NCBI GenBank assembly: GCA_035638695.1
Contig: DASQZM010000016.1
Coordinates: 24,035-88,034 of the forward strand
From: Gammaproteobacteria bacterium
GTDB taxonomy: Bacteria > Pseudomonadota > Gammaproteobacteria > UBA5335 > SLRW01
Reading direction: 5' to 3'
DNA: 64,000 bases
Part shown: piece after piece, positions 1 to 64,000 of the stretch
How positions within the stretch are numbered: the first letter of the stretch is position 1
Layout: the number at the start of each line of letters is the position of its first letter
Position numbers and translations under genes: made by a program
Notes under the pieces: model-generated
What the model was told of the DNA's origin: nothing
Database searches by the model: none
Seen by the model: only the letters and a program-made list of their open reading frames with translations

Positions 1-1
1 G

Positions 2-499
2 CGGGCGATCGCGGACCTCGACCCGCACGCCGGCACGGCCCGCCTGGACGGGCGCGACATGACCAGCTTCACGCCGGCGCAATGGCGCCGGCGCGTGCAG
101 CTTCTGCCGGCCGACCCCGAGTGGTGGCTGGCCCGCGTGGGTGACCACTTCCCGCGCCGACTGGTCGAGGCCGCGCGCCGCCTGCAGCTGCCCGACGGGG
201 TCTGGGACTGGCCGCCGGAGCGGCTGTCCAGCGGCGAGCGCCAGCGGCTGGCCCTGTTGCGGGCGTTGGCTCGCGAGCCGGACGTCCTGCTGCTGGACGA
301 GCCCACCGCCAACCTGGATGCCGACAACGTCGCCGGAGCCGAGACGCTGATCCGTGAGTCCCGGGAAGCGAGACAGGTCTGCGTGATCTGGGTCAGCCAC
401 GACCGGGGCCAGCTCACCCGGGTCGCGGACCGGCGCTTCATCCTGCGCGGCGGGCGGTTGGTCGCGGAAACGGAGCAGGCATGCAGTTCGTCTCGCTGA
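2..499 (+). CDS. fetA: ABC transporter ATP-binding subunit, 5' end cut by window edge (FetA/YbbL-like)
   Basis: The frame of track ORF 59..499 stays open back to nt 2 (RAIADLDPHAGTARLDGRDM...). It has the ABC signature LSSGERQRL and Walker B LLLDEPTANLD. It overlaps a FetB/YbbM-type permease gene by 19 nt. Confidence 0.8.
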   Translation, partial: RAIADLDPHAGTARLDGRDMTSFTPAQWRRRVQLLPADPEWWLARVGDHFPRRLVEAARRLQLPDGVWDWPPERLSSGERQRLALLRALAREPDVLLLDEPTANLDADNVAGAETLIRESREARQVCVIWVSHDRGQLTRVADRRFILRGGRLVAETEQACSSSR

Positions 500-1287
500 G
501 CCCGCTGGACCTGGCGCTGGCGGCGGTCCTGATCGTGGTCCTGGCGGCGCTCTCCTGGGCCGCGAGGTTCGCGGTCGAGCGGGAGCTGCTCATCGCCGGG
601 GCCCGCACCGTGGTCCAGCTTAGCCTGATCGGGCTGGTCCTCAAGGCGGTATTCGCGCACGTGCACCTGCTGTGGATCTCGCTGATGGCGGCCGCGATGG
701 TGCTGGTGGCCGGGCGCGAGGCGATGATGCGCCAGGAGCGGCGCTTCCAGGGGTGGTGGGGCTATGGCCTGGGCACCCTGTCCATGTTCGTTTCGTCGTT
801 TGCGCTCACCGTGCTGGCGCTGCTTACGGTGATCCGGACGCATCCGTGGTACCAGCCGCAATACGCTATTCCGCTGCTGGGGATGATCCTCGGCAACACC
901 ATGACCGGCATCTCCCTCGCGCTGGACCGGCTCACCCAGACGGCCTGGGATCAGCGGCGGATGCTGGAGCAGCGCCTGATGCTGGGCGAGACCGCGATGG
1001 AGGCGGTCGCCCGGATCCGGCGCCACGCCGGGCGCAGCGGCATGATACCCGTGATCAATGCGATGGCGGCGGCGGGCGTCGTGAGCCTGCCCGGCATGAT
1101 GACCGGCCAGATCCTCGCGGGCGCGCCGCCCATGGAGGCGGTCAAGTACCAGATCCTGATTATGTTCCTGATCTCGGCGGGGACCGGTTTCGGCGCGCTG
1201 GTGGCTGTCTGGCTGGGCTCGCGCCGCCTGTTCGACCAGCGCGAGCGGCTGCGCCTGGATCGCCTGTCGGCGCCGAAGCACCGGTAA
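481..1287 (+). CDS. fetB: FetB/YbbM-family (UPF0014) ABC permease, putative iron export
   Basis: 268-aa polytopic membrane protein. Blocks IPLLGMILGNTMTG, VVSLPGMMTGQILAG and AVKYQILIMF match my recollection of E. coli FetB. Coupled to the upstream ATPase. Confidence 0.75.
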   Translation: MQFVSLSPLDLALAAVLIVVLAALSWAARFAVERELLIAGARTVVQLSLIGLVLKAVFAHVHLLWISLMAAAMVLVAGREAMMRQERRFQGWWGYGLGTLSMFVSSFALTVLALLTVIRTHPWYQPQYAIPLLGMILGNTMTGISLALDRLTQTAWDQRRMLEQRLMLGETAMEAVARIRRHAGRSGMIPVINAMAAAGVVSLPGMMTGQILAGAPPMEAVKYQILIMFLISAGTGFGALVAVWLGSRRLFDQRERLRLDRLSAPKHR

Positions 1288-1379
1288 TCTGAATCAGCCG
1301 GGGGGGCCTTTGCGGGGATCGGCCACAGGCGGAATACTGGGGCAAAGCCCACGGGGCCCGGAGGAACCGGAGGGGGCGC

Positions 1380-1847
1380 ATGTATCCCAGGCTTGTGCTG
1401 TTCAGTTTGCTGCTGCTCGTGTGCGGCGTGGCCCTGGCCGGCCAGACGCCCGTCTACCGCTGGGTCAAGCCGGACGGTACGGTGGTCTACAGCGACACGC
1501 CCTCCAGCCCGAATGCCAGGCAGGTTCAAATCGACGAGCCGGACCGTGCCGGGGCGCCCGCCGCCCGGACGTCCAAACGGACCGGATCGAAGGGGCACCC
1601 GCACGGCACCGCCGGCAAGACCGCCGCTGGCAGCCCCGGATCGAGCCTGTGCGACCAGTGGCGCAAGCGCGTCGCGCTGATCCGCAACCACGACCAGATC
1701 TACCTGAAGAAGAAGGGCGGCGGCCGGGTCAAGCTGACGCCAAAGCAACGTCGGCAGCGCCTGCGCCACGCACAGGTCCAGATGAAGTGGAACTGCTCGG
1801 GCGAAGGCGCTGCCGGGTCCACGCCGGGCGGCGCTTCCAGCTCCTAG
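1380..1847 (+). CDS. DUF4124-domain secreted protein
   Basis: Signal-like N-terminus MYPRLVLFSLLLLVCGVALAG followed by VYRWVKPDGTVVYSDTP, a DUF4124-type motif. GGAGGGGG lies upstream of the ATG. Confidence 0.7.
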   Translation: MYPRLVLFSLLLLVCGVALAGQTPVYRWVKPDGTVVYSDTPSSPNARQVQIDEPDRAGAPAARTSKRTGSKGHPHGTAGKTAAGSPGSSLCDQWRKRVALIRNHDQIYLKKKGGGRVKLTPKQRRQRLRHAQVQMKWNCSGEGAAGSTPGGASSS

Positions 1848-2713
1848 CCGCCGGCGTCGGCATTCTCCAGCGCCCGCCGCACGAACGGCGGCGCCACCAG
1901 CGCGGCGCGGTGGATATCCAGACTGTAGTATTGCGTCTCGAACGGCGCCTGCTCCGCTTCCGCGGCCCGGGCGACGGCGATTTCCCCGCCCCTGCCGGCC
2001 ATGGTCGCGCTCCACCAGCCGGACGGGTACACCGGTTGCGGGAAGCACAGCGTGCGCACGGCGCTGAAGCCGCCGGCCCGCATCGCACGCCGCATCGGCG
2101 CCAGGATGTGCATGTGGTAGAGGGGCGACTCGCTCTGCTGCACCACCAGTCCGTCCGGTCCCAGGGCGCGGTGCACGTCCCGGTAGAAGTCTTCCGTGAA
2201 TAGCCCTTTCGCCGGCCCCACGGGATCTGTGCTGTCGACGATCACCACGTCGACGCTGCCGGACTCGGCGTCGGCCATCCACGCGAGGCCGTCGCCGAAG
2301 TAAAGCTCCGCCCGGGGATCGTCGTTGGCCTCGCAAAGCTCCGGAAAGAAACGCTCGGACAGACGGGTAACCCGCTCGTCGATCTCCACCTGCAGGACAT
2401 GCTCCACCTCCGGATGGCGCAGCACCTCGCGCAGCGTGCCGCAGTCACCACCGCCGATGATCACGACGCGCTTTGGTGCCGGGTGGCTGAACAGCACCGG
2501 GTGGGACATCATCTCGTGGTAGAGGAAGTTGTCGCGGTCGCTCAGCATGATGTAGTCGTCGATGACCATCAGCGTGCCGAAACGGGTGGTCTCCAAAATC
2601 TCGATCTTCTGGTAGGGGCTCTGCTCGAGGTGGAGCCGCTCCGCCAGCCGCAGGGAGAAGGCGGTGCCGCCGGCCTCGTCGATCTCGGTGAACCAGTTGC
2701 CGTCAGGTACCAT
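1844..2713 (-). CDS. speE: spermidine synthase (polyamine aminopropyltransferase)
   Basis: Begins MVPDGNWFTEIDE.... Family blocks VVIIGGGDCGTLREVLRH and DVVIVDSTDPVGPA are present. ATG at 2713 is preferred to the track start at 2770. Divergent from speA. Confidence 0.9.
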   Translation of the reverse strand: MVPDGNWFTEIDEAGGTAFSLRLAERLHLEQSPYQKIEILETTRFGTLMVIDDYIMLSDRDNFLYHEMMSHPVLFSHPAPKRVVIIGGGDCGTLREVLRHPEVEHVLQVEIDERVTRLSERFFPELCEANDDPRAELYFGDGLAWMADAESGSVDVVIVDSTDPVGPAKGLFTEDFYRDVHRALGPDGLVVQQSESPLYHMHILAPMRRAMRAGGFSAVRTLCFPQPVYPSGWWSATMAGRGGEIAVARAAEAEQAPFETQYYSLDIHRAALVAPPFVRRALENADAGG

Positions 2714-2836
2714 GCCTTCACTCCTCGCGCGAATGGCCGCATTATAGCGAAGCGCCGCGGCCGGCCCCATAGGGCTGTCCTTTCAGGCCGCCACGAGTCG
2801 CATACTGTAACGCGTCCATCCCGGAGCCGAGGTCCC

Positions 2837-4726
<1,890 letters not shown>

Positions 4727-4755
4727 CGGGGACCATTTCGGCGGAGGGCCGAGGC

Positions 4756-5622
4756 ATGCAGACAGGATTCATCGGGCTCGGTGCCATGGGCGTCTCCATG
4801 GCCCGCAATTTGCATCGTGCAGGGCTACTCGCGGCGGTCTGGAACCGTACGCCCGGCAAAGCGCAGGATCTCGCGCGCGAGACGGGCTGCACCGTCGCAC
4901 GCGACCCGGCGGACCTGGCATCCGGCTGCGAGGTGGTGATCCTGTGCGTGTCGGCCGACGCGGACGTACTGGAGGTGCTCGGGGTCATGGCGCCCGGGCT
5001 GAAGGCCGGCAGCATCGTGGTCGACTGCTCGACGGTCGCCGCCTCCACTGCCACGGAAGCCGCAGAAATCGCCGGGGCCCGGGGCGCTGCGTTCCTGGAC
5101 TGCCCGGTCTCCGGCGGCACCGAGGGTGCCGCCCAGGGCACGCTGGCAATCATGGCCGGTGGCGCCGCTGACGCCTTGGACCGCGCGATGCCGATGCTGG
5201 AAGCGATGGGGCGCAGCATCGTGCACATGGGCCCGGTCGGCGCCGGCCAGGCCACCAAGGCGGTCAACCAGATCATGGTCGCCGGGATCAACCAGGCGGT
5301 CACCGAGGCGCTGGCCTTCGGTGAAGCGCAGGGCCTGCCGATGGACCGGGCCATCGAGGTCGTGGGAAGCGGCGCGGCTGGCAACTGGTTCCTCAGCAAC
5401 CGCGGGGCGGGCATGGTGCGTGGCAGCTACCCGCCGGGGTTCAAGCTGGCGCTGCATGACAAGGACCTGGCTATCTGCCAGCAGATGGCCGCCGAGAAGG
5501 GCGTCCAGCTGCCGCTGATCGAGATGACGCGGCTGCACTATCGCCGGCTGCTCCAGGACGGCCACGGCGACGAAGACATCTCGGCTCTGTACCGGGCCAA
5601 GCGCGCGCTGTTCGACGGCTGA
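4756..5622 (+). CDS. NAD(P)-dependent beta-hydroxyacid dehydrogenase (3-hydroxyisobutyrate dehydrogenase / 2-hydroxy-3-oxopropionate reductase family)
   Basis: N-terminal Rossmann motif MQTGFIGLGAMGVSMARNL and family blocks DCPVSGG and GAGQATKAVNQ. The first 263 codons of track ORF 3967..5622 overlap speA in another frame and are not coding. Confidence 0.85.
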   Translation: MQTGFIGLGAMGVSMARNLHRAGLLAAVWNRTPGKAQDLARETGCTVARDPADLASGCEVVILCVSADADVLEVLGVMAPGLKAGSIVVDCSTVAASTATEAAEIAGARGAAFLDCPVSGGTEGAAQGTLAIMAGGAADALDRAMPMLEAMGRSIVHMGPVGAGQATKAVNQIMVAGINQAVTEALAFGEAQGLPMDRAIEVVGSGAAGNWFLSNRGAGMVRGSYPPGFKLALHDKDLAICQQMAAEKGVQLPLIEMTRLHYRRLLQDGHGDEDISALYRAKRALFDG

Positions 5623-5731
5623 ACTCCCGCCGATGACCCGGCCGGCTGATGCCGGTCATGGCCCCCGGCTCGGCCGGCGTCCTAGAATCGTGGCATCGAC
5701 TATGATCCACGACCGGCGGGAGGTCGGGCCC

Positions 5732-6400
5732 ATGCAGTTGCCATTTCCGGACCGCACGGCGGCCGGCAGGCGGCTCGCGGAGGCGCTGCGCGGCTACCGG
5801 CTGGGCAGCGAGGCGGTCGTGCTGGGCCTGCCTCGCGGCGGCGTACCAGTCGCCGAGGTGGTGGCCCAGGCGCTTGGCGCGGCGCTCGACATCATCATCG
5901 TACGCAAGCTCGGTCTCCCGGGGCAGGAGGAACTGGCCATGGGGGCCATCGCCAGCGGGGGCGGCCGGGCCCTGAACGAGGACCTTGCGGAGATGCTGCA
6001 CCTCGACGAGGCGGACATCGCCCGCGTCGAGGCGCGCGAACGGCGCGAGCTCGAGCGCCGCGAGAAGCTCTACCGAGGGGATCGCCCGGCACCGGCCATT
6101 AAGGGTCGCGACGTCGTCCTGGTGGACGACGGGCTGGCAACGGGTGCCACCATGCGGGCCGCGGTTGCGGCGGTACGCAGCCTCGGACCGGCCCGGGTAA
6201 TCGTTGCGGTGCCGGTGGCCCCGGCCGAAGCGGTGGCCCGGCTGCGCGAGGAGGCCGACGAAGTGGTGTGCCTCGCCACGCCCGAGCCATTCCTGGCGGT
6301 CGGACGCTGGTACCGTGATTTTGGCCAGACCAGTGACGCCGAGGTCGGCGCCGCGCTGGCCCGGGCGTGGGGAACGGACCCCCAAGGTGGCGCGTCATGA
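5732..6400 (+). CDS. phosphoribosyltransferase-domain protein of unknown role
   Basis: PRTase fold motifs VVLGLPRGGVPVA and VVLVDDGLATGATMRAA (PRPP-binding loop). Start at MQLPFPDR; alternative start at 5702. ATGA overlap with the next gene. Confidence 0.8.
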   Translation: MQLPFPDRTAAGRRLAEALRGYRLGSEAVVLGLPRGGVPVAEVVAQALGAALDIIIVRKLGLPGQEELAMGAIASGGGRALNEDLAEMLHLDEADIARVEARERRELERREKLYRGDRPAPAIKGRDVVLVDDGLATGATMRAAVAAVRSLGPARVIVAVPVAPAEAVARLREEADEVVCLATPEPFLAVGRWYRDFGQTSDAEVGAALARAWGTDPQGGAS

Positions 6401-7059
6401 CCCGCGCTGGAGTTGCGGTCGCCAGCGTGGGCGTGGAAGCCGGTGGTGTCACGCTGCCCGGGGACGTGGCCGTGCCGCGCGGGGCACGGGGGCTGGTGGT
6501 GTTCGCCCATGGCAGCGGCAGCAGCCGCTTCAGCCGGCGCAATCGCTACGTGGCCGAGCTTCTCAACCGGGAGCGGCTGGCGACCCTGCTGTTCGATCTG
6601 CTGACCGCCGCCGAGCACGAGGTCGACCAGGTTACGCGCGAGCACCGGTTCGACATAGAACTGTTGACCGGACGGCTGGTCGGAACCATTGACTGGCTGG
6701 ACCGGCAGCCGGAACTGGCCGGGCTTGCGCTTGGCCTGTTCGGCGCCAGCACGGGAGCGGCGGCGGCCCTGGGCGCGGCCGCTCTGCGGCCGGAACGGGT
6801 GCGGGCGGTGGTCTCGCGCGGCGGTCGCCCCGACCTCGCCGGCGAGCGGCTGGAGGGGGTGCGGGCCCCCACCCTGCTGGTGGTGGGCGGGCTCGACACG
6901 CAGGTGATCGCCCTCAACCGGGAGGCAGCCGCGCGCCTGGGGGCAGCCCACGGCGTCGAGATCGTGCCGGGAGCGACACACCTGTTCGAGGAGCCCGGAG
7001 CGCTGGAGAGCGTCGCGCGCCTTGCCGGCGCATGGTTCGTGAAGCACCTGGAGGACTGA
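6397..7059 (+). CDS. dienelactone-hydrolase-like alpha/beta hydrolase
   Basis: VVFAHGSGSSRFSRRN and GLFGASTGAAAAL (nucleophile-elbow-like G-x-S-x-G) with a C-terminal GATHLFEEPG. Start ATG overlaps the stop of the PRTase gene (ATGA at 6397..6400). Confidence 0.75.
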   Translation: MTRAGVAVASVGVEAGGVTLPGDVAVPRGARGLVVFAHGSGSSRFSRRNRYVAELLNRERLATLLFDLLTAAEHEVDQVTREHRFDIELLTGRLVGTIDWLDRQPELAGLALGLFGASTGAAAALGAAALRPERVRAVVSRGGRPDLAGERLEGVRAPTLLVVGGLDTQVIALNREAAARLGAAHGVEIVPGATHLFEEPGALESVARLAGAWFVKHLED

Positions 7060-8067
7060 ATGGCAAAGCGCAGGATTACCGTGCTGCCGGGCGACGGCAT
7101 CGGACCCGATATCGTCGACGCGACCCTGAAGATCCTGGACCGGGCCGGCTGCGATTTCGCATACGACTTCCACGAGGTCGGCAAGACCGCGCTGGACCAC
7201 GGGGGTGACCTGATCCCCCGGGAGACGCTGGACTCGATCGAGTCCAGCGGTCTCGCCCTCAAGGGTCCGGTGACCACTCCCATCGGCGAGGGCTTCACCT
7301 CGGTCAACGTCACCCTGCGCAAGCACTTCGACCTGTACGCCAACGTGCGTCCCGTGATCTCTTTCCCCGGCACCAAGTCCCGCTACGACGGTATCGACAT
7401 CATCACGGTGCGGGAGAACACCGAGGGCATGTACTCGGGCCAGGGCCAGACCCTGAGCGAGGACGGCGAGCGTGCCGAGGCGCTGAGCGTGATGACCCGC
7501 CGCGAGTCGCTGCGACTGATCCGCTTCGCCTTCGAGATGGCGCGCCGGGTGGGGCGCAGGAAGATCACCATCGCCCACAAGGCGAACATCATGAAGACCA
7601 CCTCCGGGCTGTTCCTGCGCTGCGGGCGCGAGGTCGCCCGCGACTACCCGGAGATCGAGCTGGAGGAGATGATCGTCGACAACTGCTGCATGCAGCTGGT
7701 GATGAATCCGCACCGCTTCGACGTGATCGTCACCACCAACCTGTTCGGCGACATCATCTCCGACCTCTGCGCCGGGCTGGTGGGGGGTCTGGGCATGGCG
7801 CCGGGCGGCAACATCGGCGACGGCCGGGCGATCTTCGAGGCGGTCCACGGCAGCGCGCCGGACATCGCGGGGAAGAACATCGCCAACCCCACGTCCATGA
7901 TCCTCGCCGCGGCGATGATGCTGGACTACCTTGACGACAAGGCCACCGGCGACCGCATCCGCTACGCCCTGCGCAAGACCATCGGCGAGGGCGACCGGAC
8001 CACGCCCGACCTCGGCGGCGAGGGCACCACGACCGGCTTTACCGACGCGGTGCTGGAGCGCCTGTGA
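7060..8067 (+). CDS. isocitrate/isopropylmalate dehydrogenase family protein, likely NAD-dependent isocitrate dehydrogenase (335 aa)
   Basis: [14 protein letters not shown]-terminus, [10 protein letters not shown] and [15 protein letters not shown] blocks of beta-decarboxylating dehydrogenases. ATG directly abuts the upstream stop (TGAATG). Confidence 0.75.
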
Positions 8068-8417
8068 CGTCGAGGCGCTCGCGCGGGCCCGTCCGCCGGG
8101 CCCTGCTGCGACGCCGCGACGAGCTGCTGGCGCAGCACGGGCTGCTGGAGCGCGACCGCCGGCGCCAGCGCGAGGCGCTCGAGGGCGACTGGCACGAGGC
8201 GGCGATCCAGAAGGAAAATGACGAGGTGCTCGATGCGCTCGACCAGGGCGCCATCGACCGCCTGCGCGCCATCGAGGCCGCCCTGGCCCGCCTGGATGCC
8301 GCCGAGTACGGCCGCTGCCTGGCATGCGGGCGTCCGATTGCGCCGGAGCGGCTGCGGGCGTTGCCGGAGGCCGCGTTGTGCGCGGCCTGTGCAGCCGCTG
8401 CCCGGGGGCAGGGCTGA
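8064..8417 (+). CDS. TraR/DksA-family C4 zinc-finger protein
   Basis: C-terminal CLAC-x17-CAAC spacing typical of DksA/TraR zinc fingers, with a coiled-coil-like N-terminal half. The only plausible start is the GTG overlapping the IDH stop (GTGA). Confidence 0.7.
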   Translation: MTSRRSRGPVRRALLRRRDELLAQHGLLERDRRRQREALEGDWHEAAIQKENDEVLDALDQGAIDRLRAIEAALARLDAAEYGRCLACGRPIAPERLRALPEAALCAACAAAARGQG

Positions 8418-10094
8418 TCAGCCCCCGAACAGCTCCTTGGTCCGGGCGATGCCGTAGCCCAGCGCCTGGGAGGGGTGGATCTTCGGCGGCAGCGGCAGCT
8501 CGTCCGCGTTGATCGCCACGTCCACGATGCAGGGCGCGTTGCTGTCGAACGCCTGGCGCAGGGTGCCCTCCAGCTCCGCGGGCTCGGTCACCGCGAAGCC
8601 GGCGCCGCCGCAGGCGCGGGCGAAGGCCGCGAAGTCGGGGTTGAGCAGGTCGGTCTGGAAATCCGGGATCCCCTCCGCTTCCTCTTCCATGCGGATCAGT
8701 CCCAGCTTGCTGTTGTTGAATACCACCACGTTGATCGGCAGGTGGTACTTCACCGCCGTGACGAAGTCGCCCATCAGCATCGCCAGCCCACCGTCCCCCG
8801 CCAGCGCAATCACCTGGCGCTCGGGCCAGGCGAGCTGCGCGCCGATGGCGGCCGGCATGGCGAAGGCCATGGACGCAAGCGAGGAGGAGAGCGTGAAGCG
8901 CTGCTGAGCGCGCAGAGGCAGGTGCCGGGCCGCCCAGATTGTGACGGTGCCGGTATCGCAGGTGAACACGGCGTCCTCGCGGGCCAGAGCGCCGATCGTC
9001 GCGGCGAGCCGTTGCGGCCGGATCGGGCTGTGGTCGCTGCGCTCCGCCTTGCGGTTGTCCTCCCGGAACTCGCGCATGCGCGCCTGTGTCCTTTCCAGGA
9101 AGCTGCGGTCCTCGCGCTGCTGAACCTTCCCGGCCAGGGCCGCGAGCGTCAGCGCCGCGTCGCCGGCAAGCCCGACCTCGACGGGGTAGCGCTTGCCGAT
9201 CCGCGTGGGGTCGAGGTCGATCTGGACCGCGGGCGCCTCGTCCGGGAAGAAATCCCGGTAGGGGAAGTCCGTGCCCGCCAGCAGCAGCGCGTCACAGGCG
9301 GCCATCGCCTGGACCGCGGGGCGTCCACCCAGGGCCCCAATGCCGCCGGCGCTCAGCTCGTGCTCGTCCGGGATCACGTCCTTGGCCCGCAGGGAGCGCA
9401 CGATGGGCGCGCCCAGGCGGTCGGCCAGGCCGGTCAACTCCTCGCGTGCCCCGCGGCAGCCGATGCCGGCGAGGATCACCACGCGTCGCGAGCGGTTGAG
9501 CAGCCCGGCTGCCGCGTCCAGGTCCTCGCTCGCGGGCAGTGTCGCCGGTCGGTGCATCTGCACCGGCGCGTGGCGCCGCTTGCCCTGGCCTGGCTGCTTC
9601 GCGACGTCGACCGGCAGGCTGAGGTGGGCCACGGTGCGGTGGGCGAGCGCGGTGCGACAGGCCTGCACGATCAGCCGTGGGAGCTGCTCCGGGCGCATTA
9701 CCACCTGGTTGAAGGCGGCCACGTCCTTGAACAGGGTGTACAGGTCGACCTCCTGGTGGTAATCGGTGCCGACCTCGGTGGTGTCAACCTGACCCGTGAT
9801 CGCGAGCACGGGGGCATGGTCGCGATTGGCGTCGTAGAGGCCATTGAGCAGATGGATGGCGCCGGGCCCGGCGGTGCCGACGCAGACCGCGAGATTGCCG
9901 GTCAGCTTGGCCTGGGCCGAGGCGGCGAAGGCACCGGCCTCCTCGTGACGCACCTGGATGAACTCGATGCGGGTCTGGCGGCGCACTGCGTCGACCAGGC
10001 CGTTGATCGCGTCCCCGGGGATGCCGAAGATCTGGCGGACCCCGGTCTCGGCCAGGATCTCGAGGATCAGGTCGGACACCGTGTGTCGGCTCAT
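8418..10094 (-). CDS. poxB: thiamine-diphosphate enzyme, pyruvate dehydrogenase (quinone)/pyruvate oxidase-like
   Basis: MSRHTVSDLILEILAETGVRQIFGIPGDAINGL... and GTAGPGAIHLLNGLYDA (TPP_enzyme_N). C-terminal TPP-binding GDGG...NN block (LAGDGGLAMLMGDFVTAVKYHLPINVVVFNN). ATG at 10094 chosen within the longer track ORF. Confidence 0.75.
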   Translation of the reverse strand: MSRHTVSDLILEILAETGVRQIFGIPGDAINGLVDAVRRQTRIEFIQVRHEEAGAFAASAQAKLTGNLAVCVGTAGPGAIHLLNGLYDANRDHAPVLAITGQVDTTEVGTDYHQEVDLYTLFKDVAAFNQVVMRPEQLPRLIVQACRTALAHRTVAHLSLPVDVAKQPGQGKRRHAPVQMHRPATLPASEDLDAAAGLLNRSRRVVILAGIGCRGAREELTGLADRLGAPIVRSLRAKDVIPDEHELSAGGIGALGGRPAVQAMAACDALLLAGTDFPYRDFFPDEAPAVQIDLDPTRIGKRYPVEVGLAGDAALTLAALAGKVQQREDRSFLERTQARMREFREDNRKAERSDHSPIRPQRLAATIGALAREDAVFTCDTGTVTIWAARHLPLRAQQRFTLSSSLASMAFAMPAAIGAQLAWPERQVIALAGDGGLAMLMGDFVTAVKYHLPINVVVFNNSKLGLIRMEEEAEGIPDFQTDLLNPDFAAFARACGGAGFAVTEPAELEGTLRQAFDSNAPCIVDVAINADELPLPPKIHPSQALGYGIARTKELFGG

Positions 10095-10290
10095 GCGGGT
10101 CTCCTTAGACTGGGGTTGCGGCTCGGCGCGGTAGCCGGGATCGGCCTGGCCCGGCCTGATCGCCGTTCGACCGGCCGTCACCCGGACAATTCCCCGGCGC
10201 CGTCGCCACCGGCGTGCCGTACCGGATCGGCCGAGCATACACTGGATCGCCGGCGGATCGGGCCGGCAGTGAGGAACGCTTGGGCGGCGC

Positions 10291-10479
10291 ATGAAACGGG
10301 AGGAGCATGCCTTGGACCAGCTGAACCCCATCACCCACGAGGTCGACGGACGCATCGCGCGCCAGGTCCCCGAGGGCTACGCCTTCCAGCAGCGCGCGGC
10401 CGGGGTCGGCTTCCGCCAGGCGGTGCGCGAGAGAGACGGGTCCCCCGGCCACTTCGGCTCCAGCGCACCCCGGGGCTGA
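10291..10479 (+). CDS. small hypothetical protein (62 aa)
   Basis: 57 of 62 codons end in G/C by my count, matching the coding bias of neighbouring genes. It ends 9 nt before the DUF2784 gene. I recognise no homolog. Confidence 0.4.
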   Translation: MKREEHALDQLNPITHEVDGRIARQVPEGYAFQQRAAGVGFRQAVRERDGSPGHFGSSAPRG

Positions 10480-10488
10480 CGGCCGGGA

Positions 10489-10860
10489 GTGGCCGCGATG
10501 CCGTACCACTCTCTCGCGGACGCCGTGGCCGTGGTCCATCTGGCGTTCGTGGTGTTTGCGGTTGCCGGCGGCCTGCTGGTGCTGCGCTGGCGGCGTCTGG
10601 TCTGGCTGCACCTGCCGGCCGTGATCTGGGCCGCGCTGGTGGAGGTCGAGGGCTGGATCTGTCCCCTCACGCGACTGCAGTATGCCTTGCGCGAGCGTGC
10701 CGGCGAGGCCGCCTGGCACAACGACTTCGTGAGCCACTTCCTGCTGCCGGTACTCTATCCCACCGGGCTGACGCGGCACCTGCAACTGTGGCTGGCGGCG
10801 CTCGTGGTGGCGCTCAACCTGGCGATCTATCTCTGGATCTGGCGCCGCCGGCGGCGCTGA
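10489..10860 (+). CDS. DUF2784-family membrane protein
   Basis: 123 aa, 3-4 hydrophobic helices, with a GWICPLT motif I associate with DUF2784. GGGAG precedes the ATG. Confidence 0.65.
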   Translation: MAAMPYHSLADAVAVVHLAFVVFAVAGGLLVLRWRRLVWLHLPAVIWAALVEVEGWICPLTRLQYALRERAGEAAWHNDFVSHFLLPVLYPTGLTRHLQLWLAALVVALNLAIYLWIWRRRRR

Positions 10861-11200
10861 GCTCGTCCAGCGCGCGGGGGCGTGCCCACGCCGTAGCCCT
10901 GGACCTAATCCACGCCGAGCCCCGCGGCTCCGCCGATCGACCGGCTGGAGTGCGTCATGTGCCCTCGCGCATCGCTCGCCAGGCTGGCGGGGAGGGGGTT
11001 CAGCGGCCGGCCGGGGAGGGTTCGGTAGGGTATGTATTGACTACTGTTCTGGTTCAAGCCGCCGCAAGTCATCGGCGCCGGCCGGCGACTCGGACCCAAC
11101 CGCGGTTCGGTTGGGGTTCGGCGACCGTAGGCTGCTATCCTGTTGCCAGCCGAGAAGGTGGACATTTCGCACATGGCGCCCCCGACCCCAGGAGTACGCG

Positions 11201-12040
11201 ATGGGCACACCGAGTCGTAAAGCCGGGCGGCCGACCTCGGCCGACCCCCTGTGGGAAGCGATTCGCGACGAGGCGAGCCGCCACGCCGACGCGGAGCCGG
11301 TGCTGGCGAGCTTCTTCCACGCCACTATCCTCAATCACGAGAGCCTCGAGGCGGCGCTCAGCTTTCACCTGGCAAACAAGCTCAACAGCGCCACAGTGCC
11401 CGCCATGGTCGTGCGCGAGATCGTGGATCAGGCGCTGGGAACCGATCCGGCGATCGGCCGCGCGGTGCGCGCCGACATCCGCGCGGTGCGCGAGCGGGAT
11501 CCGGCCTGCTGCAACTACAGCGAGCCCCTGCTGTACTTCAAGGGATTCCACGCGCTGCAGTCCTACCGCGTCGCGCACTGGCTCTGGTGCGAGGGGCGCC
11601 GGCCGCTGGCCTTGTACCTGCAGAACCGTATCTCGCGGGCCTTCGACGTTGACATCCATCCCGCGGCGCGGATCGGCTCCGGGGTGATGCTGGACCATGC
11701 CAGCGGCATCGTGGTCGGCGAGACGGCGGTAATCGAAGATGACGTGTCGATGCTCCATTCGGTGACTCTGGGCGGCACCGGCAATGAGAGCGGGGACCGG
11801 CATCCCAAGGTGCGCAGCGGGGTGTTGATCGCCGTCGGCGCCAAGCTGCTCGGAAACATCGAGATCGGCGAGGGCGCGAAGGTGGGCGCCGGCAGCGTGG
11901 TGCTGCGCGACGTGCCACCCCACACGACCGTGGTCGGCGTGCCGGCGCGGGTGATCGGCCGGCCGGGGAGCAGGCGTCCGTCCCGGGACATGCAGCACGA
12001 GCTGCCCGACCGCCTCCCCGGCGAAGAACGCGGCCCGTAA
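11201..12040 (+). CDS. cysE: serine O-acetyltransferase
   Basis: Colinear with E. coli CysE as I recall it (EPVLASFFHATILNHESL, DPACCNYSEPLLYFKGFHALQSYRVAHWLW, hexapeptide repeats DIHPAARIGSGVMLDHASGIVVGETAVIEDDVS). GGAG lies 6 nt before the ATG at 11201. Confidence 0.9.
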   Translation: MGTPSRKAGRPTSADPLWEAIRDEASRHADAEPVLASFFHATILNHESLEAALSFHLANKLNSATVPAMVVREIVDQALGTDPAIGRAVRADIRAVRERDPACCNYSEPLLYFKGFHALQSYRVAHWLWCEGRRPLALYLQNRISRAFDVDIHPAARIGSGVMLDHASGIVVGETAVIEDDVSMLHSVTLGGTGNESGDRHPKVRSGVLIAVGAKLLGNIEIGEGAKVGAGSVVLRDVPPHTTVVGVPARVIGRPGSRRPSRDMQHELPDRLPGEERGP

Positions 12041-12052
12041 AGGGCGGCCGGC

Positions 12053-13529
<1,477 letters not shown>

Positions 13530-13662
13530 GGACGATCCTTCCGGGCCGTGCACGGGGATTCCGCAATCTTGAGAACCCATTGTAACGCGTCGGGAAAAGT
13601 CCGGGTCGCATAGCCTCCGGCGATGATACAGTGCCACAAGACACATTGCGCGGGAGGCGGGC

Positions 13663-13866
13663 ATGAACCGGAACGATACCGCCGAAGCGCGCCGGCTGGC
13701 CGAGCGGATACGTCGTGAGTGCCTGCGGGCGGCGCTTGAGGCCTGGGAACAAGGGGGCATCGCCGGCCTCTGCGCGGAGGGCCGCTGGGAGCTGGCGGTG
13801 GACACCGTCCGCGCGCTCGATTTGGAGCGCCTGCTGGCGGAGGATCCACGCGATGGCGGCGCCTGA
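13663..13866 (+). CDS. small conserved hypothetical protein (67 aa)
   Basis: High GC3, an intact ATG, and it lies just upstream of a hydrolase gene. The sequence (…ECLRAALEAWEQGGIAGLCAEGRWELAV…) resembles a small protein family I recall from other gammaproteobacteria. Function unknown. Confidence 0.5.
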   Translation: MNRNDTAEARRLAERIRRECLRAALEAWEQGGIAGLCAEGRWELAVDTVRALDLERLLAEDPRDGGA

Positions 13867-13966
13867 GGCGCGGCGCGACCGGGTCCTGCGGGGCCTTGCC
13901 GCAGGACGGCGGAATCCCGATCATATGCCGGGGACAGTGACCGGTGCGTACCGGGGAGGGGGCGAC

Positions 13967-14641
13967 ATGGGCGAGACGATCCGATTCGAGCGGCCGGACG
14001 GCAAGTCTGCCACCGGCTACCTTGCGAGGGCGGCGGACGATGCGCCGGGCGTGGTGGTCATCCAGGAATGGTGGGGGCTGCAGGGCCAGATCAAGGGTAT
14101 CTGCAACCGCTTCGCCGACGCCGGCTACAATGCGCTGGCGCCGGACCTCTACGACGGCGTCGTGGTTCCCTACCACGACACGGACCGGGCCGCCCGGGAA
14201 ATGCAGTCGCTGGATTTCCTGGACGCCACGGACAACACCGTGCGCGGAGCCGCGCAGTACCTGGCCCCGGACGGTGTGCGGGTGGGCCTGACCGGGTTTT
14301 GCCTGGGCGGCGCCGTGACGGTGCTGGGCGCCATCCGTATCCCGGACTTTTCCGCTGCGGTGTGCTTTTACGGCATCCCGCCGCTGGAAGCGGGCCGGCC
14401 CGGGGACATCCGCGTGCCGATCCAGTGCCACTTCGCCGGGAAGGACGACTGGTGCACCCCGGAGGCGGTGGACGCATTCGAGGCAGCCCTGAAGAGCGCC
14501 GGCCGGGAGTACGAGCTGTACCGTTATCCGGGCGCCGAGCACGGCTTCATGAACGAACAGCGCGATGTGTACGACGAGGCGGCCGCGCGCCAGGCCTGGG
14601 ATCGCTGCCTGACGTTCTGGAACCGCCATCTGGAAGGGTGA
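13967..14641 (+). CDS. dienelactone hydrolase family protein
   Basis: GVVVIQEWWGL, a nucleophile-region GFCLGG block and C-terminal YPGAEHGF are typical of carboxymethylenebutenolidase-type DLH. GGGGAGGGGG precedes the ATG at 13967. Confidence 0.85.
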   Translation: MGETIRFERPDGKSATGYLARAADDAPGVVVIQEWWGLQGQIKGICNRFADAGYNALAPDLYDGVVVPYHDTDRAAREMQSLDFLDATDNTVRGAAQYLAPDGVRVGLTGFCLGGAVTVLGAIRIPDFSAAVCFYGIPPLEAGRPGDIRVPIQCHFAGKDDWCTPEAVDAFEAALKSAGREYELYRYPGAEHGFMNEQRDVYDEAAARQAWDRCLTFWNRHLEG

Positions 14642-14653
14642 GTGGCGCCCAAG

Positions 14654-16030
14654 TCAGGGATCGGGCGCTTCCGCCGCTTCCAGGCGCCGGAGCGTCTGGT
14701 CGGTGTAGGCCTGCAGTGCGGAGCTGATCTCCACCGGATAGGGCTTGGCCGCCGCTGGTAGCGCCAGGATCCGGTCCGGAAGGCGTCCACGCTCGTCCGC
14801 GGCGAGTTCGCGGGCGGCGTCGAGTGATGCCTCGCCCTCCGGCGTGCGCCTCCCCTGACGCATCACCGTGCGCAACAGCGGGCGTCCCGGGTGCTCCTCG
14901 TCATGGCGGCCGATGACATCGCGCAGCGCGCGCCCGTGCTGCTCGATCCGGAATATCTGCTTGCGCCCGGGCAGCGTCGCCTTGCCCGGCGAGCGCTTGA
15001 GTCGCCCGACGCCCTCGTACTCGGTCAGCTTGTAGGCGAGGTCGAGGGTCGGCTCGTCTTCGGAGACGCCCATGTGGGTGCCGACCCCGAAGCCGTCCAC
15101 GGGCGCGCCGCGGTCGAGGATCTCGGCCACCTTCTCCTCGCTTAGCCCGCCGCTGACCACGATCTGCACATCCGTCAGCCCGGCCGCGTCGAGCAGCTCC
15201 CGCGACTCGGCGGCAAGCTGCGCCAGGTCACCCGAATCCAGCCGGATCGCGGAGACCCGGAAGGCCTCGCCCAGCTCCTCCTTGAGCCGGATGACCCGGC
15301 GCACGCCTTCGAGGGTGTCATAGGTGTCCACCAGCAACGTGGTGTCCGGATACAGCTCCGTGAACGCGCGGAACGCATGCAACTCATCCTCGTGCGCCTG
15401 GATATAGCTGTGCGCCATGGTGCCGGTCACCGGCATGCCGTAGATCTGTCCGGCGAGCACATTGCTGGTCGCCGCCAGGCCGGCGACGTAATACGCGCGC
15501 ACGCCGCGAACGCCGGCGTCGGAGCCGTGCATGCGGCGCAGCCCGAAATCCACCACGGGACGCCCCCGTGCGGCGGTGATCACCCGCGAAGCCTTGGACG
15601 CGAGCACCGTCTGCAGGTGAACCTGGTTCATCAGATAGCTCTCGACCAGCTGCGCCTGGGCGATCGGGGCCTCCACCTGCAGCAGCGGCTCGTTCGGGAA
15701 TACCGGCGTGCCTTCCGGTACCGAGTGGACATCGCCGGTGAAGCGGAAATCCGCGAGCCAGCGCAGGAAGTCGTGCGAAAACCGGCCCAGCCCGGCCAGG
15801 TAGTCCAGGCTTTCGGAGGAGAAATGCAGCGTCTCCAGGTAGTCGAGCACGTCGCCGGTGCCGCAGGCGACCATGTAATTGCGTCGTGCCGGGAGGCGCC
15901 GGAAGAACAGGCTGAACACGGCACGACCCTGCATCCGCTCGTGCCAGTACGCCTGCAGCATGGTCAGCTCGTACAGGTCGGTGACCAGCGCGACATTGGC
16001 CTCGTTGACCCAGGGTTGCGGCTGCCTCAC
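14654..16030 (-). CDS. pncB: nicotinate phosphoribosyltransferase
   Basis: 458 aa. N-terminal LVTDLYELTMLQAYW and MAHSYIQAH blocks of NAPRTase. GTG start overlaps the pncA stop (GTGA). Confidence 0.88.
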   Translation of the reverse strand: MRQPQPWVNEANVALVTDLYELTMLQAYWHERMQGRAVFSLFFRRLPARRNYMVACGTGDVLDYLETLHFSSESLDYLAGLGRFSHDFLRWLADFRFTGDVHSVPEGTPVFPNEPLLQVEAPIAQAQLVESYLMNQVHLQTVLASKASRVITAARGRPVVDFGLRRMHGSDAGVRGVRAYYVAGLAATSNVLAGQIYGMPVTGTMAHSYIQAHEDELHAFRAFTELYPDTTLLVDTYDTLEGVRRVIRLKEELGEAFRVSAIRLDSGDLAQLAAESRELLDAAGLTDVQIVVSGGLSEEKVAEILDRGAPVDGFGVGTHMGVSEDEPTLDLAYKLTEYEGVGRLKRSPGKATLPGRKQIFRIEQHGRALRDVIGRHDEEHPGRPLLRTVMRQGRRTPEGEASLDAARELAADERGRLPDRILALPAAAKPYPVEISSALQAYTDQTLRRLEAAEAPDP

Positions 16031-16605
16031 TCGCTTTCCTCCGTCTCCACGATGGTGCCGGCCTGGCGCATCTCGTCCAGCGCCCGGTGGCCCGCCTCCG
16101 CCTCGACCGGGCGGGTCGCAGGCAGGATCAGGTGCACCTCGAGGCCCTGTCGGCGCGCCGCGAGCACGGTATCACGCACGCACACGTCCTGGGCCAGGCC
16201 GCCGAGCCAGAGCCGGCGTATGCCCCGTTTTTCGAGGTAGCTGTCGAGGCCGGTGTTCTCGAAGGCCGAATAGGCATCCTGGTCGAAGCGCGTGCCCTTG
16301 CTCACGCGGATCGCGTCGTCGGGCAGCGCCAGATCGGGATGGAATGCGGCCCCGGGCGTGTCCTGGATGCAGTGCGGCGGCCAGGGCCCTCCCTGCTCCC
16401 GGAAGCTGACGTGGTCGACCGGATGCCAGTCCCGGGAGGCGAAGATCGGCACGCCGGCCTCGCGCGCTGCGCCGATCCAGCGGTTCAGGACCGGGATGAT
16501 CTCGGCGCCCCCGGCCACCGCCAGCGAGCCGCCGGGACAGAAGTCGTTCTGCACATCCACCAGGAACAGGGCGTCGCCGCGCCCGAGCTTGTCGGCTATG
16601 CGCAT
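16027..16605 (-). CDS. pncA: nicotinamidase/pyrazinamidase
   Basis: ALFLVDVQNDFCPGGSLAV and an isochorismatase-fold Cys block (LGGLAQDVCV). ATG at 16605 is preceded by GGGAGGAAAGCTG; the track start at 16632 is the alternative. Confidence 0.88.
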   Translation of the reverse strand: MRIADKLGRGDALFLVDVQNDFCPGGSLAVAGGAEIIPVLNRWIGAAREAGVPIFASRDWHPVDHVSFREQGGPWPPHCIQDTPGAAFHPDLALPDDAIRVSKGTRFDQDAYSAFENTGLDSYLEKRGIRRLWLGGLAQDVCVRDTVLAARRQGLEVHLILPATRPVEAEAGHRALDEMRQAGTIVETEESE

Positions 16606-16728
16606 CAGCTTTCCTCCCGATCCGTCGACCATCCCCGGGGCGTTACCGAACGTCCGTCCCGCAGGTCACGCCCTCCCGTGCAGTTTGGCACAGCTGCCAG
16701 CGGCCGTGTTCCGGTGGCGGCGATAGTG

Positions 16729-16993
16729 CTAACCCGGTCCGAGGTAATGCCGCATCTCAGCGCTCCTGTCGGTCTCTCCGGCAAGGTGCGAGGGAGCGCA
16801 GTGTAGTGGCGCTACACGACCGACGGGCAACGCCGTCCCGACGGGGCCAGGCGAGCGCCCTGCGGGAGGGCGCGTGAGCGGCAATGACGGCGTTGCGCTC
16901 GCTCGTCGGGGCAAAGCAACTTGTTCGCTCCCGCGCCTTTTCCTTTCCAGCCACGCGCTCTCTGAGACGTGGCATTACCTCGGACCGGGTGAG
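16729..16993. mobile_element. MITE-like non-autonomous element, copy 1 (265 bp, terminal inverted repeats, whole-length hairpin symmetry)
   Basis: Left end CTAACCCGGTCCGAGGTAATGCC; right end GGCATTACCTCGGACCGGGTGAG. Central hairpin GCGCCCT-GCGGG-AGGGCGC at 16855..16873. Two further copies are at 57031 and 58777. Lies in the divergent pncA / OMP intergenic region. Confidence 0.8.
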
Positions 16994-17034
16994 TAACCTT
17001 GCGGCATCGGCGGTACCGGAGGAGGCGCGTGCGC

Positions 17035-17583
17035 ATGCCCCGCTGGACAATCCTGGCGCTGGTCCCCGTGCTGCTGGCCGCGGTGGCGATCCCCGTGCGG
17101 GCCGGCGAGACCGGCTACGGCGGGCTGTCCCGCGTGGGTCTCCGCTACGAAGCCGGTCCCGGCACCAACGTCTACGCGGTGGACGGTCAGCTGGACACCG
17201 GGGTGCGGTTCCTGGGTGGGCGCGAGTTCATCGGCGCCGGCGTGACCCAGGTCACGTCCGACCGGGTCAACAGCAGGCTGATGATTGGCGCCAGCTCGGG
17301 CCTGATCTGGCCCGAGCGCATCTCGCCGTACATCAGCGTGGGGCTGATGGGCGGGATCACAACGGCCTCGGTGCAGAGCGGCCGTACCACCAGCACCAGC
17401 GCGGGCACCGCGGGAAATCACGCGGACTCAGCCGCTGCCTGGGGCGAGGCCGGGGTGCGCCTGCGCCTGGCCGGCGGTGTGTCTCTGACCGTCTCGCGCC
17501 GGCGCTACGACTTCTTCCGCAGCGGCACCGGCGACGTCGTGCTGGATGTGACGTCGGTCAGCCTGCTTTTCGCGTATCGATAG
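17035..17583 (+). CDS. putative outer-membrane beta-barrel protein
   Basis: Signal peptide [23 protein letters not shown], alternating-hydrophobicity strands and a C-terminal ...SLLFAYR. Family assignment is tentative. Confidence 0.55.
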
Positions 17584-18964
17584 CCGCGCGGGCGCTCGCC
17601 ACCGCCGCCTTCACGCGCACCGGGGCTGTGCCGCCCACGTGGTCCCGGGCTGCCACCGAGCCTTCCAGTGTCAGCACCTCGAAGACGTCTTCCCCGACGC
17701 GGTTCGAAAAGCCCTGCAGTTCCTCCAGGCTCAGCTCCGACAGGTCCCGGCCGTGCTCCAGGGCGAAGCGCACCGTTCGCCCGACCACCTCGTGGGCATC
17801 GCGGAAAGCCAGCCCCCTGCGCACCAGGTAGTCCGCCAGGTCGGTGGCGGTGGAAAAGCCGGCCCTGGCCGCGGCGCGGCAGCGCTTGCGGTCGACCGTC
17901 AGCGCCGGGATCATGTCGGCGAAGGCGCGCAGCGAGCCGAGCAGCGTGTCGATGGTGTCGAACAGTGGCTCCTTGTCCTCCTGGTTGTCCTTGTTGTAGG
18001 CGAGCGGCTGGGACTTCATCAGCGTGAGCAGCGCGACCAGGTGTCCGTAGACCCGTCCGCTCTTGCCCCGGACCAGCTCCGGAACGTCGGGGTTCTTCTT
18101 CTGGGGCATGATGCTCGACCCGGTGCAGAACGCGTCGGGCAGGTCGATGAAGCCGAACTGGGCCGAGGTCCAGAGCACCAGCTCTTCCGCAAAGCGTGAC
18201 AGGTGCAGCATGACCAGGCTGGCATCGGCGGTGAACTCGACGGCGAAATCGCGATCGCTGACCGCGTCCAGGGAGTTGCGCGCCACGCCCTCAAAGCCCA
18301 GCAGCGAGGCCGTGTACTCACGGTCGACCGGGTAGGTCGTGCCGGCGAGGGCGGCCGCGCCGAGCGGCAGTACGTTGACCCGCCGGCGGCACTCCTGCAG
18401 CCGTTGGTAATCGCGCTCGAGCATCTCGTACCAGGCGAGCATGTGGTGACCGAAGGTCACCGGCTGCGCCACCTGCAGGTGCGTGAAGCCCGGCATGATG
18501 GTGTCGGCCTCGCGCTCGGCGATGTCCAGCAGGCCCCGCTGGAAGCGCGTCAGCTCTGCACAGATCGCGTCTACCGCCTCGCGCAGGGCGAGCCGGATGT
18601 CGGTGGCGACCTGGTCGTTGCGCGAGCGCCCCGTGTGCAGCTTCTTGCCCGTTTCGCCGATCAGCTCGGTGAGCCGGGCCTCGATGTTCATGTGCACGTC
18701 CTCGAGCGCGACCGACCAGTCGAACTCGCCGCGCTCGATTTCCCCGCGCACCGTCTCCAGCCCCTCGATGATCCGGTCGCGCTCACGAGCGGTCAGAATG
18801 CCGACCCTGGCGAGCATCCTCGCGTGCGCGATCGATCCCTGGATGTCCTGGCGGTAGAGTCGCCGGTCGAAGCCCACCGAAGCCGTGAACTGCTCGACGA
18901 ACGCGTCCGTCGGTCCGGAGAAGCGCCCGCCCCAGGGTTTGTCAGTCGTCTTGTCTTGCGTCAT
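17558..18964 (-). CDS. argH: argininosuccinate lyase
   Basis: [13 protein letters not shown]-terminus and the fumarate-lyase signature [12 protein letters not shown]. The 3' end overlaps the OMP gene convergently by 26 nt. Confidence 0.93.
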
Positions 18965-19271
18965 CCGGCGTCCCACGGCTGCTGGTCAGGACGCGCATTA
19001 TACTAGCCCGGCCGGCAGCAATGCCTCATCCCGGCATTTACTGTCGGTCGGTCCGGACGGTGTTGCTCGCCGGCCGGGTGGCGCCGTCTTACGTCGCCTC
19101 CGTGCCTTGCCGTTGCCCGATCCTCCTCTGGGGCGGCATCGCCTTTGCCAGGTTTGGTGGCCCCTCCGCGCGGTGGGCACCGCCCCGCCCTGCGGCGCGG
19201 CCCGGGCACGGTGGCCCGCGGGCGGCAGTAAGTGCTTGATCCGCACATGACATATACTGAAGACTTGGGAC

Positions 19272-20402
19272 ATGAGGGGGAGCATGAGAGGGGAGCCGTC
19301 CAGGGGGCGCCGCGCGTCGGACCAGGTCTTTCTGCCGGACTTCTGCAGCGTCCGCGCCGTGTTCGTGGTGGTTCTCGTCGGCGAGTTGCTGGCGTTTGTG
19401 CTGGTGCTCGCGGCGACCCCGGGGGCGAGCGATTTCCTCACGCGGCTGAGCCTGGTGTCCCTGCTGGTGCAGTGGACCGCGCTGGCGAGCGCCGGGATCC
19501 TGTGCCTGGCACGACCGGTCATGTGCCGGCTGGGCATGCGGCAGGCCGCCTCGCTCAGCCTGCTACTGGTGCTGTTCACCTGCCTGGGTATCAGCGAGCT
19601 GGGCTGGCGGCTCACCCAGTGGTCGATGGTGAACCTGCCGGGGAGCTCGCCCGAGCACGGTCACCTGATCTTCCTGGTGCGCACCATGGGTATCGGGGCG
19701 ATCGTCAGCGCCCTGGTGCTGCGTTACCTCTACGTACAGCACCAGTGGCGGGTCAACCTGCGCAACAAGGCCGAGGCACGGATCCAGGCGCTGCAGGCGC
19801 GAATCCGCCCCCACTTCCTGTTCAACAGCATGAACACCATCGCCGCCCTGATCCGCGGCCAGCCGGAAACCGCGGAGCAGGCGGTGGAGGACCTTGCCGA
19901 CCTGTTTCGGGCCAGTCTGCGGGACAGCCGCAGCCAGGTGCGCCTGTCGGAGGAGCTGGGCATCTGCCGCCTCTACGAACGCATTGAGCGCCTGCGCCTG
20001 GGCGAACGCCTGGAAGTGGAATGGACGCTCGCCAAGATCCCGGAGGACGCGACCGTGCCGGTGCTGTGCCTGCAGCCCCTGGTCGAGAATGCGATTTACC
20101 ATGGCATCGAGCCGCGTTCCGACGGCGGCACGGTACACATCACCGGGCGGCGCCACCGGGACGAGCTGGAGATTGAGGTTTGCAACCCCCTTCCGACCGG
20201 GAAGGAGCGGCGGCGCCGCGCGGGCAACCAGATCGCGCTGGATAACATCCGCCAGCGCCTGGCCCTGGCGTACGGACGCCGTGGCCGTCTGTTGCAGGAG
20301 CAGGGTGAGGGCTACTACCGGGTCCACCTGCACTTTCCCTATGTGCCGGCCGAGGCCGGGCGAAGGAACGAACCACAGACCAGTACGGGGATGGCGTCAT
20401 GA
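19272..20402 (+). CDS. algZ: LytS-type sensor histidine kinase AlgZ/FimS
   Basis: Four N-terminal TM helices, then RIRPHFLFNSMNTIAALI (His_kinase PF06580-type H-box) and an N-box ENAIYHGIE. Order argH-algZ-algR-hemC matches my recollection of P. aeruginosa. Confidence 0.85.
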   Translation: MRGSMRGEPSRGRRASDQVFLPDFCSVRAVFVVVLVGELLAFVLVLAATPGASDFLTRLSLVSLLVQWTALASAGILCLARPVMCRLGMRQAASLSLLLVLFTCLGISELGWRLTQWSMVNLPGSSPEHGHLIFLVRTMGIGAIVSALVLRYLYVQHQWRVNLRNKAEARIQALQARIRPHFLFNSMNTIAALIRGQPETAEQAVEDLADLFRASLRDSRSQVRLSEELGICRLYERIERLRLGERLEVEWTLAKIPEDATVPVLCLQPLVENAIYHGIEPRSDGGTVHITGRRHRDELEIEVCNPLPTGKERRRRAGNQIALDNIRQRLALAYGRRGRLLQEQGEGYYRVHLHFPYVPAEAGRRNEPQTSTGMAS

Positions 20403-21139
20403 GGGTAATGGTGGTCGACGACGAGCAACCCGCGCGCGAGCGGCTGAAGTCACTGCTGGGCCAGGTTCCGGACACGGAGCTGTGCGGCGAGGCCGCCAAC
20501 GGCGAGCAGCTGTTGCGCCAGCTGGGCGAAACCCGGCCGGACGTGATCCTGCTCGACATCCGGATGCCGGGCATGGACGGCATCGAGGCGGCCCGTCATC
20601 TCACCACGCTGGAGCAGCCTCCGGCCGTGATCTTCACCACCGCCTACGGCGAGCACGCGCTCGAAGCCTTCGAGACGCAGGCGGTCGGCTATCTGCTCAA
20701 GCCGGTGCGCAAGGTCCAGCTGGAGGAATCGCTGCGGGCGGCATCGCGGGTCACCCGGGCCCAGCTCTCGGCGATCAACCCCGCCGGGCAGGCCGAATCC
20801 GCGCGCACGCACGTGTGCGCGCGGGTGCGCGGGGGTTTGAAGCTGGTGCCTATCCAGGAAGTGATCTATTTCCAGGCTGACCAGAAGTACGTCACCGTGC
20901 GCCACCCGGAAGGCGAGGTACTGATCGAGGAATCGCTGAGGCAGCTGGAGCAGGAGTTCGGCGCGCAGTTCATCCGCGTGCATCGCAACGCACTGGTCAG
21001 CCTGACCCATCTGGACGGCCTCGAGAAAGGCACCGACGGGCGTGCGCGGCTGCGAATGCGGGGCTGTCAGGACACCCTCGAGATCAGTCGCCGCCATATC
21101 GCGGAGGTGCGACGCCAGCTCCGGCAGATGGGCTACTGA
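20399..21139 (+). CDS. algR: LytTR-family response regulator AlgR
   Basis: REC domain (MRVMVVDDE...ILLDIRMPGMDG) plus a C-terminal LytTR DNA-binding domain (YFQADQKYVTVRH...FIRVHRNALV). ATGA overlap with algZ. Confidence 0.9.
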   Translation: MRVMVVDDEQPARERLKSLLGQVPDTELCGEAANGEQLLRQLGETRPDVILLDIRMPGMDGIEAARHLTTLEQPPAVIFTTAYGEHALEAFETQAVGYLLKPVRKVQLEESLRAASRVTRAQLSAINPAGQAESARTHVCARVRGGLKLVPIQEVIYFQADQKYVTVRHPEGEVLIEESLRQLEQEFGAQFIRVHRNALVSLTHLDGLEKGTDGRARLRMRGCQDTLEISRRHIAEVRRQLRQMGY

Positions 21140-21244
21140 GGCGACGGCCTGGCGGCGGCCGGGGAAGGTCCCGCCACACCGCTTGCCGCCCACGGCGGGC
21201 GTCAATAGGATGACCGCCTCGTCCGCAACTTCCGCAATCTCACC

Positions 21245-22189
21245 ATGACACAGACACTACGCATCGCAACCCGCCGCAGCGACCTGGCCATGTGGCAGGC
21301 CAGGCACGTGGAGAGCCTGCTGTGCCGGGCCTACCCCGATCTGGAGGTGTCGCTGGTGCCGCTGTCCACGCGCGGCGACCGGATCCAGGACCGGCCGCTG
21401 CAGGCGGTGGGGGGCAAGGGGCTGTTCATCAAGGAGCTGGAACGGGCCCTGCTGGAAGACGGGGCCGACCTGGCGGTGCACTCGATGAAGGACGTCCCGG
21501 CCGAGCTGCCGGAGCCGCTGCACCTGCCGATCATCCTGGAGCGGGGCGACGCCCGCGATGCGTTCGTGTCCGCGCGCTACGCAGACCTCGGCGACCTGCC
21601 GCCCGGGGCACGCCTGGGGACGTCCAGCCTGCGCCGCCAATGCCAGATGCGCTCCGCGCGCCCGGATCTCGAGGTCGGTCACCTGCGCGGCAACGTGAAC
21701 ACGCGCCTGCGCAAGCTGGACGAAGGGCAGTTCGACGCCATCATCCTGGCCGCCGCGGGCCTGCGGCGGCTGGGTATGACCGATCGCATCACCATGTGCC
21801 TACCGCCCGGGACCAGTCTGCCCGCGATCGGCCAGGGCGCGCTCGGGATCGAGTGCCGGCGCGACGACACGCGGGTCAACCGTCTGGTCTCGGTGCTCGA
21901 GCACGGCGACAGCGCGGTGTGCGTGAGTGCCGAGCGGGCCATGAACGCGCGCCTGCACGGCGACTGCCATGTCCCGGTCGCCGGCTACGCGGTCCAGGCC
22001 GACGGCGGGCTGTGGCTGCGCGGCCTGGTCGGTCGCCCCGACGGCGGCGAGGTGGTGCGCGGGGAGGTGCGCGGTCCCGCCCGGCGCGCAACGGAGCTGG
22101 GCGTGAGCCTGGCCGAGGATCTGCTCGTCCGGGGTGCCGGGGACATCCTGCGCAGCCTGGGGGTGGAGCCGCCGGCGGCGGGGGCGTGA
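21245..22189 (+). CDS. hemC: hydroxymethylbilane synthase (porphobilinogen deaminase)
   Basis: LRIATRRSDLAMWQA, GGKGLFIKELE and RGNVNTRLRKLD blocks. Confidence 0.93.
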   Translation: MTQTLRIATRRSDLAMWQARHVESLLCRAYPDLEVSLVPLSTRGDRIQDRPLQAVGGKGLFIKELERALLEDGADLAVHSMKDVPAELPEPLHLPIILERGDARDAFVSARYADLGDLPPGARLGTSSLRRQCQMRSARPDLEVGHLRGNVNTRLRKLDEGQFDAIILAAAGLRRLGMTDRITMCLPPGTSLPAIGQGALGIECRRDDTRVNRLVSVLEHGDSAVCVSAERAMNARLHGDCHVPVAGYAVQADGGLWLRGLVGRPDGGEVVRGEVRGPARRATELGVSLAEDLLVRGAGDILRSLGVEPPAAGA

Positions 22190-23016
22190 TGACCCCCGGG
22201 GGGGCGCTGGTCGGGCTGCGGGTGATGGTCACCCGCCCTCCCCGCCAGGCGGAAGGCCTGTGCCGTGCGATCGAGGCCGCCGGCGGCCGTCCGGTGACCC
22301 TGCCGGCCGTCGAGATCGCCGGTCCGGGCGACCCCGCCGCGGCGCGGCGGCAGCTGGGGCGGGTCGCCGAGTACGACTGGGTTATCTTCGTCAGTCGCAA
22401 CGCCGTGGCCGAGGCCGTGCCCTGGCTCGGCGCGCCCCTGGCACAGCTGGCACCACGCGTGGCGGCCGTGGGCCGCGGCACCGCGACCGCGCTGGCGCGA
22501 CTCGGCTGCGAGGCGGCCGTGGTGCCGGCCCGCGGAGGTGGCAGCGAGGCCCTGCTCGAACATCCCGCGCTGCGCTCGCTGCGGGGACGCGCGGTGCTTA
22601 TCGTGCGCGGCGAGGGTGGCCGCGAGCTGCTCGCCCGGGCGCTGGCGGCTCGCGGGGCCCGGGTGGACTACGCGGAGGTCTATCGGCGGCGCCGGCCGTG
22701 CCCGACCCGGCAGCAGCTCGAGGCGCTGCTTGCCGGTGGTGTGCCGGAGGTCGTGACGGCCACCAGCGGTGCGCTCCTGGAGAATCTCGTGGCCATGTTC
22801 CCGGCCGGGCGCCTGCGCGATTCGCTGCGCGCTGCGCAACTGGTTGTCGTGAGCGGGCGTATGATAAAACTGGCGCGGAGGCTGGGCTTCCGGCGTCCCC
22901 CGCTGCTGGCCGATGCCCCGTCTGACGATGCACTGGTGGCGGCGATCGTACGCTGGCGGAAGGGCGGGCCGGATCCGGGCGGGAGCCCCGGGCCCGGTGC
23001 TGGGCCGCGGGTGTGA
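22189..23016 (+). CDS. hemD: uroporphyrinogen-III synthase
   Basis: Second half of track ORF 21292..23016. Starts MTPGGALVGLRVMVTRP at the ATG overlapping the hemC stop (TGATG). HemD-like pattern DWVIFVSRNAV. Position between hemC and hemX. Confidence 0.85.
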   Translation: MTPGGALVGLRVMVTRPPRQAEGLCRAIEAAGGRPVTLPAVEIAGPGDPAAARRQLGRVAEYDWVIFVSRNAVAEAVPWLGAPLAQLAPRVAAVGRGTATALARLGCEAAVVPARGGGSEALLEHPALRSLRGRAVLIVRGEGGRELLARALAARGARVDYAEVYRRRRPCPTRQQLEALLAGGVPEVVTATSGALLENLVAMFPAGRLRDSLRAAQLVVVSGRMIKLARRLGFRRPPLLADAPSDDALVAAIVRWRKGGPDPGGSPGPGAGPRV

Positions 23017-23066
23017 AGCGGGCCCGTCCATCCGGATGGGCGCCGACCCTGGACGGAGACGCCGGA

Positions 23067-24170
23067 ATGCCGGATACCGAGGGGAAGGATAAACAGAACG
23101 GCAAGGAACCGCCGCCGCAACCGGCTTCCGGCAAAGAGTCCGGACCCGGACGAAGGCGCCGCCGGGGGTCGCCGGTGGCGACGCTCGCCGCCGCTGCACT
23201 GCTGCTCTCGCTCGCCGCGCTGGCGGCGGCCGGTTATCTCTACTACCGCGGGCGCACCGCCCTGCAGCAGCAGGCCCGGATGGATCACCGCCTGGACCAG
23301 CTGAGTGCCGCCCTGGAGCGGAGCAAGCAAGCGCTGGTGACCCGCCACGAGTTCAGCAGCAGAACCGGCGCATTGCAGAACGAGGTGGACCAGCTACAGC
23401 AGAAGCTGGGCTCGACCCGGGACAAGCTGCAGAACCTGGAGGCGCTGACCAACGGCGGCCGCCAGGCCTGGCAGCGCGACGAGGTCGCCTACCTGCTCCG
23501 GACAGCCAACCAGACCCTGCAGCTGCGGCACGATCCGGCCACCGCCCTGCAGGCACTGCGGCTCGCGGAGCAGCGGCTCAGGCAGATGGGCGACCCGCGG
23601 TATCTGCCGGTGCGCAAGGCGATCAGCGACGAGATGACCGCGCTCCGGGCGGTCCCGCAGCCGGACGTGACGGGCATGGCGATGCAGCTCGACAGCCTGT
23701 CCCGGCAGGCGCAGGACTGGCCGCTGGCCAACCCCTCGCGGCCCCGGCCACCCGCCGCCGGCCCGGCTTCGGCACCCGCCGCCGCCGGCCCATGGTGGCG
23801 GCGGGCCTGGCGGTCGGTCGCGGCGGTTTTCCGGCAGATGGTGGTGATCCGCCACCATGCCAAGCCGATCCAGCCGCTGGTGCCGCCCCAGGAGGCCCAG
23901 CTGGTGCGCAGCATCGCGGCCCTGCGGCTGGACTCCGCACGCAGCGCTCTGCTGCGCGGCGAGGCCAGACTGTACGATATCCAGCTCGAGTCCGCCCGGA
24001 GCTGGATCGAGCGCTATTTTGATCACAAGGCGACTTCCGTGCAGGCGGCTCTCAAGCAGCTGCAGAAGCTGCGGCAGGCGAAGCTGGCGCCGAAGCTGCC
24101 CGACATCTCCGGCTCCCTGGAGAAGCTGGAGCAGATACCCCCGCCGGGCGGACGGGGGCAGGGTCAATGA
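23067..24170 (+). CDS. hemX: HemX (membrane-anchored protein of the heme operon)
   Basis: Charged N-terminus, a single TM helix (VATLAAAALLLSLAALAAAGYLYY) and a long coiled-coil region. Order hemD-hemX-hemY. ATG at 23067 has GGAG 8 nt upstream; GTG at 23013 (GTGA overlap with hemD) is the alternative. Confidence 0.8.
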   Translation: MPDTEGKDKQNGKEPPPQPASGKESGPGRRRRRGSPVATLAAAALLLSLAALAAAGYLYYRGRTALQQQARMDHRLDQLSAALERSKQALVTRHEFSSRTGALQNEVDQLQQKLGSTRDKLQNLEALTNGGRQAWQRDEVAYLLRTANQTLQLRHDPATALQALRLAEQRLRQMGDPRYLPVRKAISDEMTALRAVPQPDVTGMAMQLDSLSRQAQDWPLANPSRPRPPAAGPASAPAAAGPWWRRAWRSVAAVFRQMVVIRHHAKPIQPLVPPQEAQLVRSIAALRLDSARSALLRGEARLYDIQLESARSWIERYFDHKATSVQAALKQLQKLRQAKLAPKLPDISGSLEKLEQIPPPGGRGQGQ

Positions 24171-25366
24171 GAACCGCGCTGCTGATCCTGGTGGTGCTGG
24201 CGGCCAGCGTCGTGCTGAGTCTCGTGCTCCACCACGACAACGGCTATGTCCTGCTCAGCTACGGTCACTGGAGCCTGGAAACCTCGCTGGTGGTGTTCGT
24301 GGCCGGAATCCTGCTGCTGTACAGCGCCTGGCACATTGCCTGGCATCTGCTGGCGGGAACCGCCGCCCTGCCCGGGCGATTCGGCGCCTGGCGCGACGCG
24401 CGCCGCCAGAGGCGCGCCCGTCGGGCGCTCAATCGCGGCCTGATCCAGATGAACGAGGGGCACTGGCGCGACGCGGAAAAGACCCTGACCCAGGGCGCGG
24501 AGCGTGCCGAGACGCCCCTGGTGAACTACCTCGCCGCCGCCCGTGCGGCCCAGCTCCAGCGCGCCGACGGCCGCCGTGACCTGTACCTGCGCAAGGCGTA
24601 CGAGTGCACCATCGAAGGTCGCACGGCGGTCCTGATCACCCAGGCCGAGCTGCAGATCGACCACCAGCAGTACGAACAGGCGCTGGCCACGCTGACCAAC
24701 CTGCAGGAACGGGGGTCGTCCAACGCCCAGGTCCTGACACTGCTGATGCGGTGCTACGTGGCGCTGCGCGATTGGAACCAGCTGCGCCGGCTCCTGCCAC
24801 GACTGCGCCAGCGGCACCTGCTGCCGGAGCAGCGCCTCGACGAGCTGGCCGCGGAGGCCTATGTCGAGTTGTTGGAGAGCGCGGTCCGGCGGCGCGACGC
24901 GCCGGGTCTGCGGAGCCTGTGGAGGGAGCTCCCGCGGGCGCTGCAGCGGCGTCCGGAGCTGGTCCGCGGGTACGCTCGCTCGCTGCACGCGCTGGACCAG
25001 GATGCCGAGGCCGCCGTTTTCATCGAGCAGCAGCTCAAGCGCGAGCTGGACGACGAGCTGGTGCGCCTCTACGGCGAGCTGCATACCGAGGATGACTCGT
25101 CCCGCCGTCTGACCCAGGCCGAGGGCTGGATCCGGCGTTACGGTGACCAGCCGGCGCTGCTTCTGGCGGCTGCCCGCCTGTGTATGCGGGGCGAGATCTG
25201 GGGCAAGGCGCGCCAGTACCTGGAAGGCAGCATCCACAACGGCCCCGTGGTCGAGGCCTACCAGGAACTCGGCCGTCTCCTGCGTCGCCTGGGCGAGAAC
25301 GATGCCAGCCACGAGGCCTTTGAGGCCGGACTGGGACTGGCGGCGGCGGAAAAGAAAGAGCCCTGA
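24167..25366 (+). CDS. hemY: HemY (TPR-containing heme-operon membrane protein)
   Basis: Two N-terminal TM helices followed by TPR-like repeats. ATGA overlap with hemX. Confidence 0.85.
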   Translation: MRTALLILVVLAASVVLSLVLHHDNGYVLLSYGHWSLETSLVVFVAGILLLYSAWHIAWHLLAGTAALPGRFGAWRDARRQRRARRALNRGLIQMNEGHWRDAEKTLTQGAERAETPLVNYLAAARAAQLQRADGRRDLYLRKAYECTIEGRTAVLITQAELQIDHQQYEQALATLTNLQERGSSNAQVLTLLMRCYVALRDWNQLRRLLPRLRQRHLLPEQRLDELAAEAYVELLESAVRRRDAPGLRSLWRELPRALQRRPELVRGYARSLHALDQDAEAAVFIEQQLKRELDDELVRLYGELHTEDDSSRRLTQAEGWIRRYGDQPALLLAAARLCMRGEIWGKARQYLEGSIHNGPVVEAYQELGRLLRRLGENDASHEAFEAGLGLAAAEKKEP

Positions 25367-25407
25367 GCTGCGAGTCCGGCCTGCCGGTGGCGGCCGAGAG
25401 CCTGCCA

Positions 25408-26202
25408 TCAGCCGGCCAGGTTGGCTACCAGCATCAGCGTCCCGGTTACCAGGATGAACCCCGCGAATATGCGTTGCATCTGCGGCCCGCCGATCCGGCG
25501 GCCGGCGGTGATGCCGCCACCGAGACCGAGGACGCCGCCAGCGATGAACAACAGGGTAATCCTCGGATCCGGGGCGTGCAGGAGGAGGCTGCTGTAGAGA
25601 ACAGCGGAAGCGGCGATGATCGCGATCGCCAGCAGCGAGGTGGCCACGGCCCGGTGGATGGACATGCCGGTGGTGACCATAAGCGCCGGCACGATCAGGA
25701 AGCCGCCGCCGACGCCGAACAGGCCCGAGAGCACGCCGGTCGCCAGACCCATCCCCGCCAGCCGCAGAAGGTTCGCCGGGTGACGCAGGTGCTCGCGGAT
25801 CGTGGCCGCCGGTGCCGGGTTTTCCGCCGCACCGTCCGGGCGGCCCGTTTGTCCGGCCCGGTGCCACATCCAGAGCGCGACCACGACCATCAGGACGGCG
25901 AAGCCGGACAGCAGCACGGCGTCCGGCAGGCGCGCGCCGATCCTCGCACCCACCGGTGCGCCGAAGATCCCGGCCAGGGCGAACAGCAGCCCCACCACCA
26001 GTGCCGCCTCGTGGCGCCGGATCCGCTCGGCCGCACCGATCGCGGAGGTCGCCCCGACCGAGGCCAGCGAGATCACCACCGCCTCGTGCCCCGGTACGCC
26101 GAGCCCGTAGACCAGCAGCGGGACCGCGAAGATCGAGCCTCCGCCACCGGTCAGGCCAAGCGAGAAGCCGACGATCGTCCCGTAGACAATGGGCAGTAGC
26201 AT
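25408..26202 (-). CDS. TauE/SafE-family (DUF81) anion exporter
   Basis: ~8 TM helices with duplicated GxxGGGGS-type motifs (GLTGGGGSIFAVPLL, GLFGVGGGFLIVPAL). ATG at 26202 is preceded by GAGGG; the track start at 26226 is the alternative. Confidence 0.8.
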   Translation of the reverse strand: MLLPIVYGTIVGFSLGLTGGGGSIFAVPLLVYGLGVPGHEAVVISLASVGATSAIGAAERIRRHEAALVVGLLFALAGIFGAPVGARIGARLPDAVLLSGFAVLMVVVALWMWHRAGQTGRPDGAAENPAPAATIREHLRHPANLLRLAGMGLATGVLSGLFGVGGGFLIVPALMVTTGMSIHRAVATSLLAIAIIAASAVLYSSLLLHAPDPRITLLFIAGGVLGLGGGITAGRRIGGPQMQRIFAGFILVTGTLMLVANLAG

Positions 26203-26249
26203 GGGCCCTCGCGGGTGGTTCGGCATCGGCGGCCTGGCGATGCCGCTAG

Positions 26250-26265
26250 GAATATAAGTATATTC
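26250..26265. promoter_or_regulatory. AT-rich operator-like palindrome GAATATA-AG-TATATTC upstream of the TauE-family gene
   Basis: Perfect 7+7 inverted repeat inside a ~35-nt AT-rich island (GGAATATAAGTATATTCTAATTAATCGATGTT). It sits in the 100-bp gap between the TauE start and the stop of the pyr operon. Confidence 0.35.
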
Positions 26266-26326
26266 TAATTAATCGATGTTCGCACACGGCCGGTCCGGTT
26301 CCCGGGGGTGGGCGGCGGATTCCGGC

Positions 26327-27238
26327 TCAGGCGGGATACACGGCGTCGGCGTCGAACACCGGGCCGTCGACGCAGACGCGTTTCATGGCGGGCCCGTTAG
26401 CGGTGGCGACCCGGACCACGCAGCCGGCACAGCCGCCGACGGCGCAGGCCATGTACTCTTCCAGGGAGAGCTGGCAGGGCAGGCCGAATTCGCGCGCCAG
26501 CGAGGCCGCGGCCGCCAGCATGGGCTCGGGCCCGCAGGCGAACACCTGGACCTGTGCCAGGGCGGCGGCCTCCAGGCCGGCCAGCCAGCAGCGCGCGAGG
26601 TCGGTGACGTAGCCTTCGTGGCAGCCGGGAAAGCCCTGCAGGCTGGCCAGGCGACTGGGGATCCCCCAGTCTTCCAGCAGCGGCATCGCCGCGATAACCC
26701 CGTCCGGCATGCCCGGGACCATCAGCGCCGAGGGGCGAGCCCGGAACGGAAACGGCACCTCGGAGCCCATGATCACCAGCGGCTGCCAGCCAGCCGCCCC
26801 CTCCTGTCGCATGGCATCAGCGAGGAACACCATCGGCGGGATGCCGACCCCACCTCCCAGCAGCAGGGGACGGCGGCGGGCCGGGTCGGGCAAGAACGGC
26901 GTGCCGATGGGTCCCATCATGCTGAGCTCCTCACCGACACGGCGCTGTGCCAGCAGGCGCGTGCCTTCGCCCACCACCTTGTACAGGAACTGCACCCAGC
27001 CCTCATCCGGCGAGACGCGCATGATGGACAGGGGCCGGCGCATCGGCAGGCTGGGATCACAGCGCAGATGGGCGAAGCTTCCCGGCCGGGCGACGGCGGC
27101 GCAGCGGGGCGCGCGCACGCGCAGGATATACTGTGCGCCGGGATAGGGCCGGTGCCCCAGCACCTTCGCCTCCTCCACCAGGATGCTGCCACGGTGGCTC
27201 CCGGTTCCCGACCCGGTGGTTCCCCTCTCCGCGCTCAT
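26327..27238 (-). CDS. PyrK-like FAD/NAD(P)-binding 2Fe-2S flavoprotein (dihydroorotate dehydrogenase electron-transfer-subunit family)
   Basis: RPLSI FAD-binding motif, GGGVGIPP nucleotide-binding motif and a C-terminal cluster CAVGGCAGC...C. ATGA overlap with the upstream dihydroorotase-like gene. Confidence 0.7.
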   Translation of the reverse strand: MSAERGTTGSGTGSHRGSILVEEAKVLGHRPYPGAQYILRVRAPRCAAVARPGSFAHLRCDPSLPMRRPLSIMRVSPDEGWVQFLYKVVGEGTRLLAQRRVGEELSMMGPIGTPFLPDPARRRPLLLGGGVGIPPMVFLADAMRQEGAAGWQPLVIMGSEVPFPFRARPSALMVPGMPDGVIAAMPLLEDWGIPSRLASLQGFPGCHEGYVTDLARCWLAGLEAAALAQVQVFACGPEPMLAAAASLAREFGLPCQLSLEEYMACAVGGCAGCVVRVATANGPAMKRVCVDGPVFDADAVYPA

Positions 27239-28521
27239 GCGTCGTCCCCGTCCGCGTCCCAGACCGGCTCGCCGCCGACGAGGGTGTGGCCCACGCGGCC
27301 CGGGAGCTCGCGTCCCACGAACGGGGAGTTGTGGCCCCCGCTACGCATGTCCCGGGCCTGCAGCACGCGGCGGAAATCCGGATCGACGACGCACAAATCG
27401 GCCGGGGCACCGGGCCCGAGACGCCCGCCGGACAACCCCAGCAGGCGCGCCGGACCCAGGCTGAAGCGTTCGACCAGCCCCGTAAGGTCGAGCAGACCCT
27501 GTCCGACCAGCGTCAATCCCAGGCCCAGAAGCGTGTCGAGCCCGGAAGCTCCGGGCACGGTGGCGCCGAACGGCGCACGCTTGGCGTCGCCGCCGAGAGG
27601 GCGGTGATCGGCGCACACGATCCCCAGGGTGCCGTCGGCCACGCCCGCACGCAGGGCCTGGCGATCGGCCTCGCCGCGCAGGGGCGGAACCAGGTGACAG
27701 CTGGTGTCGAAGCCGTCGATATCGCGGTCGGTCAGGAGCAGGTTGTGGGCCGCCACGTCCGCGGTCACGGGCAGCCCCCGCTCCCGCGCCCGGCGCACCT
27801 GGTCGACGGCGGCGGCCGCCGACAGCCGGCAGAAATGCACTCGGGCGCCGGTGAGTTCGATCAGCGCCAGGTCGCGGGTGATACCGATGACTTCCGCGGC
27901 CGGCGGAATCCCCGGCAGCCCGAGTCGGGTCGCGACCTCGCCCTCGTGCACGCAGCCGCCTTCCGAAAGCCCCGGGTCCTGAGGGTGCAGCAGCACGGTC
28001 AGGTTATGGCTGGATGCGTACTCGAGTGCGCGCCGCAGGATCAGGCTGTTCGGGACCGGACGGCGGCCGTTGCTCAGCGCGGGGCATCCCGTTTCGCGTA
28101 GCGCCCCCATCTCGGTCAGGTGTTCGCCGTCCAGGCCGCGGGTCAGGGCGCCCAGCGTGACCACGTGCGCGCGGCCGTGGCGGGCGGCGTGCAGGTGGAT
28201 CAGCTCGGCCGCGGCCGGTGTATCGATGCACGGGTCCAGGTCGGGAGGAGTGCAAAGCGTGGTGATCCCGCCGGCCGCCGCTGCGAAGGTTTCACGACGC
28301 AGTGCGTCCGCGGGGTTGCCGCTGCCGAGGTGGGCGCTGAGCTCGATCAGCCCAGGCAGCACCAGGTGCCCGCGCGCGTCGATCTCCCGCTCGGCCCGGA
28401 AACCGCGAGGCGCACGTCCGACGGCGGCGACACGCCCCGCGTCCAGGTACAGATCCAGCTCGTCATCCCGGCCCTGGGCCGGGTCGATCAGGCGGCCGCC
28501 GCGGATCCGGGTGCGCGTCAT
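27235..28521 (-). CDS. pyrC: dihydroorotase-like protein, non-catalytic type (ATCase partner PyrC')
   Basis: Amidohydrolase fold colinear with dihydroorotases, but the metal-binding D-x-H-x-H is E-L-S-A-H here (codons at 28330..28344). This parallels the DLSAR I recall in P. aeruginosa PyrC'. 4-nt overlap with pyrB. Confidence 0.8.
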
Positions 28522-29480
28522 CGTGGCTCCCCGCCGCGACTGCCCAGCGTCATCGCCATGACCGCCATGCGCACCGCGATGCCGTTGGTGACCTGTTGCA
28601 GGATGACCGAGCGTGGCCCGTCGGCAACCTCGGAGGCGATCTCCACGCCGCGGTTGATCGGTCCCGGGTGCATCACGATGGCGTCGTCGCGCGCCTTCCC
28701 CAGGCGCTCGGGGGTCAGGCCGTAATAACGGAAGTATTCCGCTTCGCTGGGAAGGTGCGCGCCCCGCATCCGCTCGCGCTGCAGGCGCAGGGCGATGATC
28801 ACGTCCGCGCCCTGCAGGGCGGGCTCCAGGCGGTGATACACCTGTACGCCCATCTCCTCGACGTTGCGCGGCAGCAGGGTCGCCGGCGCGGCGACCCGGA
28901 TCTCGGGCACGCCCAGTGCGCGCAGCGCATGGATCTGCGAGCGCGCCACCCGGGAGTGGAGGATGTCGCCAACGATGGTCACGACCAGGTTCTCCAGGTC
29001 CGGTCGCCGGGTCCGGATCGTGAACACGTCCAGCAGCGCCTGGGTAGGGTGAGCGTGGTAGCCGTCACCGGCGTTGAGCACGCTGACGTGGGGCGCGGCG
29101 TGCTGGGCGAAGAAATGCGCGGCACCGCTCTGGCTGTGACGCACCACGAACATGTCCACCTGCATCGCCTCGAGGTTGCGCAGCGTGTCCAGCAGCGTTT
29201 CCCCCTTGCGGGTGGACGAGTGCTCGGTGTCGAGGTTGAGAACGTCCGCGGACAGGCGCTTCGCGGCGAGCTCGAAGGTCATGCGCGTGCGGGTGCTGGG
29301 CTCGAAGAACAGGTTCACGACGGTCTTGCCGCGCAGCAGCGGGACCTTCTTGACCGAGCGCTCGGTCACGGAGGTGAACGATCCGGCGGTATCGAGAATG
29401 GCGGTGATCAGGTCGGGGGCGAGGCCTTCGATGGTGAGCAGGTGCCGCAGCCGTCCGGATTCGTCTACCTGTAGATCCAT
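28518..29480 (-). CDS. pyrB: aspartate carbamoyltransferase catalytic chain
   Basis: Carbamoyl-phosphate site FFEPSTRTR and the HPTQ and HPGP motifs. ATG at 29480 ([15 protein letters not shown]) chosen within the longer track ORF. Confidence 0.93.
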
Positions 29481-29517
29481 GTTTTCGGTGTTCCGCGCCG
29501 GTAGTCGCCGGCGGTCG

Positions 29518-30042
29518 TCAGGATCCGCCGGCCAGGTGGAGCTCCAGGGGGTCCGGACCGTACAGTTTAATGTGTTCGCCGGTGCCCGGCGAGCAGCGCC
29601 TGCCGACGACGTCGGGACTGATGGGCAGCTCCCGTCCGCTGCGTTGCACCAGCACGGCCAGCCGCACCGCGGCGGGCCGCCCGTAGTCGAAGATCTCGTT
29701 GAGCGCCGCGCGCACGGTGCGCCCGGTATAGAGCACATCGTCCACCAGGACGATCTCTCGGTCTTCGACCTCGAACGGCAGCCGGGAAGGGCGCACCCGG
29801 GGCTGCATGCCGACGCGGCTGAAGTCGTCGCGATAGAAGCTGATATCGAGCATGCCGATCTCCGACGCAACGGCCATGCGGTTCGTCAGGCGGGGGTGCA
29901 GGCGGTGGGCCAGCCAGAATCCTCCCGTATGGATGCCGACGACGCCCGGCGGCCGTGCGGCATCCGCCCGGAGCAATGCGGAGAGCTCGTCGGCGAGCGC
30001 CTCGAGCACGTCCTCGATCGCCGCCTCATCCATGAGCTTCAT
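29518..30042 (-). CDS. pyrR: bifunctional pyrimidine regulatory protein / uracil phosphoribosyltransferase PyrR
   Basis: 174 aa. PRPP loop [18 protein letters not shown]. Located immediately upstream of pyrB. Confidence 0.9.
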
Positions 30043-30484
30043 CGGGCTGCTCCATGAAGGTCTCCAGGATCAGGAGGGCCGCCAGGGCATCGACCTCGTC
30101 ACGCCGGACGCGGCGACGCCGCCCCGCCTCCCGCGCCCGACGCAGGCGGTCACGGGCTTCGACCGAGCTCAGGCGCTCGTCCACCAGGCGGACGGGAAGC
30201 CCGAAGCGGCCGTGCAGCCGGTTGGCGAAGCGGCGCGCGGCCGCCGTGAGGGCATGCGGCGTGCCGTCCAGGGACAGCGGCAGACCGACCACCAGCATCT
30301 GCGGCCGCCACTCGTCGATGAGCTCGGCTACCGCACGCAGGACCGCGTCGCCGGAACGCTGGGTCAGCGTGGTCAACGGCCGGCCGGAACCGGCGGCAGG
30401 GTGCGCCACGGCAACGCCGATTCGGCGATCGCCATAGTCGAATCCCAGCAACGTGCCGTGCCCCTTGGCCGGGCGGTCAGGCAT
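30026..30484 (-). CDS. ruvX: Holliday-junction-resolvase-like nuclease RuvX/YqgF
   Basis: LLGFDYGDRRIGVAV N-terminal motif. ~150 aa. Overlaps both neighbours. Confidence 0.88.
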   Translation of the reverse strand: MPDRPAKGHGTLLGFDYGDRRIGVAVAHPAAGSGRPLTTLTQRSGDAVLRAVAELIDEWRPQMLVVGLPLSLDGTPHALTAAARRFANRLHGRFGLPVRLVDERLSSVEARDRLRRAREAGRRRRVRRDEVDALAALLILETFMEQPDEAHG

Positions 30485-31040
30485 GCCCCGCCTGGCCGCT
30501 GAGGCGGGTCAGGTCGACTCCCAGCAGGCCGGCCGCGACCTCCCAGCGGCGTTCCCACGGGGTTCGAAACAGCAGCTCGCTGTCGGTCGGCAGGCTCAGC
30601 CAGGCATTGTCCAGCATTTCCTGCTCGAGCTGTCCCGGCCCCCAACCGGCGTAGCCCAGCACGATCAGGAAGTCGGCCGGCCCCTCGCCCCGGGCGAGCG
30701 CGCCGAGGATGTCGCGCGAGCTGGTAACGCTGATCTCGTCGCTCACCTGCAGGGTCGCGCTCCAGCCCGCGTCGGCCGGATGCAGTACGAAGCCACGCTC
30801 GGGACTGACCGGACCGCCGAAGAACAGCAGGGCGTCCAGCTCCGCGCGCACCGGCGCGTCCAGCTCCATCTGCGCCATGATATCGCTCAGGTGCAGCTCG
30901 CTGGGTCGGTTGATGATCAGCCCCAGGGCCCCCTGGTCGTTGTGCTCGCAGATACAGGTGACGGAATGTGAGAAATTCGGATCCGCGAGCGTGGGCATTG
31001 CGATGAGGCACTGGTTGTGAAGATAGCCGCTGGCGCTCAT
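30477..31040 (-). CDS. yqgE: YqgE/AlgH-family protein
   Basis: CLIAMPTLADPNFSHSVTCICEHNDQGALGLIINRP aligns with the E. coli YqgE N-terminus as I recall it. Confidence 0.88.
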   Translation of the reverse strand: MSASGYLHNQCLIAMPTLADPNFSHSVTCICEHNDQGALGLIINRPSELHLSDIMAQMELDAPVRAELDALLFFGGPVSPERGFVLHPADAGWSATLQVSDEISVTSSRDILGALARGEGPADFLIVLGYAGWGPGQLEQEMLDNAWLSLPTDSELLFRTPWERRWEVAAGLLGVDLTRLSGQAGHA

Positions 31041-31112
31041 AAGGAGATCATACTAACCCGATCAGTGGGAATGCCAGCTCGAGCCGACGGCTGGTCGGGC
31101 ACCCGCGCGGTA

Positions 31113-32075
31113 TCACGACCCCTGGCCGGGACTGGCATAGACGGTGCCCTTCGCCGAGGCCTGGTCATCACCCGCGAGAAAGCGCCACTCGTAGGCGAAA
31201 TGGATGGTGCGGGCATCCTTGCGCATGGCTCGGGAGAACGGGGCGAACGGCGCCGCCAGGTGCAGGATGCGCAGCACCGCGCGGTCCAGCACCTTGTGCT
31301 GCGACGGCTTGATGATCCGCACGCTGCGCAGGCTCCCGTCCGCGTTCACGGCCACCTCGACCGTCACCGCGCCCGAGAGTCTCTCGCGTGCTGCCTGGTC
31401 CGGAAAGTGAAGGTTGCCCACCTGCTCGACCTTCCGCCGCCAGCTCGAAAGGTAGGGGGCGTACACGCTGGAGCGGGTGTTGACCGAGACGAACTTGTCC
31501 CGAGGGTCGCGGCTGCTGGCGCGGGCGGTCCGGGTGCGAGCGTCGGTCGAACGCCGATCCGGACGGCTGCGCTCGACCAGGCGGGACAAGTGGAGCACAT
31601 GGGGGCCGGTGCTGCTCACCGCGCGGGCGGCGCTGGGCGCCGAGCGTGATGATCGCAGCGCCGTCACCAGTTGCCGCGCCACGTGGGTGGGCGAGGCCTG
31701 CGTGGTGTCCGGGTCGAGCTGGGGGATGTTCGCCGGGGTGGCGAAGGCCAGGTCCGCGGCGCCGGGCAGGCCGGCGTGGTTCATCGCTGCCAGCGTCGCC
31801 ATGGCGCTGCGTGGACGGACGTGCCGCCGGGTATTGCCGTTGCCGCGCTGATCGATCTGGGCGAGATAATCGGGATGGCTGGGTCGCGTGGTCTGTCTGC
31901 CCGTCACCAGTGTCACCTCCAGCCGTGACTGCAGTGGCCGGTCGAAGACCTTCGAGGAGAACCCGATGCCGAGGATGATGATGCCATGCACCAGCGCGGC
32001 GAAGAACAGGGTGGTCGCCAGCCGGTCGCGGCTGGTGATCTCGCCATCCGCCATGGCGGGCGACGGACTGTTCAT
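31113..32075 (-). CDS. TonB-family energy-transducer-like protein
   Basis: N-terminal TM helix (LATTLFFAALVHGIIILGIGF), a long linker and a C-terminal TonB_C-like region (YPDQAARERLSGAVTVEVAVNADGSLRSVRIIKPS). It occupies the position of the tonB3-like gene between algH-like and gshB in Pseudomonas. Track start at 32117 is the alternative. Confidence 0.7.
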   Translation of the reverse strand: MNSPSPAMADGEITSRDRLATTLFFAALVHGIIILGIGFSSKVFDRPLQSRLEVTLVTGRQTTRPSHPDYLAQIDQRGNGNTRRHVRPRSAMATLAAMNHAGLPGAADLAFATPANIPQLDPDTTQASPTHVARQLVTALRSSRSAPSAARAVSSTGPHVLHLSRLVERSRPDRRSTDARTRTARASSRDPRDKFVSVNTRSSVYAPYLSSWRRKVEQVGNLHFPDQAARERLSGAVTVEVAVNADGSLRSVRIIKPSQHKVLDRAVLRILHLAAPFAPFSRAMRKDARTIHFAYEWRFLAGDDQASAKGTVYASPGQGS

Positions 32076-32174
32076 GCGATCCCCCGGGTCCACTGCCACA
32101 AAGTCTATACTCTGCAAAGGCCGCGCAGGAACCGCGCGTCGTCAATACGGCGCCGCGTGGCGGCCCGGGCCATG

Positions 32175-33140
32175 TCAGCCTTCACGCCGGTCCCGGGCGA
32201 GCCGGCCGGCAACCGCGTCCATCAGCGTACCGGCGATGTTGATGTCGTACTGGGTGTCCAGCTCGCGCACGCAGGTGGGGCTGGTAACGTTGATCTCGGT
32301 GAGGTAGTCGCCGATCACGTCGAGCCCGACGAACATCAGGCCCTTGCCACGTGCAATCGGGGCCACCTGCTCGCAGATCCAGCGGTCGCGCCGGGTGAGC
32401 GGGCGTCCCTCGCCGCGTCCGCCCGCGGCCAGGTTGCCGCGTAATTCGCCGGCCGCCGGAATGCGGGCGAGTGAGTAGGGTACCGGCTCGCCGTCGATCA
32501 GCAGGATGCGCTTGTCGCCGTCCGTGATTTCCGGCAGATAGCGCTGGGCCATGGCGAAACGCTGGCCGCGGCCGGTGAGGGTCTCCAGAATCACGCTGGT
32601 ATTCGGATCCCCGGTGCGGACCCGGAATATCGAGGTTCCGCCCATCCCGTCCAGCGGCTTGACGATGATGTCGCCGTGCTCGCCCAGGAACTCGCGCATA
32701 CGCTGCATGCTGCTGGAGATCAGCGTGGGCGGGCAGCACTGGGGAAACCAGGCGGTGTAGACCTTTTCGCTCACGTCGCGCAGGGCCGCGGGACGGTTGA
32801 CCACCAGCACCCCCTCGTCCTCGGCGCGTTCGAGCACGTAGGTCGAATAGATGTACTCCAGGTCGAAGGGTGGATCCTTGCGCATCAGGATCACGCCGAG
32901 CTCCGCGAGCGGGCCGTCGTATTCCTCCCCGAAGGAGAACCAGTTGGCGTTGTCGTCGGCCACCGACAGCCGGCGCCGGCGCGCCCTGGGTTCGCCGTGC
33001 CGCAGGTACAGGTCAGCCGGCTCCATATACTCGATTATCCAGTCCCGCCGCTGGCATTCGAGCAGCATCGCCAGCGTCGTGTCCTTCCACGGCTTGATGC
33101 CGCCGATGGGATCCATTACCACCCCGACCGTGATGCTCAT
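32175..33140 (-). CDS. gshB: glutathione synthetase
   Basis: MSITVGVVMDPIGGIKPWKDTTLAMLLECQRR and ATP-grasp blocks (IVKPLDGMGGTSIFR, NLAAGGRGE). Confidence 0.92.
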   Translation of the reverse strand: MSITVGVVMDPIGGIKPWKDTTLAMLLECQRRDWIIEYMEPADLYLRHGEPRARRRRLSVADDNANWFSFGEEYDGPLAELGVILMRKDPPFDLEYIYSTYVLERAEDEGVLVVNRPAALRDVSEKVYTAWFPQCCPPTLISSSMQRMREFLGEHGDIIVKPLDGMGGTSIFRVRTGDPNTSVILETLTGRGQRFAMAQRYLPEITDGDKRILLIDGEPVPYSLARIPAAGELRGNLAAGGRGEGRPLTRRDRWICEQVAPIARGKGLMFVGLDVIGDYLTEINVTSPTCVRELDTQYDINIAGTLMDAVAGRLARDRREG

Positions 33141-33593
33141 GTCAGGAACCGCTCCAGTGCCTCGGTCGCGCGGTCCGACCGCCGGCGCCCAAATGCGCCT
33201 CGGACGGTGCTTGACCGGTGTATTCGGGGGGTATCATAAACCTCGCCGGGAGAGGTATGGTAATAACCGGCATCATAAAAGCGTCCGCAGGTGTCCGGAC
33301 GCATGGAACTCGAACTCAAGGTGTGGTACAAGATTCGAAACTTTGAGAAAACCCGGCATTTATGGGCACCAGTTGAGGTGCTTTGACAAGGAATGCAGGG
33401 CAGGCGCGTCCCGTATGGAGGGACGCCGGGGTTTCGGATCGCCCGGCTGCCCGATAAGTGCCCGCCACACGCGCAAGGGGTCAAGGTCTTGGAGAAGCTA
33501 GCCGCATACGCCGAACATCCTTCCGCGCAGGCCGCCTCGGTCGTTGCGCGACGAGCCATCAGTAGCGCGCCGCTGCACGAGGGTCGCGCGGCC

Positions 33594-34001
33594 GTGCCCC
33601 CCGCCAACGGCACTGGTGGTGCCGGCGACCTGCACGGGCTGAAGGTGATGGTCATCGATGACAGCAAGACCATCCGGCGCACGGCCGAGACCCTCCTGGA
33701 GAAGGAGGGCTGCGAGGTCGTCGCGGCCAGCGACGGTTACGAGGCCCTGGCCAAGGTCGCGGATCATCGACCGGACATGATATTCGTCGACATCATGATG
33801 CCGCGGCTCGACGGCTATCAGACCTGCGCGCTGATCAAGCAGAACAAGGCCTTCCGTCGCATTCCCGTCATCCTGCTCTCGAGCAAGGACGGCCTGTTTG
33901 ATCGCGCCCGCGGGCGCATCGTCGGATCGGAGCAGTATCTCACCAAGCCGTTCACGCGGGACGAGTTGATCGAGACGATCCGAAACTACATACGGAAGTA
34001 G
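33594..34001 (+). CDS. pilG: CheY-like response regulator PilG
   Basis: GLKVMVIDDSKTIRRTAETLL...FVDIMMPRLDGYQTCALIK...YLTKPF is near-colinear with P. aeruginosa PilG as I recall it. In-frame GTG at 33594 (GAGGG 10 nt upstream) gives 135 aa. The track start at 33393 would add 67 non-conserved residues. Confidence 0.8.
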   Translation: MPPANGTGGAGDLHGLKVMVIDDSKTIRRTAETLLEKEGCEVVAASDGYEALAKVADHRPDMIFVDIMMPRLDGYQTCALIKQNKAFRRIPVILLSSKDGLFDRARGRIVGSEQYLTKPFTRDELIETIRNYIRK

Positions 34002-34091
34002 AACTGCCGAGGTCTCCCCGGGATCCCCGGTGTCCCCGGGCGGTGCCGAGAAAACGGCGGTCTGGCAGATTCTTTGATGGGGGATCCAGCC

Positions 34092-34454
34092 ATGCCAAAA
34101 ATACTAATAGTCGATGACTCGCCCACCGAGGTCTACCTCCTGCAGAACATGGTGGAGAAACACGGCTTCGAAACCGTGGTCGCCAACAGCGGTGAGGAGG
34201 GGATCCAACAGGCGATCGAAACCAGGCCTGACGCGATCATCATGGACATCGTGATGCCGGGAATGAGCGGTTTCCAGGCCACCCGGCGCCTGAGCAAGGA
34301 CGCTCAGACTGCCAATATTCCCGTGGTCATCGTGACGACCAAGGACCAGGAAACCGACCGGATCTGGGGCCTGCGCCAGGGCGCCGTCGATTACATCATG
34401 AAGCCGGTGAAGGAGCAGGAGCTCGTCGACAAGCTGCGCGCCGCGATCGGCTGA
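34092..34454 (+). CDS. pilH: CheY-like response regulator PilH
   Basis: MPKILIVDDSPTE...MDIVMPGMSGFQATRRL...VIVTTKDQETDRIWGLRQGA matches the PilH pattern. Confidence 0.88.
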   Translation: MPKILIVDDSPTEVYLLQNMVEKHGFETVVANSGEEGIQQAIETRPDAIIMDIVMPGMSGFQATRRLSKDAQTANIPVVIVTTKDQETDRIWGLRQGAVDYIMKPVKEQELVDKLRAAIG

Positions 34455-34466
34455 GGTGCTGCGCGC

Positions 34467-35036
34467 ATGACGGGACTGGCCCGGTTCGCCGACGATCCGT
34501 TTCGTGCCCTGCAGGAGATCGAGCACCGGAGCCGGCAGGTGTCCGGACGGATCGGCAGCAGCGTTGCGGGCGCGCGCGGCGAATGGGTTGGCCTGGGGTT
34601 CCGTTTTGGCAGGTACCGCTTTGCCGCACCACGGGACGAGGTCCGCGAAGTCCTGGTCTGCCCGCCGCTGACCCGGGTCCCGGGCGCCAAGTCGTGGCTG
34701 CGGGGCGTGGGAAACCTCCGCGGTACCCTGCTCCCGGTGACCGACCTCGCGTACCTCACGGAGGGACGGGCGACCGCTCTGCGCGGGCGCACCGCCCGGG
34801 TCATCGTGCTGCGGCATCCGTCCTTCGCCGCCGGCTTCCTGGTGGAGGAAGTGTTCGGATTCCAGCAGTTCATCGCCGACCAGGCGGTGGAGCCGCCGGC
34901 GGACCTGCCGGAGCCCTGTCGCGAGTTCGTTACCGGGGCTTATCGCCAGGAGAACGTCTGGCCGGTCATCAGCCTGCACGCGCTGGCGGACAGCCCGGCG
35001 TTCCAGAACGCGGCAGACCGGGAGTACCTGATGTGA
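34467..35036 (+). CDS. pilI: CheW-like coupling protein PilI
   Basis: 189-aa CheW-domain protein between pilH and pilJ. Confidence 0.8.
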   Translation: MTGLARFADDPFRALQEIEHRSRQVSGRIGSSVAGARGEWVGLGFRFGRYRFAAPRDEVREVLVCPPLTRVPGAKSWLRGVGNLRGTLLPVTDLAYLTEGRATALRGRTARVIVLRHPSFAAGFLVEEVFGFQQFIADQAVEPPADLPEPCREFVTGAYRQENVWPVISLHALADSPAFQNAADREYLM

Positions 35037-35134
35037 CGAACACGAGGGACCGGACCGGGGGTGGGCTTCGTGATCGCGCGCCGTGCCGTGGACCAGGCCA
35101 CGGCGGAGTGCGGGTCGTCGGGTAAGGAGAAGCA

Positions 35135-37165
35135 ATGGCAACCGCGAAGAAGAACAAAACCGGTGCGGGGGGACGTTCCAACCGGCGGTTTATCGTGCTG
35201 CTGGTCCTTCTGGCGCTCTCGGTCGCCGGCAGCGCCGTGATCTTTGCCTACCTCGGGTCGGTCCAGGGCCATGATAAGAAATACCTCGAGATCACGCGCC
35301 AGCAGAGCCGCCTGAGCGACCGCATCAGCCGTTATGCGATGCTGGCAGTACGCGGTCGGGTCTCCGATCCGGATGCGGGCACCGGCCCGTTCCAGGCGCT
35401 GCTCAGCGCCAAGACCGCTTTCAGTCACGACATGGTGATTCTGCAGCACGGTGATCCCGCCCGGGGCCTGCCCGCCGCGCCGGCAGCGACACGCCCCGCC
35501 ATCGGGAAGGTGCGCGGGCTTTGGCGAAAACTCGACCGGCATCTGCAGGTCATCCTGAGTGGGCGCGGCTACCTGCCCAAGGCGCACGGTTACGCCGCGA
35601 CGCTGGACAAGCTGCTGCCCGGGATGGGGTCAAAGCTCCTGGGCTTGGCCGGCCAGGCCCACGGCAGTCGCGCCCGCGTGCTCGAGCGGCAGGTAGTGCG
35701 GGTGCAGCGGATCAACCAGCAGATCGACGCGCTGGTCCACGCCGGGGGTGGCCGCACACCGTCCGGCAAGCAGCTCAAGCAGTCCATCGGCACTCTCGGC
35801 ACCTCGCTCCAGGAGCTTAGCCACGGGAATCCCTCGAAGGAACTCACGGCGCCCGCCAGCGCCCGGGAGCGTCAGGCCCTGGATGCTCTGCTCGGGGACT
35901 ACCAGAAGCTGTCCGGGCAGGGAGGATACATCGCTGCTCACGCGGATGGCCTGGTCAAGGCGCAGCAGGCGCTCGCGGGGCTCGCGATCGAGCCCCTGCA
36001 GAACGCGCTGGCACAGCAGGAACAGGCGTTCCGCGAGGTGATGCGGGATCGTCCCGTGAAGGCGACCTACGGGCTGGCTTTGGCGGCGCTGGCCGCGGTG
36101 CTTCTGGTCATGGCCATCTATAGCATGACGTCGCAGATCCGCCGCTTGCTGCGCAACGCGCGGGAGCAGAACAGCCGTAACCAGGACGCCATCCTGCAGC
36201 TGCTGGACGAAATGGGCACCCTCGCGGAGGGCGACCTGACCGTGCAGGCGAGTGTGAGCGAGGACATCACGGGGGCCATCGCCGACTCCATCAACTACGC
36301 CATCGAAGCACTGCGCGACCTGGTGACGACCATCAACACGACGGCGGAACGGGTCGCGACCGCCGCCTCCGAGTCCCGGGACAACGCCAGCCGGCTGATT
36401 CGGGCCAGCGAGCAGCAGAGCGGGCAGATCAACGCCACCAGCGGCGCCATCGAAAACATGGCGCATTCCATTGGCCAGGTATCCGAGAACGCCCAGCGCT
36501 CGGCCAAGGTGGCGCAGCAGTCGGTGCAGACGGCGGCCAAGGGCGGCACCGCAGTACGCCGCACCATCGAGGGCATGGACAGCATTCGCGAGCAGATCCA
36601 GGAGACCTCCAAGCGCATCAAACGCCTCGGCGAGAGCTCCCAGGAGATCGGAAACATCGTCGAGCTGATCAACGACATCGCCGAGCAGACCAACATCCTG
36701 GCCCTGAACGCGGCCATCCAGGCGTCGGCTGCCGGGGAGCAGGGTCGCGGATTCGCGGTCGTGGCCGACGAAGTCCAGCGGCTGGCGGAGCGTTCGACCA
36801 ATGCGACCAAGCAGATCGAGGCACTGGTCCGGACGATCCAGGCGGATACCAACGAAGCAGTGACCTCGATGGAGAACAGCACTTCCGGCGTGGTGGCCGG
36901 CGCCAAGCTGGCCGAGGATGCGGGCAACGCGCTGGACGAGATCGAAAGGGTGTCGAACCAGATAGCGAGCCTGGTACAGAGTATCTCGGATGCGGCGCGC
37001 CAGCAGTCCCGGCAGGCCGCGGAAGTGACCAGCAACATGACCCAGATCCAGAAGGTTACGCAGGAGACGGCAGAGGGCACCCGCGAGACCGGGGACGCAA
37101 TCGGCCGGCTTGCGGAGCTGGCTACGGAGCTGCGCGAGTCCGTGGCAGGGTTCAAGCTGCCATGA
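35135..37165 (+). CDS. pilJ: methyl-accepting chemotaxis-type receptor PilJ
   Basis: 676 aa. N-terminal TM, periplasmic region, second TM and HAMP. Highly conserved MCP signalling tip EIGNIVELINDIAEQTNILALNAAIQASAAGEQGRGFAVVADEVQRLAERS. Confidence 0.9.
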   Translation: MATAKKNKTGAGGRSNRRFIVLLVLLALSVAGSAVIFAYLGSVQGHDKKYLEITRQQSRLSDRISRYAMLAVRGRVSDPDAGTGPFQALLSAKTAFSHDMVILQHGDPARGLPAAPAATRPAIGKVRGLWRKLDRHLQVILSGRGYLPKAHGYAATLDKLLPGMGSKLLGLAGQAHGSRARVLERQVVRVQRINQQIDALVHAGGGRTPSGKQLKQSIGTLGTSLQELSHGNPSKELTAPASARERQALDALLGDYQKLSGQGGYIAAHADGLVKAQQALAGLAIEPLQNALAQQEQAFREVMRDRPVKATYGLALAALAAVLLVMAIYSMTSQIRRLLRNAREQNSRNQDAILQLLDEMGTLAEGDLTVQASVSEDITGAIADSINYAIEALRDLVTTINTTAERVATAASESRDNASRLIRASEQQSGQINATSGAIENMAHSIGQVSENAQRSAKVAQQSVQTAAKGGTAVRRTIEGMDSIREQIQETSKRIKRLGESSQEIGNIVELINDIAEQTNILALNAAIQASAAGEQGRGFAVVADEVQRLAERSTNATKQIEALVRTIQADTNEAVTSMENSTSGVVAGAKLAEDAGNALDEIERVSNQIASLVQSISDAARQQSRQAAEVTSNMTQIQKVTQETAEGTRETGDAIGRLAELATELRESVAGFKLP

Positions 37166-37241
37166 GCGCCGGTGCGCGCCGGACAACGTAAGAGGCGATC
37201 GGGCCCGCTTCCCGCCGGGGGTGGACCGGAGTTTAGGGCCT

Positions 37242-40200
37242 ATGATGAAGCAGTCGGTTTCCGACTCCCTGCAATGGGTCAAAACGCAGCTCGATCAGTC
37301 GTTGCTGGCGGCCCGCAACGAGCTCGAGGCGTACGTGGACTCGCCCGAGGACGCATCGCCGCTGGAACGCTGCGCCGACGAGCTGCACCAGGTCGCCGGA
37401 ACGCTCGCGATGCTGGAGCTGACCGGTCCGCTCCTGATCACGCGGGAGCTGGAGTTTCTGCTGCAGCAGCTGCGTGGCGGCAACGCGCCAGAGACGGTCT
37501 ACGAGCCGATGCTCGCGGCGCTGATGGTGCTGCCGCACTACCTCGACCGGCTGCTGCACGGCCAGACCGATCTGCCGCTGCTGCTGCTGCCCCAGCTCAA
37601 CGGGCTGCGCACGGCTGCCGGCAAGCGCGCGCTTTCCGAGATCGACCTGTTCATCGAGACCCTGCCCGGCCTGCCGGACAATGACTACCTGCCACCCGAG
37701 GCCGTCAGCGGCGATCCCGCGGCAGAGGCCCGGCGACAGCGCGGGGTGTTCCAGTCCGCTCTCCTGCGGTGGATGAAGGACCCCACCGCAGAGCAGCACC
37801 TGCAGCGCATGCTGGACGCCATGGCGCGGATGCAGGGGGTGACCGCCGATCAGGACGCGTACCGGCTCTGGGGTGCCGCCGCGGCGGTGATCGAGGCGCT
37901 CAAGGACCGGGGGCTGGAAGCGGACAACACGCTCAAGCAGCTGCTCGGCCGGGTGGATCGGCAGCTCAAGCAGGTCGCCGATACGGGGCGGGCGCACGAG
38001 CCCGAGCGGCTGTTTTTGTCCCTGCTCTACTTTGCCGGCCGGGCCCGCTCGAGCGGTCAGCGCCTGCGGTATCTGTACGATGCCTTCGGGCTGGCCGAGC
38101 TGGTCCCGGATCCCGAGGAGCTCGAGCGGGCCCGCCAGGCCATGGCGGGGCCCGACGCGGAGCTGATCGGCAGCGTCTCGCGCGCGATCCGGGAAGACCT
38201 GGTAAGCGTCAAGGAGGCACTGGACGTGTTCCTGCGCGTCGAGGCCGCCCCCACGGACGAGCTGGCGCCGCTGGTGGAAACCCTCGCACGCGTCGCCAAC
38301 ACCCTCGGCATGATCAACATGCGGGGCATGGAGGAGCTGGTTGACGAGCAGGCCGCCGCGCTTAAGGCCATCACCGACGGGGAGGAAGAGGCGAGCGACG
38401 CCGGCCTGCTCGAGATTGCGCGCAATCTGCTCAACGTCGAGAGCCGCCTGGAAAGCGACGTGCTCCGTGACATCGAGCCCGGCGAGAGCGACTCGCAGGA
38501 GCCGCACGGCGTCGATCTCGAAATCGGCCGGGCCGTGTTCCGCGAATCGATCCGCAACCTGGCGCGCGTCAAGGAGAGCCTGACAGAGTTTCTCGAGCAG
38601 GAAGGAGACGTTTCCCTCGTGCGGGAAGCGATCCAGCTGCTGCACGAGATCGAGGCCAGCCTGGCGATGCTGGAGCTGGACCGTCCGGGAAAACTGCTCG
38701 GAGCCCTGCGCCAGTACTTGGCATACGAGATACTCGAGCGTGGGCACACGCCCGGCAGTGCCACCCTGGAGATCATCGCGGACGCCGTCATCAGCGTCGA
38801 GTATTACCTGGAGGCCCTGCGGGAGGGCCGCACCAGCCCCGAGAGCATTCTTGACACTACCGAGGGCTACGTCGACCTGCTGCAGGAGGAGCCCACGGGA
38901 GACTGGACCGCCACGGCGGTCGAAGCGGGCATCGGCGTACCGGCAGACGCGGCTCCGGAACAGGGCCACCAGGAGCCGCCGGAGCAGGCCGGCGGGGAGG
39001 AGCCGTCCTCCCGGGAAGAGCGCCCCGCCGTCGCCGAGGGGCAGGAGAATACGCACCGGGTACCGCCGGTGACGCCGCCCCAGGACGACGTCGACGAGGA
39101 GATCGTGGACATCTTCCTGGAAGAGGCGGAAGAGGTCCTGGAAACGTTCTCGGAGTTCGTGCCCCGCTGGCGCAACAACCCTGGTGACAACGAGGCCCTG
39201 GTCACCGTGCGGCGGGGTTTCCACACGCTCAAGGGCAGCGGCCGCATGGTTGGCGCCGAGTTCATGGGCGAGTTCGCATGGTCGATCGAGAACATGCTCA
39301 ACCGGGTGATCGATCAGACCGTGCAGCGCAGCGACGAGATCGTCGCGCTCATCGGCGAGGCTGTGGCCGCCCTACCCGAGCTGCTGCAGCAGCTGCGCGA
39401 CGGGACGCCGCCGCAGACGGACGTGCTGGGAATCATTGCGCGCGCTTACGAGATCGCCCAGCCGGGAAGCGCCGAGGCCGCGCGCGCTGCCGAGGCTGCG
39501 GGCAAGGCTCTGCACGGAACCGGGAGCACCGGGCCGGCAGAAGCCGGCGCGCCCGTGGACATTGGTGAGGAACCGCCGGAGCCCCCCGAGGGGCAGGAGC
39601 GGCCCGTAGAAGAAGCCGCCGGCGTCACAGACAAGGAAGCAGAGCCTGCCCGGGAACCCGGGGCCACGCAGATCGGCGCGGAGGCGGGCGAGGAAGCGCG
39701 AGAGCCGCCCCGGGAAGAGCCGGGAGTGGAGCAGACGGAAGGCACCGCAACGGAGCCGCGGGAGCCAGGAGCAGAAACCGGCGAGGAGGCCGCCGCGGCG
39801 CCGGAGACCGGCTCCGGCGGGCCCCGCATGGACTCCGTGCTGTACGAGATCTTCAGCAAGGAATGCGGTGGGCACCTCCAGACCGTCGACGCCTGCCTGC
39901 AGGCTGCCCGCGAGGGCGAGGAGGCGGATACGGTCGGCGACGACCTGATCCGCGCCCTGCACACGTTGCACGGCAGCGCCAACATGGCCGAGGCCACGGG
40001 GATCGCCGAGCTTGCCCGCCGGCTGGAGCATCTGGCCAAGGCGATGCACAACAAGCGCATGACGCTGGCCGGGGAGACGGAGTCCCTGTTTCGCACCAGC
40101 ACCGACGCGGTCCGCGACATCCTTGCGGCGCTGGGCGACAGCTCCGTGCCGATGCCGGATCACAGCGAGCTGTGGGCGCGGATCGAGGCCTACGAGCGCG

Positions 40201-42845
40201 AGTTGCTCGAGCGCGACGTCGGCCATCGCCAGGTCAGCCGCGACGAGCTCGACACGCCCGAGACGATGGATCCGGCGCTGACTGAGATCTTCCTCGACGA
40301 GGGCGTTGAAATTCTCGCCAAGGCCGACGAGATCCTGCACGACTGGAGCACCGAGCCGGCGAACCAGGAAGAGGTCGACGCCTTGCTCCGGGAGCTGCAT
40401 ACGCTCAAGGGCAGCGCCCGCATGGCGGGCGCCCGCAACATGAGCAACCTGACCCACGAGCTGGAGGCGGCGGTATCGCTGCTCGCGCGCGGTCGCATCA
40501 GCCGCAGCGACGACTACATTGACCTGCTGGTACGCACCGTGGATCAGCTGCATACCATGCTCGACCGCACCCGTTCCGGGCAGCCGGTAGAACCGGCGCA
40601 GGCGCTGCTCGATGAGCTGCAGCCGGCCCGCAGCGCGCCGGCTGGCCCGCCGGCCCCGGAGGAGACGGGCCCGGACGAGGCAGCGGCCAAACAGGCGGCC
40701 TCCGGAGAGCCGGAGGCGCCGGTGGAACCGCAGGACGAGCGGGAGAGTGGCGAGGCGGCATCCGGGGAGACGTCGGAAGCGGCCCGGGATGAAACCGGAG
40801 TCGCCGGGGAGGACGGTGCCTCCGCCGCGGCGCGCCAGGGGCCGGCCCGGTCGCGAGAGGAGCCCGCGGAAACCGCCGTGCAGGGCCGCGACGAGCCGCC
40901 GGCCGTCGAGAGCCAAGAGAATGAATCCGCGCCGGTGCGTGCTGCCGCGCCGGCGGAGGAGCATGGGGCTCCCGCTGCCCGGTCCGCCGGTTCGGACCTG
41001 ATCCGGGTGCCGGCCGAAATAATGGATACGTTGCTCAACAACGCCGGTGAGGTCAGCATCTACCGCGGCCGTCTGGAACAGCAGATCAGCTCGCTGGGCT
41101 TCAACCTCACCGAGCTGGATCAGACGGTGGAACGCCTGCGCAACCAGCTTCGGGAGCTCGAGATCGAGACCGAAGCGCAGATCCTGCACCACTACGGCCC
41201 TGAGGAAGAGGATCGGCTGCGGCAGGAGTTCGACCCGCTCGAGCTGGACCGCTACACGCGGGTGCAGCAGCTCTCCCGCGCGCTGGTCGAGAGCGTGTCG
41301 GACCTGACCAGCGTCGAGGAGCTGCTGGAAAACCTTCGCCGCGAGTCCGAGAGCCTGCTGCTACAGCAGTCGCGCGTGGCCACGGAGCTCCAGGACACCC
41401 TGATGCGCACCCGGATGGTGTCCTTCACCACCCAGGCGGCACGGCTGCGACGCATGGTCCGGCAGGTCTCGGCGGAGCTGGGAAAGCGCGCGCATCTTGA
41501 GGTCGTGGGCGAGGCAGAGCTGGACCGCACGGTGCTGGACCGGGTCATGCCGGCGCTGGAGCACATGCTGCGCAACGCGATCGCGCACGGGCTGGAAGTG
41601 CCCGAGGAACGGCGCCGGCGCGGCAAGCCTGAGGCGGGCACGCTGTCGGTGGCGTTGCACCGCGAGGGCGCCCAGGTGGTGATCGTCGTGCGTGATGACG
41701 GCGCCGGCCTGGACCTGGGGGCGATCCGACGCAAGGCAATCGAGAAAGGCCTGACGCGCGAGGGGGTCGAGCTCAGCGACCAGGACATCATCCAGTTCAT
41801 CCTGGAGCCCGGCTTCACCACCGCGGACAAGGTCACCCAGATTTCGGGCCGCGGTGTCGGCATGGACGTGGTCGACGCCGAGATCAAGCAGTTGTCCGGC
41901 TCCCTCGCCATCGACTCGGGCCCGGGCACCGGTACACGCTTCACCATCCGGCTCCCGTTCACGCTGGCCATCAGCCAGGGGTTGCTGGTGCGCCTCGGCG
42001 AGGAGACCTACGCGGTTCCGCTGAACGCCATCGAGGGCGTGGCGCGACTGGCGCCCCAGGAGGCGCATGAGTACCTCACCGGACACCAGACCCACTACCG
42101 CTACGGGGGCACAACATTCACCGTCCGCCCGCTGTCGGAGCTCATGGGCGCCGGCAGCCGGCTGCCGGCGGACGACGCCCAGACGGTGCCGATGATCCTG
42201 GTGCGGGCGGGCGAGGAGCGCGTCGCCCTGACCGTGGACAGCCTGATCGGTAGCCGTGAAATGGTGGTAAAGTCGGTCGGTCCCCAGCTCGGCGGTATCC
42301 GGGGCATCTCCGGCGCCACGATCCTGGGTGACGGCAGCGTTGTGCTCATCCTGGACCTGGTCGCGCTGGTGCGCTCCGGTGCCATCATGCAGCGCGCGCG
42401 AGAGACCGGCGCGGCCTACGAAAAGACGGACGCCGAGGCGGAACGCGGCGTGACCGTGATGGTCGTGGACGATTCCATCACCGTGCGGCGGGTCACCACG
42501 CGGCTGCTGGAAAGCCGCCAGATGAAGGTCTTGACCGCCAAGGACGGGGTCGACGCGGTGGCCCTGCTGCAGGAGAACCATCCTGACATCATGCTGCTGG
42601 ATATCGAGATGCCGCGCATGGACGGCTACGAACTGGCCAACCACATGCAGGGACACGAGGAATGGCGTGACATCCCGATCATCATGATTACCTCGCGCGT
42701 AGGCCAGAAGCACCGTAGCCGGGCCCTGGAGATCGGGGTGGACGAATACCTCGGCAAGCCCTATCAGGAGGCGGACCTGCTGGAGACCATCAATACGGTG
42801 CTGGAACGCCACCGCCGAAAAGATACGGCAGAGGCCGCCAAGTGA
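37242..42845 (+). CDS. chpA: ChpA/PilL-type hybrid CheA histidine kinase (multiple Hpt, kinase core, CheW-like, C-terminal receiver)
   Basis: 1,867 aa from ATG 37242 (MMKQSVSDSLQWVK). Three canonical Hpt sites: GFHTLKGSG (His codon 39222), ALHTLHGSA (39960) and ELHTLKGSA (40398), plus N-terminal degenerate Hpt-like helices. HATPase blocks HMLRNAIAHGLE, DDGAGLD and GRGVGMDVV. CheW-like domain. REC domain VMVVDDSITVRR...LLDIEMPRMDG. Confidence 0.9.
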   Translation: MMKQSVSDSLQWVKTQLDQSLLAARNELEAYVDSPEDASPLERCADELHQVAGTLAMLELTGPLLITRELEFLLQQLRGGNAPETVYEPMLAALMVLPHYLDRLLHGQTDLPLLLLPQLNGLRTAAGKRALSEIDLFIETLPGLPDNDYLPPEAVSGDPAAEARRQRGVFQSALLRWMKDPTAEQHLQRMLDAMARMQGVTADQDAYRLWGAAAAVIEALKDRGLEADNTLKQLLGRVDRQLKQVADTGRAHEPERLFLSLLYFAGRARSSGQRLRYLYDAFGLAELVPDPEELERARQAMAGPDAELIGSVSRAIREDLVSVKEALDVFLRVEAAPTDELAPLVETLARVANTLGMINMRGMEELVDEQAAALKAITDGEEEASDAGLLEIARNLLNVESRLESDVLRDIEPGESDSQEPHGVDLEIGRAVFRESIRNLARVKESLTEFLEQEGDVSLVREAIQLLHEIEASLAMLELDRPGKLLGALRQYLAYEILERGHTPGSATLEIIADAVISVEYYLEALREGRTSPESILDTTEGYVDLLQEEPTGDWTATAVEAGIGVPADAAPEQGHQEPPEQAGGEEPSSREERPAVAEGQENTHRVPPVTPPQDDVDEEIVDIFLEEAEEVLETFSEFVPRWRNNPGDNEALVTVRRGFHTLKGSGRMVGAEFMGEFAWSIENMLNRVIDQTVQRSDEIVALIGEAVAALPELLQQLRDGTPPQTDVLGIIARAYEIAQPGSAEAARAAEAAGKALHGTGSTGPAEAGAPVDIGEEPPEPPEGQERPVEEAAGVTDKEAEPAREPGATQIGAEAGEEAREPPREEPGVEQTEGTATEPREPGAETGEEAAAAPETGSGGPRMDSVLYEIFSKECGGHLQTVDACLQAAREGEEADTVGDDLIRALHTLHGSANMAEATGIAELARRLEHLAKAMHNKRMTLAGETESLFRTSTDAVRDILAALGDSSVPMPDHSELWARIEAYERELLERDVGHRQVSRDELDTPETMDPALTEIFLDEGVEILAKADEILHDWSTEPANQEEVDALLRELHTLKGSARMAGARNMSNLTHELEAAVSLLARGRISRSDDYIDLLVRTVDQLHTMLDRTRSGQPVEPAQALLDELQPARSAPAGPPAPEETGPDEAAAKQAASGEPEAPVEPQDERESGEAASGETSEAARDETGVAGEDGASAAARQGPARSREEPAETAVQGRDEPPAVESQENESAPVRAAAPAEEHGAPAARSAGSDLIRVPAEIMDTLLNNAGEVSIYRGRLEQQISSLGFNLTELDQTVERLRNQLRELEIETEAQILHHYGPEEEDRLRQEFDPLELDRYTRVQQLSRALVESVSDLTSVEELLENLRRESESLLLQQSRVATELQDTLMRTRMVSFTTQAARLRRMVRQVSAELGKRAHLEVVGEAELDRTVLDRVMPALEHMLRNAIAHGLEVPEERRRRGKPEAGTLSVALHREGAQVVIVVRDDGAGLDLGAIRRKAIEKGLTREGVELSDQDIIQFILEPGFTTADKVTQISGRGVGMDVVDAEIKQLSGSLAIDSGPGTGTRFTIRLPFTLAISQGLLVRLGEETYAVPLNAIEGVARLAPQEAHEYLTGHQTHYRYGGTTFTVRPLSELMGAGSRLPADDAQTVPMILVRAGEERVALTVDSLIGSREMVVKSVGPQLGGIRGISGATILGDGSVVLILDLVALVRSGAIMQRARETGAAYEKTDAEAERGVTVMVVDDSITVRRVTTRLLESRQMKVLTAKDGVDAVALLQENHPDIMLLDIEMPRMDGYELANHMQGHEEWRDIPIIMITSRVGQKHRSRALEIGVDEYLGKPYQEADLLETINTVLERHRRKDTAEAAK

Positions 42846-42860
42846 CGGAGAGCGCCCGGG

Positions 42861-43343
42861 ATGGCTGAGCGCAACGGCGGCGCGGCCAACGACGTCTACA
42901 GCCTGCTGTTGCCCCTGAACGGCAACCGCCGGCTGCTGCTGCCCAATGCGGCGATCGTGGAGGTGATCGGTCACACGGCGATCGATCCGGTCAAGGACGG
43001 CCCCGCCTGGCAGGCGGGCATGGTGGCATGGGGGGATCGGCGGTTGCCCGTGATCAGCTTCGAAGCGGCCGACGGTGACGCGCTGCCGCCGCCGAACCCG
43101 CGGGCCCGCGTCGCGATCCTCTACAATATCGACGAGTCACTGGACGAGGACTACCTGGCCCTGGTCGTCCAGGGCCATCCTCACCTGGTCAAGGTGGAGC
43201 GCGGCCTGCTGCAACAGGGCCGCGAAGAGCCGGGCGTCGACTCCCCGGTGCTGTGCCGGGTACGGATCGGCACGACCGAGGCGATCATCCCGGACCTCGA
43301 TTTCCTGGCACGGCTGGTGGCGGAAGAGCAAGAACAAGAATAG
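42861..43343 (+). CDS. chpC: CheW-like protein ChpC
   Basis: 160-aa CheW-domain-like protein (LLLPNAAIVEVIG...WGDRRLPVISFE) immediately after chpA. Confidence 0.7.
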   Translation: MAERNGGAANDVYSLLLPLNGNRRLLLPNAAIVEVIGHTAIDPVKDGPAWQAGMVAWGDRRLPVISFEAADGDALPPPNPRARVAILYNIDESLDEDYLALVVQGHPHLVKVERGLLQQGREEPGVDSPVLCRVRIGTTEAIIPDLDFLARLVAEEQEQE

Positions 43344-43370
43344 GCGGTTTTAGGTAAACCTGAAACCGCC
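43343..43370. terminator. stem-loop between convergent chpC and gabD (12-bp stem incl. one G-U, TAAA loop)
   Basis: GGCGGTTTTAGG-TAAA-CCTGAAACCGCC starts at the last base of the chpC stop. On the minus strand it is followed by TATTCTTGTTCTTG. A second perfect 11-bp palindrome lies at 43370..43395. Confidence 0.55.
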
Positions 43371-43380
43371 CCCGGGGCGC

Positions 43381-44832
43381 TCATGCGCCCCGGGGGACGG
43401 TCTGCACCTCCACGAACTCGAACAGCCCCTCGAGTCCGCCTTCGCGGCCGTAACCGGACTGCTTCATCCCGCCGAAGGGGGCCTCCGGAGTGGGGCCGGT
43501 CCCGGTGTTGTAACCCACGTGGCCGAAGTGCAGCCGCGGGATGATCCAGTCGGCCCGCTCCTCGTCGGCGGTAAAGAGGTAGGCCGCCAGGCCGAACTCG
43601 GTGTCGTTGGCCAGGCGCACGGCCTCGGGTTCGTCCTCGAACTCCAGCATCGGCACCAGCGGGCCGAAGGTCTCCTCGCGGCTGCAGGCCATCTTGCCGG
43701 TGATGCCACGCAACACCGTAGGCGGGAAGAAGGCGCCCCAGTCCCTGTCCAGCTCGCCCGGGTCCTCGCCAGCGACCCGCTGCGCGCCCTTGTCCAGGGC
43801 ATCCTGCACGTGGCGACGGACCTTCTCGTAACCGTTGCGGTCGATCAGGGGACCCAGGTCGACGCCATCCTCGAGGCCGTTGCCGAGCTTCATCCGCGCC
43901 ACGCGCTCGGCGACTCTCCCGGCGAACGCGCCGGCGACGCCTTTCTGCACCAGGATGCGGTTGGCGCAGACACAGGTCTGGCCGCCGCCACGAAACTTGT
44001 TCGCGATCAGGTTGTCGGCGGCGCGGTCGAGGTCGGCGTCGTCGAACACCAGGAACGGCGCGTTGCCGCCCAGCTCCAGGGTGAGCTTCTTGACCTGGTC
44101 TGCGGTCTTGCCGATCAGCTCACGGCCGACCTCGGTGGAGCCGGTGAAGCTGACCACGCTGATGTCGGGGTGCTCGCACAGCGCGTCACCGATTGGACCG
44201 GCCGGGCCCGTGACCAGATTCACCTTGCCCCGCGGCATTCCCACGTTCTCCTCCAGTAGCTGGAACAGCGCCAGCATGGTCAGGGGCGTCTTGGAGGAGG
44301 GCTTGATCACGCTGGTGCAGTCGGCGGCGATCGCCGGTGCCAGCTTCTTCGCGATCATGCCGATAGGGAAGTTCCACGGCGTGATCAGCGCCACGGCGCC
44401 GGCGGGCCGGTTGTAGACCGTCCAGGCGCAGTTGCGCGGCCGCTCTTCCAGCGTGCGTGAGCGCAGCGCGTCGATGTGCCGGGCGCAAAAGCGGAAGAAG
44501 CCGGCCGCGTACTCGACCTCGCCCTGGGCTTCATTCCAGGGCTTGCCGTGCTCCATGGTCAGGATGCGCCCGATCTCGCGCTTGTTCTCCACCAGCGTTT
44601 CGTCGATACGCTCCAACCACGCGCGCCGCTCTTCCAGCGTGGCGGCGTCCTCCAGCGCGGCTTTCGCCGCCGCGACCGCGCGGTTGGTCTCGTCGCGACT
44701 CATGGAAGGCACTTCGGCGAGGGTCTCGCCGGTTGCCGGGTTGGTGACCGCGAGGGTTTTGCCGTTGTCGGCGTCGACCCATCTGCCGTCGATGTAGCCC
44801 TTCAGGTGCGTGAGCAGGGGTGACTCGATCAT
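43381..44832 (-). CDS. gabD: NAD(P)-dependent succinate-semialdehyde dehydrogenase
   Basis: Strongly colinear with E. coli GabD as I recall it (ITPWNFP, FTGSTEVGR, ELGGNAPFLVFDDADL, GQTCVCANR, EETFGPL). ATG at 44832 (MIESPLLTHLKGYIDGRW). Confidence 0.88.
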   Translation of the reverse strand: MIESPLLTHLKGYIDGRWVDADNGKTLAVTNPATGETLAEVPSMSRDETNRAVAAAKAALEDAATLEERRAWLERIDETLVENKREIGRILTMEHGKPWNEAQGEVEYAAGFFRFCARHIDALRSRTLEERPRNCAWTVYNRPAGAVALITPWNFPIGMIAKKLAPAIAADCTSVIKPSSKTPLTMLALFQLLEENVGMPRGKVNLVTGPAGPIGDALCEHPDISVVSFTGSTEVGRELIGKTADQVKKLTLELGGNAPFLVFDDADLDRAADNLIANKFRGGGQTCVCANRILVQKGVAGAFAGRVAERVARMKLGNGLEDGVDLGPLIDRNGYEKVRRHVQDALDKGAQRVAGEDPGELDRDWGAFFPPTVLRGITGKMACSREETFGPLVPMLEFEDEPEAVRLANDTEFGLAAYLFTADEERADWIIPRLHFGHVGYNTGTGPTPEAPFGGMKQSGYGREGGLEGLFEFVEVQTVPRGA

Positions 44833-44953
44833 GCCTGGTCTCCGTGTCTGTCCGCACGCCGCGCGCACGCGCGACGCAGTGCTGTCCGATGCCTCGGCTG
44901 CCGGCCGGGACGGCTCCCGGGACAGCGCTACCTTGCCTGTTGCCTGAGACTGT

Positions 44954-45961
44954 TCAGGCGTGGCGTCGTTCCGGTTGGTCCACGACGTAGCCGCGCGTCT
45001 TGTCCACCACGTTCTCGAGCGAACGGCCCTCCTCCCAGCGCCGGAAGTTTTCGAGGAACTGGGTGGACAGCGCCTCCCGCCAGCCGATGAAGTCACCGGC
45101 CATGTGCGCGGTCAGGATCACGTTGTCGAGGCCCCACAGGGGATGGTCATCCGGCAGCGGCTCCTGCTCGAAGACGTCCAGCGCGGCGCCCGCGAGCTCA
45201 CCGTCGCGCAGCGCCTGGACCAGGGCGCCGGTCTCGACCACGGGACCGCGCCCGACGTTGATCAGGCGCGCGCTGCGTTTCATACGGTGGAACGCGGCCT
45301 GGCCGAACAAGCCGCGGGTGGCCTCGGTCAGCGGCGCAGCGATTACGACGAAGTCCGCGCGGGGCAGGGCCGTGTGCAGCGACTCCGCGGCGTAGACGCG
45401 CTCGAAGTCCGGATCGTGGGCGCGGGCGCGCCGCGCCAGAGCCAGCGTTTGCATCCCGGCGGCCCGGACCATGCGGGCGACGCTGCGCCCGATCGCCCCG
45501 GCGCCGACCACCAGAACGGTCTTGTCGGTGACCCGCTCGGTATCCCGGTGCTGCCAGCGATGTTCCCGCTGCAGCTTGAGGCTGGCCGGCAGGTCCTTGG
45601 CGAAGGCGAGGATCAGGCCGAGAACGAATTCCGCAATCGCACGGTCGAAGATGCCGCGGGCGTTGGTGACCGGGACGTCGCTCTCGACCAGCTCCGGAAA
45701 CATGAGCGCGTCGACGCCAGCGCTGGTGGCGTGCACCCACTGCAGGTGGCGGGCGTGGGGCCAGGCTTCCTGCAGTATGGTGCTACGGAAGTCGGTCACC
45801 ATCAGCACGTCCGCCCGCTCCAGCGCGTCGCGGAGGCTGTCCGCGTCGGTTGCGTGGACGATCTCCGTCTTGGCCTCGAGCGGCTCGAGCCCGGGCGGAC
45901 GCCCTTCGTCCGGGGCGGTGAGCACCGCCACCACGGGCCTGGCCGATTCGCTCTCGGGCAT
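44954..45961 (-). CDS. D-isomer-specific 2-hydroxyacid dehydrogenase family protein
   Basis: NAD-binding VGAGAIGRSVARM, the catalytic-domain block NVGRGPVV and a C-terminal TAHMAG. ATG at 45961. Confidence 0.82.
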   Translation of the reverse strand: MPESESARPVVAVLTAPDEGRPPGLEPLEAKTEIVHATDADSLRDALERADVLMVTDFRSTILQEAWPHARHLQWVHATSAGVDALMFPELVESDVPVTNARGIFDRAIAEFVLGLILAFAKDLPASLKLQREHRWQHRDTERVTDKTVLVVGAGAIGRSVARMVRAAGMQTLALARRARAHDPDFERVYAAESLHTALPRADFVVIAAPLTEATRGLFGQAAFHRMKRSARLINVGRGPVVETGALVQALRDGELAGAALDVFEQEPLPDDHPLWGLDNVILTAHMAGDFIGWREALSTQFLENFRRWEEGRSLENVVDKTRGYVVDQPERRHA

Positions 45962-46191
45962 CGCTACCTCCGGAAGGGTCGGGATCACCGCGGGCGGCGG
46001 CGCCCCGGAGCGGGCCACCGACGCTCCGGCGACGTCCCGGTCGGTCCTGCGTTGACGGTACCGGCGCCCGCGAACACCCGTCAAGCGGGCGACGGTTGAC
46101 CGCGTGGCCAAAAAGTGGCCTTCTGGACCCAACGCCAGGCAATACCGGGCGCGGCTCGCCGGCTTCGCCCGCGACCCACGGAGACGCACCC

Positions 46192-47424
46192 ATGGCGACA
46201 CAGCTCGATCTCGATCAGGTGGACGCGGCCAGCCAAGTCTGGACACCGTCACTTCAGGCGATTCCCGTGGCCGGGATCCGCCGCATGGTGAATCTGGCGG
46301 CGACCATGGAAGACGTGGTTCATCTCTCGATCGGGCAGCCGGACTTCCCCACGCCGCAGCACATCATCGACGCGCACATCGAGGCGCTGCAGGCGGGCCA
46401 TACCCGTTACACGATGGACGCCGGGCTGCCCGAGCTGCTCACGGCGCTCAAGGACTACTACACGGAGCGCTACGGGCGGCCTCTGGTGGAGGAGAACTTC
46501 CTGGTCACTACCGGCGCGACGGAGGCCATGTACCTGGCGCTGACCGCGACGGCGGCCCCCGGGCGCCAGTTCCTGGTCACCGACCCGACCTTCCACCTGT
46601 ACGCGCCGCTGATCCGTATGAATGGCGGTGAGGTGCGCATGATCCCGACGCGCCCGGAGAACGGCCACCAGCTCGACCCGCAGGAAGTAATCGACAACAT
46701 CGGCATGCGCACCTACGGGATCGTGCTCAACTCGCCCAGCAACCCGACCGGAACGGTGTATCCGCGCGAGACCGTCGAGGCCATCCTGGAGGAGGCGGCC
46801 TACCGCGGCATCAAGGTCTTCAGCGACGAGGTCTACGATCACCTGGTGCTGGAGGACATGGAGTATCCGAGCGTGATCCGCTGCACCGCCGACCTCGATC
46901 ATGTCATGTGCGTGAGCAGCTTCTCCAAGACCTTCAGCATGCCGGGCCTGCGCCTCGGCTGGATCATCTCCAGCCAGGGCGCCATCAAGATGCTGCGTCG
47001 CCTGCACATGTTCACCACCACGGTCGCCAACACCCCGGCACAGTGGGCCGGGGTGGCCGCGTTGCGCGGTGACCGCAGCTGCATCGACGAGATGGTCGCG
47101 GAGTACCGGCGCCGGCGCGACCGGGTGGTGCAGCTGGTGGGCGAGACCCCGCACATCCAGGGCTACCAGCCGCAGGGGGCGTTCTACGTGTTCCCGTCGC
47201 TACCGCCCAAGACCGACGGCACGTTGATCGCACACCGCCTGCTGGAGGAGGCCGGGGTCTGCGTGGTTCCCGGGGACGCCTTCGGCGAGAGCTGTCAGAA
47301 CGCTTTCCGCATCAGTTACTCGACTTCCATGGACCAGATCGAGGAAGGCTTCGACCGCATGAAGAGGTGGATGGCGAAGCAGAAGTTCCAGGTCTCGACG
47401 GGGACGGCGCGGATAAAGCCGTGA
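46192..47424 (+). CDS. class I/II pyridoxal-phosphate aminotransferase
   Basis: NSPSNPTG and the PLP-lysine block SFSKTFSMPGLRLGW. GGAG lies 8 nt before the ATG at 46192. Confidence 0.85.
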   Translation: MATQLDLDQVDAASQVWTPSLQAIPVAGIRRMVNLAATMEDVVHLSIGQPDFPTPQHIIDAHIEALQAGHTRYTMDAGLPELLTALKDYYTERYGRPLVEENFLVTTGATEAMYLALTATAAPGRQFLVTDPTFHLYAPLIRMNGGEVRMIPTRPENGHQLDPQEVIDNIGMRTYGIVLNSPSNPTGTVYPRETVEAILEEAAYRGIKVFSDEVYDHLVLEDMEYPSVIRCTADLDHVMCVSSFSKTFSMPGLRLGWIISSQGAIKMLRRLHMFTTTVANTPAQWAGVAALRGDRSCIDEMVAEYRRRRDRVVQLVGETPHIQGYQPQGAFYVFPSLPPKTDGTLIAHRLLEEAGVCVVPGDAFGESCQNAFRISYSTSMDQIEEGFDRMKRWMAKQKFQVSTGTARIKP

Positions 47425-47520
47425 TTGGGGCAGTAAGTATTGAGTTTTCGGTCGCTTGGCCGAAGATGCGGGGAGCCTGTAACCACTTCGCCCGAGGTAC
47501 CTCAGGGCTGGTGCCGGAAT

Positions 47521-47913
47521 TCACAGCGGCCGGGCAAAACTGAGCTCATGCCCGTCGGGGTCGGTCAGGTGGAAGAAACGCTCCCCCCACGGCGCATTGC
47601 GCGGCTCGGCGTGGGGCATGAAACCAGCGGTGACCGCGCGCCGGTGCATGGCGTCGACGTCATCGACGTGGAAGATCGGCCGGCCCCAGGGGCGGATGTC
47701 GGCGTCGGGCACCAACTGGAGGTTGAGGAATCCCGGACCGACGTGGAAGCTGGTGAAGGACGCGCCCTCGCCGCCATAGCGGATGCGGAAACCCAGCCTG
47801 CGGTAGAAGCGCACGCTGCGCGCCATGTCGGTTACCGCCAGGGTGACCGCGCTGATCGCCTCGAGCGGATCTGGTTCGTCGTCCTCCCACATGGAGCCCC
47901 CGGTATCGGACAT
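47521..47913 (-). CDS. VOC (glyoxalase/bleomycin-resistance) family protein
   Basis: 130 aa. AISAVTLAVTDMARSVRFYRRLGF and a C-terminal HLTDPDGHELSF, typical of the paired beta-alpha-beta-beta-beta fold. Confidence 0.8.
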   Translation of the reverse strand: MSDTGGSMWEDDEPDPLEAISAVTLAVTDMARSVRFYRRLGFRIRYGGEGASFTSFHVGPGFLNLQLVPDADIRPWGRPIFHVDDVDAMHRRAVTAGFMPHAEPRNAPWGERFFHLTDPDGHELSFARPL

Positions 47914-47920
47914 GCCCCCG

Positions 47921-48634
47921 TCAGACGTAGCTGATCAGCGCCCGGTCGCCCGCCAGGTGGGGCACAGCGTTGAAGGTGCTCAGCGCGAACCGTCGCGGAG
48001 AATACAGGTACTCGCTGAACGAGGCGTTCTTGACCATGTAGTTGAGCTCCATGGTCTTGACGTCGCCGAGCCCGAGGGCCTCGCCGGTGACCGCCGCCAC
48101 GGTGCCGCCGGAGGCGAACACGACGACCTGATCGTCGGGCCGCGCATCGCCGAGCATACGCCGGATCACGCGCCCGATGCGATCGCGGAAAGCCTGCCAG
48201 CTCTCGTGCTCGGGGTCCACGTGCCGGCCCTCGGCCCAGCCCTGCGCGAAGCGCGTGAACAGCTTCATATAGCGCCGCTGGTATTCCCGGGGCGCCGCGC
48301 CCTCGGCGATCGTCCGCGCCAGCTCCGGGTTGTCCGCGATTAGCTGCGGCAGGGCATCGCGGAACACGAACTCGCCCTTGTGCTCGTCGAGCTCCGGCAG
48401 GTACTGGGGCTCGGGCAGGCGGCCTGCGCCAGCGCCGAGCTCGTCGACCACCGCCTCCCAGGTCTGGCGGTGGCGGCGCAGCGGTCCGACGAACACGCGC
48501 TGGCAGCTGAACCCGGTGGCGAGCCAGTGGCGCGCCAGCGCACGGGACTGCCGCTCGCCGAGTTCGGACAGGTGGTCGTAGTCGTCGGCGCCGAAGGACG
48601 CCTGTCCGTGTCGGATGACCGTGAGGATGCTCAT
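47921..48634 (-). CDS. histidine phosphatase (phosphoglycerate-mutase-like) family protein
   Basis: N-terminal catalytic RHG motif (LTVIRHGQASF) with a downstream ELGERQSRAL. Confidence 0.82.
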   Translation of the reverse strand: MSILTVIRHGQASFGADDYDHLSELGERQSRALARHWLATGFSCQRVFVGPLRRHRQTWEAVVDELGAGAGRLPEPQYLPELDEHKGEFVFRDALPQLIADNPELARTIAEGAAPREYQRRYMKLFTRFAQGWAEGRHVDPEHESWQAFRDRIGRVIRRMLGDARPDDQVVVFASGGTVAAVTGEALGLGDVKTMELNYMVKNASFSEYLYSPRRFALSTFNAVPHLAGDRALISYV

Positions 48635-48891
48635 CGCGGTGGTGGTGATGGCCCGGAAAAGGTCCGGATCATATCATGTCCGGGGGCACGTGCGCCGCGC
48701 CGGGAGGCTCGCCTACGCCTGTGCCAGGGCGAAGCGGAACGGGGTGGGGCTCCTCACTGCCGAGCGCATGGAAATGCACCTGGCGGCCCTGCCGCAGCGC
48801 AGCGGGTCCGGGGAGCCACCGTATTGTTTGGAGCAGTCGGGGAGGAGCTCACGAGGAGCGACCCGTCGCACGGGCTCGTATCGCGACCGGC

Positions 48892-49407
48892 TCAGCCGGC
48901 CGCGTTCTCCTGGCGCCACTCGCCCGTACGAAGCTTGCGGTCTATCTGGCGCCGGATCAGGCCGCGGACGTAGCTGTAATCCCCGGCGAAGCTGCCGTAG
49001 CGCTTGCCGCAGGTTTCGCAGTGGAACGTGACCTCGTTGTCCGTCTGCGAGTAGCTGTAAATCAGCTGGGTATCGTCCCGGGGGCAATAGCACCAGATCC
49101 CGGTCGGGGTGCCATGGCGGTAGCGCCAGCGCCAGCGCAGGCCGAGGAAGTCGTCCTGGCGATAGCGCTGCCGGCCCCCGGCCCACATGTCGACCAGGCG
49201 TCGCAGGCCGCTGCCGATGGTGGGCAGGAACGCGAGCAGGACCAGCGCCAGCTCCCATCCTCGGAGCGTGTACTGCGCACCCAGGAAGTCCCCGGTCTGG
49301 CCCGCCACCGCGGAGGCGGTCTGGCGCACCTCGGGAACGATAAAAACCAGCGCCGCCGCGAGGACCGCCAGCGCGGCGAGGGCGAGGACGATTGTTCGGT
49401 TCTGCAT
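48892..49407 (-). CDS. hypothetical membrane-anchored protein with C-terminal zinc-ribbon-like CxC...CxxC
   Basis: High GC3 throughout. Two hydrophobic helices, then WCYCPRDDTQLIYSYSQTDNEVTFHCETCGKRY. ATG at 49407 (MQNRTIVLALAAL). I recognise no family. Confidence 0.6.
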   Translation of the reverse strand: MQNRTIVLALAALAVLAAALVFIVPEVRQTASAVAGQTGDFLGAQYTLRGWELALVLLAFLPTIGSGLRRLVDMWAGGRQRYRQDDFLGLRWRWRYRHGTPTGIWCYCPRDDTQLIYSYSQTDNEVTFHCETCGKRYGSFAGDYSYVRGLIRRQIDRKLRTGEWRQENAAG

Positions 49408-49459
49408 CTCAGGCCAGTTTCGGGATGCGGCACCCGGCCGCCGCCTGTGTGACACCGTC

Positions 49460-49604
49460 GACGCCATCGGCCGACGCTTTACTATATCGACCTTCAGGAC
49501 GTTATCCGGTCCGCGGCCAGCGCGGGCGGCATCGCAATGCGACCCGCGTCTCCTGTCGGGTCGGACCCATAAGCGTATCGTAGACCACGTCGGCCGATGG
49601 CGTC
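49460..49604. repeat. 145-nt nested inverted-repeat element (17-bp perfect outer stem)
   Basis: GACGCCATCGGCCGACG (49460..49476) and its exact reverse complement CGTCGGCCGATGGCGTC (49588..49604) are separated by 111 nt. Inner complementary pairs are GGTCCG/CGGACC (49508/49562) and CGCGGG/CCCGCG (49521/49543). Confidence 0.6.
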
Positions 49605-49617
49605 ACGCGATGTCGCG

Positions 49618-50382
49618 TCAAGCGCGCCCCACGAGCAGGCGCAATGGCCAGCGCACGGTGCGGTGCCGTTTCGGCTCGCCCCACAGCGTGCCCACGCGCG
49701 GCGCCAGGTGCTGCGCTACCGGGTCTTCGCCGCGCGCCTCGCGGTAGCGGCGCACCGCCGACCAGGTCCCCAGATACCCGAGATAGCGCTCCAGGTCCCA
49801 TCGCTCGGCCATCTCGAGCGCGGGCGCTGCCAGCGGTTCGAAGGGGAACTCCAGGTCGGCGTAGCCGCGGTCGACGTGCACGCGTTCCGGTGGCCAGAAC
49901 GGGCCCAGCAGGTCGGCATGAAAGGCTGCCAGCTCGCGGTCGATCGGGGCATCGACCTGCGCCAGAAGGTAGCTCCAGGCGGCGACCACGCCACCGGCGC
50001 GCAGCACCCGGCGGGCCTCGGCGTAGAAGCGGTCGCGGTCGAACCAGTGCAGCGCCTGGGCCACCGTGACCAGATCCACGCTGTGGCCGGCAAGGCCGCT
50101 GCCCTCGGCCGGTGCCGCGCGGTAGCGCACGCGCGGATGCGCCGGGGCCTGCGCCAGCTGGCGCTCGCTGGCGTCGGTGGCGATCACCTGGTCGAAGTAC
50201 GCCGCCAGCGGCAGCGCCGCCTGGCCGCTGCCGGTGCCGCAGTCCCAGGCCGTGTCGCGGCCGGGCGCGACCTCGGCGAGGAAGCGGAACAGGCTCTCGG
50301 GATAGCCGGGGCGGTAGCGCGCGTAGTCGGGTGCCTGGGCGGAAAAGTGGTCGCCAAAGCCGGCGTTCCGGCCGCCGCTCAC
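49618..50382 (-). CDS. class I SAM-dependent methyltransferase
   Basis: Motif I AWDCGTGSGQAAL and post-I DQVIATDAS. GTG at 50382 overlaps the dsbB stop (GTGA). The upstream part of track ORF 49618..50895 overlaps dsbB and is rejected. Confidence 0.8.
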   Translation of the reverse strand: MSGGRNAGFGDHFSAQAPDYARYRPGYPESLFRFLAEVAPGRDTAWDCGTGSGQAALPLAAYFDQVIATDASERQLAQAPAHPRVRYRAAPAEGSGLAGHSVDLVTVAQALHWFDRDRFYAEARRVLRAGGVVAAWSYLLAQVDAPIDRELAAFHADLLGPFWPPERVHVDRGYADLEFPFEPLAAPALEMAERWDLERYLGYLGTWSAVRRYREARGEDPVAQHLAPRVGTLWGEPKRHRTVRWPLRLLVGRA

Positions 50383-50924
50383 CGGGCCGGCCCCGGCAAG
50401 GCATTGCGGACCACACCGGCAATGCCCAGCAGTACGAACATCACCAGCGACCAGCCGGGGATGGTCAGGCCCAGGAAGCGCCAGTGGATCGCGGCGCATT
50501 CCCCCGAACCGCGCAGGATCAGCGGAATGGCGCGCCCGGGCGAGAAGTTCTGCAGGATGTAGCTGAGGCCCGGCCCGCAGGAGGGCGCCATCTCCGGCGG
50601 CAGGTGCTGGAGATAGACGTGGCGGATGGCGACGCCGGCGCCGGCCCCGGCGATCAGCAGCAGCAGCACGGCATACAGGTACCGGCCCCAGCGGCGCGGG
50701 TTGTGTACCGCGGCCATCAGGAAGACCAGGCCCAGGCCCATGAACGCCACGCGCTGCATGATGCACAGCGGGCAGGGCTGCAGGCCGCGCACGGTCTGCA
50801 GATAGTAGCCATAGGCGAGCAGTCCGAGGCACACCAGGAAGCCGGCCAGGTTCAGCCAGCGCCGCGGCACGCGGCGGACCATGCCGGCCTGCCACGGCCC
50901 GGGGCCGGGCGGGTCACTCGTCAT
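50379..50924 (-). CDS. dsbB: disulfide bond formation protein B
   Basis: Four TM helices, a first periplasmic-loop CPLC and a second Cys pair (SCGPG...GECA). The ATG overlaps the upstream thioesterase stop (ATGA). Confidence 0.85.
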   Translation of the reverse strand: MTSDPPGPGPWQAGMVRRVPRRWLNLAGFLVCLGLLAYGYYLQTVRGLQPCPLCIMQRVAFMGLGLVFLMAAVHNPRRWGRYLYAVLLLLIAGAGAGVAIRHVYLQHLPPEMAPSCGPGLSYILQNFSPGRAIPLILRGSGECAAIHWRFLGLTIPGWSLVMFVLLGIAGVVRNALPGPAR

Positions 50925-51385
50925 CTGTTTCCCTCGCGTCGCGCGACGTACTCGCCGCTGTAGCGGACCGCGGCCCGTCCGTTCTGCAACACTTCCACTT
51001 TCAGCTCCAGGCTGGCGCGCCCGAGCCGCCCGAAGTCCCGCAGGAAGCGGGTGACATCGGCGGGCGGGGGGAGGCGGCACCGGCTGACCACGACCGCGTC
51101 GGTGACGGGCAGGCGGTAGCGCAGCTCCGAGCGGTAGATGACCAGGCCCGCGTCCAGGCCGTTGCTGCGCAACAACATCTCGGCGGCAGTCCAGCCCGTC
51201 ACCGTCGCCAGGGCCGCGATGCTGCCGCCGAACACGCTGCCCTTGTGGTTTCGGTTACGGTCGTACGGTGCTTCCAGGCGCAGCTCCTGGCCGTCCCACG
51301 CGGCCACGCGCACCCCCATGAAACCGGTTAGCGGAATACCGTGCTCCAGCACTTCGGTGACCGCGGCAACCACAGGATCACTCAT
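50921..51385 (-). CDS. hotdog-fold thioesterase (YiiD C-terminal-domain-like)
   Basis: 154 aa. NHKGSVFGGSIAALATVTGW block typical of PaaI/YiiD_C-type thioesterases. Confidence 0.7.
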   Translation of the reverse strand: MSDPVVAAVTEVLEHGIPLTGFMGVRVAAWDGQELRLEAPYDRNRNHKGSVFGGSIAALATVTGWTAAEMLLRSNGLDAGLVIYRSELRYRLPVTDAVVVSRCRLPPPADVTRFLRDFGRLGRASLELKVEVLQNGRAAVRYSGEYVARREGNR

Positions 51386-51598
51386 ACTCTCGTTCCCGTC
51401 CGTGCAGGCAAAAGCTGGTGGCGCATTAGTGTAGCACCGGCGATGCCGCCCACGCTGCCCGGGAGACTCGCCTTGTCCGGGCGCCGGGGCGTAACACGCC
51501 TGTCACGGGGAGGGCATCGGGAGGTCATGGCCCCGTCACGAGGCGGTCAAGATTCCTGCGCAGACTCGCGCCGAGTGCAACCGCAGGAGGGCAAGACC

Positions 51599-52354
51599 AT
51601 GACCCTGACCGCCCGTTTCGAGACCGGTGCCGCGGCGCCAGTGCGGCGCCCGCTGCACGTCGCCTTCGCCTGTGACGCCGCCGAGCTGGCCGCGGCCCAG
51701 CGGCTGCGGTACGAGGTGTTCCGCGAGGCCTTTGGCGCCCACATGCACGGCGCGGAAGACGGCCTGGACCGGGACCGCTTCGACCCGTTCTGCCAGCACC
51801 TGATCGTGTGGGACGCCGACCGGGCCGTCGCCTGCACCCGCATCCTCACCTCGGAGACGGCTCCGGCGGCGGGCGGCTTCTACAGCCAGGACGAGTTCGA
51901 CCTGGCGCCGCTGCTCGCGCGGGCCGGCCGCGTGATGGAGGTGGGGCGCACCTGCGTCGCGGCCGGTTACCGCAAGGGGCCGGCGATCGGGCTGCTGTGG
52001 GCAGGGATCGCCGGCTTCCTGCTGGAGCGCCGCTACCACGGCCTGATCGGCTGCGGCAGTATCTCCATGGGTCCGGGGCTCGGCCCGGTCAGGGCGCTGA
52101 TCCGGAACATCCACGCGCGGGCCCTGGTCGAGCCAGCCTGCCGCGTGCGCCCGCTGGACCCCCTGCCTACGTACGACGGCGTGGCCTGCAAGCCCTGCCC
52201 GCTGCCGCCACTGATCGCGGCCTACCTGCGGCTCGGCGCCCGCATCGCCGGCGATGCCTGCCTGGACCGGGAATTCATGGTGGCGGACCTGCCGATCTAC
52301 CTGGCACGGGAAGACGTGGCGCCGCGCTACGCCCGCCGGTTCCTGCGCCAGTGA
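51599..52354 (+). CDS. olsB: GNAT-type N-acyltransferase OlsB (ornithine-lipid synthesis, first step)
   Basis: AAQRLRYEVFREAFGAHMHGAEDGLDRDRFDPFCQHLIVWD pattern of the OlsB/hemolysin-like Acetyltransf_5 family. GGAGGG precedes the ATG at 51599. Followed by a PlsC-type acyltransferase. Confidence 0.8.
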   Translation: MTLTARFETGAAAPVRRPLHVAFACDAAELAAAQRLRYEVFREAFGAHMHGAEDGLDRDRFDPFCQHLIVWDADRAVACTRILTSETAPAAGGFYSQDEFDLAPLLARAGRVMEVGRTCVAAGYRKGPAIGLLWAGIAGFLLERRYHGLIGCGSISMGPGLGPVRALIRNIHARALVEPACRVRPLDPLPTYDGVACKPCPLPPLIAAYLRLGARIAGDACLDREFMVADLPIYLAREDVAPRYARRFLRQ

Positions 52355-53217
52355 ACGGCCGGACCGTTCTGCGCCTGGCGCGCCTCGGGCTGCACCTTCT
52401 CTGGGGGATGTTGCAGGCGCTGCTGGTGTTGCCGCTGGTAAGACGTCTGCCGTTGCGGGTCGCTGTCCCCGTGCGTCAGCACCTGGTTCAACGCTGGCTG
52501 CGTCAGCTTCTCGCGGTGCTGGGCGTACGCCTGGAGGTTGCAGGGGCCGCCGTCCGCGGTCCGCTGCTGCTGGTCGCCAACCATGTCTCGTGGCTGGACG
52601 TGGCCGTGATCGGGGCCGTGCGTCCGGGCTGCTTCGTGGCCAAGAGCGAGGTGGGCGGCTGGCCTTTGATCGGATGGCTGGCCCGCCGCGCCGGCACGCT
52701 GTTCGTCGCGCGCGGGGTTGGCGAGGCCAACCGCGTCGTGGCCGACACCATGACCTTCCAACTGCGCCGGGGGGAAAGCGTGGTCCTGTTCCCGGAGGGC
52801 ACCACCGGCACGGGCGAGACTGTCGGGCGCTTCCACGCGCGCTTCTACCAGGCGGCGCTGCGCGCGGGTGTACCGGTGCAGCCGGCGGCGCTGCGCTACG
52901 CCGATGGCCCGTCGGTGGCCTTTGTGGGAGAAGAGGCTTTCGTGGCCAACCTGTTGCGGCTGCTTCGCATGCCACGCATTCACGCACGGCTGAACCTGTG
53001 CGCGCCGCTGGCGCTGGCGGGTCTCGACCGTCGCGCGCTGGCGGAGACCAGCCGCGAAGCGGTGTGCACCGCGCTCGCCCGGGAGGGGGATCGGCAACTC
53101 AGTTCGGTCGGTGGGTTTCCCAGCCCTGATAATCGGATTCCCACGGGTTCGTCGGCTTCAGCGAATCGCGCGAGCGCTGGTCCATCTGAATCACGCGATT
53201 GCGAAGCTGGCGCGTGA
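52351..53217 (+). CDS. olsA: lyso-ornithine-lipid O-acyltransferase OlsA (PlsC family)
   Basis: Acyltransferase H(X)4D motif ANHVSWLD and a FPEGTTG block. GTG overlaps the olsB stop (GTGA). The last ~40 codons have low GC3 and overlap a convergent small gene. Confidence 0.8.
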   Translation: MNGRTVLRLARLGLHLLWGMLQALLVLPLVRRLPLRVAVPVRQHLVQRWLRQLLAVLGVRLEVAGAAVRGPLLLVANHVSWLDVAVIGAVRPGCFVAKSEVGGWPLIGWLARRAGTLFVARGVGEANRVVADTMTFQLRRGESVVLFPEGTTGTGETVGRFHARFYQAALRAGVPVQPAALRYADGPSVAFVGEEAFVANLLRLLRMPRIHARLNLCAPLALAGLDRRALAETSREAVCTALAREGDRQLSSVGGFPSPDNRIPTGSSASANRASAGPSESRDCEAGA

Positions 53218-53290
53218 ACGGGCTGCGGTCGATGATGAAGTAGGCCAGCACGATGGCCACGACCACCGCCACGATGATGAAGATCACCAT
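53099..53290 (-). CDS. small single-pass membrane protein (63 aa), unknown function
   Basis: Strong SD (AAGGAG, 8-nt spacer) before the ATG, high GC3, and an N-terminal TM helix MVIFIIVAVVVAIVLAYFII. Confidence 0.7.
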   Translation of the reverse strand: MVIFIIVAVVVAIVLAYFIIDRSPFTRQLRNRVIQMDQRSRDSLKPTNPWESDYQGWETHRPN

Positions 53291-53509
53291 CAGTGTTTCT
53301 CCTTGGGGTTCGGTCAGCCGCTGCAGCCGCCGGCGGCATCCTCGCGGTTTCCGCCGGGCGGGTTCCGCCCCGCTCCGGCCGCCCGCGGGGCCTAGTTTAC
53401 TAAGCGGACCCCCGCGAATGCCACACTCGGATGCCCGCCGCTGTGGTCCCTGTACCTGCAGCGGTACCGGGATGGGCGGAGCAATGCTGTTCCCCGGGGC
53501 CGCGCGAGG

Positions 53510-54349
53510 TCACTGGCCGGTGCTCTTTTCCAGCACGCCCAGCAGGACCCGGGCGCGGTCCTCCCGCAGGTTGCGCAGCAGAACACGCAGCACGTCGAAG
53601 AACCGGGGCCCCATGACCACGTTCGGCCCCAGCGGGGACGGCGCTTCCACCGGCCGGGTCTCCAGCGAGGCCAGGCTGCGCTCGACCCAGCTGCCCGCGC
53701 GGGCGGTGATGTCGCGCCAGTGACGGCACTGCAAGCCCGCCCGTCCGGCCAGCTCCAGGAACGCCTCCGGGGCGATCATATGGCTGAGGCTGCCGTCCGG
53801 GTCGAAGGGCACGGGGAAGTGCAGCGGCCCCCCTGGGCCGGCGAAGATCTCGTGCAGCGCCACGCGTCCGCCCGGGCACAGCACGCGGGCGATTCCGGCC
53901 AGCAGGCGAGCCTTTTCCTCGACGTTGAACTGCATATGCTGAAGCCACACGACGTCGAAGGCGCCGTCGTCGAAGGGCAGTTCCAGCGCGTCGCCGTGGC
54001 GGAAGGACACCCGCTCGGCGAGACCCACGCGCCGGGTGAGCTCCACCGCCGCCTCGATGCAGCTCTCGGTGAGATCGATCCCGGTGACCCGGCAGCCGAT
54101 TTCCGCGGCCAGCGTGCGCGCCGCACCGCCGAGGCCGCAGGCGACGTCGAGCACCTGGTCGTCCGGTCCGATCTCCGCCAGGCGCGCCAGCTCGCGCGTG
54201 CCCTCACGGCCCTGCAGATGGAATTCCTCGAAGCCGGCGAGGTCGTCGCGCGTGAGCGCGTCGACGTCCCGGCCCGCCTCGTGCAGCGTGCGCAGGATGC
54301 TGTCGAGCAGCTTGTCCCGTCCGTAATGGTCTTCGAGCGCGTCCGACAT
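53510..54349 (-). CDS. class I SAM-dependent methyltransferase
   Basis: Motif I VLDVACGLGGAA, post-I VTGIDLT and a GGRVAL block. ATG at 54349 (MSDALEDHYG). Confidence 0.82.
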   Translation of the reverse strand: MSDALEDHYGRDKLLDSILRTLHEAGRDVDALTRDDLAGFEEFHLQGREGTRELARLAEIGPDDQVLDVACGLGGAARTLAAEIGCRVTGIDLTESCIEAAVELTRRVGLAERVSFRHGDALELPFDDGAFDVVWLQHMQFNVEEKARLLAGIARVLCPGGRVALHEIFAGPGGPLHFPVPFDPDGSLSHMIAPEAFLELAGRAGLQCRHWRDITARAGSWVERSLASLETRPVEAPSPLGPNVVMGPRFFDVLRVLLRNLREDRARVLLGVLEKSTGQ

Positions 54350-54380
54350 GGCGCCTGTTCCTCCGTGGCGGCGGGGGGGA

Positions 54381-55934
54381 TCAGTCCTTCCCGGCCGTGA
54401 GCTGCTCGCGCAGCCGGAACTTCTGCGTCTTGCCGCTGGCATTGCGCGGCATCTCCTCCAGGAAATGGTACTCCCGCGGGCGTTTGAACGCCGCCAGGCG
54501 ATCGCCCTCGAGGCAGAACCGGTCCAGCTCTTCGGCGGTGAGGTTCTCTTCCCGTGGGACTACGAAGGCGATCACCTTCTCGCCCCAGTGCTCGTCCTGC
54601 CGGCCGAGGACGGCGACGTCAAGCACCCCGGGGTGCTCGAACAGCACGTCCTCGATCTCGCGCGGGTAGATGTTCTCGCCACCGCTGATGATCATGTCGT
54701 CCTTGCGGTCGGCTACGTACAGGTAGTTGTCCTGGTCCAGATAGCCGAGGTCGCCGCTGTAGTACCAGCCCCTGTGGATGGCCTTCGCGGTGGCTTCCTC
54801 GCGCTTGTAATAGCCGATCATCAGGCAGGGCCCGCGCAGGATGATCTCGCCCACCTCCCCCGGTGGCAGCGTGTCCTCCGGCTCGGCCCGCTCGGCGCCG
54901 GCGCGCACCACGCGCACCTCGTGGTTGAGCCCCGCCATGCCCGCCGAGCCCGGCTTGGTGAGCTGCTCGTCCTCATGCAGGAACACCGCCGCCGGGCCCA
55001 GCTCGGTCATGCCGTAGGCCTGCACCAGGCCGATACCGAGCTTCTCCTGGCAGGCACGCACCAGCGCCGGCGCCATCGGCGCGGCGCCATACAAGCCCAG
55101 GCGGAGACTCGAGAGGTCGTAGCGCGCCAGGTCCTCCTGCAGCAGCATGTTCCACATGGTCGGCGCGCAGAACATGAGGTTGATGCGCTCCGCCCCGATC
55201 AGGCGCAGCGCCTCGGGCGGCTCGAAGTGGTGCATGATCACGCTGGTCCCGCCCACGTGCACCCGCACCAGGAAGGCGGCGTGCAGCTCCGCGCAGTGAT
55301 ACAGCGGTGCGGCGGTCAGGCCGCGTTCCCCGGGATGGATGTTCTGCTCGCCGATCACGATCACGCTGTGATCGACCATGTCGCGGTGGCGGTGCATCAC
55401 CCCCTTGGGATGGCCGGTGGTGCCGCTGGTGTACATGATCCCGTAGAGGTCGCTCTCGTCGACCTCCACCGCCGGGCGGGTGTCGGCGGCGGCGTCCACG
55501 CGGGCGTGGTAGTCCGCGGACCAGCCGGGTCCGGCGTCGTCCACGCACCAGAAGGCGGTCTCCGGAAACTGCTCGTGGATCGCCTCCACGGCGTCGGCGA
55601 GGTCGTTCTCGAACAGCAGCACCGACGGCCCGGCATCGCCGACGATGAAGGCCAGCTCCTTCGCCGCCAGGCGGAAGTTGATCGGATTGAATACCGCGCC
55701 GATCTTGGCGCAGGCGAAGAAGCAGGTGCCCAGCTCCTCGCTGTTGAACAGGAAGGTCGAGACGCGGTCGCCTTTGCGCACACCGGCGGCCAGCAGGGCA
55801 TTGGCCAGTCGGTTCACCTCCGCGTCCCATTCGCGGTAGGTCCAGCGGACGTTCTTGCGCGGATAACACAGGGCTTCGCGTCGCGGCCACTTGGCCACGC
55901 TCTGCTCGAAGATGTCGGCGATGGTGTTGTACAT
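54381..55934 (-). CDS. AMP-dependent acyl-CoA synthetase/ligase
   Basis: AMP-binding signature IMYTSGTTGHPKGV, YGMTE, and GWYYSGDLGYLDQDNYLYVADRKDDMIISGGENIYPREIE. Confidence 0.9.
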   Translation of the reverse strand: MYNTIADIFEQSVAKWPRREALCYPRKNVRWTYREWDAEVNRLANALLAAGVRKGDRVSTFLFNSEELGTCFFACAKIGAVFNPINFRLAAKELAFIVGDAGPSVLLFENDLADAVEAIHEQFPETAFWCVDDAGPGWSADYHARVDAAADTRPAVEVDESDLYGIMYTSGTTGHPKGVMHRHRDMVDHSVIVIGEQNIHPGERGLTAAPLYHCAELHAAFLVRVHVGGTSVIMHHFEPPEALRLIGAERINLMFCAPTMWNMLLQEDLARYDLSSLRLGLYGAAPMAPALVRACQEKLGIGLVQAYGMTELGPAAVFLHEDEQLTKPGSAGMAGLNHEVRVVRAGAERAEPEDTLPPGEVGEIILRGPCLMIGYYKREEATAKAIHRGWYYSGDLGYLDQDNYLYVADRKDDMIISGGENIYPREIEDVLFEHPGVLDVAVLGRQDEHWGEKVIAFVVPREENLTAEELDRFCLEGDRLAAFKRPREYHFLEEMPRNASGKTQKFRLREQLTAGKD

Positions 55935-56029
55935 GGGTCTCCTCGGGTTCCCGGACGTTCGTCTTGCCGGCTGGGGCCGGTCTCCCATCCGGGAGTATCC
56001 TAGCAGGCCCCGCGCCCACGCCGGATGAG

Positions 56030-56056
56030 AAAAACCCGGCGCGGGGCCGGGCTTTT
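56030..56056 (-). terminator. rho-independent terminator downstream of the cytochrome c pair
   Basis: AAAAA-CCCGGC-GCGGG-GCCGGG-CTTTT. On the minus strand the 6-bp GC stem is followed by TTTTT, 24 nt after the cytochrome c stop at 56080. Confidence 0.6.
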
Positions 56057-56079
56057 CGTGCCGCCGTGCCGCGACCGGA

Positions 56080-56442
56080 TCAGCGCCCCCCGTGGTGCGC
56101 GTCCCAGGTCTTGTACTCGACCGTCGACAAGCCGGTCTGGCGGGAGAACCAGGCGGCCACGTCCTTGATCTGCTGGTCGCTCAGGCCCGCGGCCATGCCG
56201 TTCATGATGGCGTTCTTGCGTGCCCCGGACTGGTACGCGTGCAGCGCGTGTTCGATGTAGTCCGCGTACTGCCCGGCCAGGCGCGGGAACTGCGGGCTGG
56301 AGCTGTTGCCGTCCTTGCCGTGGCAGGCGGCGCACTTGTTGGCCACGATCTTCTCGCCGGCGGCCGCGTTGCCGGCCGCCAGGGCCTGGCCGGCGAAGGC
56401 AGCGCAGGCCAAGAGAGTGATGGTCAGGATCAGGCGCTTCAT
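56080..56442 (-). CDS. monohaem class I cytochrome c (120 aa)
   Basis: Signal peptide MKRLILTITLLACAAFAGQALA and a single haem site CAACHG with a distal Met region (AIMNGM). Confidence 0.85.
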   Translation of the reverse strand: MKRLILTITLLACAAFAGQALAAGNAAAGEKIVANKCAACHGKDGNSSSPQFPRLAGQYADYIEHALHAYQSGARKNAIMNGMAAGLSDQQIKDVAAWFSRQTGLSTVEYKTWDAHHGGR

Positions 56443-56805
56443 TTATTGGCCCCCCTGGCTGTTCTGGGCGCCCGCGGGCGGATGCTTGCCGGCGGCCTGG
56501 AAGAAGGCGGCGATGTCCCACATCTGCTGCGTCGTGAGCTCGGATGCCTGCGCGTGCATCGTCGGGAAGCTGCGCTTGCCGTCCTTGTACTCCTTCAGCG
56601 CGTTGACGATGTACTGGGCGTGCTGTCCGCCGACCTTGGGCACGTGGTAGGTGGGGTAGACGACCGTGTAGCCCTTGATGCCGTGGCAGCCCATGCAGGT
56701 TGCCGCCAGCTTGCGGCCGCGCGCGGGATTGCCCTTGGGATGGGCCTGCGCGACGCCGATGAAGGCCGTGCAGAGGACAACCGCCAGTATGCTTAGTTTT
56801 TTCAT
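56443..56805 (-). CDS. monohaem class I cytochrome c (120 aa)
   Basis: Signal peptide MKKLSILAVVLCTAFIGVAQA and haem site CMGCHG. Its stop directly abuts the next cytochrome start (TAAATG). Confidence 0.85.
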   Translation of the reverse strand: MKKLSILAVVLCTAFIGVAQAHPKGNPARGRKLAATCMGCHGIKGYTVVYPTYHVPKVGGQHAQYIVNALKEYKDGKRSFPTMHAQASELTTQQMWDIAAFFQAAGKHPPAGAQNSQGGQ

Positions 56806-57030
56806 GCCTAGCCTCTTGGGTCGGTATGAAGGGGGCCGCTGCGCGGACACCTTGCATGCCGGCAGCTCCCGGCAATCCGTTGCTTGCGCAAAATGACCGG
56901 CCTGCGGGCGGGGTGTGCCCCCCGGTCGCGATTTCTCCCCGCTGACGCTGGCCTCATGCAACGAGTCCGGACCGGGGGAACGGCGGATGACGGCCCCCCC
57001 GGTGACCCTGACACGGTCAGGGCGCTATTA

Positions 57031-57296
57031 CTAACCCGGTCAGAGGTAATGCCGCATCTCAGCGCTCCGGTCGGTCTGTCTGGCAGGGCGCGAGGAGCGG
57101 AGTGTGGTCGGGTGCTACGCAACCGACGCGCAACGCCGTCCAGACGGGGCGAGGCGAGCGCCCTGCGGGAGAGCGCGTGTGCGGCGATGACCGCGTTGCG
57201 CTCGCTCGTCGTAGTGTGGCTACGCCTTCGCTCCCGCGCCTTGTTCTCCCCACACACGCGCTCTTTGAGACGTGGCATTCCCCCTGACCGGGTTAG
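57031..57296. mobile_element. MITE-like element, copy 2 (266 bp, most diverged)
   Basis: CTAACCCGGTCAGAGGTAATGCC ... GGCATTCCCCCTGACCGGGTTAG, flanked by TA on both sides. Colinear with copies at 16729 and 58777. Confidence 0.8.
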
Positions 57297-57383
57297 TATA
57301 TGCGAGCACGCAGGCCGTGGCATAGCAATGCTCCGGGCCTCCTCCGGCTCCCCCACCCGCAGCGGCCGTCTCCTCGCGGCGCT

Positions 57384-57851
57384 TCAGGCGGTCGGCCGGT
57401 ACGCCTCCACGAACTCCGGCGGCATCCGCGCCGGCTTCCCGCGCTTGAGGTCCATGCACACCCACTGGGTCTTCGCCCGCAGCACGGTGCGCCGGTCCTG
57501 CTCACGAATGAGCTGGTAATAGCGCTTGAGTCCGATGCGCGAGGGCTCGGCGATCCAGGTGCTGGCCAGGATGCGGTCGCCCTCGAAGCAAGCCGCAAGA
57601 TAATCGATCTCGTGCCGTCGTGCCACCATGGCCCGGTTGAGGCGGTGATAGACGTTCCAGTCGATGCCACAGGACTGCGAGTGCGCCCACGCCACTTGCT
57701 CCATCCAGCGCAGGTAGACGCCGTTGTTGACGTGATCCAGCACGTCGATGTCGTCGGTGCTCGCCCGCACCCGGATCACGAACGGGTTCGGGTAGTCCCA
57801 CTCGAGCCCGGCGAATTCCTCCTCCGGGACGACCTGTGGCTCGCTGCTCAT
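57384..57851 (-). CDS. 4HBT/YbgC-type acyl-CoA thioesterase
   Basis: Hotdog-fold pattern DDIDVLDHVNNGVYLRWMEQ. ATG at 57851 is preceded by GGAGG; the track TTG at 57860 is the alternative. Confidence 0.8.
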   Translation of the reverse strand: MSSEPQVVPEEEFAGLEWDYPNPFVIRVRASTDDIDVLDHVNNGVYLRWMEQVAWAHSQSCGIDWNVYHRLNRAMVARRHEIDYLAACFEGDRILASTWIAEPSRIGLKRYYQLIREQDRRTVLRAKTQWVCMDLKRGKPARMPPEFVEAYRPTA

Positions 57852-57870
57852 GCGCCGCAACGCCTCCGGC

Positions 57871-58731
57871 TCAGGAGAACTTGCGCTCCTCCCACCAGGG
57901 ATAGAAGTCCGGCAGGTCCCGGCTCGGCTTCATGGTGAACCTCGCCGGGCGCTTTTCCAGGAAGGACTCCACGCCCTCGCGGGCGTCGGCCGACTGGCCC
58001 ATGAAACCGATCGCGCGCGAGTCGATCTTGTGCGCCTCCATGGGATGGTCCGCGCCCAGCATGCGCCACATCATCTGGCGGTTCAGCGCCACCGAGATCG
58101 CGGAGGTCTTCCCGGCGATCTCGCCCGCCAGCCTGCGCGCCGCCGGCATCAGCTCGTCGGGCTCGTGCAGGCTGCGCACCAGGCCGCCGCGCAGCGCCTC
58201 CTCGGCATCGAACACGCGCCCGGTATAGACCCACTCGGCCGCCTGCTGCATGCCCACCAGACGCGGGAGGAACCAGCTCGAGCAGGCCTCCATGGTGATC
58301 CCGCGCTGGGCGAAGACGAAGCCGAAGCGGGCTTTCTTCGAGGCCAGGCGGATGTCCATGGGAAGCTGCATGGTGATGCCCACGCCCACGGCGGCGCCGT
58401 TGACCGCGGCGATCACCGGCTTTTTCGACTCGTAGATCCGCAGCGAGACCATGCCGCCGCCGTCGCGATCCCTGTTGCCCAGCGCCTCCTCGGCCCGCTT
58501 GCTGCGGTCGAAGGTATCGCCGCCCTTCTCCAGGTCGGCGCCGGCGCAGAAGGCCTTGCCCTCGCCGGTGACGATCACCGCGCGCACGTCGTCGTCGGCG
58601 TCGGCATGGTCGAAGGCGTCGATCAGCTCCCGCATCATGGCCGCGGTGAAGGCGTTCATGCGCTCGGGGCGGTGCAGGGTCAGGGTGAGGATGTTGTCTT
58701 CGACCTCGTACTTCAGCGTCTCGTAGCTCAC
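57871..58731 (-). CDS. enoyl-CoA hydratase/isomerase (crotonase) family protein
   Basis: VIVTGEGKAFCAGADL oxyanion-hole motif and PVIAAVNGAAVGVG. GTG start. Confidence 0.88.
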   Translation of the reverse strand: MSYETLKYEVEDNILTLTLHRPERMNAFTAAMMRELIDAFDHADADDDVRAVIVTGEGKAFCAGADLEKGGDTFDRSKRAEEALGNRDRDGGGMVSLRIYESKKPVIAAVNGAAVGVGITMQLPMDIRLASKKARFGFVFAQRGITMEACSSWFLPRLVGMQQAAEWVYTGRVFDAEEALRGGLVRSLHEPDELMPAARRLAGEIAGKTSAISVALNRQMMWRMLGADHPMEAHKIDSRAIGFMGQSADAREGVESFLEKRPARFTMKPSRDLPDFYPWWEERKFS

Positions 58732-58776
58732 AGGTCTGCTCCGGATGCAGGCTGGGTCGCCCGGCAGGGCGGTGTA

Positions 58777-59040
58777 CTGACCCGGTCAGAGGTAATACCG
58801 CATCTCAGCGCTCCTGCCGGTCTGTCTGGCAAGGCGCGAGGAGCGCAGTGCAGTGGCGCTACACGACCGACGGGCAACGCCGTCCCGACGGGGCGAGGCG
58901 AGCGCTCTGCGGGAGGGCGCGTGAGCGGCGATGACGGCGTTGCGCTCGCTCGTCGGGGCAAAGCTACGCCTTCGCTCCCGCGCCTTGTCCTCCCCAGCCA
59001 CGCGCTCTCCGAGACGTGGCATTACCTCGGACCGGGTTAG
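58777..59040. mobile_element. MITE-like element, copy 3 (264 bp)
   Basis: CTGACCCGGTCAGAGGTAATACC ... GGCATTACCTCGGACCGGGTTAG. A 112-nt central stretch differs from copy 1 at only 3 positions in my alignment. Lies between the crotonase start and the RHS gene. Confidence 0.8.
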
Positions 59041-59249
59041 TGAATGCGCGCCAGTATAGCAGCGGCGGGGTCGGGAGCCGAAACGGGACGCATCGCGTTG
59101 TCCCAGCACCCAGCATGGGTACTTTGACGAATCCTCGGGCTTTGTCTACGCTTTTTCCATAAAAGCAAATCATGACTAGCGCAAAGGAAATGCGCTCGCG
59201 TGATAAGGCCCCGCTTGGGGAAGGCAGACAGGGACGTTCGGGGGCCGGC

Positions 59250-62200
59250 ATGGATGCTTGGCGCTGCGCACGACGGGTGGTCTGCGCGTTGACCGCCCTG
59301 ATTATTCCGGCGACGTCGATCGCCGTTTCGGCGGATGACGGTCCGGACCGGAACTACGCTCATGCACTCTGGCTTGCGCGCGGCAGACGGGTGCTTCGGC
59401 TGCCCGTAAACGCGGGCGATAGCGACCTGGAGATCGACAACGCGGCGCCTGTCTCGCGGCTGGCGCTGGACCGGGAGCGCGGCCGTCTTTGGATCTATAC
59501 CGGCGGGAACCTTGCCGCCTTCGACTTCGACGGCAGGCGACTGCACCAGACGAGAGTGGTCTCCGCCGCCCAGGCCGCGTGGGATCGCCTGCCATTGCCG
59601 CATCCGTTTCTCCACTTGGCGCTACGGCCGGATCACGGTCTGTGGCTCGTGCGGGGCCGGTCGCTGGTGCTCGTCGCTCCGGACGATACCATCGAGGCAC
59701 GCAAGCAGCTGGACGAAGGGGTGCTCGACGCCGCTGCCGATCCGGAGACGCGTCGCCTGTGGCTCGCGGGTCCGTTCTCCGTGACGGCCTACGATCAGGC
59801 CGGCAACAGGGCCGCGCATCTGTCCACGTTCCCGCACCCGGTGCGCGCCGTCGCGCCCGGACCCGGAGGAGCGACGCTCTGGCTGGCGGGCCCCCCCGGC
59901 TTGCGCCTGGTCGACATGACTGGTGCTGTCCGGCAGCGGTATCCGTCCGTTCACGCGGATGACCTCGCGCGAGACGGACAAGGCGGTTTGTGGGCGCTCT
60001 CGCGGCGGACCCTCTGGCGCATCGATCCGGCCGGGCAGGTCGTGGTGGTACGTCGGATGCGCCCGGTCCGCGGCCGAGGCTGGCGGCGCGGCTGGGCCGT
60101 CGACCCCGCCGACGGCACGTTATGGATGGCCACCGGGCCGATCGTGCGCCACATCGGAGGCGAAGGCTCGGTGCTCGGCCAAAAGACCCTCTCCAGCATG
60201 CCGCCGCGGCTGCTCGACCGCCTAAGCGGCATTGCAGTGTATGCGGACACGTTTCCGCCGACGCTGGAAGTGGCCTCGCCCGCGAACGGGGCTTTCCTGG
60301 CGACGCACCGACCGATGATCCGGCTTGGCTACGACGACAATGGTGTCGGGGCAGATCCGTCGTCCATCCGGGCGCAGAGCGCGGGCAACGCGCTTCCCGT
60401 GGACTGCAGCGGGGACCGGACCAGCGCGCAGTGCATGCCGGCACGAGAGATTCCCGACGGGGCGCTGGATCTCGCCGTGACCGTGGCGGACTTTGCCGGC
60501 AACCGGTCCCAGCCGGCCCACGTGTCCTTCACAGTGGACACGATCCCGCCGAAGATCACGGTGAGCTCGCCCGAGGACGGCGCCTGGACCAACGACCCGC
60601 AGCCGACGCTCGCCGGCAGCGTGTCCGAGCCGGCCACGCTCACGCTTGACGGCAGCCCACTAAACCTGGACGTGCGCCACGCCTTCCGTCAGCCACTGGA
60701 CCTGACCGAGGGCAGCAACGCCCTGCACCTGGTCGCGGCCGACCGCGCCGGCAATCGTGGAACGGCTGAGCTTACGGTCCACCTGGATACCGTTCCGCCC
60801 GATCCCGTGCCTGGGTCAGCACTCACCGTTGGCACGCCGAGCAACGGCCAAGTGACCCTCTCGGGCGAAAAGGGCAGTGTGCCCGCGGGGATCGAGGTTG
60901 TTGTCAGCAACCTGGATACGGGCGATCACGTAACCACCGACGCCAACGCCGGCGGGAGCTTCTCGGCCAGCATCGCCGCCAAGGCCGGCCAGAGTCTGGA
61001 GATCCAGGCGGTCGACCGCGCCGGCAACCTCAGCGAAGCTCTCGCCGAGCACGTCGGCCCGCCGGATCCGGCGAAGGTCGCCCCGAAGATCGATCCAACG
61101 GTCAGCGCGAGCATGGCGGAGACCACTGCCTTCCTCTACCAGGGGAGTGAGCCGGTGCAGACCGGTGTCGCCTCGGGCGCGATCGAAGCGCGCCGCGCGG
61201 CCGTCATCCGCGGCAAGGTCATTTCGCGGGACGGCACGCCCCTCCCCGGCGTTCTGGTCACGGTCCAGGGGCATCCGGAGCTGGGTCAGACCCTGACGCG
61301 CAAGGACGGGCGCTACGACCTCGCCGTCAACGGCGGCGGGGCGCTGGTTCTGCGCTACTCGCACCAGGGCTACCTGACTGCAAGGCGCCAGCTCCATGCG
61401 AAATGGCAGAGCTACCTGGAGTCCCCGACCGTGGCGCTTGTGAAGCCAGACGCGCATGTGACCCCGGTGTCGTTTGGTGATACCAGCGTCACCCAGTTGG
61501 TCGGGGGGAGTCTCGAGACCGACGCCGCCGGCAGGCGCCGCGCGATTGCCGTATTCGCGCCGGGCACGCAGGCGACCATGGAAATGCCGGATGGGAGCAC
61601 GCGCAGCCTGGGTGGAGGAGACGTCCGGATCACGGAATACACGGTTGGCGACAACGGTCGCAAGGCGATGCCGGCCCGTCTGCCCGACATGAGCGGCTAC
61701 ACTTACGCCGTAGACCTGAGCATTGACCAGGCGCAGACGGCGGGTGCCACCCGCATCGACTTCGACAAACCAGTGCGCCTTTATGTGCGTAACTTTCTCG
61801 GCTTCCCGGTCGGTGGCGCCGTCCCGCTGGGCTGGTACGACCCGACGCAAGCCCACTGGGTGCCCGCGGACAACGGCCGCATCGTCGGTGTGCTCTCCCT
61901 CGACACCGACGGCTGTGCGCTGCTGGATGTGGATGGCAGCGGTCAGCCTGCGAGCGGCGACGCGCTGGGGTCGCTCGGCATCGATCACGCCGAGAAGTGT
62001 CGTATCGGGCACCTGTACTCGGCCGGCCAGAGCTTCTGGCGCATGTCGGTTAGCCACTTCACCGTCTATGACAGCAACTGGCCCATAACCCTCCCGCCAG
62101 GATCCGCGCCACCCGAGGAAGCTCCGCACGCCGCCGGTCGCGGTAAGCTGGACAGCAACCGGGATAACCAGTGCCCGGGCTGCCGCATCAACGCACAGCC

Positions 62201-64000
62201 GCAAGTCCTGACCCAGAGCATTCCAATCGCTGGCACGGATTTGCAGCTCGTCTACAGCGGCGACCGAGCCAACGGGTATACGGTCGGTCGCTCGATCGAT
62301 ATTCCCGTTACGGGAGACACGGTCCCGGACTATCTGCTCAGCGCCGATGTAACGGTGAGGGTTGCCGGGCAGGCCGTGCATCGCCATTTTTCGCCGGATC
62401 CGGACCAGCACTTCGGATTCGTCTGGAACGGCCGGGACGCCTATCGCCGTAAGGTGTACGGCGCCTACAGGGCAACCGTGACGGTTTCCTATACTTATCC
62501 GTTGGTCTATCTGAGCGCCTTCACGGGTGGCGTGTCGTTTGATATGGCCCCACGCAAGCGACAGGAGATAGGTCCAACGTTTCTAACGACGGGTCGCACC
62601 TACTCCCTGAGTCGGACCTGGACCATCAAGCTGCAGCCGGATATCCCGGACAGCAACGCGCTCGGCGGCTGGATGTTGGACGTACATCATGCATACGACC
62701 CAGTGGGGCACGTGCTGGTCAAGGGGGACGGATCTCATCGCGGCGCCGGGTCGGTGGGGCTGGTGGTGAGTACCATTGCGGGTGGTGGCACCAGGTCCCC
62801 GGACAACGTGCCCGCCAAAGAGGCCAAGCTGAGCCAACCCACGGATCTCGCGGTCGACAGCGCCGGCAACTTGTTTATCGCAACATTCGAGGGGCTGATG
62901 GAAGTCACTTCCGACGGCCGAATCCACGAGCTCTCCCCCAACGTCCGGGGACCGAGCACAGTGGCGGTCGGGCCGGACGGAAATCTGTACGTCGGGTCCT
63001 ACGATGGCAATACGATGTACAGGCTACAACCGGATGTCGCGATCACCGCAATCGCAGGCAACGGCGACCATTGTCCCGACTCGTCCAGTGATTGCGGTAA
63101 CGGCGGACCCGCGATTGACGCCAGTCTCGACATCGAGGATATCGCCGTGGGCCATGACGATACGATCTACCTCATGCACGAGGACCACTTCTCGAGGCAG
63201 CAGCACCTCAAGGAGATCACCCCCGACGGGACATTGCACGATCTCCTCGCGTGGAGTGGCTCGCTCGCCTGCTGCCAGGCGAACAGGGTAGCGGCAGATC
63301 GCAACGGCGGGGTCTACTACGGTGGCTGGGAGGGTCCGGTCCTACGGAAGGGCCCGCACGATAAGACCAGCAATATTCGCCCGGCATCGCCGAATCTCAT
63401 CGCGGATTTTGCGCAGGGCCCGGACGGCTGGGTCTACGTGCTGGACGGATCGCGTATATGGAAGGTCGGCCCGGATGGGGCCGACGCGGTGATCGCGGGA
63501 TCCGGAGCAGCGTGTTTCAATGATCAGGACGGGTGCGGGGACGGGGGGCTGGCGCTGGATGCCGCCTTCGACGGTGACGGTGCGGGACGCCTGGCGGTTG
63601 CGCCGGATGGCGCCATCTACGTCACGGATCTCTATACCAATCGGGTTCGCAAGATCAGCCCGTCACTCCCCGGCCGAAGTAATGGCAAAATTCTCGTGCC
63701 CTCGCGGGATGGCAGCAAGCTGTTCTACTTTTCTCCCGATGGCCGTCACTTGCGCACTACCAGCGCGACCACGGGCGCGCTCGTCTACCGTTTCGGTTAC
63801 GACGACACCGGACGGCTGATCAGCATCACCGACGGCAGTGACAATGTAACCACGATCGGGCGCGACAGCGCTGGCCGAGCCACGGCAATCGTCGCGCCGG
63901 ACGGCGAGAAGACCACGCTGCAGATCAATGCGTCGGACCAGCTCGTACAAGTGACCGACCCGGCTGGAGCAAGCTGGAAGGCCGGTTACGAGGACAACGG
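59250..64000 (+). CDS. secreted RHS/YD-repeat, teneurin-like polymorphic-toxin scaffold protein, 3' end beyond window (>1,583 aa)
   Basis: I translated it by hand and found no stop from 59163 to 64000. Sec-type signal MDAWRCARRVVCALTALIIPATSIAVSA. Seven ~40-aa LW blades. Ig-like modules ending D-x-AGN. CarboxypepD_reg/TTR-like RGKVISRDGTPLPGVLVTVQGHPELGQTLTRKDGRYDL. NHL-type repeats (LSQPTDLAVDSAGNLFIA, VAVGPDGNLYVGS, LAVAPDGAIYVTD). YD repeats at the end (YRFGYDDTGRLISITDGSDNVTTIGRDSAGRATAIVAPDGEKTTLQ). In-frame ATGs at 59172 and 59190 are alternative starts. Confidence 0.85.
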   Translation, partial: MDAWRCARRVVCALTALIIPATSIAVSADDGPDRNYAHALWLARGRRVLRLPVNAGDSDLEIDNAAPVSRLALDRERGRLWIYTGGNLAAFDFDGRRLHQTRVVSAAQAAWDRLPLPHPFLHLALRPDHGLWLVRGRSLVLVAPDDTIEARKQLDEGVLDAAADPETRRLWLAGPFSVTAYDQAGNRAAHLSTFPHPVRAVAPGPGGATLWLAGPPGLRLVDMTGAVRQRYPSVHADDLARDGQGGLWALSRRTLWRIDPAGQVVVVRRMRPVRGRGWRRGWAVDPADGTLWMATGPIVRHIGGEGSVLGQKTLSSMPPRLLDRLSGIAVYADTFPPTLEVASPANGAFLATHRPMIRLGYDDNGVGADPSSIRAQSAGNALPVDCSGDRTSAQCMPAREIPDGALDLAVTVADFAGNRSQPAHVSFTVDTIPPKITVSSPEDGAWTNDPQPTLAGSVSEPATLTLDGSPLNLDVRHAFRQPLDLTEGSNALHLVAADRAGNRGTAELTVHLDTVPPDPVPGSALTVGTPSNGQVTLSGEKGSVPAGIEVVVSNLDTGDHVTTDANAGGSFSASIAAKAGQSLEIQAVDRAGNLSEALAEHVGPPDPAKVAPKIDPTVSASMAETTAFLYQGSEPVQTGVASGAIEARRAAVIRGKVISRDGTPLPGVLVTVQGHPELGQTLTRKDGRYDLAVNGGGALVLRYSHQGYLTARRQLHAKWQSYLESPTVALVKPDAHVTPVSFGDTSVTQLVGGSLETDAAGRRRAIAVFAPGTQATMEMPDGSTRSLGGGDVRITEYTVGDNGRKAMPARLPDMSGYTYAVDLSIDQAQTAGATRIDFDKPVRLYVRNFLGFPVGGAVPLGWYDPTQAHWVPADNGRIVGVLSLDTDGCALLDVDGSGQPASGDALGSLGIDHAEKCRIGHLYSAGQSFWRMSVSHFTVYDSNWPITLPPGSAPPEEAPHAAGRGKLDSNRDNQCPGCRINAQPQVLTQSIPIAGTDLQLVYSGDRANGYTVGRSIDIPVTGDTVPDYLLSADVTVRVAGQAVHRHFSPDPDQHFGFVWNGRDAYRRKVYGAYRATVTVSYTYPLVYLSAFTGGVSFDMAPRKRQEIGPTFLTTGRTYSLSRTWTIKLQPDIPDSNALGGWMLDVHHAYDPVGHVLVKGDGSHRGAGSVGLVVSTIAGGGTRSPDNVPAKEAKLSQPTDLAVDSAGNLFIATFEGLMEVTSDGRIHELSPNVRGPSTVAVGPDGNLYVGSYDGNTMYRLQPDVAITAIAGNGDHCPDSSSDCGNGGPAIDASLDIEDIAVGHDDTIYLMHEDHFSRQQHLKEITPDGTLHDLLAWSGSLACCQANRVAADRNGGVYYGGWEGPVLRKGPHDKTSNIRPASPNLIADFAQGPDGWVYVLDGSRIWKVGPDGADAVIAGSGAACFNDQDGCGDGGLALDAAFDGDGAGRLAVAPDGAIYVTDLYTNRVRKISPSLPGRSNGKILVPSRDGSKLFYFSPDGRHLRTTSATTGALVYRFGYDDTGRLISITDGSDNVTTIGRDSAGRATAIVAPDGEKTTLQINASDQLVQVTDPAGASWKAGYEDN

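Follow-up and report, generated by a model that had tools for sequence, protein, structure and literature searches.

The three repeats of about 265 bp dispersed in the window (the whole stretch of DNA analysed here, 64,000 nucleotides in length) are copies of a MITE family that is without earlier description. We interpret them as non-autonomous elements with inverted ends of about 32 nt, which insert at TA and whose likeliest mobiliser is a transposase of the IS630/Tc1-mariner type, and assign this reading a probability of roughly 0.85. The properties by which MITEs are recognised were all observed, namely precise inverted ends, a short and non-coding body, dispersed copies and a target duplication that is apparent from the comparison of filled and empty sites. 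These observations support the interpretation of the three repeats as MITE copies that had been offered in a first-pass annotation of the window.

The three copies in the window align with each other over 264-266 bp with sharp boundaries, the DNA outside these boundaries being unrelated, and their pairwise identity is 92.1% for copies 1 and 3, 87.6% for copies 2 and 3 and 84.3% for copies 1 and 2. All three lie on the forward strand between genes, with copies 1 and 3 situated between divergent genes (Table 1), as the first-pass annotation had them. When the leading 32 nt of a copy are compared with the reverse complement of its final 32 nt, 26-29 positions agree in every case, which bears out the inverted repeats claimed for the ends; likewise, the 112-nt core at 16806-16917 shows exactly 3 differences from copy 3, as had been counted, copy 2 is further diverged, and the flanking dinucleotides were read correctly. 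A search for the 23-nt end motif at up to 3 mismatches recovered 7 matches in the window against 0 expected from shuffles, six of which belong to the ends of the three copies. The remaining match, a solo terminal repeat, lies in a gap of about 70 bp that separates two minus-strand ORFs. The earlier count of three thus holds for the full copies but left out this fourth site, which was probably left behind when a former copy was deleted. The string GGRGATCATACTA that precedes it (31041-31052) is also found at L011 1130-1141 in front of another solo end, where the neighbouring genes differ; this may be chance, or the string may be a piece of a larger common relic.

Table 1. Features of the repeat family and its surroundings in the window
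Feature	Position	Strand	Description
Copy 1	16729..16993	+	A-type MITE, 265 bp
Copy 1, terminal inverted repeats	16729-16760 and 16962-16993
Copy 1, flanking dinucleotides	16727-16728 and 16994-16995		TG and TA
Copy 1, first neighbour	16027-16605	-	nicotinamidase gene, divergent from the next
Copy 1, second neighbour	17035-17583	+	beta-barrel OMP gene
Empty B-type target	19229..19230		single TA in the window; filled in the MAG lineage
Solo A-type terminal repeat	31053..31075	+	CTAACCCGATCAGTGGGAATGCC; 3 mismatches to consensus end; TA precedes
Copy 2	57031..57296	+	A-type, 266 bp
Copy 2, flanking dinucleotides	57029-57030 and 57297-57298		TA and TA
Copy 2, neighbours		-	thioesterase gene end and cytochrome c gene start, both genes on this strand
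Promoter-like site at copy 2	57295..57323	-	ATGCCA-17-TATACT; hybrid second hexamer; putative promoter
Copy 3	58777..59040	+	A-type, 264 bp
Copy 3, flanking dinucleotides	58775-58776 and 59041-59042		TA and TG
Copy 3, first neighbour	57871-58731	-	enoyl-CoA hydratase gene
Copy 3, second neighbour	frame from 59163		giant RHS/teneurin-like gene, divergent from the hydratase gene
Extended -10-like motif near copy 3	59053..59061	-	TGCTATACT; conserved in the window and three related lineages; putative promoter element

The copies are close to the genes that they adjoin: the start codon of the OMP gene is 41 bp from copy 1, and copy 3 lies 45 bp upstream of the start of the enoyl-CoA hydratase gene. 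The closest named relatives of this hydratase are from Aquisalimonas species (about 78% identity), and hence the host of this DNA, which has a G+C content of 69% in the window, is likely to be an uncultured halophilic gammaproteobacterium. Copy 3 is within the control region common to the hydratase gene and the divergent RHS/teneurin-like gene. The frame of the latter is open on the + strand up to the end of the window (64000), amounting to at least 1612 codons, and the orthologous loci encode a protein of 2250-2505 aa with RHS-repeat, teneurin-like YD-shell and NHL domains. Elsewhere in the window, 37041-42845 (+) is an ORF of 1935 codons with gene-like codon bias and internal repeats, such as GCTGGAGC...CCG at 37382 and 38639.

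The first-pass annotation had held that a mobile repeat should have further copies outside the window, and these were found in JGI metagenomes and in a related MAG. In total, the family is represented elsewhere by at least 15 distinct full copies and by deleted relics, from one JGI metagenome series and the MAG DASQZJ01. De-duplicated results of profile searches comprise at least 10 distinct full copies of an A-type, with TA followed by CTAACCCGGTCAGAGGTAATGCC and outer ends CTAACCCGGTC..., which is the end type of the window copies, and 5 full copies of a B-type, with TA followed by CCAATCTTCCAGAAGGTATTGCC and outer ends CCAATCTTCC.... The two types have interiors that are about 75% similar and outer ends that differ; the inner part of the ends can nevertheless be aligned (GGTAATGCC.CATCTCAG in A versus GGTATTGCCATGTCTCAG in B). 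Hence, we consider them diverged subfamilies of one family rather than unrelated elements with a common core. Across 15 aligned full copies the boundaries are identical, the length ranges from 262 to 267 bp and the G+C content is about 68%. Beyond these we found copies that are truncated, an A/B chimera (about 105 bp) and a single short and distant variant (about 140 bp; locus L024).

An exact scan for the A-type end pattern in one genome per species, over 185,579 species, returned, among the 12 stretches listed, genuine relatives in one MAG only, 'Gammaproteobacteria bacterium SMAG_U11089' (DASQZJ01), which accounts for the three real hits; the Methylomonas-type matches are followed by a different sequence common to them and seem to be chance hits within a conserved gene. 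A metagenome scan with the conserved core pattern yielded at least 21 loci, nearly all from one JGI sample series. One of these (L030) looks like a chance coding match, and L024 is the short, distant variant mentioned above. Copy 1 is identical to part of the JGI metagenome contig 3300009060 Ga0102962_1000219, and as the metagenome scan missed this contig all the copy counts given here are lower bounds. The region of copies 2 and 3 is likewise present on a 90.9-kb ENA contig. In the chimera (L002 6934-7040, the same as L031 5103-5208) a GCGC microhomology marks the junction between an inverted B-type right end and an A-type right end, which indicates that the two subfamilies recombined or were nested within the same genome. 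In another locus (L020 1941-2333, Ga0102944_1000329) two A-type copies stand head to tail, as ...GGCCGGGGTTA-CC-CTAACCCGGCC..., the upstream one being incomplete in the sequence examined.

Evidence for mobility comes from loci orthologous to the insertion sites, which we obtained via the proteins adjacent to the copies. At the site of copy 2 the element is lacking in three lineages (L035, L037 and L040), whose hydratases are 95%, 90% and 84% identical to that of the window. When copy 2 and one TA are removed from the window the result, ...GTGCTCGCATATAATAGCGCCCTGACCG, can be aligned to all three with no gap across the junction. These empty sites read CTCGCATATAAT or CTCGCCTATAAT, and excision of the element with one TA restores CTCGCATATAAT exactly. 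The reciprocal situation is seen at a second site, where the window has a single TA and the MAG lineage has a centrally deleted B-type copy of 159 bp, with TA/TA flanks, upstream of argH: L042 reads ...GATCAAGCACT-TA-(CCAATC...GATTGG)-TA-CTATC..., compared to ...GATCAAGCACT-TA-CTGCC... in the window. At both of these sites the filled and empty states differ by the element plus TA, so that the empty-site polymorphism anticipated in the first-pass annotation is indeed present and entails duplication of TA upon insertion.

The remaining sites illustrate how copies disintegrate. At the site of copy 3 only a solo terminal repeat, CCAACCCGGTCAGAGGTACTGCC, occupies the corresponding position in the lineage with the 95% identical hydratase, and the 90% and 84% lineages lack the element. 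At the site of copy 1 a related MAG lineage (L042-44) has an internally deleted relic of 52 bp flanked by TA/TA, and a more distant relative has nothing. In this relic (L042/L043/L044; in L042 at about 2335-2386) a right-end-type subterminal sequence occupies the position where the window copy has its left end. Its orientation is thus apparently opposite to that of copy 1, either through an inversion between its own terminal repeats or because the same TA was struck twice independently. Solo ends are altogether known from the window, from L011 (1142-1164) and from the copy-3 site of L035. Such presence and absence at orthologous sites imply that members of the family were inserted and decayed after the lineages had split. 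In addition, two independent short-read assemblies break about 116 nt inside copies 2 and 3, as is caused by dispersed repeats.

To define the target we examined the flanks of 16 copies, i.e. the 15 full copies and the deleted copy of L042, taking the boundaries from the empty sites. In 9 of the 16 the dinucleotides on the two sides match. All six B-type copies belong here (TA/TA in three, TG/TG in two and CA/CA in one), along with three of the ten A-type copies (TA/TA in two and CA/CA in one); the other seven A-type copies have unmatched flanks, mostly with one-base differences. TA is the commonest flank in both subfamilies. The matched TG/TG and CA/CA pairs are direct rather than complementary, which is consistent with duplication of a 2-bp target and not with a longer inverted repeat. 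This pattern suggests that the target is TA, with TG/CA tolerated, and given the four copies with matched TG/TG or CA/CA flanks the target specificity looks relaxed. The first-pass annotation had taken the uneven flanks of the window copies to be compatible with a decayed TA duplication; the duplication itself is confirmed at both clean empty sites, but not every non-TA flank has to stem from decay, since the matched TG/TG and CA/CA flanks of four copies outside the window suggest occasional non-TA targets. The reconstructed 14-bp targets contain 49% A+T compared to 31% for the window as a whole. Among the ten A-type copies, a small sample, the right end usually has a flank richer in A+T (tat, aat, gata, taaa, tact) than the left end, a hint that the target is oriented or that selection acts on how copies are oriented to -10 boxes.

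This insertion behaviour matches that of IS630/Tc1-mariner transposases, and for this reason we regard an enzyme of this type as the likeliest mobiliser. The compatibility with such enzymes noted in the first-pass annotation is upheld by the TA duplication at both clean empty sites, but a parent insertion sequence with matching ends did not emerge from our searches. No transposase was detected in the window itself, in agreement with the first-pass annotation, either in a tblastn search with a transposase of the IS630 type or in a scan for inverted-repeat pairs such as an IS would have. Neither an IS630-type transposase nor an IS-like repeat pair was detected in about 0.4 Mb of sequence from the lineage. 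The exact scan of 185,579 species, at one genome each and with fragmented MAGs among them, gave, among the stretches listed, no autonomous element with A-type ends; in plasmids, neither whole elements nor the ends by themselves found more than chance-level matches in unrelated genes; and viral contigs had 0 matches to either of the end patterns or to the core pattern. Among the loci examined, inverted-repeat pairs 600-3500 bp apart occur only in unrelated loci (L013 and L024). The power of these parent-IS searches is limited by the fragmentation of the MAGs, in which IS copies usually fail to assemble.

Adjacent to the short distant variant, which comes from another metagenome, there is an IS630-family insertion sequence of about 1.3 kb (L024 340-1648, Ga0209450_10115630), with 16-bp inverted ends AGTGCTCGCTTTCACA and overlapping HTH and DDE_3 reading frames, as for a frameshift. 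It directly adjoins the palindromic element of about 140 bp, whose only module in common with the window family is GTTGCGCTCGCTCG...TTCGCTCCCGCGCC. The ends of this IS630-family element do not match those of the window family, and tblastn with its transposase had no other match over the examined loci. The IS630/Tc1-mariner assignment accordingly draws on the 2-bp TA duplication and on general anatomy, and we keep it conditional since none of the elements found combines matching ends with a transposase gene.

The most serious competitor, albeit an unlikely one, is a MITE of the same anatomy that is mobilised by a different transposase, such as a member of an IS5-family subgroup that makes short duplications, or one from an unknown family. 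Certain IS5 subgroups make duplications of 2-4 bp at TA-containing targets. The four copies with matched non-TA flanks are unusual for IS630/Tc1-mariner enzymes (a further seven copies have unmatched flanks), and together with the failure of the genome, plasmid and lineage-locus searches to produce an IS630-type partner they speak for such an enzyme. Against it, the duplication at both clean empty sites is exactly 2 bp of TA, the preponderance of TA extends to both subfamilies and IS630-family elements do occur in similar communities, as exemplified by L024. The scenario that we favour is one in which an IS630/Tc1-mariner-type transposase encoded elsewhere would bind both ends and insert the element at TA, occasionally at TG/CA, with the target dinucleotide being duplicated in the process. 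Copies decay by internal deletion of the palindrome, giving rise to short relics or single ends.

Copy 1 folds far better than its shuffles (z = -8.0 on the + strand and -6.3 on the - strand), and the central hairpin GCGCCCT-GCGGG-AGGGCGC that had been placed at the element midpoint is found at 16855-16873, the midpoint being 16861. The further claim that the whole element folds as one long hairpin stands in so far as folding is strong on both strands, but the interior has alternative folds: the consensus from A-type copies only is a rod with side hairpins, that from B-type copies only comprises two arms. In an alignment of 15 distinct copies we obtained a consensus structure of 84 pairs, in which 94.3% of the pair cells are paired, compared to 84% in shuffles and 34-45% when the partners are slid. 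Changes on both sides are seen in 32 pairs, 15 of which are in the terminal stem, with 9 and 3 in two internal helices (columns 33-55 with 113-134, and columns 141-153 with 233-244, respectively). Nearly all this covariation corresponds to the single split between A and B, and consequently represents few independent events. The paired changes between the subfamilies keep the complementarity of the interior, which simple recognition of the ends does not require. It is possible that this complementarity is kept by selection for the hairpin, by extra transposase-binding sites or by template-switch correction in quasi-palindromes.

Several observations bear on whether these elements are genes for a structured RNA instead of mobile DNA. 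On the whole set the consensus energies of the two strands are practically equal (-119.4 vs -118.4 kcal/mol), and in the terminal stem of the A-type the ratio of G:U to A:C mismatches is 17 to 16, so that a strand-specific RNA is unsupported. A G:U excess in the internal helices was discounted because these helices had been chosen while allowing G:U. We conclude that the complementarity is a feature of the palindromic DNA as such and does not point to a strand-specific RNA. Rfam gave 0 matches at gathering scores over the whole window and only noise for copy 3 at E-values up to 10 (the best sub-threshold score being 18 bits vs a cut-off of 70.7); hence, identity with a known structured-RNA family, which the first-pass annotation had named as the competing possibility, finds no match. 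A coding function was dropped as well: no frame is stop-free in all copies, and the copies differ by indels of 1 and 2 nt, so that a conserved reading frame is lacking. A gene for a structured non-coding RNA, present in several copies, would be in line with the strong folding (z of about -8) and with the per-copy energies, which favour the + strand by about 6 kcal/mol on average, though in A-type copies only. It is, however, very improbable, being already contradicted by the empty sites, with their 2-bp duplication in the filled state; the inverted-repeat ends, the occurrence of copies in both orientations relative to the neighbouring genes, the lack of an Rfam match and the equal consensus energies tell against it too. 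Even less credible is a host palindrome of the REP/BIME or ERIC type that spreads by a RAYT-like enzyme or by recombination and not by cut-and-paste. A long imperfect palindrome between genes is what this would predict, but REPs are much shorter and lack such target duplications. In place of clustered units of about 20-40 nt without a target duplication we find single units of 265 bp and constant length, with defined terminal inverted repeats and a 2-bp duplication at precise boundaries, and this evidence already contradicts such a reading.

The position of the copies relative to putative promoters raises the question of their effect on the host. The target of copy 2 was a TA within a TATAAT that is conserved in the empty sites of three other lineages. 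The insertion has turned this box into TATACT, in which TATA derives from the flank and the duplicated TA and CT from the element's first two bases, and which keeps the original 17-nt spacing from ATGCCA. This hybrid was the sole promoter-like site found in the copy-2 region, and apart from it at the edge of copy 2 a scan for promoters and terminators inside the copies found nothing. At copy 3 the extended -10-like motif is 12 nt from the end of the element and directed through it at the hydratase gene. If these -10-like boxes are promoters, then copies 2 and 3 are probably transcribed whole as a 5' mRNA leader. In the proposed mechanism copies would land in AT-rich TA sites, in or near promoter -10 regions in the case of two window copies, which would account for their location between genes and in or just downstream of promoters, and at least these two would be transcribed as a long hairpin-forming leader. 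Copy 2 would be a clear instance, in a genome of 69% G+C, of an element that targets TA and splits a putative -10 box but leaves behind a hybrid -10 that looks usable. A leader hairpin of 265 nt might alter the expression of the cytochrome c and hydratase genes.

A stronger version of this idea is that the interior is under selection, as a leader hairpin that provides an RNase III site or controls stability or translation, or as extra transposase-binding sites. We consider this improbable, and give equally little credence to its extension, in which the family is a mobile hairpin-forming leader module that rewires expression in a high-GC genome by targeting -10 boxes or its internal repeats serve as second transposase-binding sites. 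The high pairing of the consensus structure, the double changes including the 12 in the two internal helices, and the position of copies 2 and 3 right after conserved -10-like boxes directed through them, from where they would enter the 5' leaders of housekeeping genes, are in its favour. RNA-level effects of the leader-hairpin sort are reported for Correia/NEMIS and ERIC in a review (Delihas 2007, PMC2229807). The counter-evidence is that the covariation comes down to almost a single A/B split, that the consensus interior fold differs between the rod of A and the two arms of B, and that the strand preference is weak, the + strand being somewhat favoured in the A-type but not in the B-type or the whole set. 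Paired changes can also arise without selection, by template switching within quasi-palindromes. Moreover, the decay of copies to relics in sister lineages argues against strong selection on them. As for second transposase-binding sites, we know of no IR/DR-type Tc1-like elements, which have these, in bacteria.

The MITE family described here is real but ordinary in kind, and general knowledge of MITEs is unchanged by it. Its value lies in the lineage in which it occurs: it accounts for breaks in the assemblies and for intergenic regions of unusual length among MAGs of an uncultured halophilic gammaproteobacterial lineage, and its insertions are markers that separate co-existing populations of this lineage.

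The nearest known elements are the bacterial TA-flanked MITEs RUP and Correia/NEMIS, with the plant Stowaway elements also close by analogy. Like the window family, RUP (repeat unit of pneumococcus) does not code for protein, occurs in multiple copies between genes, has terminal inverted repeats and inserts at TA, and its mobilisation by IS630-Spn1 has been proposed (PMC2229807). However, RUP has a length of 107 bp, is A+T-rich and has ends similar to those of a known IS, whereas the window family, at about 265 bp and about 68% G+C, has no similarity to the sequences searched and no partner IS was found for it. For Correia/NEMIS, to our knowledge, no partner transposase is known either. These elements of Neisseria are comparable to the window family in having TA ends that are duplicated on insertion, terminal repeats of roughly 26 nt or more, size variants due to internal deletion, a location near promoters and a long hairpin when transcribed, the last of which is a prediction in the present case (PMC2229807). 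They differ in their length of 100-155 bp, their IHF site and their promoter-like ends; in the window family a simple promoter scan found nothing comparable except the hybrid -10 at copy 2. Stowaway-type plant MITEs, which are derived from Tc1/mariner elements, duplicate TA, are a few hundred bp long, have a strong potential to fold into a hairpin over the whole element and prefer sites near genes. All these features are shared with the window family, but Stowaway elements are eukaryotic, A+T-rich and unrelated in sequence.

More remote are CIR of Caulobacter/Brucella and the enterobacterial ERIC and YPAL, which like the window family are long intergenic repeats with a conserved predicted secondary structure; CIR RNAs even have two arms joined by a linker, reminiscent of the B-type consensus fold (PMC2229807). 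According to this review, CIR does not show all the characteristics of a MITE and how it moves is unclear, whereas YPAL is without TA termini and makes duplications of 3-26 bp (PMC2229807). The window family differs from CIR and YPAL in that its terminal repeats are clear and its duplication is fixed at 2 bp, so that what it shares with CIR, ERIC and YPAL is the long conserved palindrome and not the termini or the duplication. It is likewise set apart from typical bacterial MITEs by a length that exceeds their under-200 bp, by being G+C- rather than A+T-rich, and by its two subfamilies with diverged outer ends.

Follow-up and report, generated by a model that had tools for sequence, protein, structure and literature searches.

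The stretch of DNA analyzed here (64,000 nt; "the window") comes from a Gammaproteobacterium and closes inside a very long plus-strand gene (Table 1). Machine translation of nt 59160 to 64000 gave a TAA at 59160-59162 followed by 1,612 sense codons, with in-frame Met codons at 59172, 59190, and 59250. A sequence-only reading had proposed that this frame is open-ended and encodes a secreted RHS/YD-repeat protein. We found no in-frame stop between 59250 and 64000, and the matches to YD/RHS and NHL profiles are significant. The remainder of the contig was recovered by an exact-sequence lookup of the upstream ECH gene, which led to an ENA contig (L006) of the same sequence (601/601 positions agree at the window end). 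The full gene ends there at window-equivalent position 66689 and encodes 2,479 aa from the ATG at 59250, with a predicted mass of ~260 kDa. This start codon is backed by alignment to the N terminus of an ortholog (MDARRC..., in L001), and there is no conservation upstream of it. The corresponding NCBI protein begins at GTG 59721, leaving the annotated protein without its signal peptide and half of its first propeller, an annotation that is corrected here. The gene had also been described as the largest of the window. This is true of its full length, but the 1,583 codons inside the window are exceeded by a closed ChpA-type gene (37110-42845; 1,911 aa). We rejected the possibilities of a pseudogene or a chance ORF, given the 2,479 intact codons and a GC3 of 0.79. 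A search of the genome contigs for related loci, with the in-window protein as query, revealed no relative.

Two long minus-strand ORFs lie opposite this frame. Both fail a coding-composition filter (GC3 of at least 0.78 and GC2 of at most 0.62) that every neighboring gene passes and are thus antisense shadows, as previously suggested.

Table 1. Features of the locus, in window coordinates.
Feature	Position	Strand	Basis or remark
MITE-like element, 258 bp, 22-nt terminal inverted repeats	58780..59037	.	Directly upstream; outside the gene
5' intergenic region, reduced GC	59038..59249	+	GC 0.595 (59040-59249); between MITE and start codon
TLP gene, in-window part (codons 1-1583)	59250..64000	+	No in-frame stop; 100% identical to the protein P0001
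Sec (SPI-type) signal peptide, predicted, residues 1-28, predicted cleavage AVSA/DD	59250..59333	+	Heuristic: sequence features, hydropathy
Antisense shadow ORF, 380 aa	59302..60444	-	Opposite TLP frame; fails GC3/GC2 filter
N-terminal 7-bladed beta-propeller, residues ~29-330	59334..60239	+	AF2 model, Trp spacing, Foldseek
Three tandem bacterial Ig-like domains, residues ~338-598	60261..61043	+	Pfam and NCBIfam
Antisense shadow ORF, 531 aa	60816..62411	-	Opposite TLP frame; fails GC3/GC2 filter
TTR (transthyretin/carboxypeptidase-regulatory-like), residues 646-728	61185..61433	+	PF25020 TTR_TEN1-4, 9.3e-24, 83.6 bits (cut-off 27)
TIP (teneurin insertion protein) region, residues ~729-960, approximate bounds	61434..62126	+	Alignment to BiTLP
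FN-plug, residues ~960-1171	62127..62762	+	PF24329 and alignment to BiTLP
Predicted N-terminal self-cleavage site G977/C978 in QCPG/CRINAQ	62178..62183	+	Aligned with BiTLP G723/S724
NHL beta-propeller, residues ~1172-1470	62763..63659	+	PF25021 TEN_NHL, 1.3e-17, 64.2 bits (cut-off 27.1); PF01436 NHL, 2e-08
YD-shell (RHS repeats), start	63708..64000, on to window-equivalent ~66311	+	RHS_repeat, 3.2e-10 in the window

The region preceding the gene is poor in GC (0.563 over 59100-59250; the window as a whole has 0.692) and adjoins a MITE. The 22-nt terminus of this element occurs 5 times, where 0 are expected, and three copies of ~260 bp have a mean column identity of 92%. Its termini are imperfect: they were missed by an inverted-repeat search and recovered by a mismatch-tolerant pattern search. 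A scan of 58700-59300 found neither a sigma-70 consensus promoter nor a terminator. The low-GC patch and the MITE had been read as the signs of an accessory region. Together with a low-GC cassette at the 3' end of the gene and the start of an IS3-type transposase after the candidate immunity gene, where the contig ends (see below), they do point in this direction. However, the position of the gene is conserved in two related MAGs, beside genes for ECH, a thioesterase, and cytochrome c. Hence, "accessory" describes the locus only in part. Neither the scanned part of the window nor the surroundings of the homologs revealed a system for outer-membrane export or delivery.

A teneurin-like protein with a clade-specific N terminus

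Judged by its sequence, the product of the ORF is a bacterial teneurin-like protein (TLP), not a generic Rhs protein or one of a type VI secretion system (T6SS). The domain order is a Sec signal peptide, a 7-bladed beta-propeller, three Ig-like domains, TTR, TIP, FN-plug, an NHL propeller, and the YD-shell. All the profiles expected from the sequence-only reading match in the window: besides RHS_repeat and NHL, these are CarboxypepD_reg (6.2e-12), Reg_prop (25.2 bits; cut-off 20.4), and, for the Ig-like domains, Big_13 (2.2e-12) and Glucodextran_B (3.4e-10), to which Big_6 (8.6e-06, Pfam) and Ca_tandemer (6.8e-09, NCBIfam) can be added. The Sec-type signal peptide that had been proposed is also predicted from manual inspection and hydropathy: the n-region is basic (R5, R8, and R9), a hydrophobic core of 15-17 residues reaches a Kyte-Doolittle peak of 2.6, a V-S-A/DD site has small residues at -3 and -1, and there is no lipobox. 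Comparable signal peptides open 10/10 full-length members of the clade.

The N-terminal propeller is specific to this clade and has 7 invariant Trp residues spaced by ~40 positions. It matches no Pfam family above threshold, and its AF2 model is confident (pLDDT 83.9, pTM 0.85, ~29 strands). The best natural match in Foldseek is the YVTN propeller of the archaeal S-layer protein 1L0Q (TM 0.72, rmsd 2.9), followed by YncE and WD40 propellers. The propeller and the Ig-like domains are likely to form a display or adhesion stalk.

The remaining modules are those that define the TLPs: TTR, FN-plug, NHL, YD-shell, an autoprotease motif, a short hypervariable C-terminal domain (CTD; ~15 kDa in TLPs, 125 aa here), and a small downstream ORF, together with an export signal, which is SPI or SPII in TLPs and a predicted SPI here. 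A single continuous phmmer alignment between residues 453-1137 of P0001 and 360-1062 of the TLP of Bacillus inaquosorum (BiTLP; 9pt5_A) runs from TTR through the TIP region and FN-plug into the beginning of NHL. The boundaries of TIP are approximate, since they were drawn from this alignment and not from a TIP profile. In TLPs, TIP is located between TTR and FN-plug, and the order TTR then TIP is found in 96% of them (PMC13018210). The Pfam core of FN-plug (PF24329 FN-plug_TEN1-4; 30.0 bits, cut-off 27.8) covers residues 1018-1083 (62301-62498). Only the first ~100 residues of the YD-shell are inside the window; full-length P0001 matches TEN_YD-shell (PF25023) at 6.5e-46 (157 bits, cut-off 50) and has 11 RHS_repeat stretches.

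The best matches among PDB sequences are the bacterial 9pt5_A and 9ifo_A (E 8.6e-286, 955 bits), compared with ~330 bits for animal teneurins. BiTLP has the same order from TTR through TIP, FN-plug, and NHL to the YD-shell and aligns almost end to end; it also has upstream Ig-like domains, an SPI signal peptide, a small encapsulated CTD of ~12-15 kDa, and a small adjacent downstream gene. It differs in its Gram-positive host, as opposed to a diderm Gammaproteobacterium, and in its N terminus, where wall or S-layer anchors are found in place of the 7-bladed propeller. The candidate immunity protein is also different, being a four-TM protein in our locus, and the CTDs are unrelated (no significant similarity, and the profile of our tip matches nothing in PDB). 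Another relative is the TLP of Solimonas sp. K1W22B-7 (GCA_003428335.1; P0009/L003), which was listed and assayed in a previous study (PMC13018210). It belongs to the same gammaproteobacterial clade and has the same N-terminal propeller module, with 2,489 aa and 35% identity over 74% of the query, but differs in its tip (a predicted protease; PMC13018210), its downstream ankyrin-repeat gene, and its neighborhood. Metazoan teneurins (Ten2 6FB3, Ten3 6FAY, and Ten4 7BAM) are homologous in TTR, FN-plug, NHL, and YD-shell; the vertebrate ones score about 313-334 bits and the weakest entries 267-281. Their type II TM anchor/EGF N terminus and ABD/Tox-GHH C terminus were not found in our protein. 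Conversely, the TIP insertion and the intact autoprotease motif of the latter are absent from animal teneurins (PMC13018210).

Could the protein be instead an Rhs effector of a T6SS, mounted on a VgrG/PAAR spike for injection into neighbors? Such effectors have the YD/RHS cage and its C-terminal autoprotease in common with our protein, their structures are weakly detectable as homologs (7q97, 8h8a, 8qjb, and Tse5), and the tip family described below is shared by classical Rhs proteins that have DUF6531 and RHS core domains. Yet they score <100 bits, against 955 for BiTLP, and lack the TTR, TIP, FN-plug, and NHL modules, all of which are present here. Pfam revealed no PAAR, prePAAR, VgrG, or DUF6531 match at E <= 0.1 in our protein, whose predicted Sec signal peptide cannot be reconciled with loading onto a T6SS spike in the cytoplasm. 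Pfam found no T6SS domain in the ten largest of about forty ORFs in 1-47 kb, nor does the Pfam-annotated gene table of 47.9-58.7 kb list one, and none of five homologous loci adjoins T6SS genes. We thus find delivery by a T6SS very improbable. Hardly credible is also a cocoon of the B/C type of Tc (ABC) toxins, directed against eukaryotic hosts. An RHS cocoon with an autoprotease is common to both, and TccC2 and TcdB2-TccC3 match weakly (E ~1e-4), but the domain order is that of a TLP, the scores are far below those of TLPs, and neither the scanned part of the window nor the homologous loci have a partner of the TcA or TcB type.

Two sites of self-cleavage are predicted in the TLP. In BiTLP, cleavage at G723/S724 in the FN-plug was demonstrated by cryo-EM and N-terminal sequencing, and the Ser is described as highly conserved in TLPs (PMC13018210). 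From the alignment, our protein would probably self-cleave at G977/C978. The residue following the cleavage position is Cys in 6 of the 11 proteins of the clade, including this one, and Ser in the other 5; this exchange is tolerable for a nucleophile and is compatible with self-cleavage. At the other end, the aspartyl autoprotease of the RHS core is conserved by alignment: its R, D, and D line up with R2103, D2116, and D2140 of BiTLP and the PxxxxDPxG motif is kept (PLDFGDPFG/H), while the first DPxG motif is degenerate (DQVL). By analogy, the chain would also be cleaved after DPFGH.

The variable tip and its four-TM partner

The sequence-only reading had placed a variable toxin tip and a cognate immunity gene just 3' of the window, at the end of a secreted polymorphic toxin of the RHS/YD type. 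The recovered contig agrees with this: past the window, the RHS core ends in PLDFGDPFGH and is followed by a 125-aa tip and by a small ORF. This ORF encodes 144 aa with four hydrophobic segments and starts 24 nt past the stop of the TLP gene, or 18 nt with a GTG start. The GC content falls from ~0.67 to ~0.52 at the boundary between core and tip and remains low through the downstream ORF.

Ten members of the clade have ~2,350 residues in common and different tips. The only TLP relative sharing the tip of our protein is P0003, and the tips differ among P0004-P0011. A profile search with the tip matched 197 cluster representatives and, in nearly all of the 150 matches listed, the match ends a few residues from the C terminus. 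We confirmed the tip on one other TLP and on four classical Rhs proteins (P0052, P0073, P0079, and P0080), where it follows a DPxGL cleavage site; these are RHS-core/DUF6531 cages of 1,225-1,630 aa without the teneurin modules. In four different settings, among them L001, L009, and L013, the tip is followed by homologs of the four-TM ORF, which have 33-59% identity and an invariant WWSSGA motif. This co-occurrence suggests that the tip and the ORF are likely a toxin-immunity pair. Distant homologs too are trailed by small ORFs, as well as by orphan YD-shell fragments with small ORFs; orphan tip/immunity cassettes of this sort are present in L004 and L005.

These observations bear on another possible role of the TLP, in which, like animal teneurins, it would be mainly a molecule of cell-surface adhesion or recognition. 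The propeller and the Ig-like stalk resemble adhesins, with an S-layer propeller as the best natural fold match, the gene keeps its position in three related MAGs, and the 2026 study leaves room for a role of TLPs in cell-cell communication (PMC13018210). However, the tip is swapped among relatives and shares a cassette of foreign composition with a partner gene that is inherited along with it, which is the signature of toxin-immunity conflict. The autoprotease residues, lost in animal teneurins (PMC13018210), are kept here. Adhesion and toxin delivery can also coexist. We consider it unlikely that toxin delivery is not the main role.

What could the toxin do? The tip contains 26% Gly and 10 GxxxG motifs. 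It is predicted to be all-beta, with a 2-residue hydrophobic periodicity above that of shuffles (p 0.0015-0.019) and no helical periodicity in the same test; amphipathic beta-strands are also found in soluble beta proteins. Its maximum 19-residue hydropathy is only 1.29, so that a classical TM helix is not expected. The model of the tip has moderate confidence (pLDDT 62), and Foldseek found no significant match for it in PDB (best E 0.12, TM <= 0.31, with noise including VapG/VapD, OEP21, and Pla). The tip has no match in Pfam or NCBIfam, and its profile matched nothing among PDB sequences at E <= 10. The four-TM ORF has only sub-threshold matches in these two family databases (DUF2919, 18 bits; DUF2569, 16 bits; antiporter subunit, 13 bits). 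The motifs of the tip and of its partner do not occur in the part of the PMC13018210 supplementary sequences that was covered.

The pair probably targets membranes. The assignment of the tip as a pore-former follows from its composition and the membrane nature of its partner, given a model of moderate confidence and without significant structural neighbors. Alternatively, the tip could be an enzyme or a periplasmic or cell-wall toxin, with the four-TM protein protecting in another way or not being an immunity factor. The tips of TLPs are functionally very diverse, with ART, nuclease, protease, and HINT types among them (PMC13018210), the tip model gives no fold assignment, and the near-invariant positions include one Cys, one Glu, and two Asp/Arg. 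Against this, Pfam, NCBIfam, and PDB offer no match to an enzyme family, and the invariant residues (G, W, F, Y, D, and P) are mostly Gly and aromatics instead of a catalytic set. Furthermore, a polytopic membrane partner is typical for immunity to membrane-acting toxins, as in the immunity proteins of pore-forming colicins. We regard this alternative as somewhat doubtful, if still worth considering.

A proposed mode of action and its implications

We propose that this Gammaproteobacterium exports the TLP by Sec as a polymorphic toxin that encapsulates itself. Taken as a whole, this is in our opinion the best explanation of the data, and we give it good confidence. Counting against it are the degenerate first DPxG motif, the Cys in place of the conserved Ser in the FN-plug, and the absence of an export or delivery system from the scanned part of the window and from the homologous loci. 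Its homology to BiTLP and Tse5 suggests a YD-shell that would close around the tip and a chain that would cleave itself at the end of the RHS core and probably also in the FN-plug. The cage could then be displayed or released outside the cell and the tip delivered to a neighboring bacterium. The composition of the tip and the nature of the partner gene suggest that it would attack the cytoplasmic membrane of the target from its periplasmic face, forming pores or permeabilizing it, and that the polytopic inner-membrane protein would shield the producer and its kin. There are precedents for such a mechanism. The CTD of BiTLP is toxic only when directed to the periplasm, and it permeabilizes cells (PMC13018210). 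Tse5 of Pseudomonas aeruginosa, our working model for the tip, is an Rhs cage around a self-cleaved membrane-depolarizing fragment of ~16 kDa, which forms pores and acts preferentially from the periplasmic side (PMC10684867). Tse5 differs from our protein in being delivered by a T6SS and in lacking a signal peptide, TTR, TIP, FN-plug, and NHL, and no sequence relation is detectable between the two tips.

More tentatively, and with a probability that we judge to be low, the tip and the four-TM protein could represent a hitherto unannotated family of RHS-encapsulated toxins forming beta-hairpin pores, with an architecture unlike Tse5-CT and BiTLP-CTD and, separately, the propeller and the Ig stalk could be a module for surface display or receptor binding. 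If this were true, the module would let a Sec-exported TLP kill by contact, independently of a T6SS, in diderm bacteria.

The system had been presented as poorly described. This applies to the delivery mechanism, but no longer to structures, toxicity, and immunity pairing, since cryo-EM structures of TLPs, toxicity assays, and immunity pairing were reported by Raoelijaona et al. (Nat Commun 2026; PMC13018210), in whose survey TLPs are rare (139 positive genomes). The TLP family was thus already known, and this locus adds three useful features. The putative tip-immunity pair has no match in Pfam, NCBIfam, or PDB and is common to TLP and classical Rhs cages, with 197 cluster representatives of the tip. 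The natural swap of Ser to Cys at the predicted cleavage site of the FN-plug fits a nucleophile-driven self-cleavage, and the confidently modeled N-terminal propeller is a candidate display or receptor module. These results leave current understanding in place and assign the protein, with good support, to a family described recently. The teneurin receptors of neurons have their prokaryotic ancestors in the bacterial TLPs, of which this locus offers a complete gammaproteobacterial example.

Extent and start of the gene

The sequence-only reading had placed an open-ended, secreted RHS/YD-repeat gene at 59250-64000 and had called it the largest of the window. Its interpretation was essentially right and the finding is real. 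Translation of the + strand gives 1,612 sense codons from the TAA at 59160-59162 to the window end with no in-frame stop, and Met codons of the third + frame (translation of 59160-64000) lie at 59172, 59190 and 59250, where they had been reported. Likewise, after 59.2 kb the ORF listing gives nothing but short ORFs in the remaining + frames, and it includes the two antisense ORFs already pointed out (59302..60444 and 60816..62411), which fail a GC3/GC2 coding filter that neighbouring genes pass. With a GC3 of 0.79 and strong profile matches, the frame is coding. The claim of size holds for the complete gene but not within the window, where its 1,583 codons are fewer than those of a closed ChpA-type gene of 1,911 aa (37110-42845).

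Within the window the protein matches P0001, an NCBI MAG protein of 2,322 aa from a Gammaproteobacterium, at 100% identity. An exact-sequence lookup of the upstream ECH gene (window 57871-58731, minus strand) led to L006, a 90.9-kb ENA contig that matches the window end at 601/601 bases (window position = 67314 minus L006 position). There, the gene ends at window-equivalent 66689, encoding 2,505 aa if translated from ATG 59172 and 2,479 aa if from ATG 59250. The latter is likely the true start, judging by alignment, since the ortholog in the related MAG locus L001 starts MDARRC... at the aligned position, without similarity upstream. From 59250 the protein has a predicted SPI signal peptide with R5/R8/R9, a hydrophobic core at 10-24 and AVSA|DD, without a lipobox. 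The NCBI annotation of P0001 begins at GTG 59721 (V158) and thus lacks 157 N-terminal residues, among them the signal peptide and one half of the N-terminal propeller.

Assignment to the teneurin-like proteins and predicted cleavage

Bacterial teneurin-like proteins (TLPs) are defined by an FN-plug, an NHL and a YD-shell domain; a TIP domain is found in 96% of them, the N-terminal adhesion modules vary, signals are SPI or SPII, and polymorphic C-terminal domains (CTDs) of ~15 kDa are followed by an immunity gene (Raoelijaona et al., Nat Commun 2026, PMC13018210). The protein described here is almost certainly a bacterial TLP. When all PDB sequences were searched, the top match was the TLP of Bacillus inaquosorum (BiTLP, 9pt5_A/9ifo_A; E 8.6e-286, 955 bits), in an alignment that spans TTR through RHS core end, with animal teneurins at ~330 bits and T6SS Rhs proteins below 100 bits. 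Every TLP feature that can be sought in sequence was found, except that the G|S site is here G|C. The N-terminal propeller has seven invariant Trp spaced ~40 residues; its AF2 model (pLDDT 83.9, pTM 0.85) has as closest natural fold the YVTN propeller of the archaeal S-layer protein 1L0Q (TM 0.72), followed by E. coli YncE.

Features of the TLP gene and its surroundings (residues counted from ATG 59250; other coordinates are window positions)
Feature	Position	Strand	Basis or details
Signal peptide (predicted)	residues 1-28	+	sequence features of N-terminus
7-bladed beta-propeller	residues 29-330	+	AF2 model; no Pfam family above threshold
Three Ig-like domains	residues 338-598	+	Big_13, Glucodextran_B, Big_6
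Teneurin TTR	residues 646-728	+	9.3e-24
TIP region	residues ~729-960	+	alignment-based, approximate limits
FN-plug	residues ~960-1171	+	PF24329, 30 bits
NHL propeller	residues 1172-1470	+	TEN_NHL 1.3e-17
YD-shell	residues 1487 to ~2354	+	TEN_YD-shell 6.5e-46 on P0001
Partner ORF MGKNFLAMP...	24 nt after TLP stop (18 nt from GTG start)		144 aa, four hydrophobic segments
MITE-like element, three copies	16732-16990; 57034-~57295; 58780-59037		~260 bp; 22-nt terminal inverted repeats

BiTLP self-cleaves at two sites (PMC13018210). Its catalytic R2103, D2116 and D2140 have R, D and D as aligned counterparts in our protein, whose RHS core ends in PLDFGDPFGH, matching PxxxxDPxG. By homology, a cut after DPFGH would release a variable C-terminal domain, or tip, of 125 aa starting WSFSF. 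The N-terminal cut of BiTLP in the FN-plug (G723|S724) aligns with G977|C978 (QCPG|CRINAQ, window 62169-62198). Across this protein and its clade homologs P0002-P0011, the residue at the S724 position is Cys in 6/11 and Ser in 5/11, an exchange expected for a nucleophile at this putative cleavage site. An extra Cys lies three residues upstream of that position, and one Cys is conserved in the tip family (8/11 aligned members); speculatively, this pair may recall the C719-C2216 disulfide of BiTLP.

The tip and its four-TM partner

The RHS core end, the tip and a small downstream ORF, all predicted to lie beyond the window, were located in L006. Where the core gives way to the tip, GC drops from ~0.67 to ~0.52, and it remains low throughout the following ORF. 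Glycine makes up 26% of the tip, which contains ten GxxxG motifs and has no match in Pfam, NCBIfam or PDB sequences. Its model consists of all-beta hairpins (pLDDT 62) with no significant fold neighbour found; hydrophobic periodicity of two residues exceeds that of shuffles (p 0.0015-0.019), and helical periodicity does not.

A profile of 11 tips, run against 1.84 billion proteins, matches 197 cluster representatives, ending within a few residues of the C terminus in nearly all of the 150 matches listed. Among five long matches checked, one was another TLP and four were classical Rhs proteins with RHS_repeat and, in some, RHS core and DUF6531. Homologs of the partner ORF (33-59% identity, with an invariant WWSSGA) sit behind the same tip in three loci, where the tip is carried by a TLP (L001), an RHS C-terminal fragment (L013) and an orphan stand-alone tip (L009). 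The tip with its four-TM partner is found with both TLP and classical Rhs cages. That tip and ORF are inherited together on different scaffolds is the mark of a toxin-immunity pair. The orphan tip (P0046, 129 aa) and its partner (L009 4001-4855) have a phage-type integrase gene 1.6 kb upstream.

The CTD of BiTLP has to act from the periplasm to permeabilise E. coli (PMC13018210), and a further, independent precedent is Tse5, whose Rhs cage delivers a fragment that forms pores. We lean slightly towards the tip permeabilising membranes too. The genome of Solimonas sp. K1W22B-7 (GCA_003428335.1), which encodes the homolog P0009, is in the genome list of the TLP study (PMC13018210); the tip and immunity motifs were not found in the searched part of that study's supplementary sequences.

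An IS3-type transposase begins right behind the partner ORF (L006 90..1, minus strand; window-equivalent 67224-67313; weak HTH_Tnp_1 match). L006 stops within this gene, probably the reason why the assembly breaks here.

Mobile elements, locus context and divergence

The low-GC patch noted before the gene has a GC of 0.563 against 0.692, and the MITE copy reported there is indeed present. The MITE terminus, ACCCGGTC[A/C]GAGGTAAT[G/A]CCGC, occurs 5 times against 0 expected; the copies share 92% mean column identity, and two of the three lie upstream of the TLP gene, no more than 2.2 kb away. A public gene call of 208-211 aa (56884-57519, plus strand; L006 9795..10421) spans the 57.0-kb copy, has no Pfam match and is probably spurious. 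GC within the TLP gene is 0.60-0.66 at 62300-64000 versus 0.68-0.73 in its 5' part (window 0.692), and its gene-wide GC3 of 0.79 compares with 0.83-0.97 for the majority of neighbouring genes. Such an unusual composition would fit horizontal acquisition in the past.

We surveyed the ten largest of roughly forty ORFs in 1-47 kb, together with the genes annotated by Pfam between 47.9 and 58.7 kb. These are housekeeping genes and a PilJ/ChpA type-IV-pilus chemosensory cluster, with no T1SS, T2SS, T6SS or Tc components among them. The cluster (35135-43343) comprises a PilJ-type MCP (676 aa), a CheW and the ChpA-type hybrid kinase (Hpt, HATPase, CheW and REC domains); no closed gene of the window is larger than the last of these. 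The homolog loci have no conserved partner gene in common.

Two related MAGs have the TLP at the same place, with the same neighbours: ECH, a 4HBT thioesterase, two cytochromes c and an acyl-CoA ligase. Between our genome and L001 the ECH genes are 90% identical (window 57871-58731 vs L001 8885-9745), whereas the adjacent TLPs (ours and P0003) share only 59%; the tips are 75% and the immunity-candidate proteins 60% identical. Hence, the locus is stable while the TLP diverges fast. Ten clade members share a body of ~2,350 residues with unrelated tips, P0003 alone having the same one. Behind distant members lie small ORFs, such as an ankyrin protein in Solimonas, and two of their loci (L004 15608-19149 and L005 15566-21389) hold orphan YD-shell fragments in arrays, together with small ORFs; an IS accompanies them in Natronospira and, as rve, in L005. 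The system belongs to a recently described kind, not a new one; less ordinary are its clade-specific N-terminal propeller, the Ser-to-Cys swap of the putative nucleophile, and the unannotated Gly-rich tip with its four-TM partner.

Follow-up and report, generated by a model that had tools for sequence, protein, structure and literature searches.

We found that the gene that starts at position 59250 and runs off the end of the window (the whole stretch of DNA analysed, 64,000 nucleotides) very probably codes for a teneurin-like protein (TLP) of bacterial type, which would serve its gammaproteobacterial host as a self-contained polymorphic toxin. TLPs are shell-shaped toxin carriers, and animal teneurins descend from their family. 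The observed basis of this assignment is homology, domain order, conservation of catalytic residues and the linkage of the toxin tip (CTD) to a downstream gene across contigs; its most likely working mode is that of a Sec-exported polymorphic toxin. The full teneurin order in a bacterial protein was published in 2018 and confirmed by structure in 2026, and is therefore not a discovery. The main worth of the analysis lies in annotation: the gene can be named as a teneurin-like polymorphic toxin followed by a probable immunity gene. Of specialist interest are a plug cleavage site that has Cys in place of Ser and a co-varying cysteine nearby, a widespread propeller head that has no family annotation, and a new candidate toxin/immunity pair that spans TLPs and classical Rhs proteins. 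It is possible, if rather doubtful, that these mark a distinct Gram-negative TLP clade with a conserved propeller head, a Cys-for-Ser plug nucleophile, and an unnamed glycine-rich tip with a four-helix immunity protein, traits on which the published description is not explicit.

Recovery of the full-length gene

The reading frame is uninterrupted on the plus strand from a stop at 59160 to the window end, and 896 codons of the gene fall past that end. The rest lies on ENA metagenome contig ERZ27257104 k141_219031, which was reached by an exact-match look-up of the adjoining enoyl-CoA hydratase and is identical to the window across 16,130 bases; the CTD and the downstream ORF lie outside the window and are joined to it by this identity. 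On this contig the full protein has 2479 aa in a frame without interruption. Residues are numbered from the ATG at 59250 (base 61203 is residue 652, in agreement with the numbering of an earlier note made on the sequence alone). The gene caller placed the start at an upstream ATG at 59172 (2505 aa); we favour 59250 because homologues have ~25-35 residues ahead of their propeller. The features that lie within the window are as follows.

59250-64000, plus strand: TLP gene, residues 1-1583 of 2479 (open frame)
59250-59333, plus strand: predicted Sec (SPase I type) signal peptide, residues 1-28, MDAWRCARRVVCALTALIIPATSIAVSA before the cut and DD after it
59355-60254, plus strand: seven-bladed beta-propeller, residues ~36-335 (AF2 and Foldseek)
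60285-61076, plus strand: three bacterial Ig-like domains, residues ~346-609 (Pfam)
61185-61433, plus strand: teneurin-type TTR (transthyretin/carboxypeptidase-regulatory-like) domain, residues 646-728 (Pfam; aligned to BiTLP, introduced below)
61434-62129, plus strand: TIP ('teneurin insertion protein') domain, residues 729-960, between TTR and FN-plug
62130-62183, plus strand: loop with C975-P-G977-C978, predicted N-terminal autoproteolysis site between G977 and C978 (alignment to BiTLP)
62184-62759, plus strand: FN-plug domain, residues ~979-1170 (Pfam and phmmer)
62760-63689, plus strand: six-bladed NHL beta-propeller, residues ~1171-1480 (Pfam, Foldseek)
63708-64000, plus strand: start of the YD/RHS shell, residues 1487-1583 (TEN_YD-shell from 1487, RHS_repeat from 1517)

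The host is a gammaproteobacterial MAG, and the upstream neighbours of the gene are an enoyl-CoA hydratase, a thioesterase, cytochromes c and an acyl-CoA synthetase; searches of the window for tRNA genes and Rfam families were negative. A contig scan with one genome per species returned a sole relative, in an Archangium MAG (39% identity). Among the matches listed from a large protein database, no relative exceeded ~46% identity and none was longer than ~1700 aa. In public records the relatives go under NHL, Ig-like or hypothetical names.

Kinship with teneurins

The best solved relative of the protein is the Bacillus inaquosorum teneurin-like protein (BiTLP; 9ifo, 9pt5; PMC13018210), which was matched in a continuous alignment at E 8.9e-177 by phmmer against PDB sequences; metazoan teneurins followed at E ~1e-58, so that chance can be set aside as the source of the similarity. 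An AF2 model of residues 610-1583 (pLDDT 89.7, pTM 0.88) had teneurins and BiTLP as its best Foldseek matches (first eight, E 6.6e-52 to 5.4e-48; teneurins among these, query-normalised TM 0.56-0.60 over ~1000 columns at ~20% identity). The structural check that the earlier note had suggested thus yielded a confident model that matches teneurins first. The order TTR, FN-plug, NHL and YD, which the same note had likened to that of teneurins, is borne out by Pfam teneurin models as well as by the sequence and Foldseek matches.

The individual features that had been read from the translation are all present. A TTR-like domain proposed at ~652-715 corresponds to CarboxypepD_reg at 653-714 (46.1 bits) and TTR_TEN1-4 at 646-728 (83.6 bits vs. 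a cut-off of 27). The six NHL-type strands proposed at ~1175-1480 were all located (1199-1211, 1238-1250, 1298-1309, 1347-1358, 1387-1398 and 1448-1460) in a region that scores 64.2 bits with TEN_NHL (cut-off 27.1) and 34.3 bits with NHL, and that Foldseek matches to six-bladed NHL/Pizza6 propellers (target-normalised TM ~0.8). The YD repeats, expected from ~1490, begin at 1487 by TEN_YD-shell and at 1517 by RHS_repeat, and the array downstream is indeed shell-sized: it runs on outside the window to about residue 2354, with 162.4 bits for TEN_YD-shell over the full gene (cut-off 50) and 11 RHS-repeat stretches on the identical contig. The paired cysteines noted within 716-1170 are present at 889, 917, 975 and 978, the CPGC motif being 975-978; C889 and C917 are lineage-specific and are not kept across the family.

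The idea, put forward for testing, that 716-1170 folds as an FN-plug held in part. Residues ~979-1170 are an FN-plug by Pfam (FN-plug_TEN1-4 at 1018-1083, 30.0 bits vs. a cut-off of 27.8) and by phmmer against PDB sequences (BiTLP 723-924, E 2e-24; fly and vertebrate teneurin FN-plugs, E 1e-13 to 1e-17), but residues 729-960 are instead a TIP domain. Residues 729-974 match BiTLP 484-706 (E 4e-59), the only match among PDB sequences, where no metazoan teneurin matched the TIP region; this region is modelled with pLDDT mostly >90. The name TIP for this bacteria-specific insertion comes from PMC13018210; 96% of TLPs have the domain.

As a comparison point for teneurins, the protein does have the full order, but the comparison has already been published (PMC5851990, PMC13018210). 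Jackson et al. 2018 (PMC5851990) described the family with the teneurin order, and a bacterial member has been solved by cryo-EM (Raoelijaona et al., Nat Commun 2026; PMC13018210); of the bacterial proteins, those of Paenibacillaceae, and not the proteobacterial ones, stand nearest to animal teneurins (PMC5851990, PMC13018210). In the published biology of TLPs, toxic CTDs are encapsulated, autoproteolysis takes place at two sites and immunity genes lie downstream (PMC13018210).

The N-terminal arm

That a proteobacterial protein should carry extra N-terminal modules was also correct: ahead of the TTR domain lie a seven-bladed propeller and three Ig-like domains. The predicted signal peptide is suggested by a basic n-region that leads into a hydrophobic stretch in the hydropathy scan, and by an AxA-like site read from the translation; the AF2 model has a helix at residues 3-18, and the peptide contains no lipobox. 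The propeller has no Pfam family. Its AF2 model (pLDDT 88.7) contains 28 strands in seven groups of four, and its top Foldseek matches are seven-bladed (WRAP-T, YVTN, YncE and WD40). Nearly all of its 330 homologues are N-terminal in their proteins, many of which are 2200-2900 aa long, and the four that we checked are all TLPs with an architecture identical to that of the present protein. In the Ig-like region, Pfam matches are Big_13 (47.8 bits), Glucodextran_B at 434-513 (40.1 bits) and Big_6 at 534-598 (26.4 bits, slightly below cut-off). The supplement text of PMC13018210 gives 'WD40' among the N-terminal modules of TLPs; the propeller head, the CTD motif and the Cys-variant site motifs PGCSI and PGCRI were not found in that text, whose gapped alignments could hide motifs.

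Two predicted autoproteolytic sites

G977-C978 is aligned by phmmer to G723-S724 of BiTLP, the bond at which cleavage has been mapped by experiment (PMC13018210). In an alignment of 66 sequences (the present TLP and 65 relatives), the position after the predicted cut is Ser in 51 and Cys in 12, and 65 of the 66 have a Cys no more than 12 residues upstream, which here is C975. Cys at the cleavage site co-varies with the loss of a nearby cysteine: the 12 Cys-form sequences are without the one found four residues further on in Ser forms. The loop is the sole low-confidence segment of the 610-1583 model. Judged from the alignment, it is plausible that C978 acts as the nucleophile at this loop.

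The catalytic residues of the Rhs core are conserved, R2313, D2326 and D2350 aligning to R2103, D2116 and D2140 of BiTLP, and P2345-LDFG-DPFG fits the PxxxxDPxG cleavage motif. The first Asp motif reads DQVL instead of DPxG, and the residue ahead of the predicted cut is His (DPFGH) where Leu is usual (DPxGL); both are atypical, and the efficiency of the predicted C-terminal cleavage is therefore uncertain.

BiTLP shares with the present TLP the order Ig-like, TTR, TIP, FN-plug, NHL, YD shell, Rhs core, short CTD and immunity gene (here a probable one), the catalytic Arg/Asp/Asp, the cleavage loop and the upstream Cys and, plausibly, a membrane-active CTD. The present TLP differs in its Gram-negative host, the extra N-terminal seven-bladed propeller, Cys for Ser at the plug site in a loop that is two residues shorter, and His for Leu before the C-terminal cut, and the CTD and immunity families of the two proteins are unrelated.

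The toxin tip and the downstream gene

TLPs end in a short (~15 kDa), hypervariable CTD, after which comes an immunity gene. Here, C-terminal to the Rhs core, is a CTD of 125 aa that is 26% Gly, with GxxxG runs and C2411 as its sole cysteine. Its sequence matched nothing in Pfam, in NCBIfam-type models or in the PDB, and a profile of its family matched no solved structure. Of its 10 homologues, nine include the junction, and all nine are placed after a DPxGL motif; several form the ends of classical Rhs cores and another stands alone as an orphan cassette, so that the glycine-rich tip family is common to TLPs and classical Rhs proteins. Directly downstream of the TLP gene is a 146-aa ORF with four hydrophobic segments (hydropathy scan) and only sub-threshold Pfam matches; in three unrelated contigs, CTD homologues are followed directly by a gene that shares 33-57% identity with this ORF. 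Since its homologues follow homologous tips in this way, this four-helix membrane ORF is probably the immunity gene. Composition, the membrane nature of the partner, and analogy with the BiTLP CTD and with Tse5 suggest that the CTD is probably membrane-active.

The remainder of the TLP gene has a GC3 of 0.75-0.89, but the value is 0.47 for the CTD and 0.58 for the ORF downstream, and the fall coincides exactly with the Rhs cleavage motif. A tip and partner of low GC3 are what toxin/immunity cassettes usually show after a swap. About 60 bp past the downstream ORF, at the contig end, is the probable start of an IS3-family transposase; with the drop in GC3 and an insertion sequence adjoining the cassette, the locus shows tip swapping plainly.

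Proposed mode of action

In the scheme that we infer, a Sec signal peptide would direct export of the TLP, and the seven-bladed propeller, three Ig-like domains, TTR and TIP would form an outward-facing arm for surface display or recognition. The FN-plug would close the N-terminal mouth of a YD shell of ~870 residues, with the six-bladed NHL propeller on the side of the shell. The Rhs core would cut after DPFGH and leave the glycine-rich CTD free within the shell, and a second self-cleavage would take place at G977-C978; C975 may tether C2411, in the manner of the C719-C2216 disulfide of BiTLP (PMC13018210). Once delivered, the freed tip would probably target the membrane of neighbouring bacteria, while the adjoining downstream gene, through its four-helix membrane product, would keep the producer safe. 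Neither beside the TLP gene nor beside the three homologues examined did we find genes for export across the outer membrane or for delivery. If the tip forms pores and the Cys variant alters how or when the shell opens, the clade could inform how TLPs release and deliver cargo without a dedicated injector.

Alternative readings

The protein could instead serve at the surface in adhesion or in recognition between cells and have no function as a toxin, its shell being a scaffold as in animal teneurins. The large propeller and Ig-like arm suggests binding, a role in cell-cell communication is left open in published TLP work, and the NHL blades are more degenerate than the family consensus. Metazoan teneurins (chicken Ten2, 6FB3; fly Ten-m, 8FIA; PMC5851990) have in common with the present TLP a superfold of TTR, FN-plug, six-bladed NHL and YD shell. 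However, the present TLP lacks a cytoplasmic domain, a transmembrane helix, EGF repeats, an ABD and Tox-GHH (Pfam gave no EGF, Ten_N or Tox-GHH match over its full length), and it has a predicted N-terminal signal peptide rather than a type II anchor, as well as the TIP insertion. Against the adhesin reading, it retains the Rhs-core Arg/Asp/Asp of the autoproteolytic motif, which animal teneurins have lost, and its short CTD of low GC3 recurs on other Rhs proteins with the same small membrane gene following, a combination that argues for a toxin/immunity pair. We consider the adhesin reading quite unlikely, and regard the protein as a toxin carrier where metazoan teneurins are receptors.

We think it very unlikely that the gene is inactive or in decay, its tip having been displaced by the adjoining insertion sequence. 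The nearby transposase start and the atypical DPFGH and DQVL motifs would fit such decay; against it, the 2479-codon frame is unbroken, the domains are predicted with high confidence, and both the CTD and the putative immunity ORF are intact and full-length relative to their homologues.

A type VI secretion (T6SS) Rhs effector carried on a VgrG spike, such as RhsA, Tse5 or RhsP, would likewise enclose its tip in a YD shell that has an Rhs core, and there are weak sequence matches to T6SS Rhs cores, that of Pseudomonas aeruginosa Tse5 (8cp6) at E 5e-11; some CTD homologues, moreover, terminate classical Rhs cores. Tse5, however, is T6SS-delivered and has no TTR, TIP, FN-plug or NHL domain, and no sequence similarity of the CTD to its toxin tip was detected. 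A predicted Sec-type signal peptide, an N-terminus in which Pfam finds no PAAR, prePAAR or VgrG-binding region, a shell plugged by an FN-plug (absent from T6SS Rhs proteins) and upstream neighbours that are metabolic, with no T6SS genes among them, make this reading extremely improbable.

Hardly credible is a BC component of an ABC (Tc) insecticidal toxin complex: TcB-TcC proteins (YenB/YenC2, TcdB2-TccC3) do share a YD encapsulation shell, a beta-propeller and an Rhs-core site for aspartyl autoproteolysis of a hypervariable tip, as proposed here, and gave faint matches (YenC2, E 0.1; TccC2, E 1.4e-9), but there two chains make up the shell, a propeller set into the repeats closes it, an FN-plug is absent and a TcA injector is needed (PMC5851990), whereas the present TLP is a single chain with no TcA-like neighbour gene, its propeller precedes the shell, and it has the TTR and FN-plug that divide TLPs from TcB-TcC (PMC5851990).

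A complete gene for a bacterial teneurin-like protein

On the plus strand, a frame runs uninterrupted from a stop codon at 59160 to the final base of the window, and its ATG at 59250 is followed in translation by a typical predicted signal peptide (MDAWRCARRVVCALTALIIPATSIAVSA, then DD). Counting from this ATG gives the residue numbers used in the earlier note, with residue 652 at base 61203. Of the gene, which the end of the window truncates, 1583 codons lie inside. Among the listed matches in a large protein database, relatives were at most 46% identical and none exceeded ~1700 aa. The rest of the gene was located through a neighbouring protein, the enoyl-CoA hydratase: its exact sequence is encoded on ENA metagenome contig ERZ27257104 k141_219031 (90.9 kb; here L002), which is identical to the window across their whole 16,130-base overlap. 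The full teneurin-like protein (TLP) is 2479 aa; an upstream ATG would give 2505 aa, an alternative to which homologues lend no support. The C-terminal 1025 residues carry TEN_YD-shell (162.4 bits) and 11 RHS-repeat stretches in Pfam, and since the shell is thus complete on the ENA contig, the possibility that no shell-sized YD array lies downstream can be set aside.

Pfam matches in the TLP (residues; all plus strand)
346-609: three Ig-like domains (Big_13, Glucodextran_B, Big_6)
646-728: TTR_TEN1-4 (83.6 bits, curated cut-off 27), more specific than CarboxypepD_reg
653-714: CarboxypepD_reg
1018-1083: FN-plug_TEN1-4 (30.0 bits, cut-off 27.8)
TEN_NHL (64.2 bits, cut-off 27.1)
1487: N-terminal edge of TEN_YD-shell
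1517 onwards: RHS repeats

These matches bear out a prior reading of the translation as a TTR-like domain (~652-715), six NHL-type strands (~1175-1480, with all six blade motifs legible) and YD repeats from ~1490; the cysteines it had named are present at residues 889, 917, 975 and 978. A search of all PDB chains returned the ‘teneurin-like protein’ of Bacillus inaquosorum (BiTLP, 9ifo/9pt5) at E 8.9e-177 and vertebrate and fly teneurins at E about 1e-58, so that, judged by sequence, the resemblance is not a chance one. The earlier note was therefore correct, in observation and interpretation, that this is a bacterial protein with the full teneurin domain order, although the point is already published. 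The full order in bacteria was reported in 2018 (Jackson et al., 2018; PMC5851990), Pfam now has models named after each teneurin domain, and the 2026 work on the family includes cryo-EM, toxicity assays and identified immunity genes (Raoelijaona et al., 2026; PMC13018210). Among bacterial proteins, it is those of Paenibacillaceae, and not of proteobacteria, that the published work places nearest to animal teneurins (PMC13018210).

Modelled fold and N-terminal modules

Comparison of folds upheld the teneurin likeness. For residues 610-1583, an AlphaFold2 model based on 66 aligned sequences reached a mean pLDDT of 89.7 and a pTM of 0.88, with 961-978 as its sole low-confidence segment. In Foldseek against the PDB, teneurins ranked first (fly Ten-m 8fia, E 6.6e-52; chicken Ten2 6fb3, E 6.4e-51; then mouse Ten3 and human Ten4), at query-normalised TM-scores of 0.56-0.60 over about 1000 columns. 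Bacterial 9ifo came next (E 2.9e-49), its alignment being shorter because its TTR and TIP domains are unresolved in the map, followed by six-bladed NHL-type propellers (target-normalised TM about 0.8).

The extra N-terminal modules that had been noted resolve into the three Ig-like domains and, ahead of them, a head (residues 29-347) without any Pfam family. Among 1.84 billion representative proteins the head has 330 homologues (E <= 0.001); in nearly all of them the match is N-terminal, and many are 2200-2900 aa long. Four that were checked are TLPs with the same architecture overall, one of which has a different, glucosaminidase-like tip. The AlphaFold2 model of the head (pLDDT 88.7) has 28 strands, four in each of seven groups, and its Foldseek matches are seven-bladed propellers (WRAP-T, an archaeal S-layer YVTN propeller, YncE and WD40); the head is thus modelled as a seven-bladed beta-propeller. 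As ‘WD40’ is among the published variable N-terminal modules (PMC13018210), such a head also falls inside the known range.

Residues 716-1170: TIP, FN-plug and predicted self-cleavage

The stretch between the TTR and NHL domains had been proposed as a possible FN-plug, and split searches against PDB sequences upheld this for its second part only. Residues 975-1172 matched BiTLP 723-924 (E 2e-24), and at E 1e-13 to 1e-17 they matched the FN-plug regions of the fly (Ten-m) and vertebrate (Ten2, Ten3 and Ten4) teneurins as well. Residues 729-974, in contrast, matched solely BiTLP 484-706 (E 4e-59) and no animal teneurin; by sequence, this first part is the teneurin insertion protein (TIP) domain. 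Of bacterial members, 96% have TIP inserted between TTR and FN-plug; metazoan teneurins are without it (PMC13018210). The 2018 work had already recorded the insertion as a domain of about 180 residues whose structure was not known (Jackson et al., 2018; PMC5851990).

Two of the cysteines, C889 and C917 (window 61915-61917 and 61999-62001), lie within TIP and are not conserved in the family, where Leu/Met and Gln/Ala take their places; they are specific to this lineage. They flank a DxDGSG...GIDHAEK segment that looks like a calcium-binding loop with a helical hairpin after it. AlphaFold2 modelled TIP with high confidence.

BiTLP is cut at G723/S724, in an FN-plug loop deep within the shell, and its C719, five residues ahead of S724, is disulfide-bonded to a cysteine in the encapsulated tip (PMC13018210). 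Aligned to BiTLP, G977-C978 of the CPGC motif (window 62172-62183) corresponds to G723-S724 and C975 to C719, the loop being two residues shorter. We therefore read CPGC, which the earlier note had flagged, as a predicted self-cleavage site with a putative tether cysteine, not as a structural disulfide. Across an alignment of 66 sequences (this TLP and 65 relatives), 51 have Ser directly after the plug cut and 12 have Cys. Ser forms have a Cys four residues on in 45/51 (GSIIEC); among the Cys forms this Cys occurs in 0/12, and Ala stands there in 9/12 (GCxIxA). An upstream Cys lies within 12 residues of the site in 65/66. In N-O/N-S acyl-shift autoproteolysis, Ser, Thr and Cys can replace one another as the nucleophile. 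The Ser has been termed ‘highly conserved’ (PMC13018210), and the Cys variant with its co-variation is a small addition to that description.

At the second, C-terminal site, alignment of the Rhs core places R2313, D2326 and D2350 on catalytic R2103, D2116 and D2140 of BiTLP. Its PLDFGDPFG fits the PxxxxDPxG motif; atypical are the His, not Leu, before the predicted cut and a first Asp motif reading DQVL.

The predicted toxin tip and its probable immunity gene

Past DPFGH lies a tip of 125 residues with a glycine content of 26%, overlapping GxxxG motifs in two runs and a single cysteine, C2411. It matched nothing in Pfam and nothing among PDB sequences, a family-profile search included. Its 10 homologues (38-74% identity) begin straight after a DPxGL motif in 9/9 cases that include the junction; several terminate classical Rhs cores unlike the TLP core in sequence, and one is an orphan cassette. 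On these sequence comparisons, the distribution is a hallmark of a polymorphic-toxin tip.

Partner of the tip
L002 166-606, minus strand: 146-codon ORF, 18 bases past the TLP stop, about 2.7 kb beyond the window end

This ORF, absent from the contig's public gene call, encodes four hydrophobic segments, each long enough to span a membrane. In three unrelated contigs (L007, L012 and L013), the gene directly downstream of the tip homologue is 33-57% identical to this ORF and has conserved motifs in common with it (e.g. WWSSGAG, YLY..YF). Given this linkage, it is probably the cognate immunity gene. A membrane-embedded immunity protein together with a glycine-zipper-rich tip would point to a membrane-damaging toxin. 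There are precedents in the Rhs effector Tse5, which has an encapsulated pore-forming domain, and in BiTLP, whose tip permeabilises E. coli once directed to the periplasm (PMC13018210).

Base composition and probable cassette exchange

The tip and the immunity ORF are lower in third-position GC (0.47 and 0.58, respectively) than the body of the TLP gene (0.75-0.89) and the neighbouring genes (0.87-0.95). We take this composition, together with an adjoining probable transposase, as evidence of cassette exchange.

Element beside the immunity ORF
L002 1-140, minus strand: start of a probable IS3-family transposase, about 60 bases past the immunity ORF, at the contig end

Just the 30-residue N-terminus of this transposase is present (weak Pfam HTH_Tnp_1 match, E 0.024), and the assembly breaks there. 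A possible terminal repeat starting TGAACCGCCCC lies about 25 bp past the immunity ORF. At another homologue locus (L017), an IS3-type transposase (HTH_Tnp_1 and rve) adjoins the TLP. Across window 62000-64000 (FN-plug, NHL and early YD), overall GC falls to 0.63 from about 0.69 in the rest of the window, with a third-position GC of about 0.75 against the neighbours' 0.87-0.95; the whole gene may therefore have been acquired in a somewhat older event, the drop at the tip being far sharper.

Delivery and surroundings

Because the signal peptide has no lipobox, export is predicted to be by Sec and SPase I. No secretion or injection genes were found adjoining the TLP or beside three homologues, whose contexts are mutually unrelated, in agreement with the published description of TLPs as having no obvious delivery machinery (PMC13018210).

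Upstream neighbours of the TLP
Strand opposite to the TLP: enoyl-CoA hydratase, thioesterase, two cytochromes c, acyl-CoA synthetase, methyltransferase

As all the upstream genes, which are metabolic throughout, lie on the opposite strand, the TLP is a divergently transcribed unit preceded by a 519-bp intergenic region. Elsewhere, window 35135-42845 (plus strand) encodes a PilJ-like methyl-accepting protein (676 aa) and then a ChpA-like hybrid kinase of 1911 aa that combines several Hpt domains with CheW and a receiver domain. Together they make up a chemosensory cluster of the Pil-Chp (type IV pilus) kind, which suggests a surface-associated way of life with twitching, consistent with the reported link of TLPs to social bacteria.

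Classification

Every defining TLP feature testable in sequence was found, the predicted nucleophile at the plug cleavage site being the sole variant. A Tc BC subunit is ruled out by the single chain, the FN-plug and a propeller that is not inserted in the repeats; a T6SS Rhs effector, by the missing PAAR and T6SS context; and a teneurin proper, by the lack of type II anchor, EGF, ABD and Tox-GHH. Specialists may find modest leads in the Cys variant of the plug cleavage site, in the propeller head, which lacks a family annotation, and in the new pairing of tip and probable immunity gene.

In long-read assemblies, several homologous TLP genes (L016 10001-17326; L018 10001-15644) are split into 2-3 adjacent ORFs, probably by frameshift errors, and public records often call TLP fragments ‘NHL domain-containing’, ‘Ig-like’ or ‘PKD domain-containing, partial’; annotation-based counts of TLPs are thus too low.
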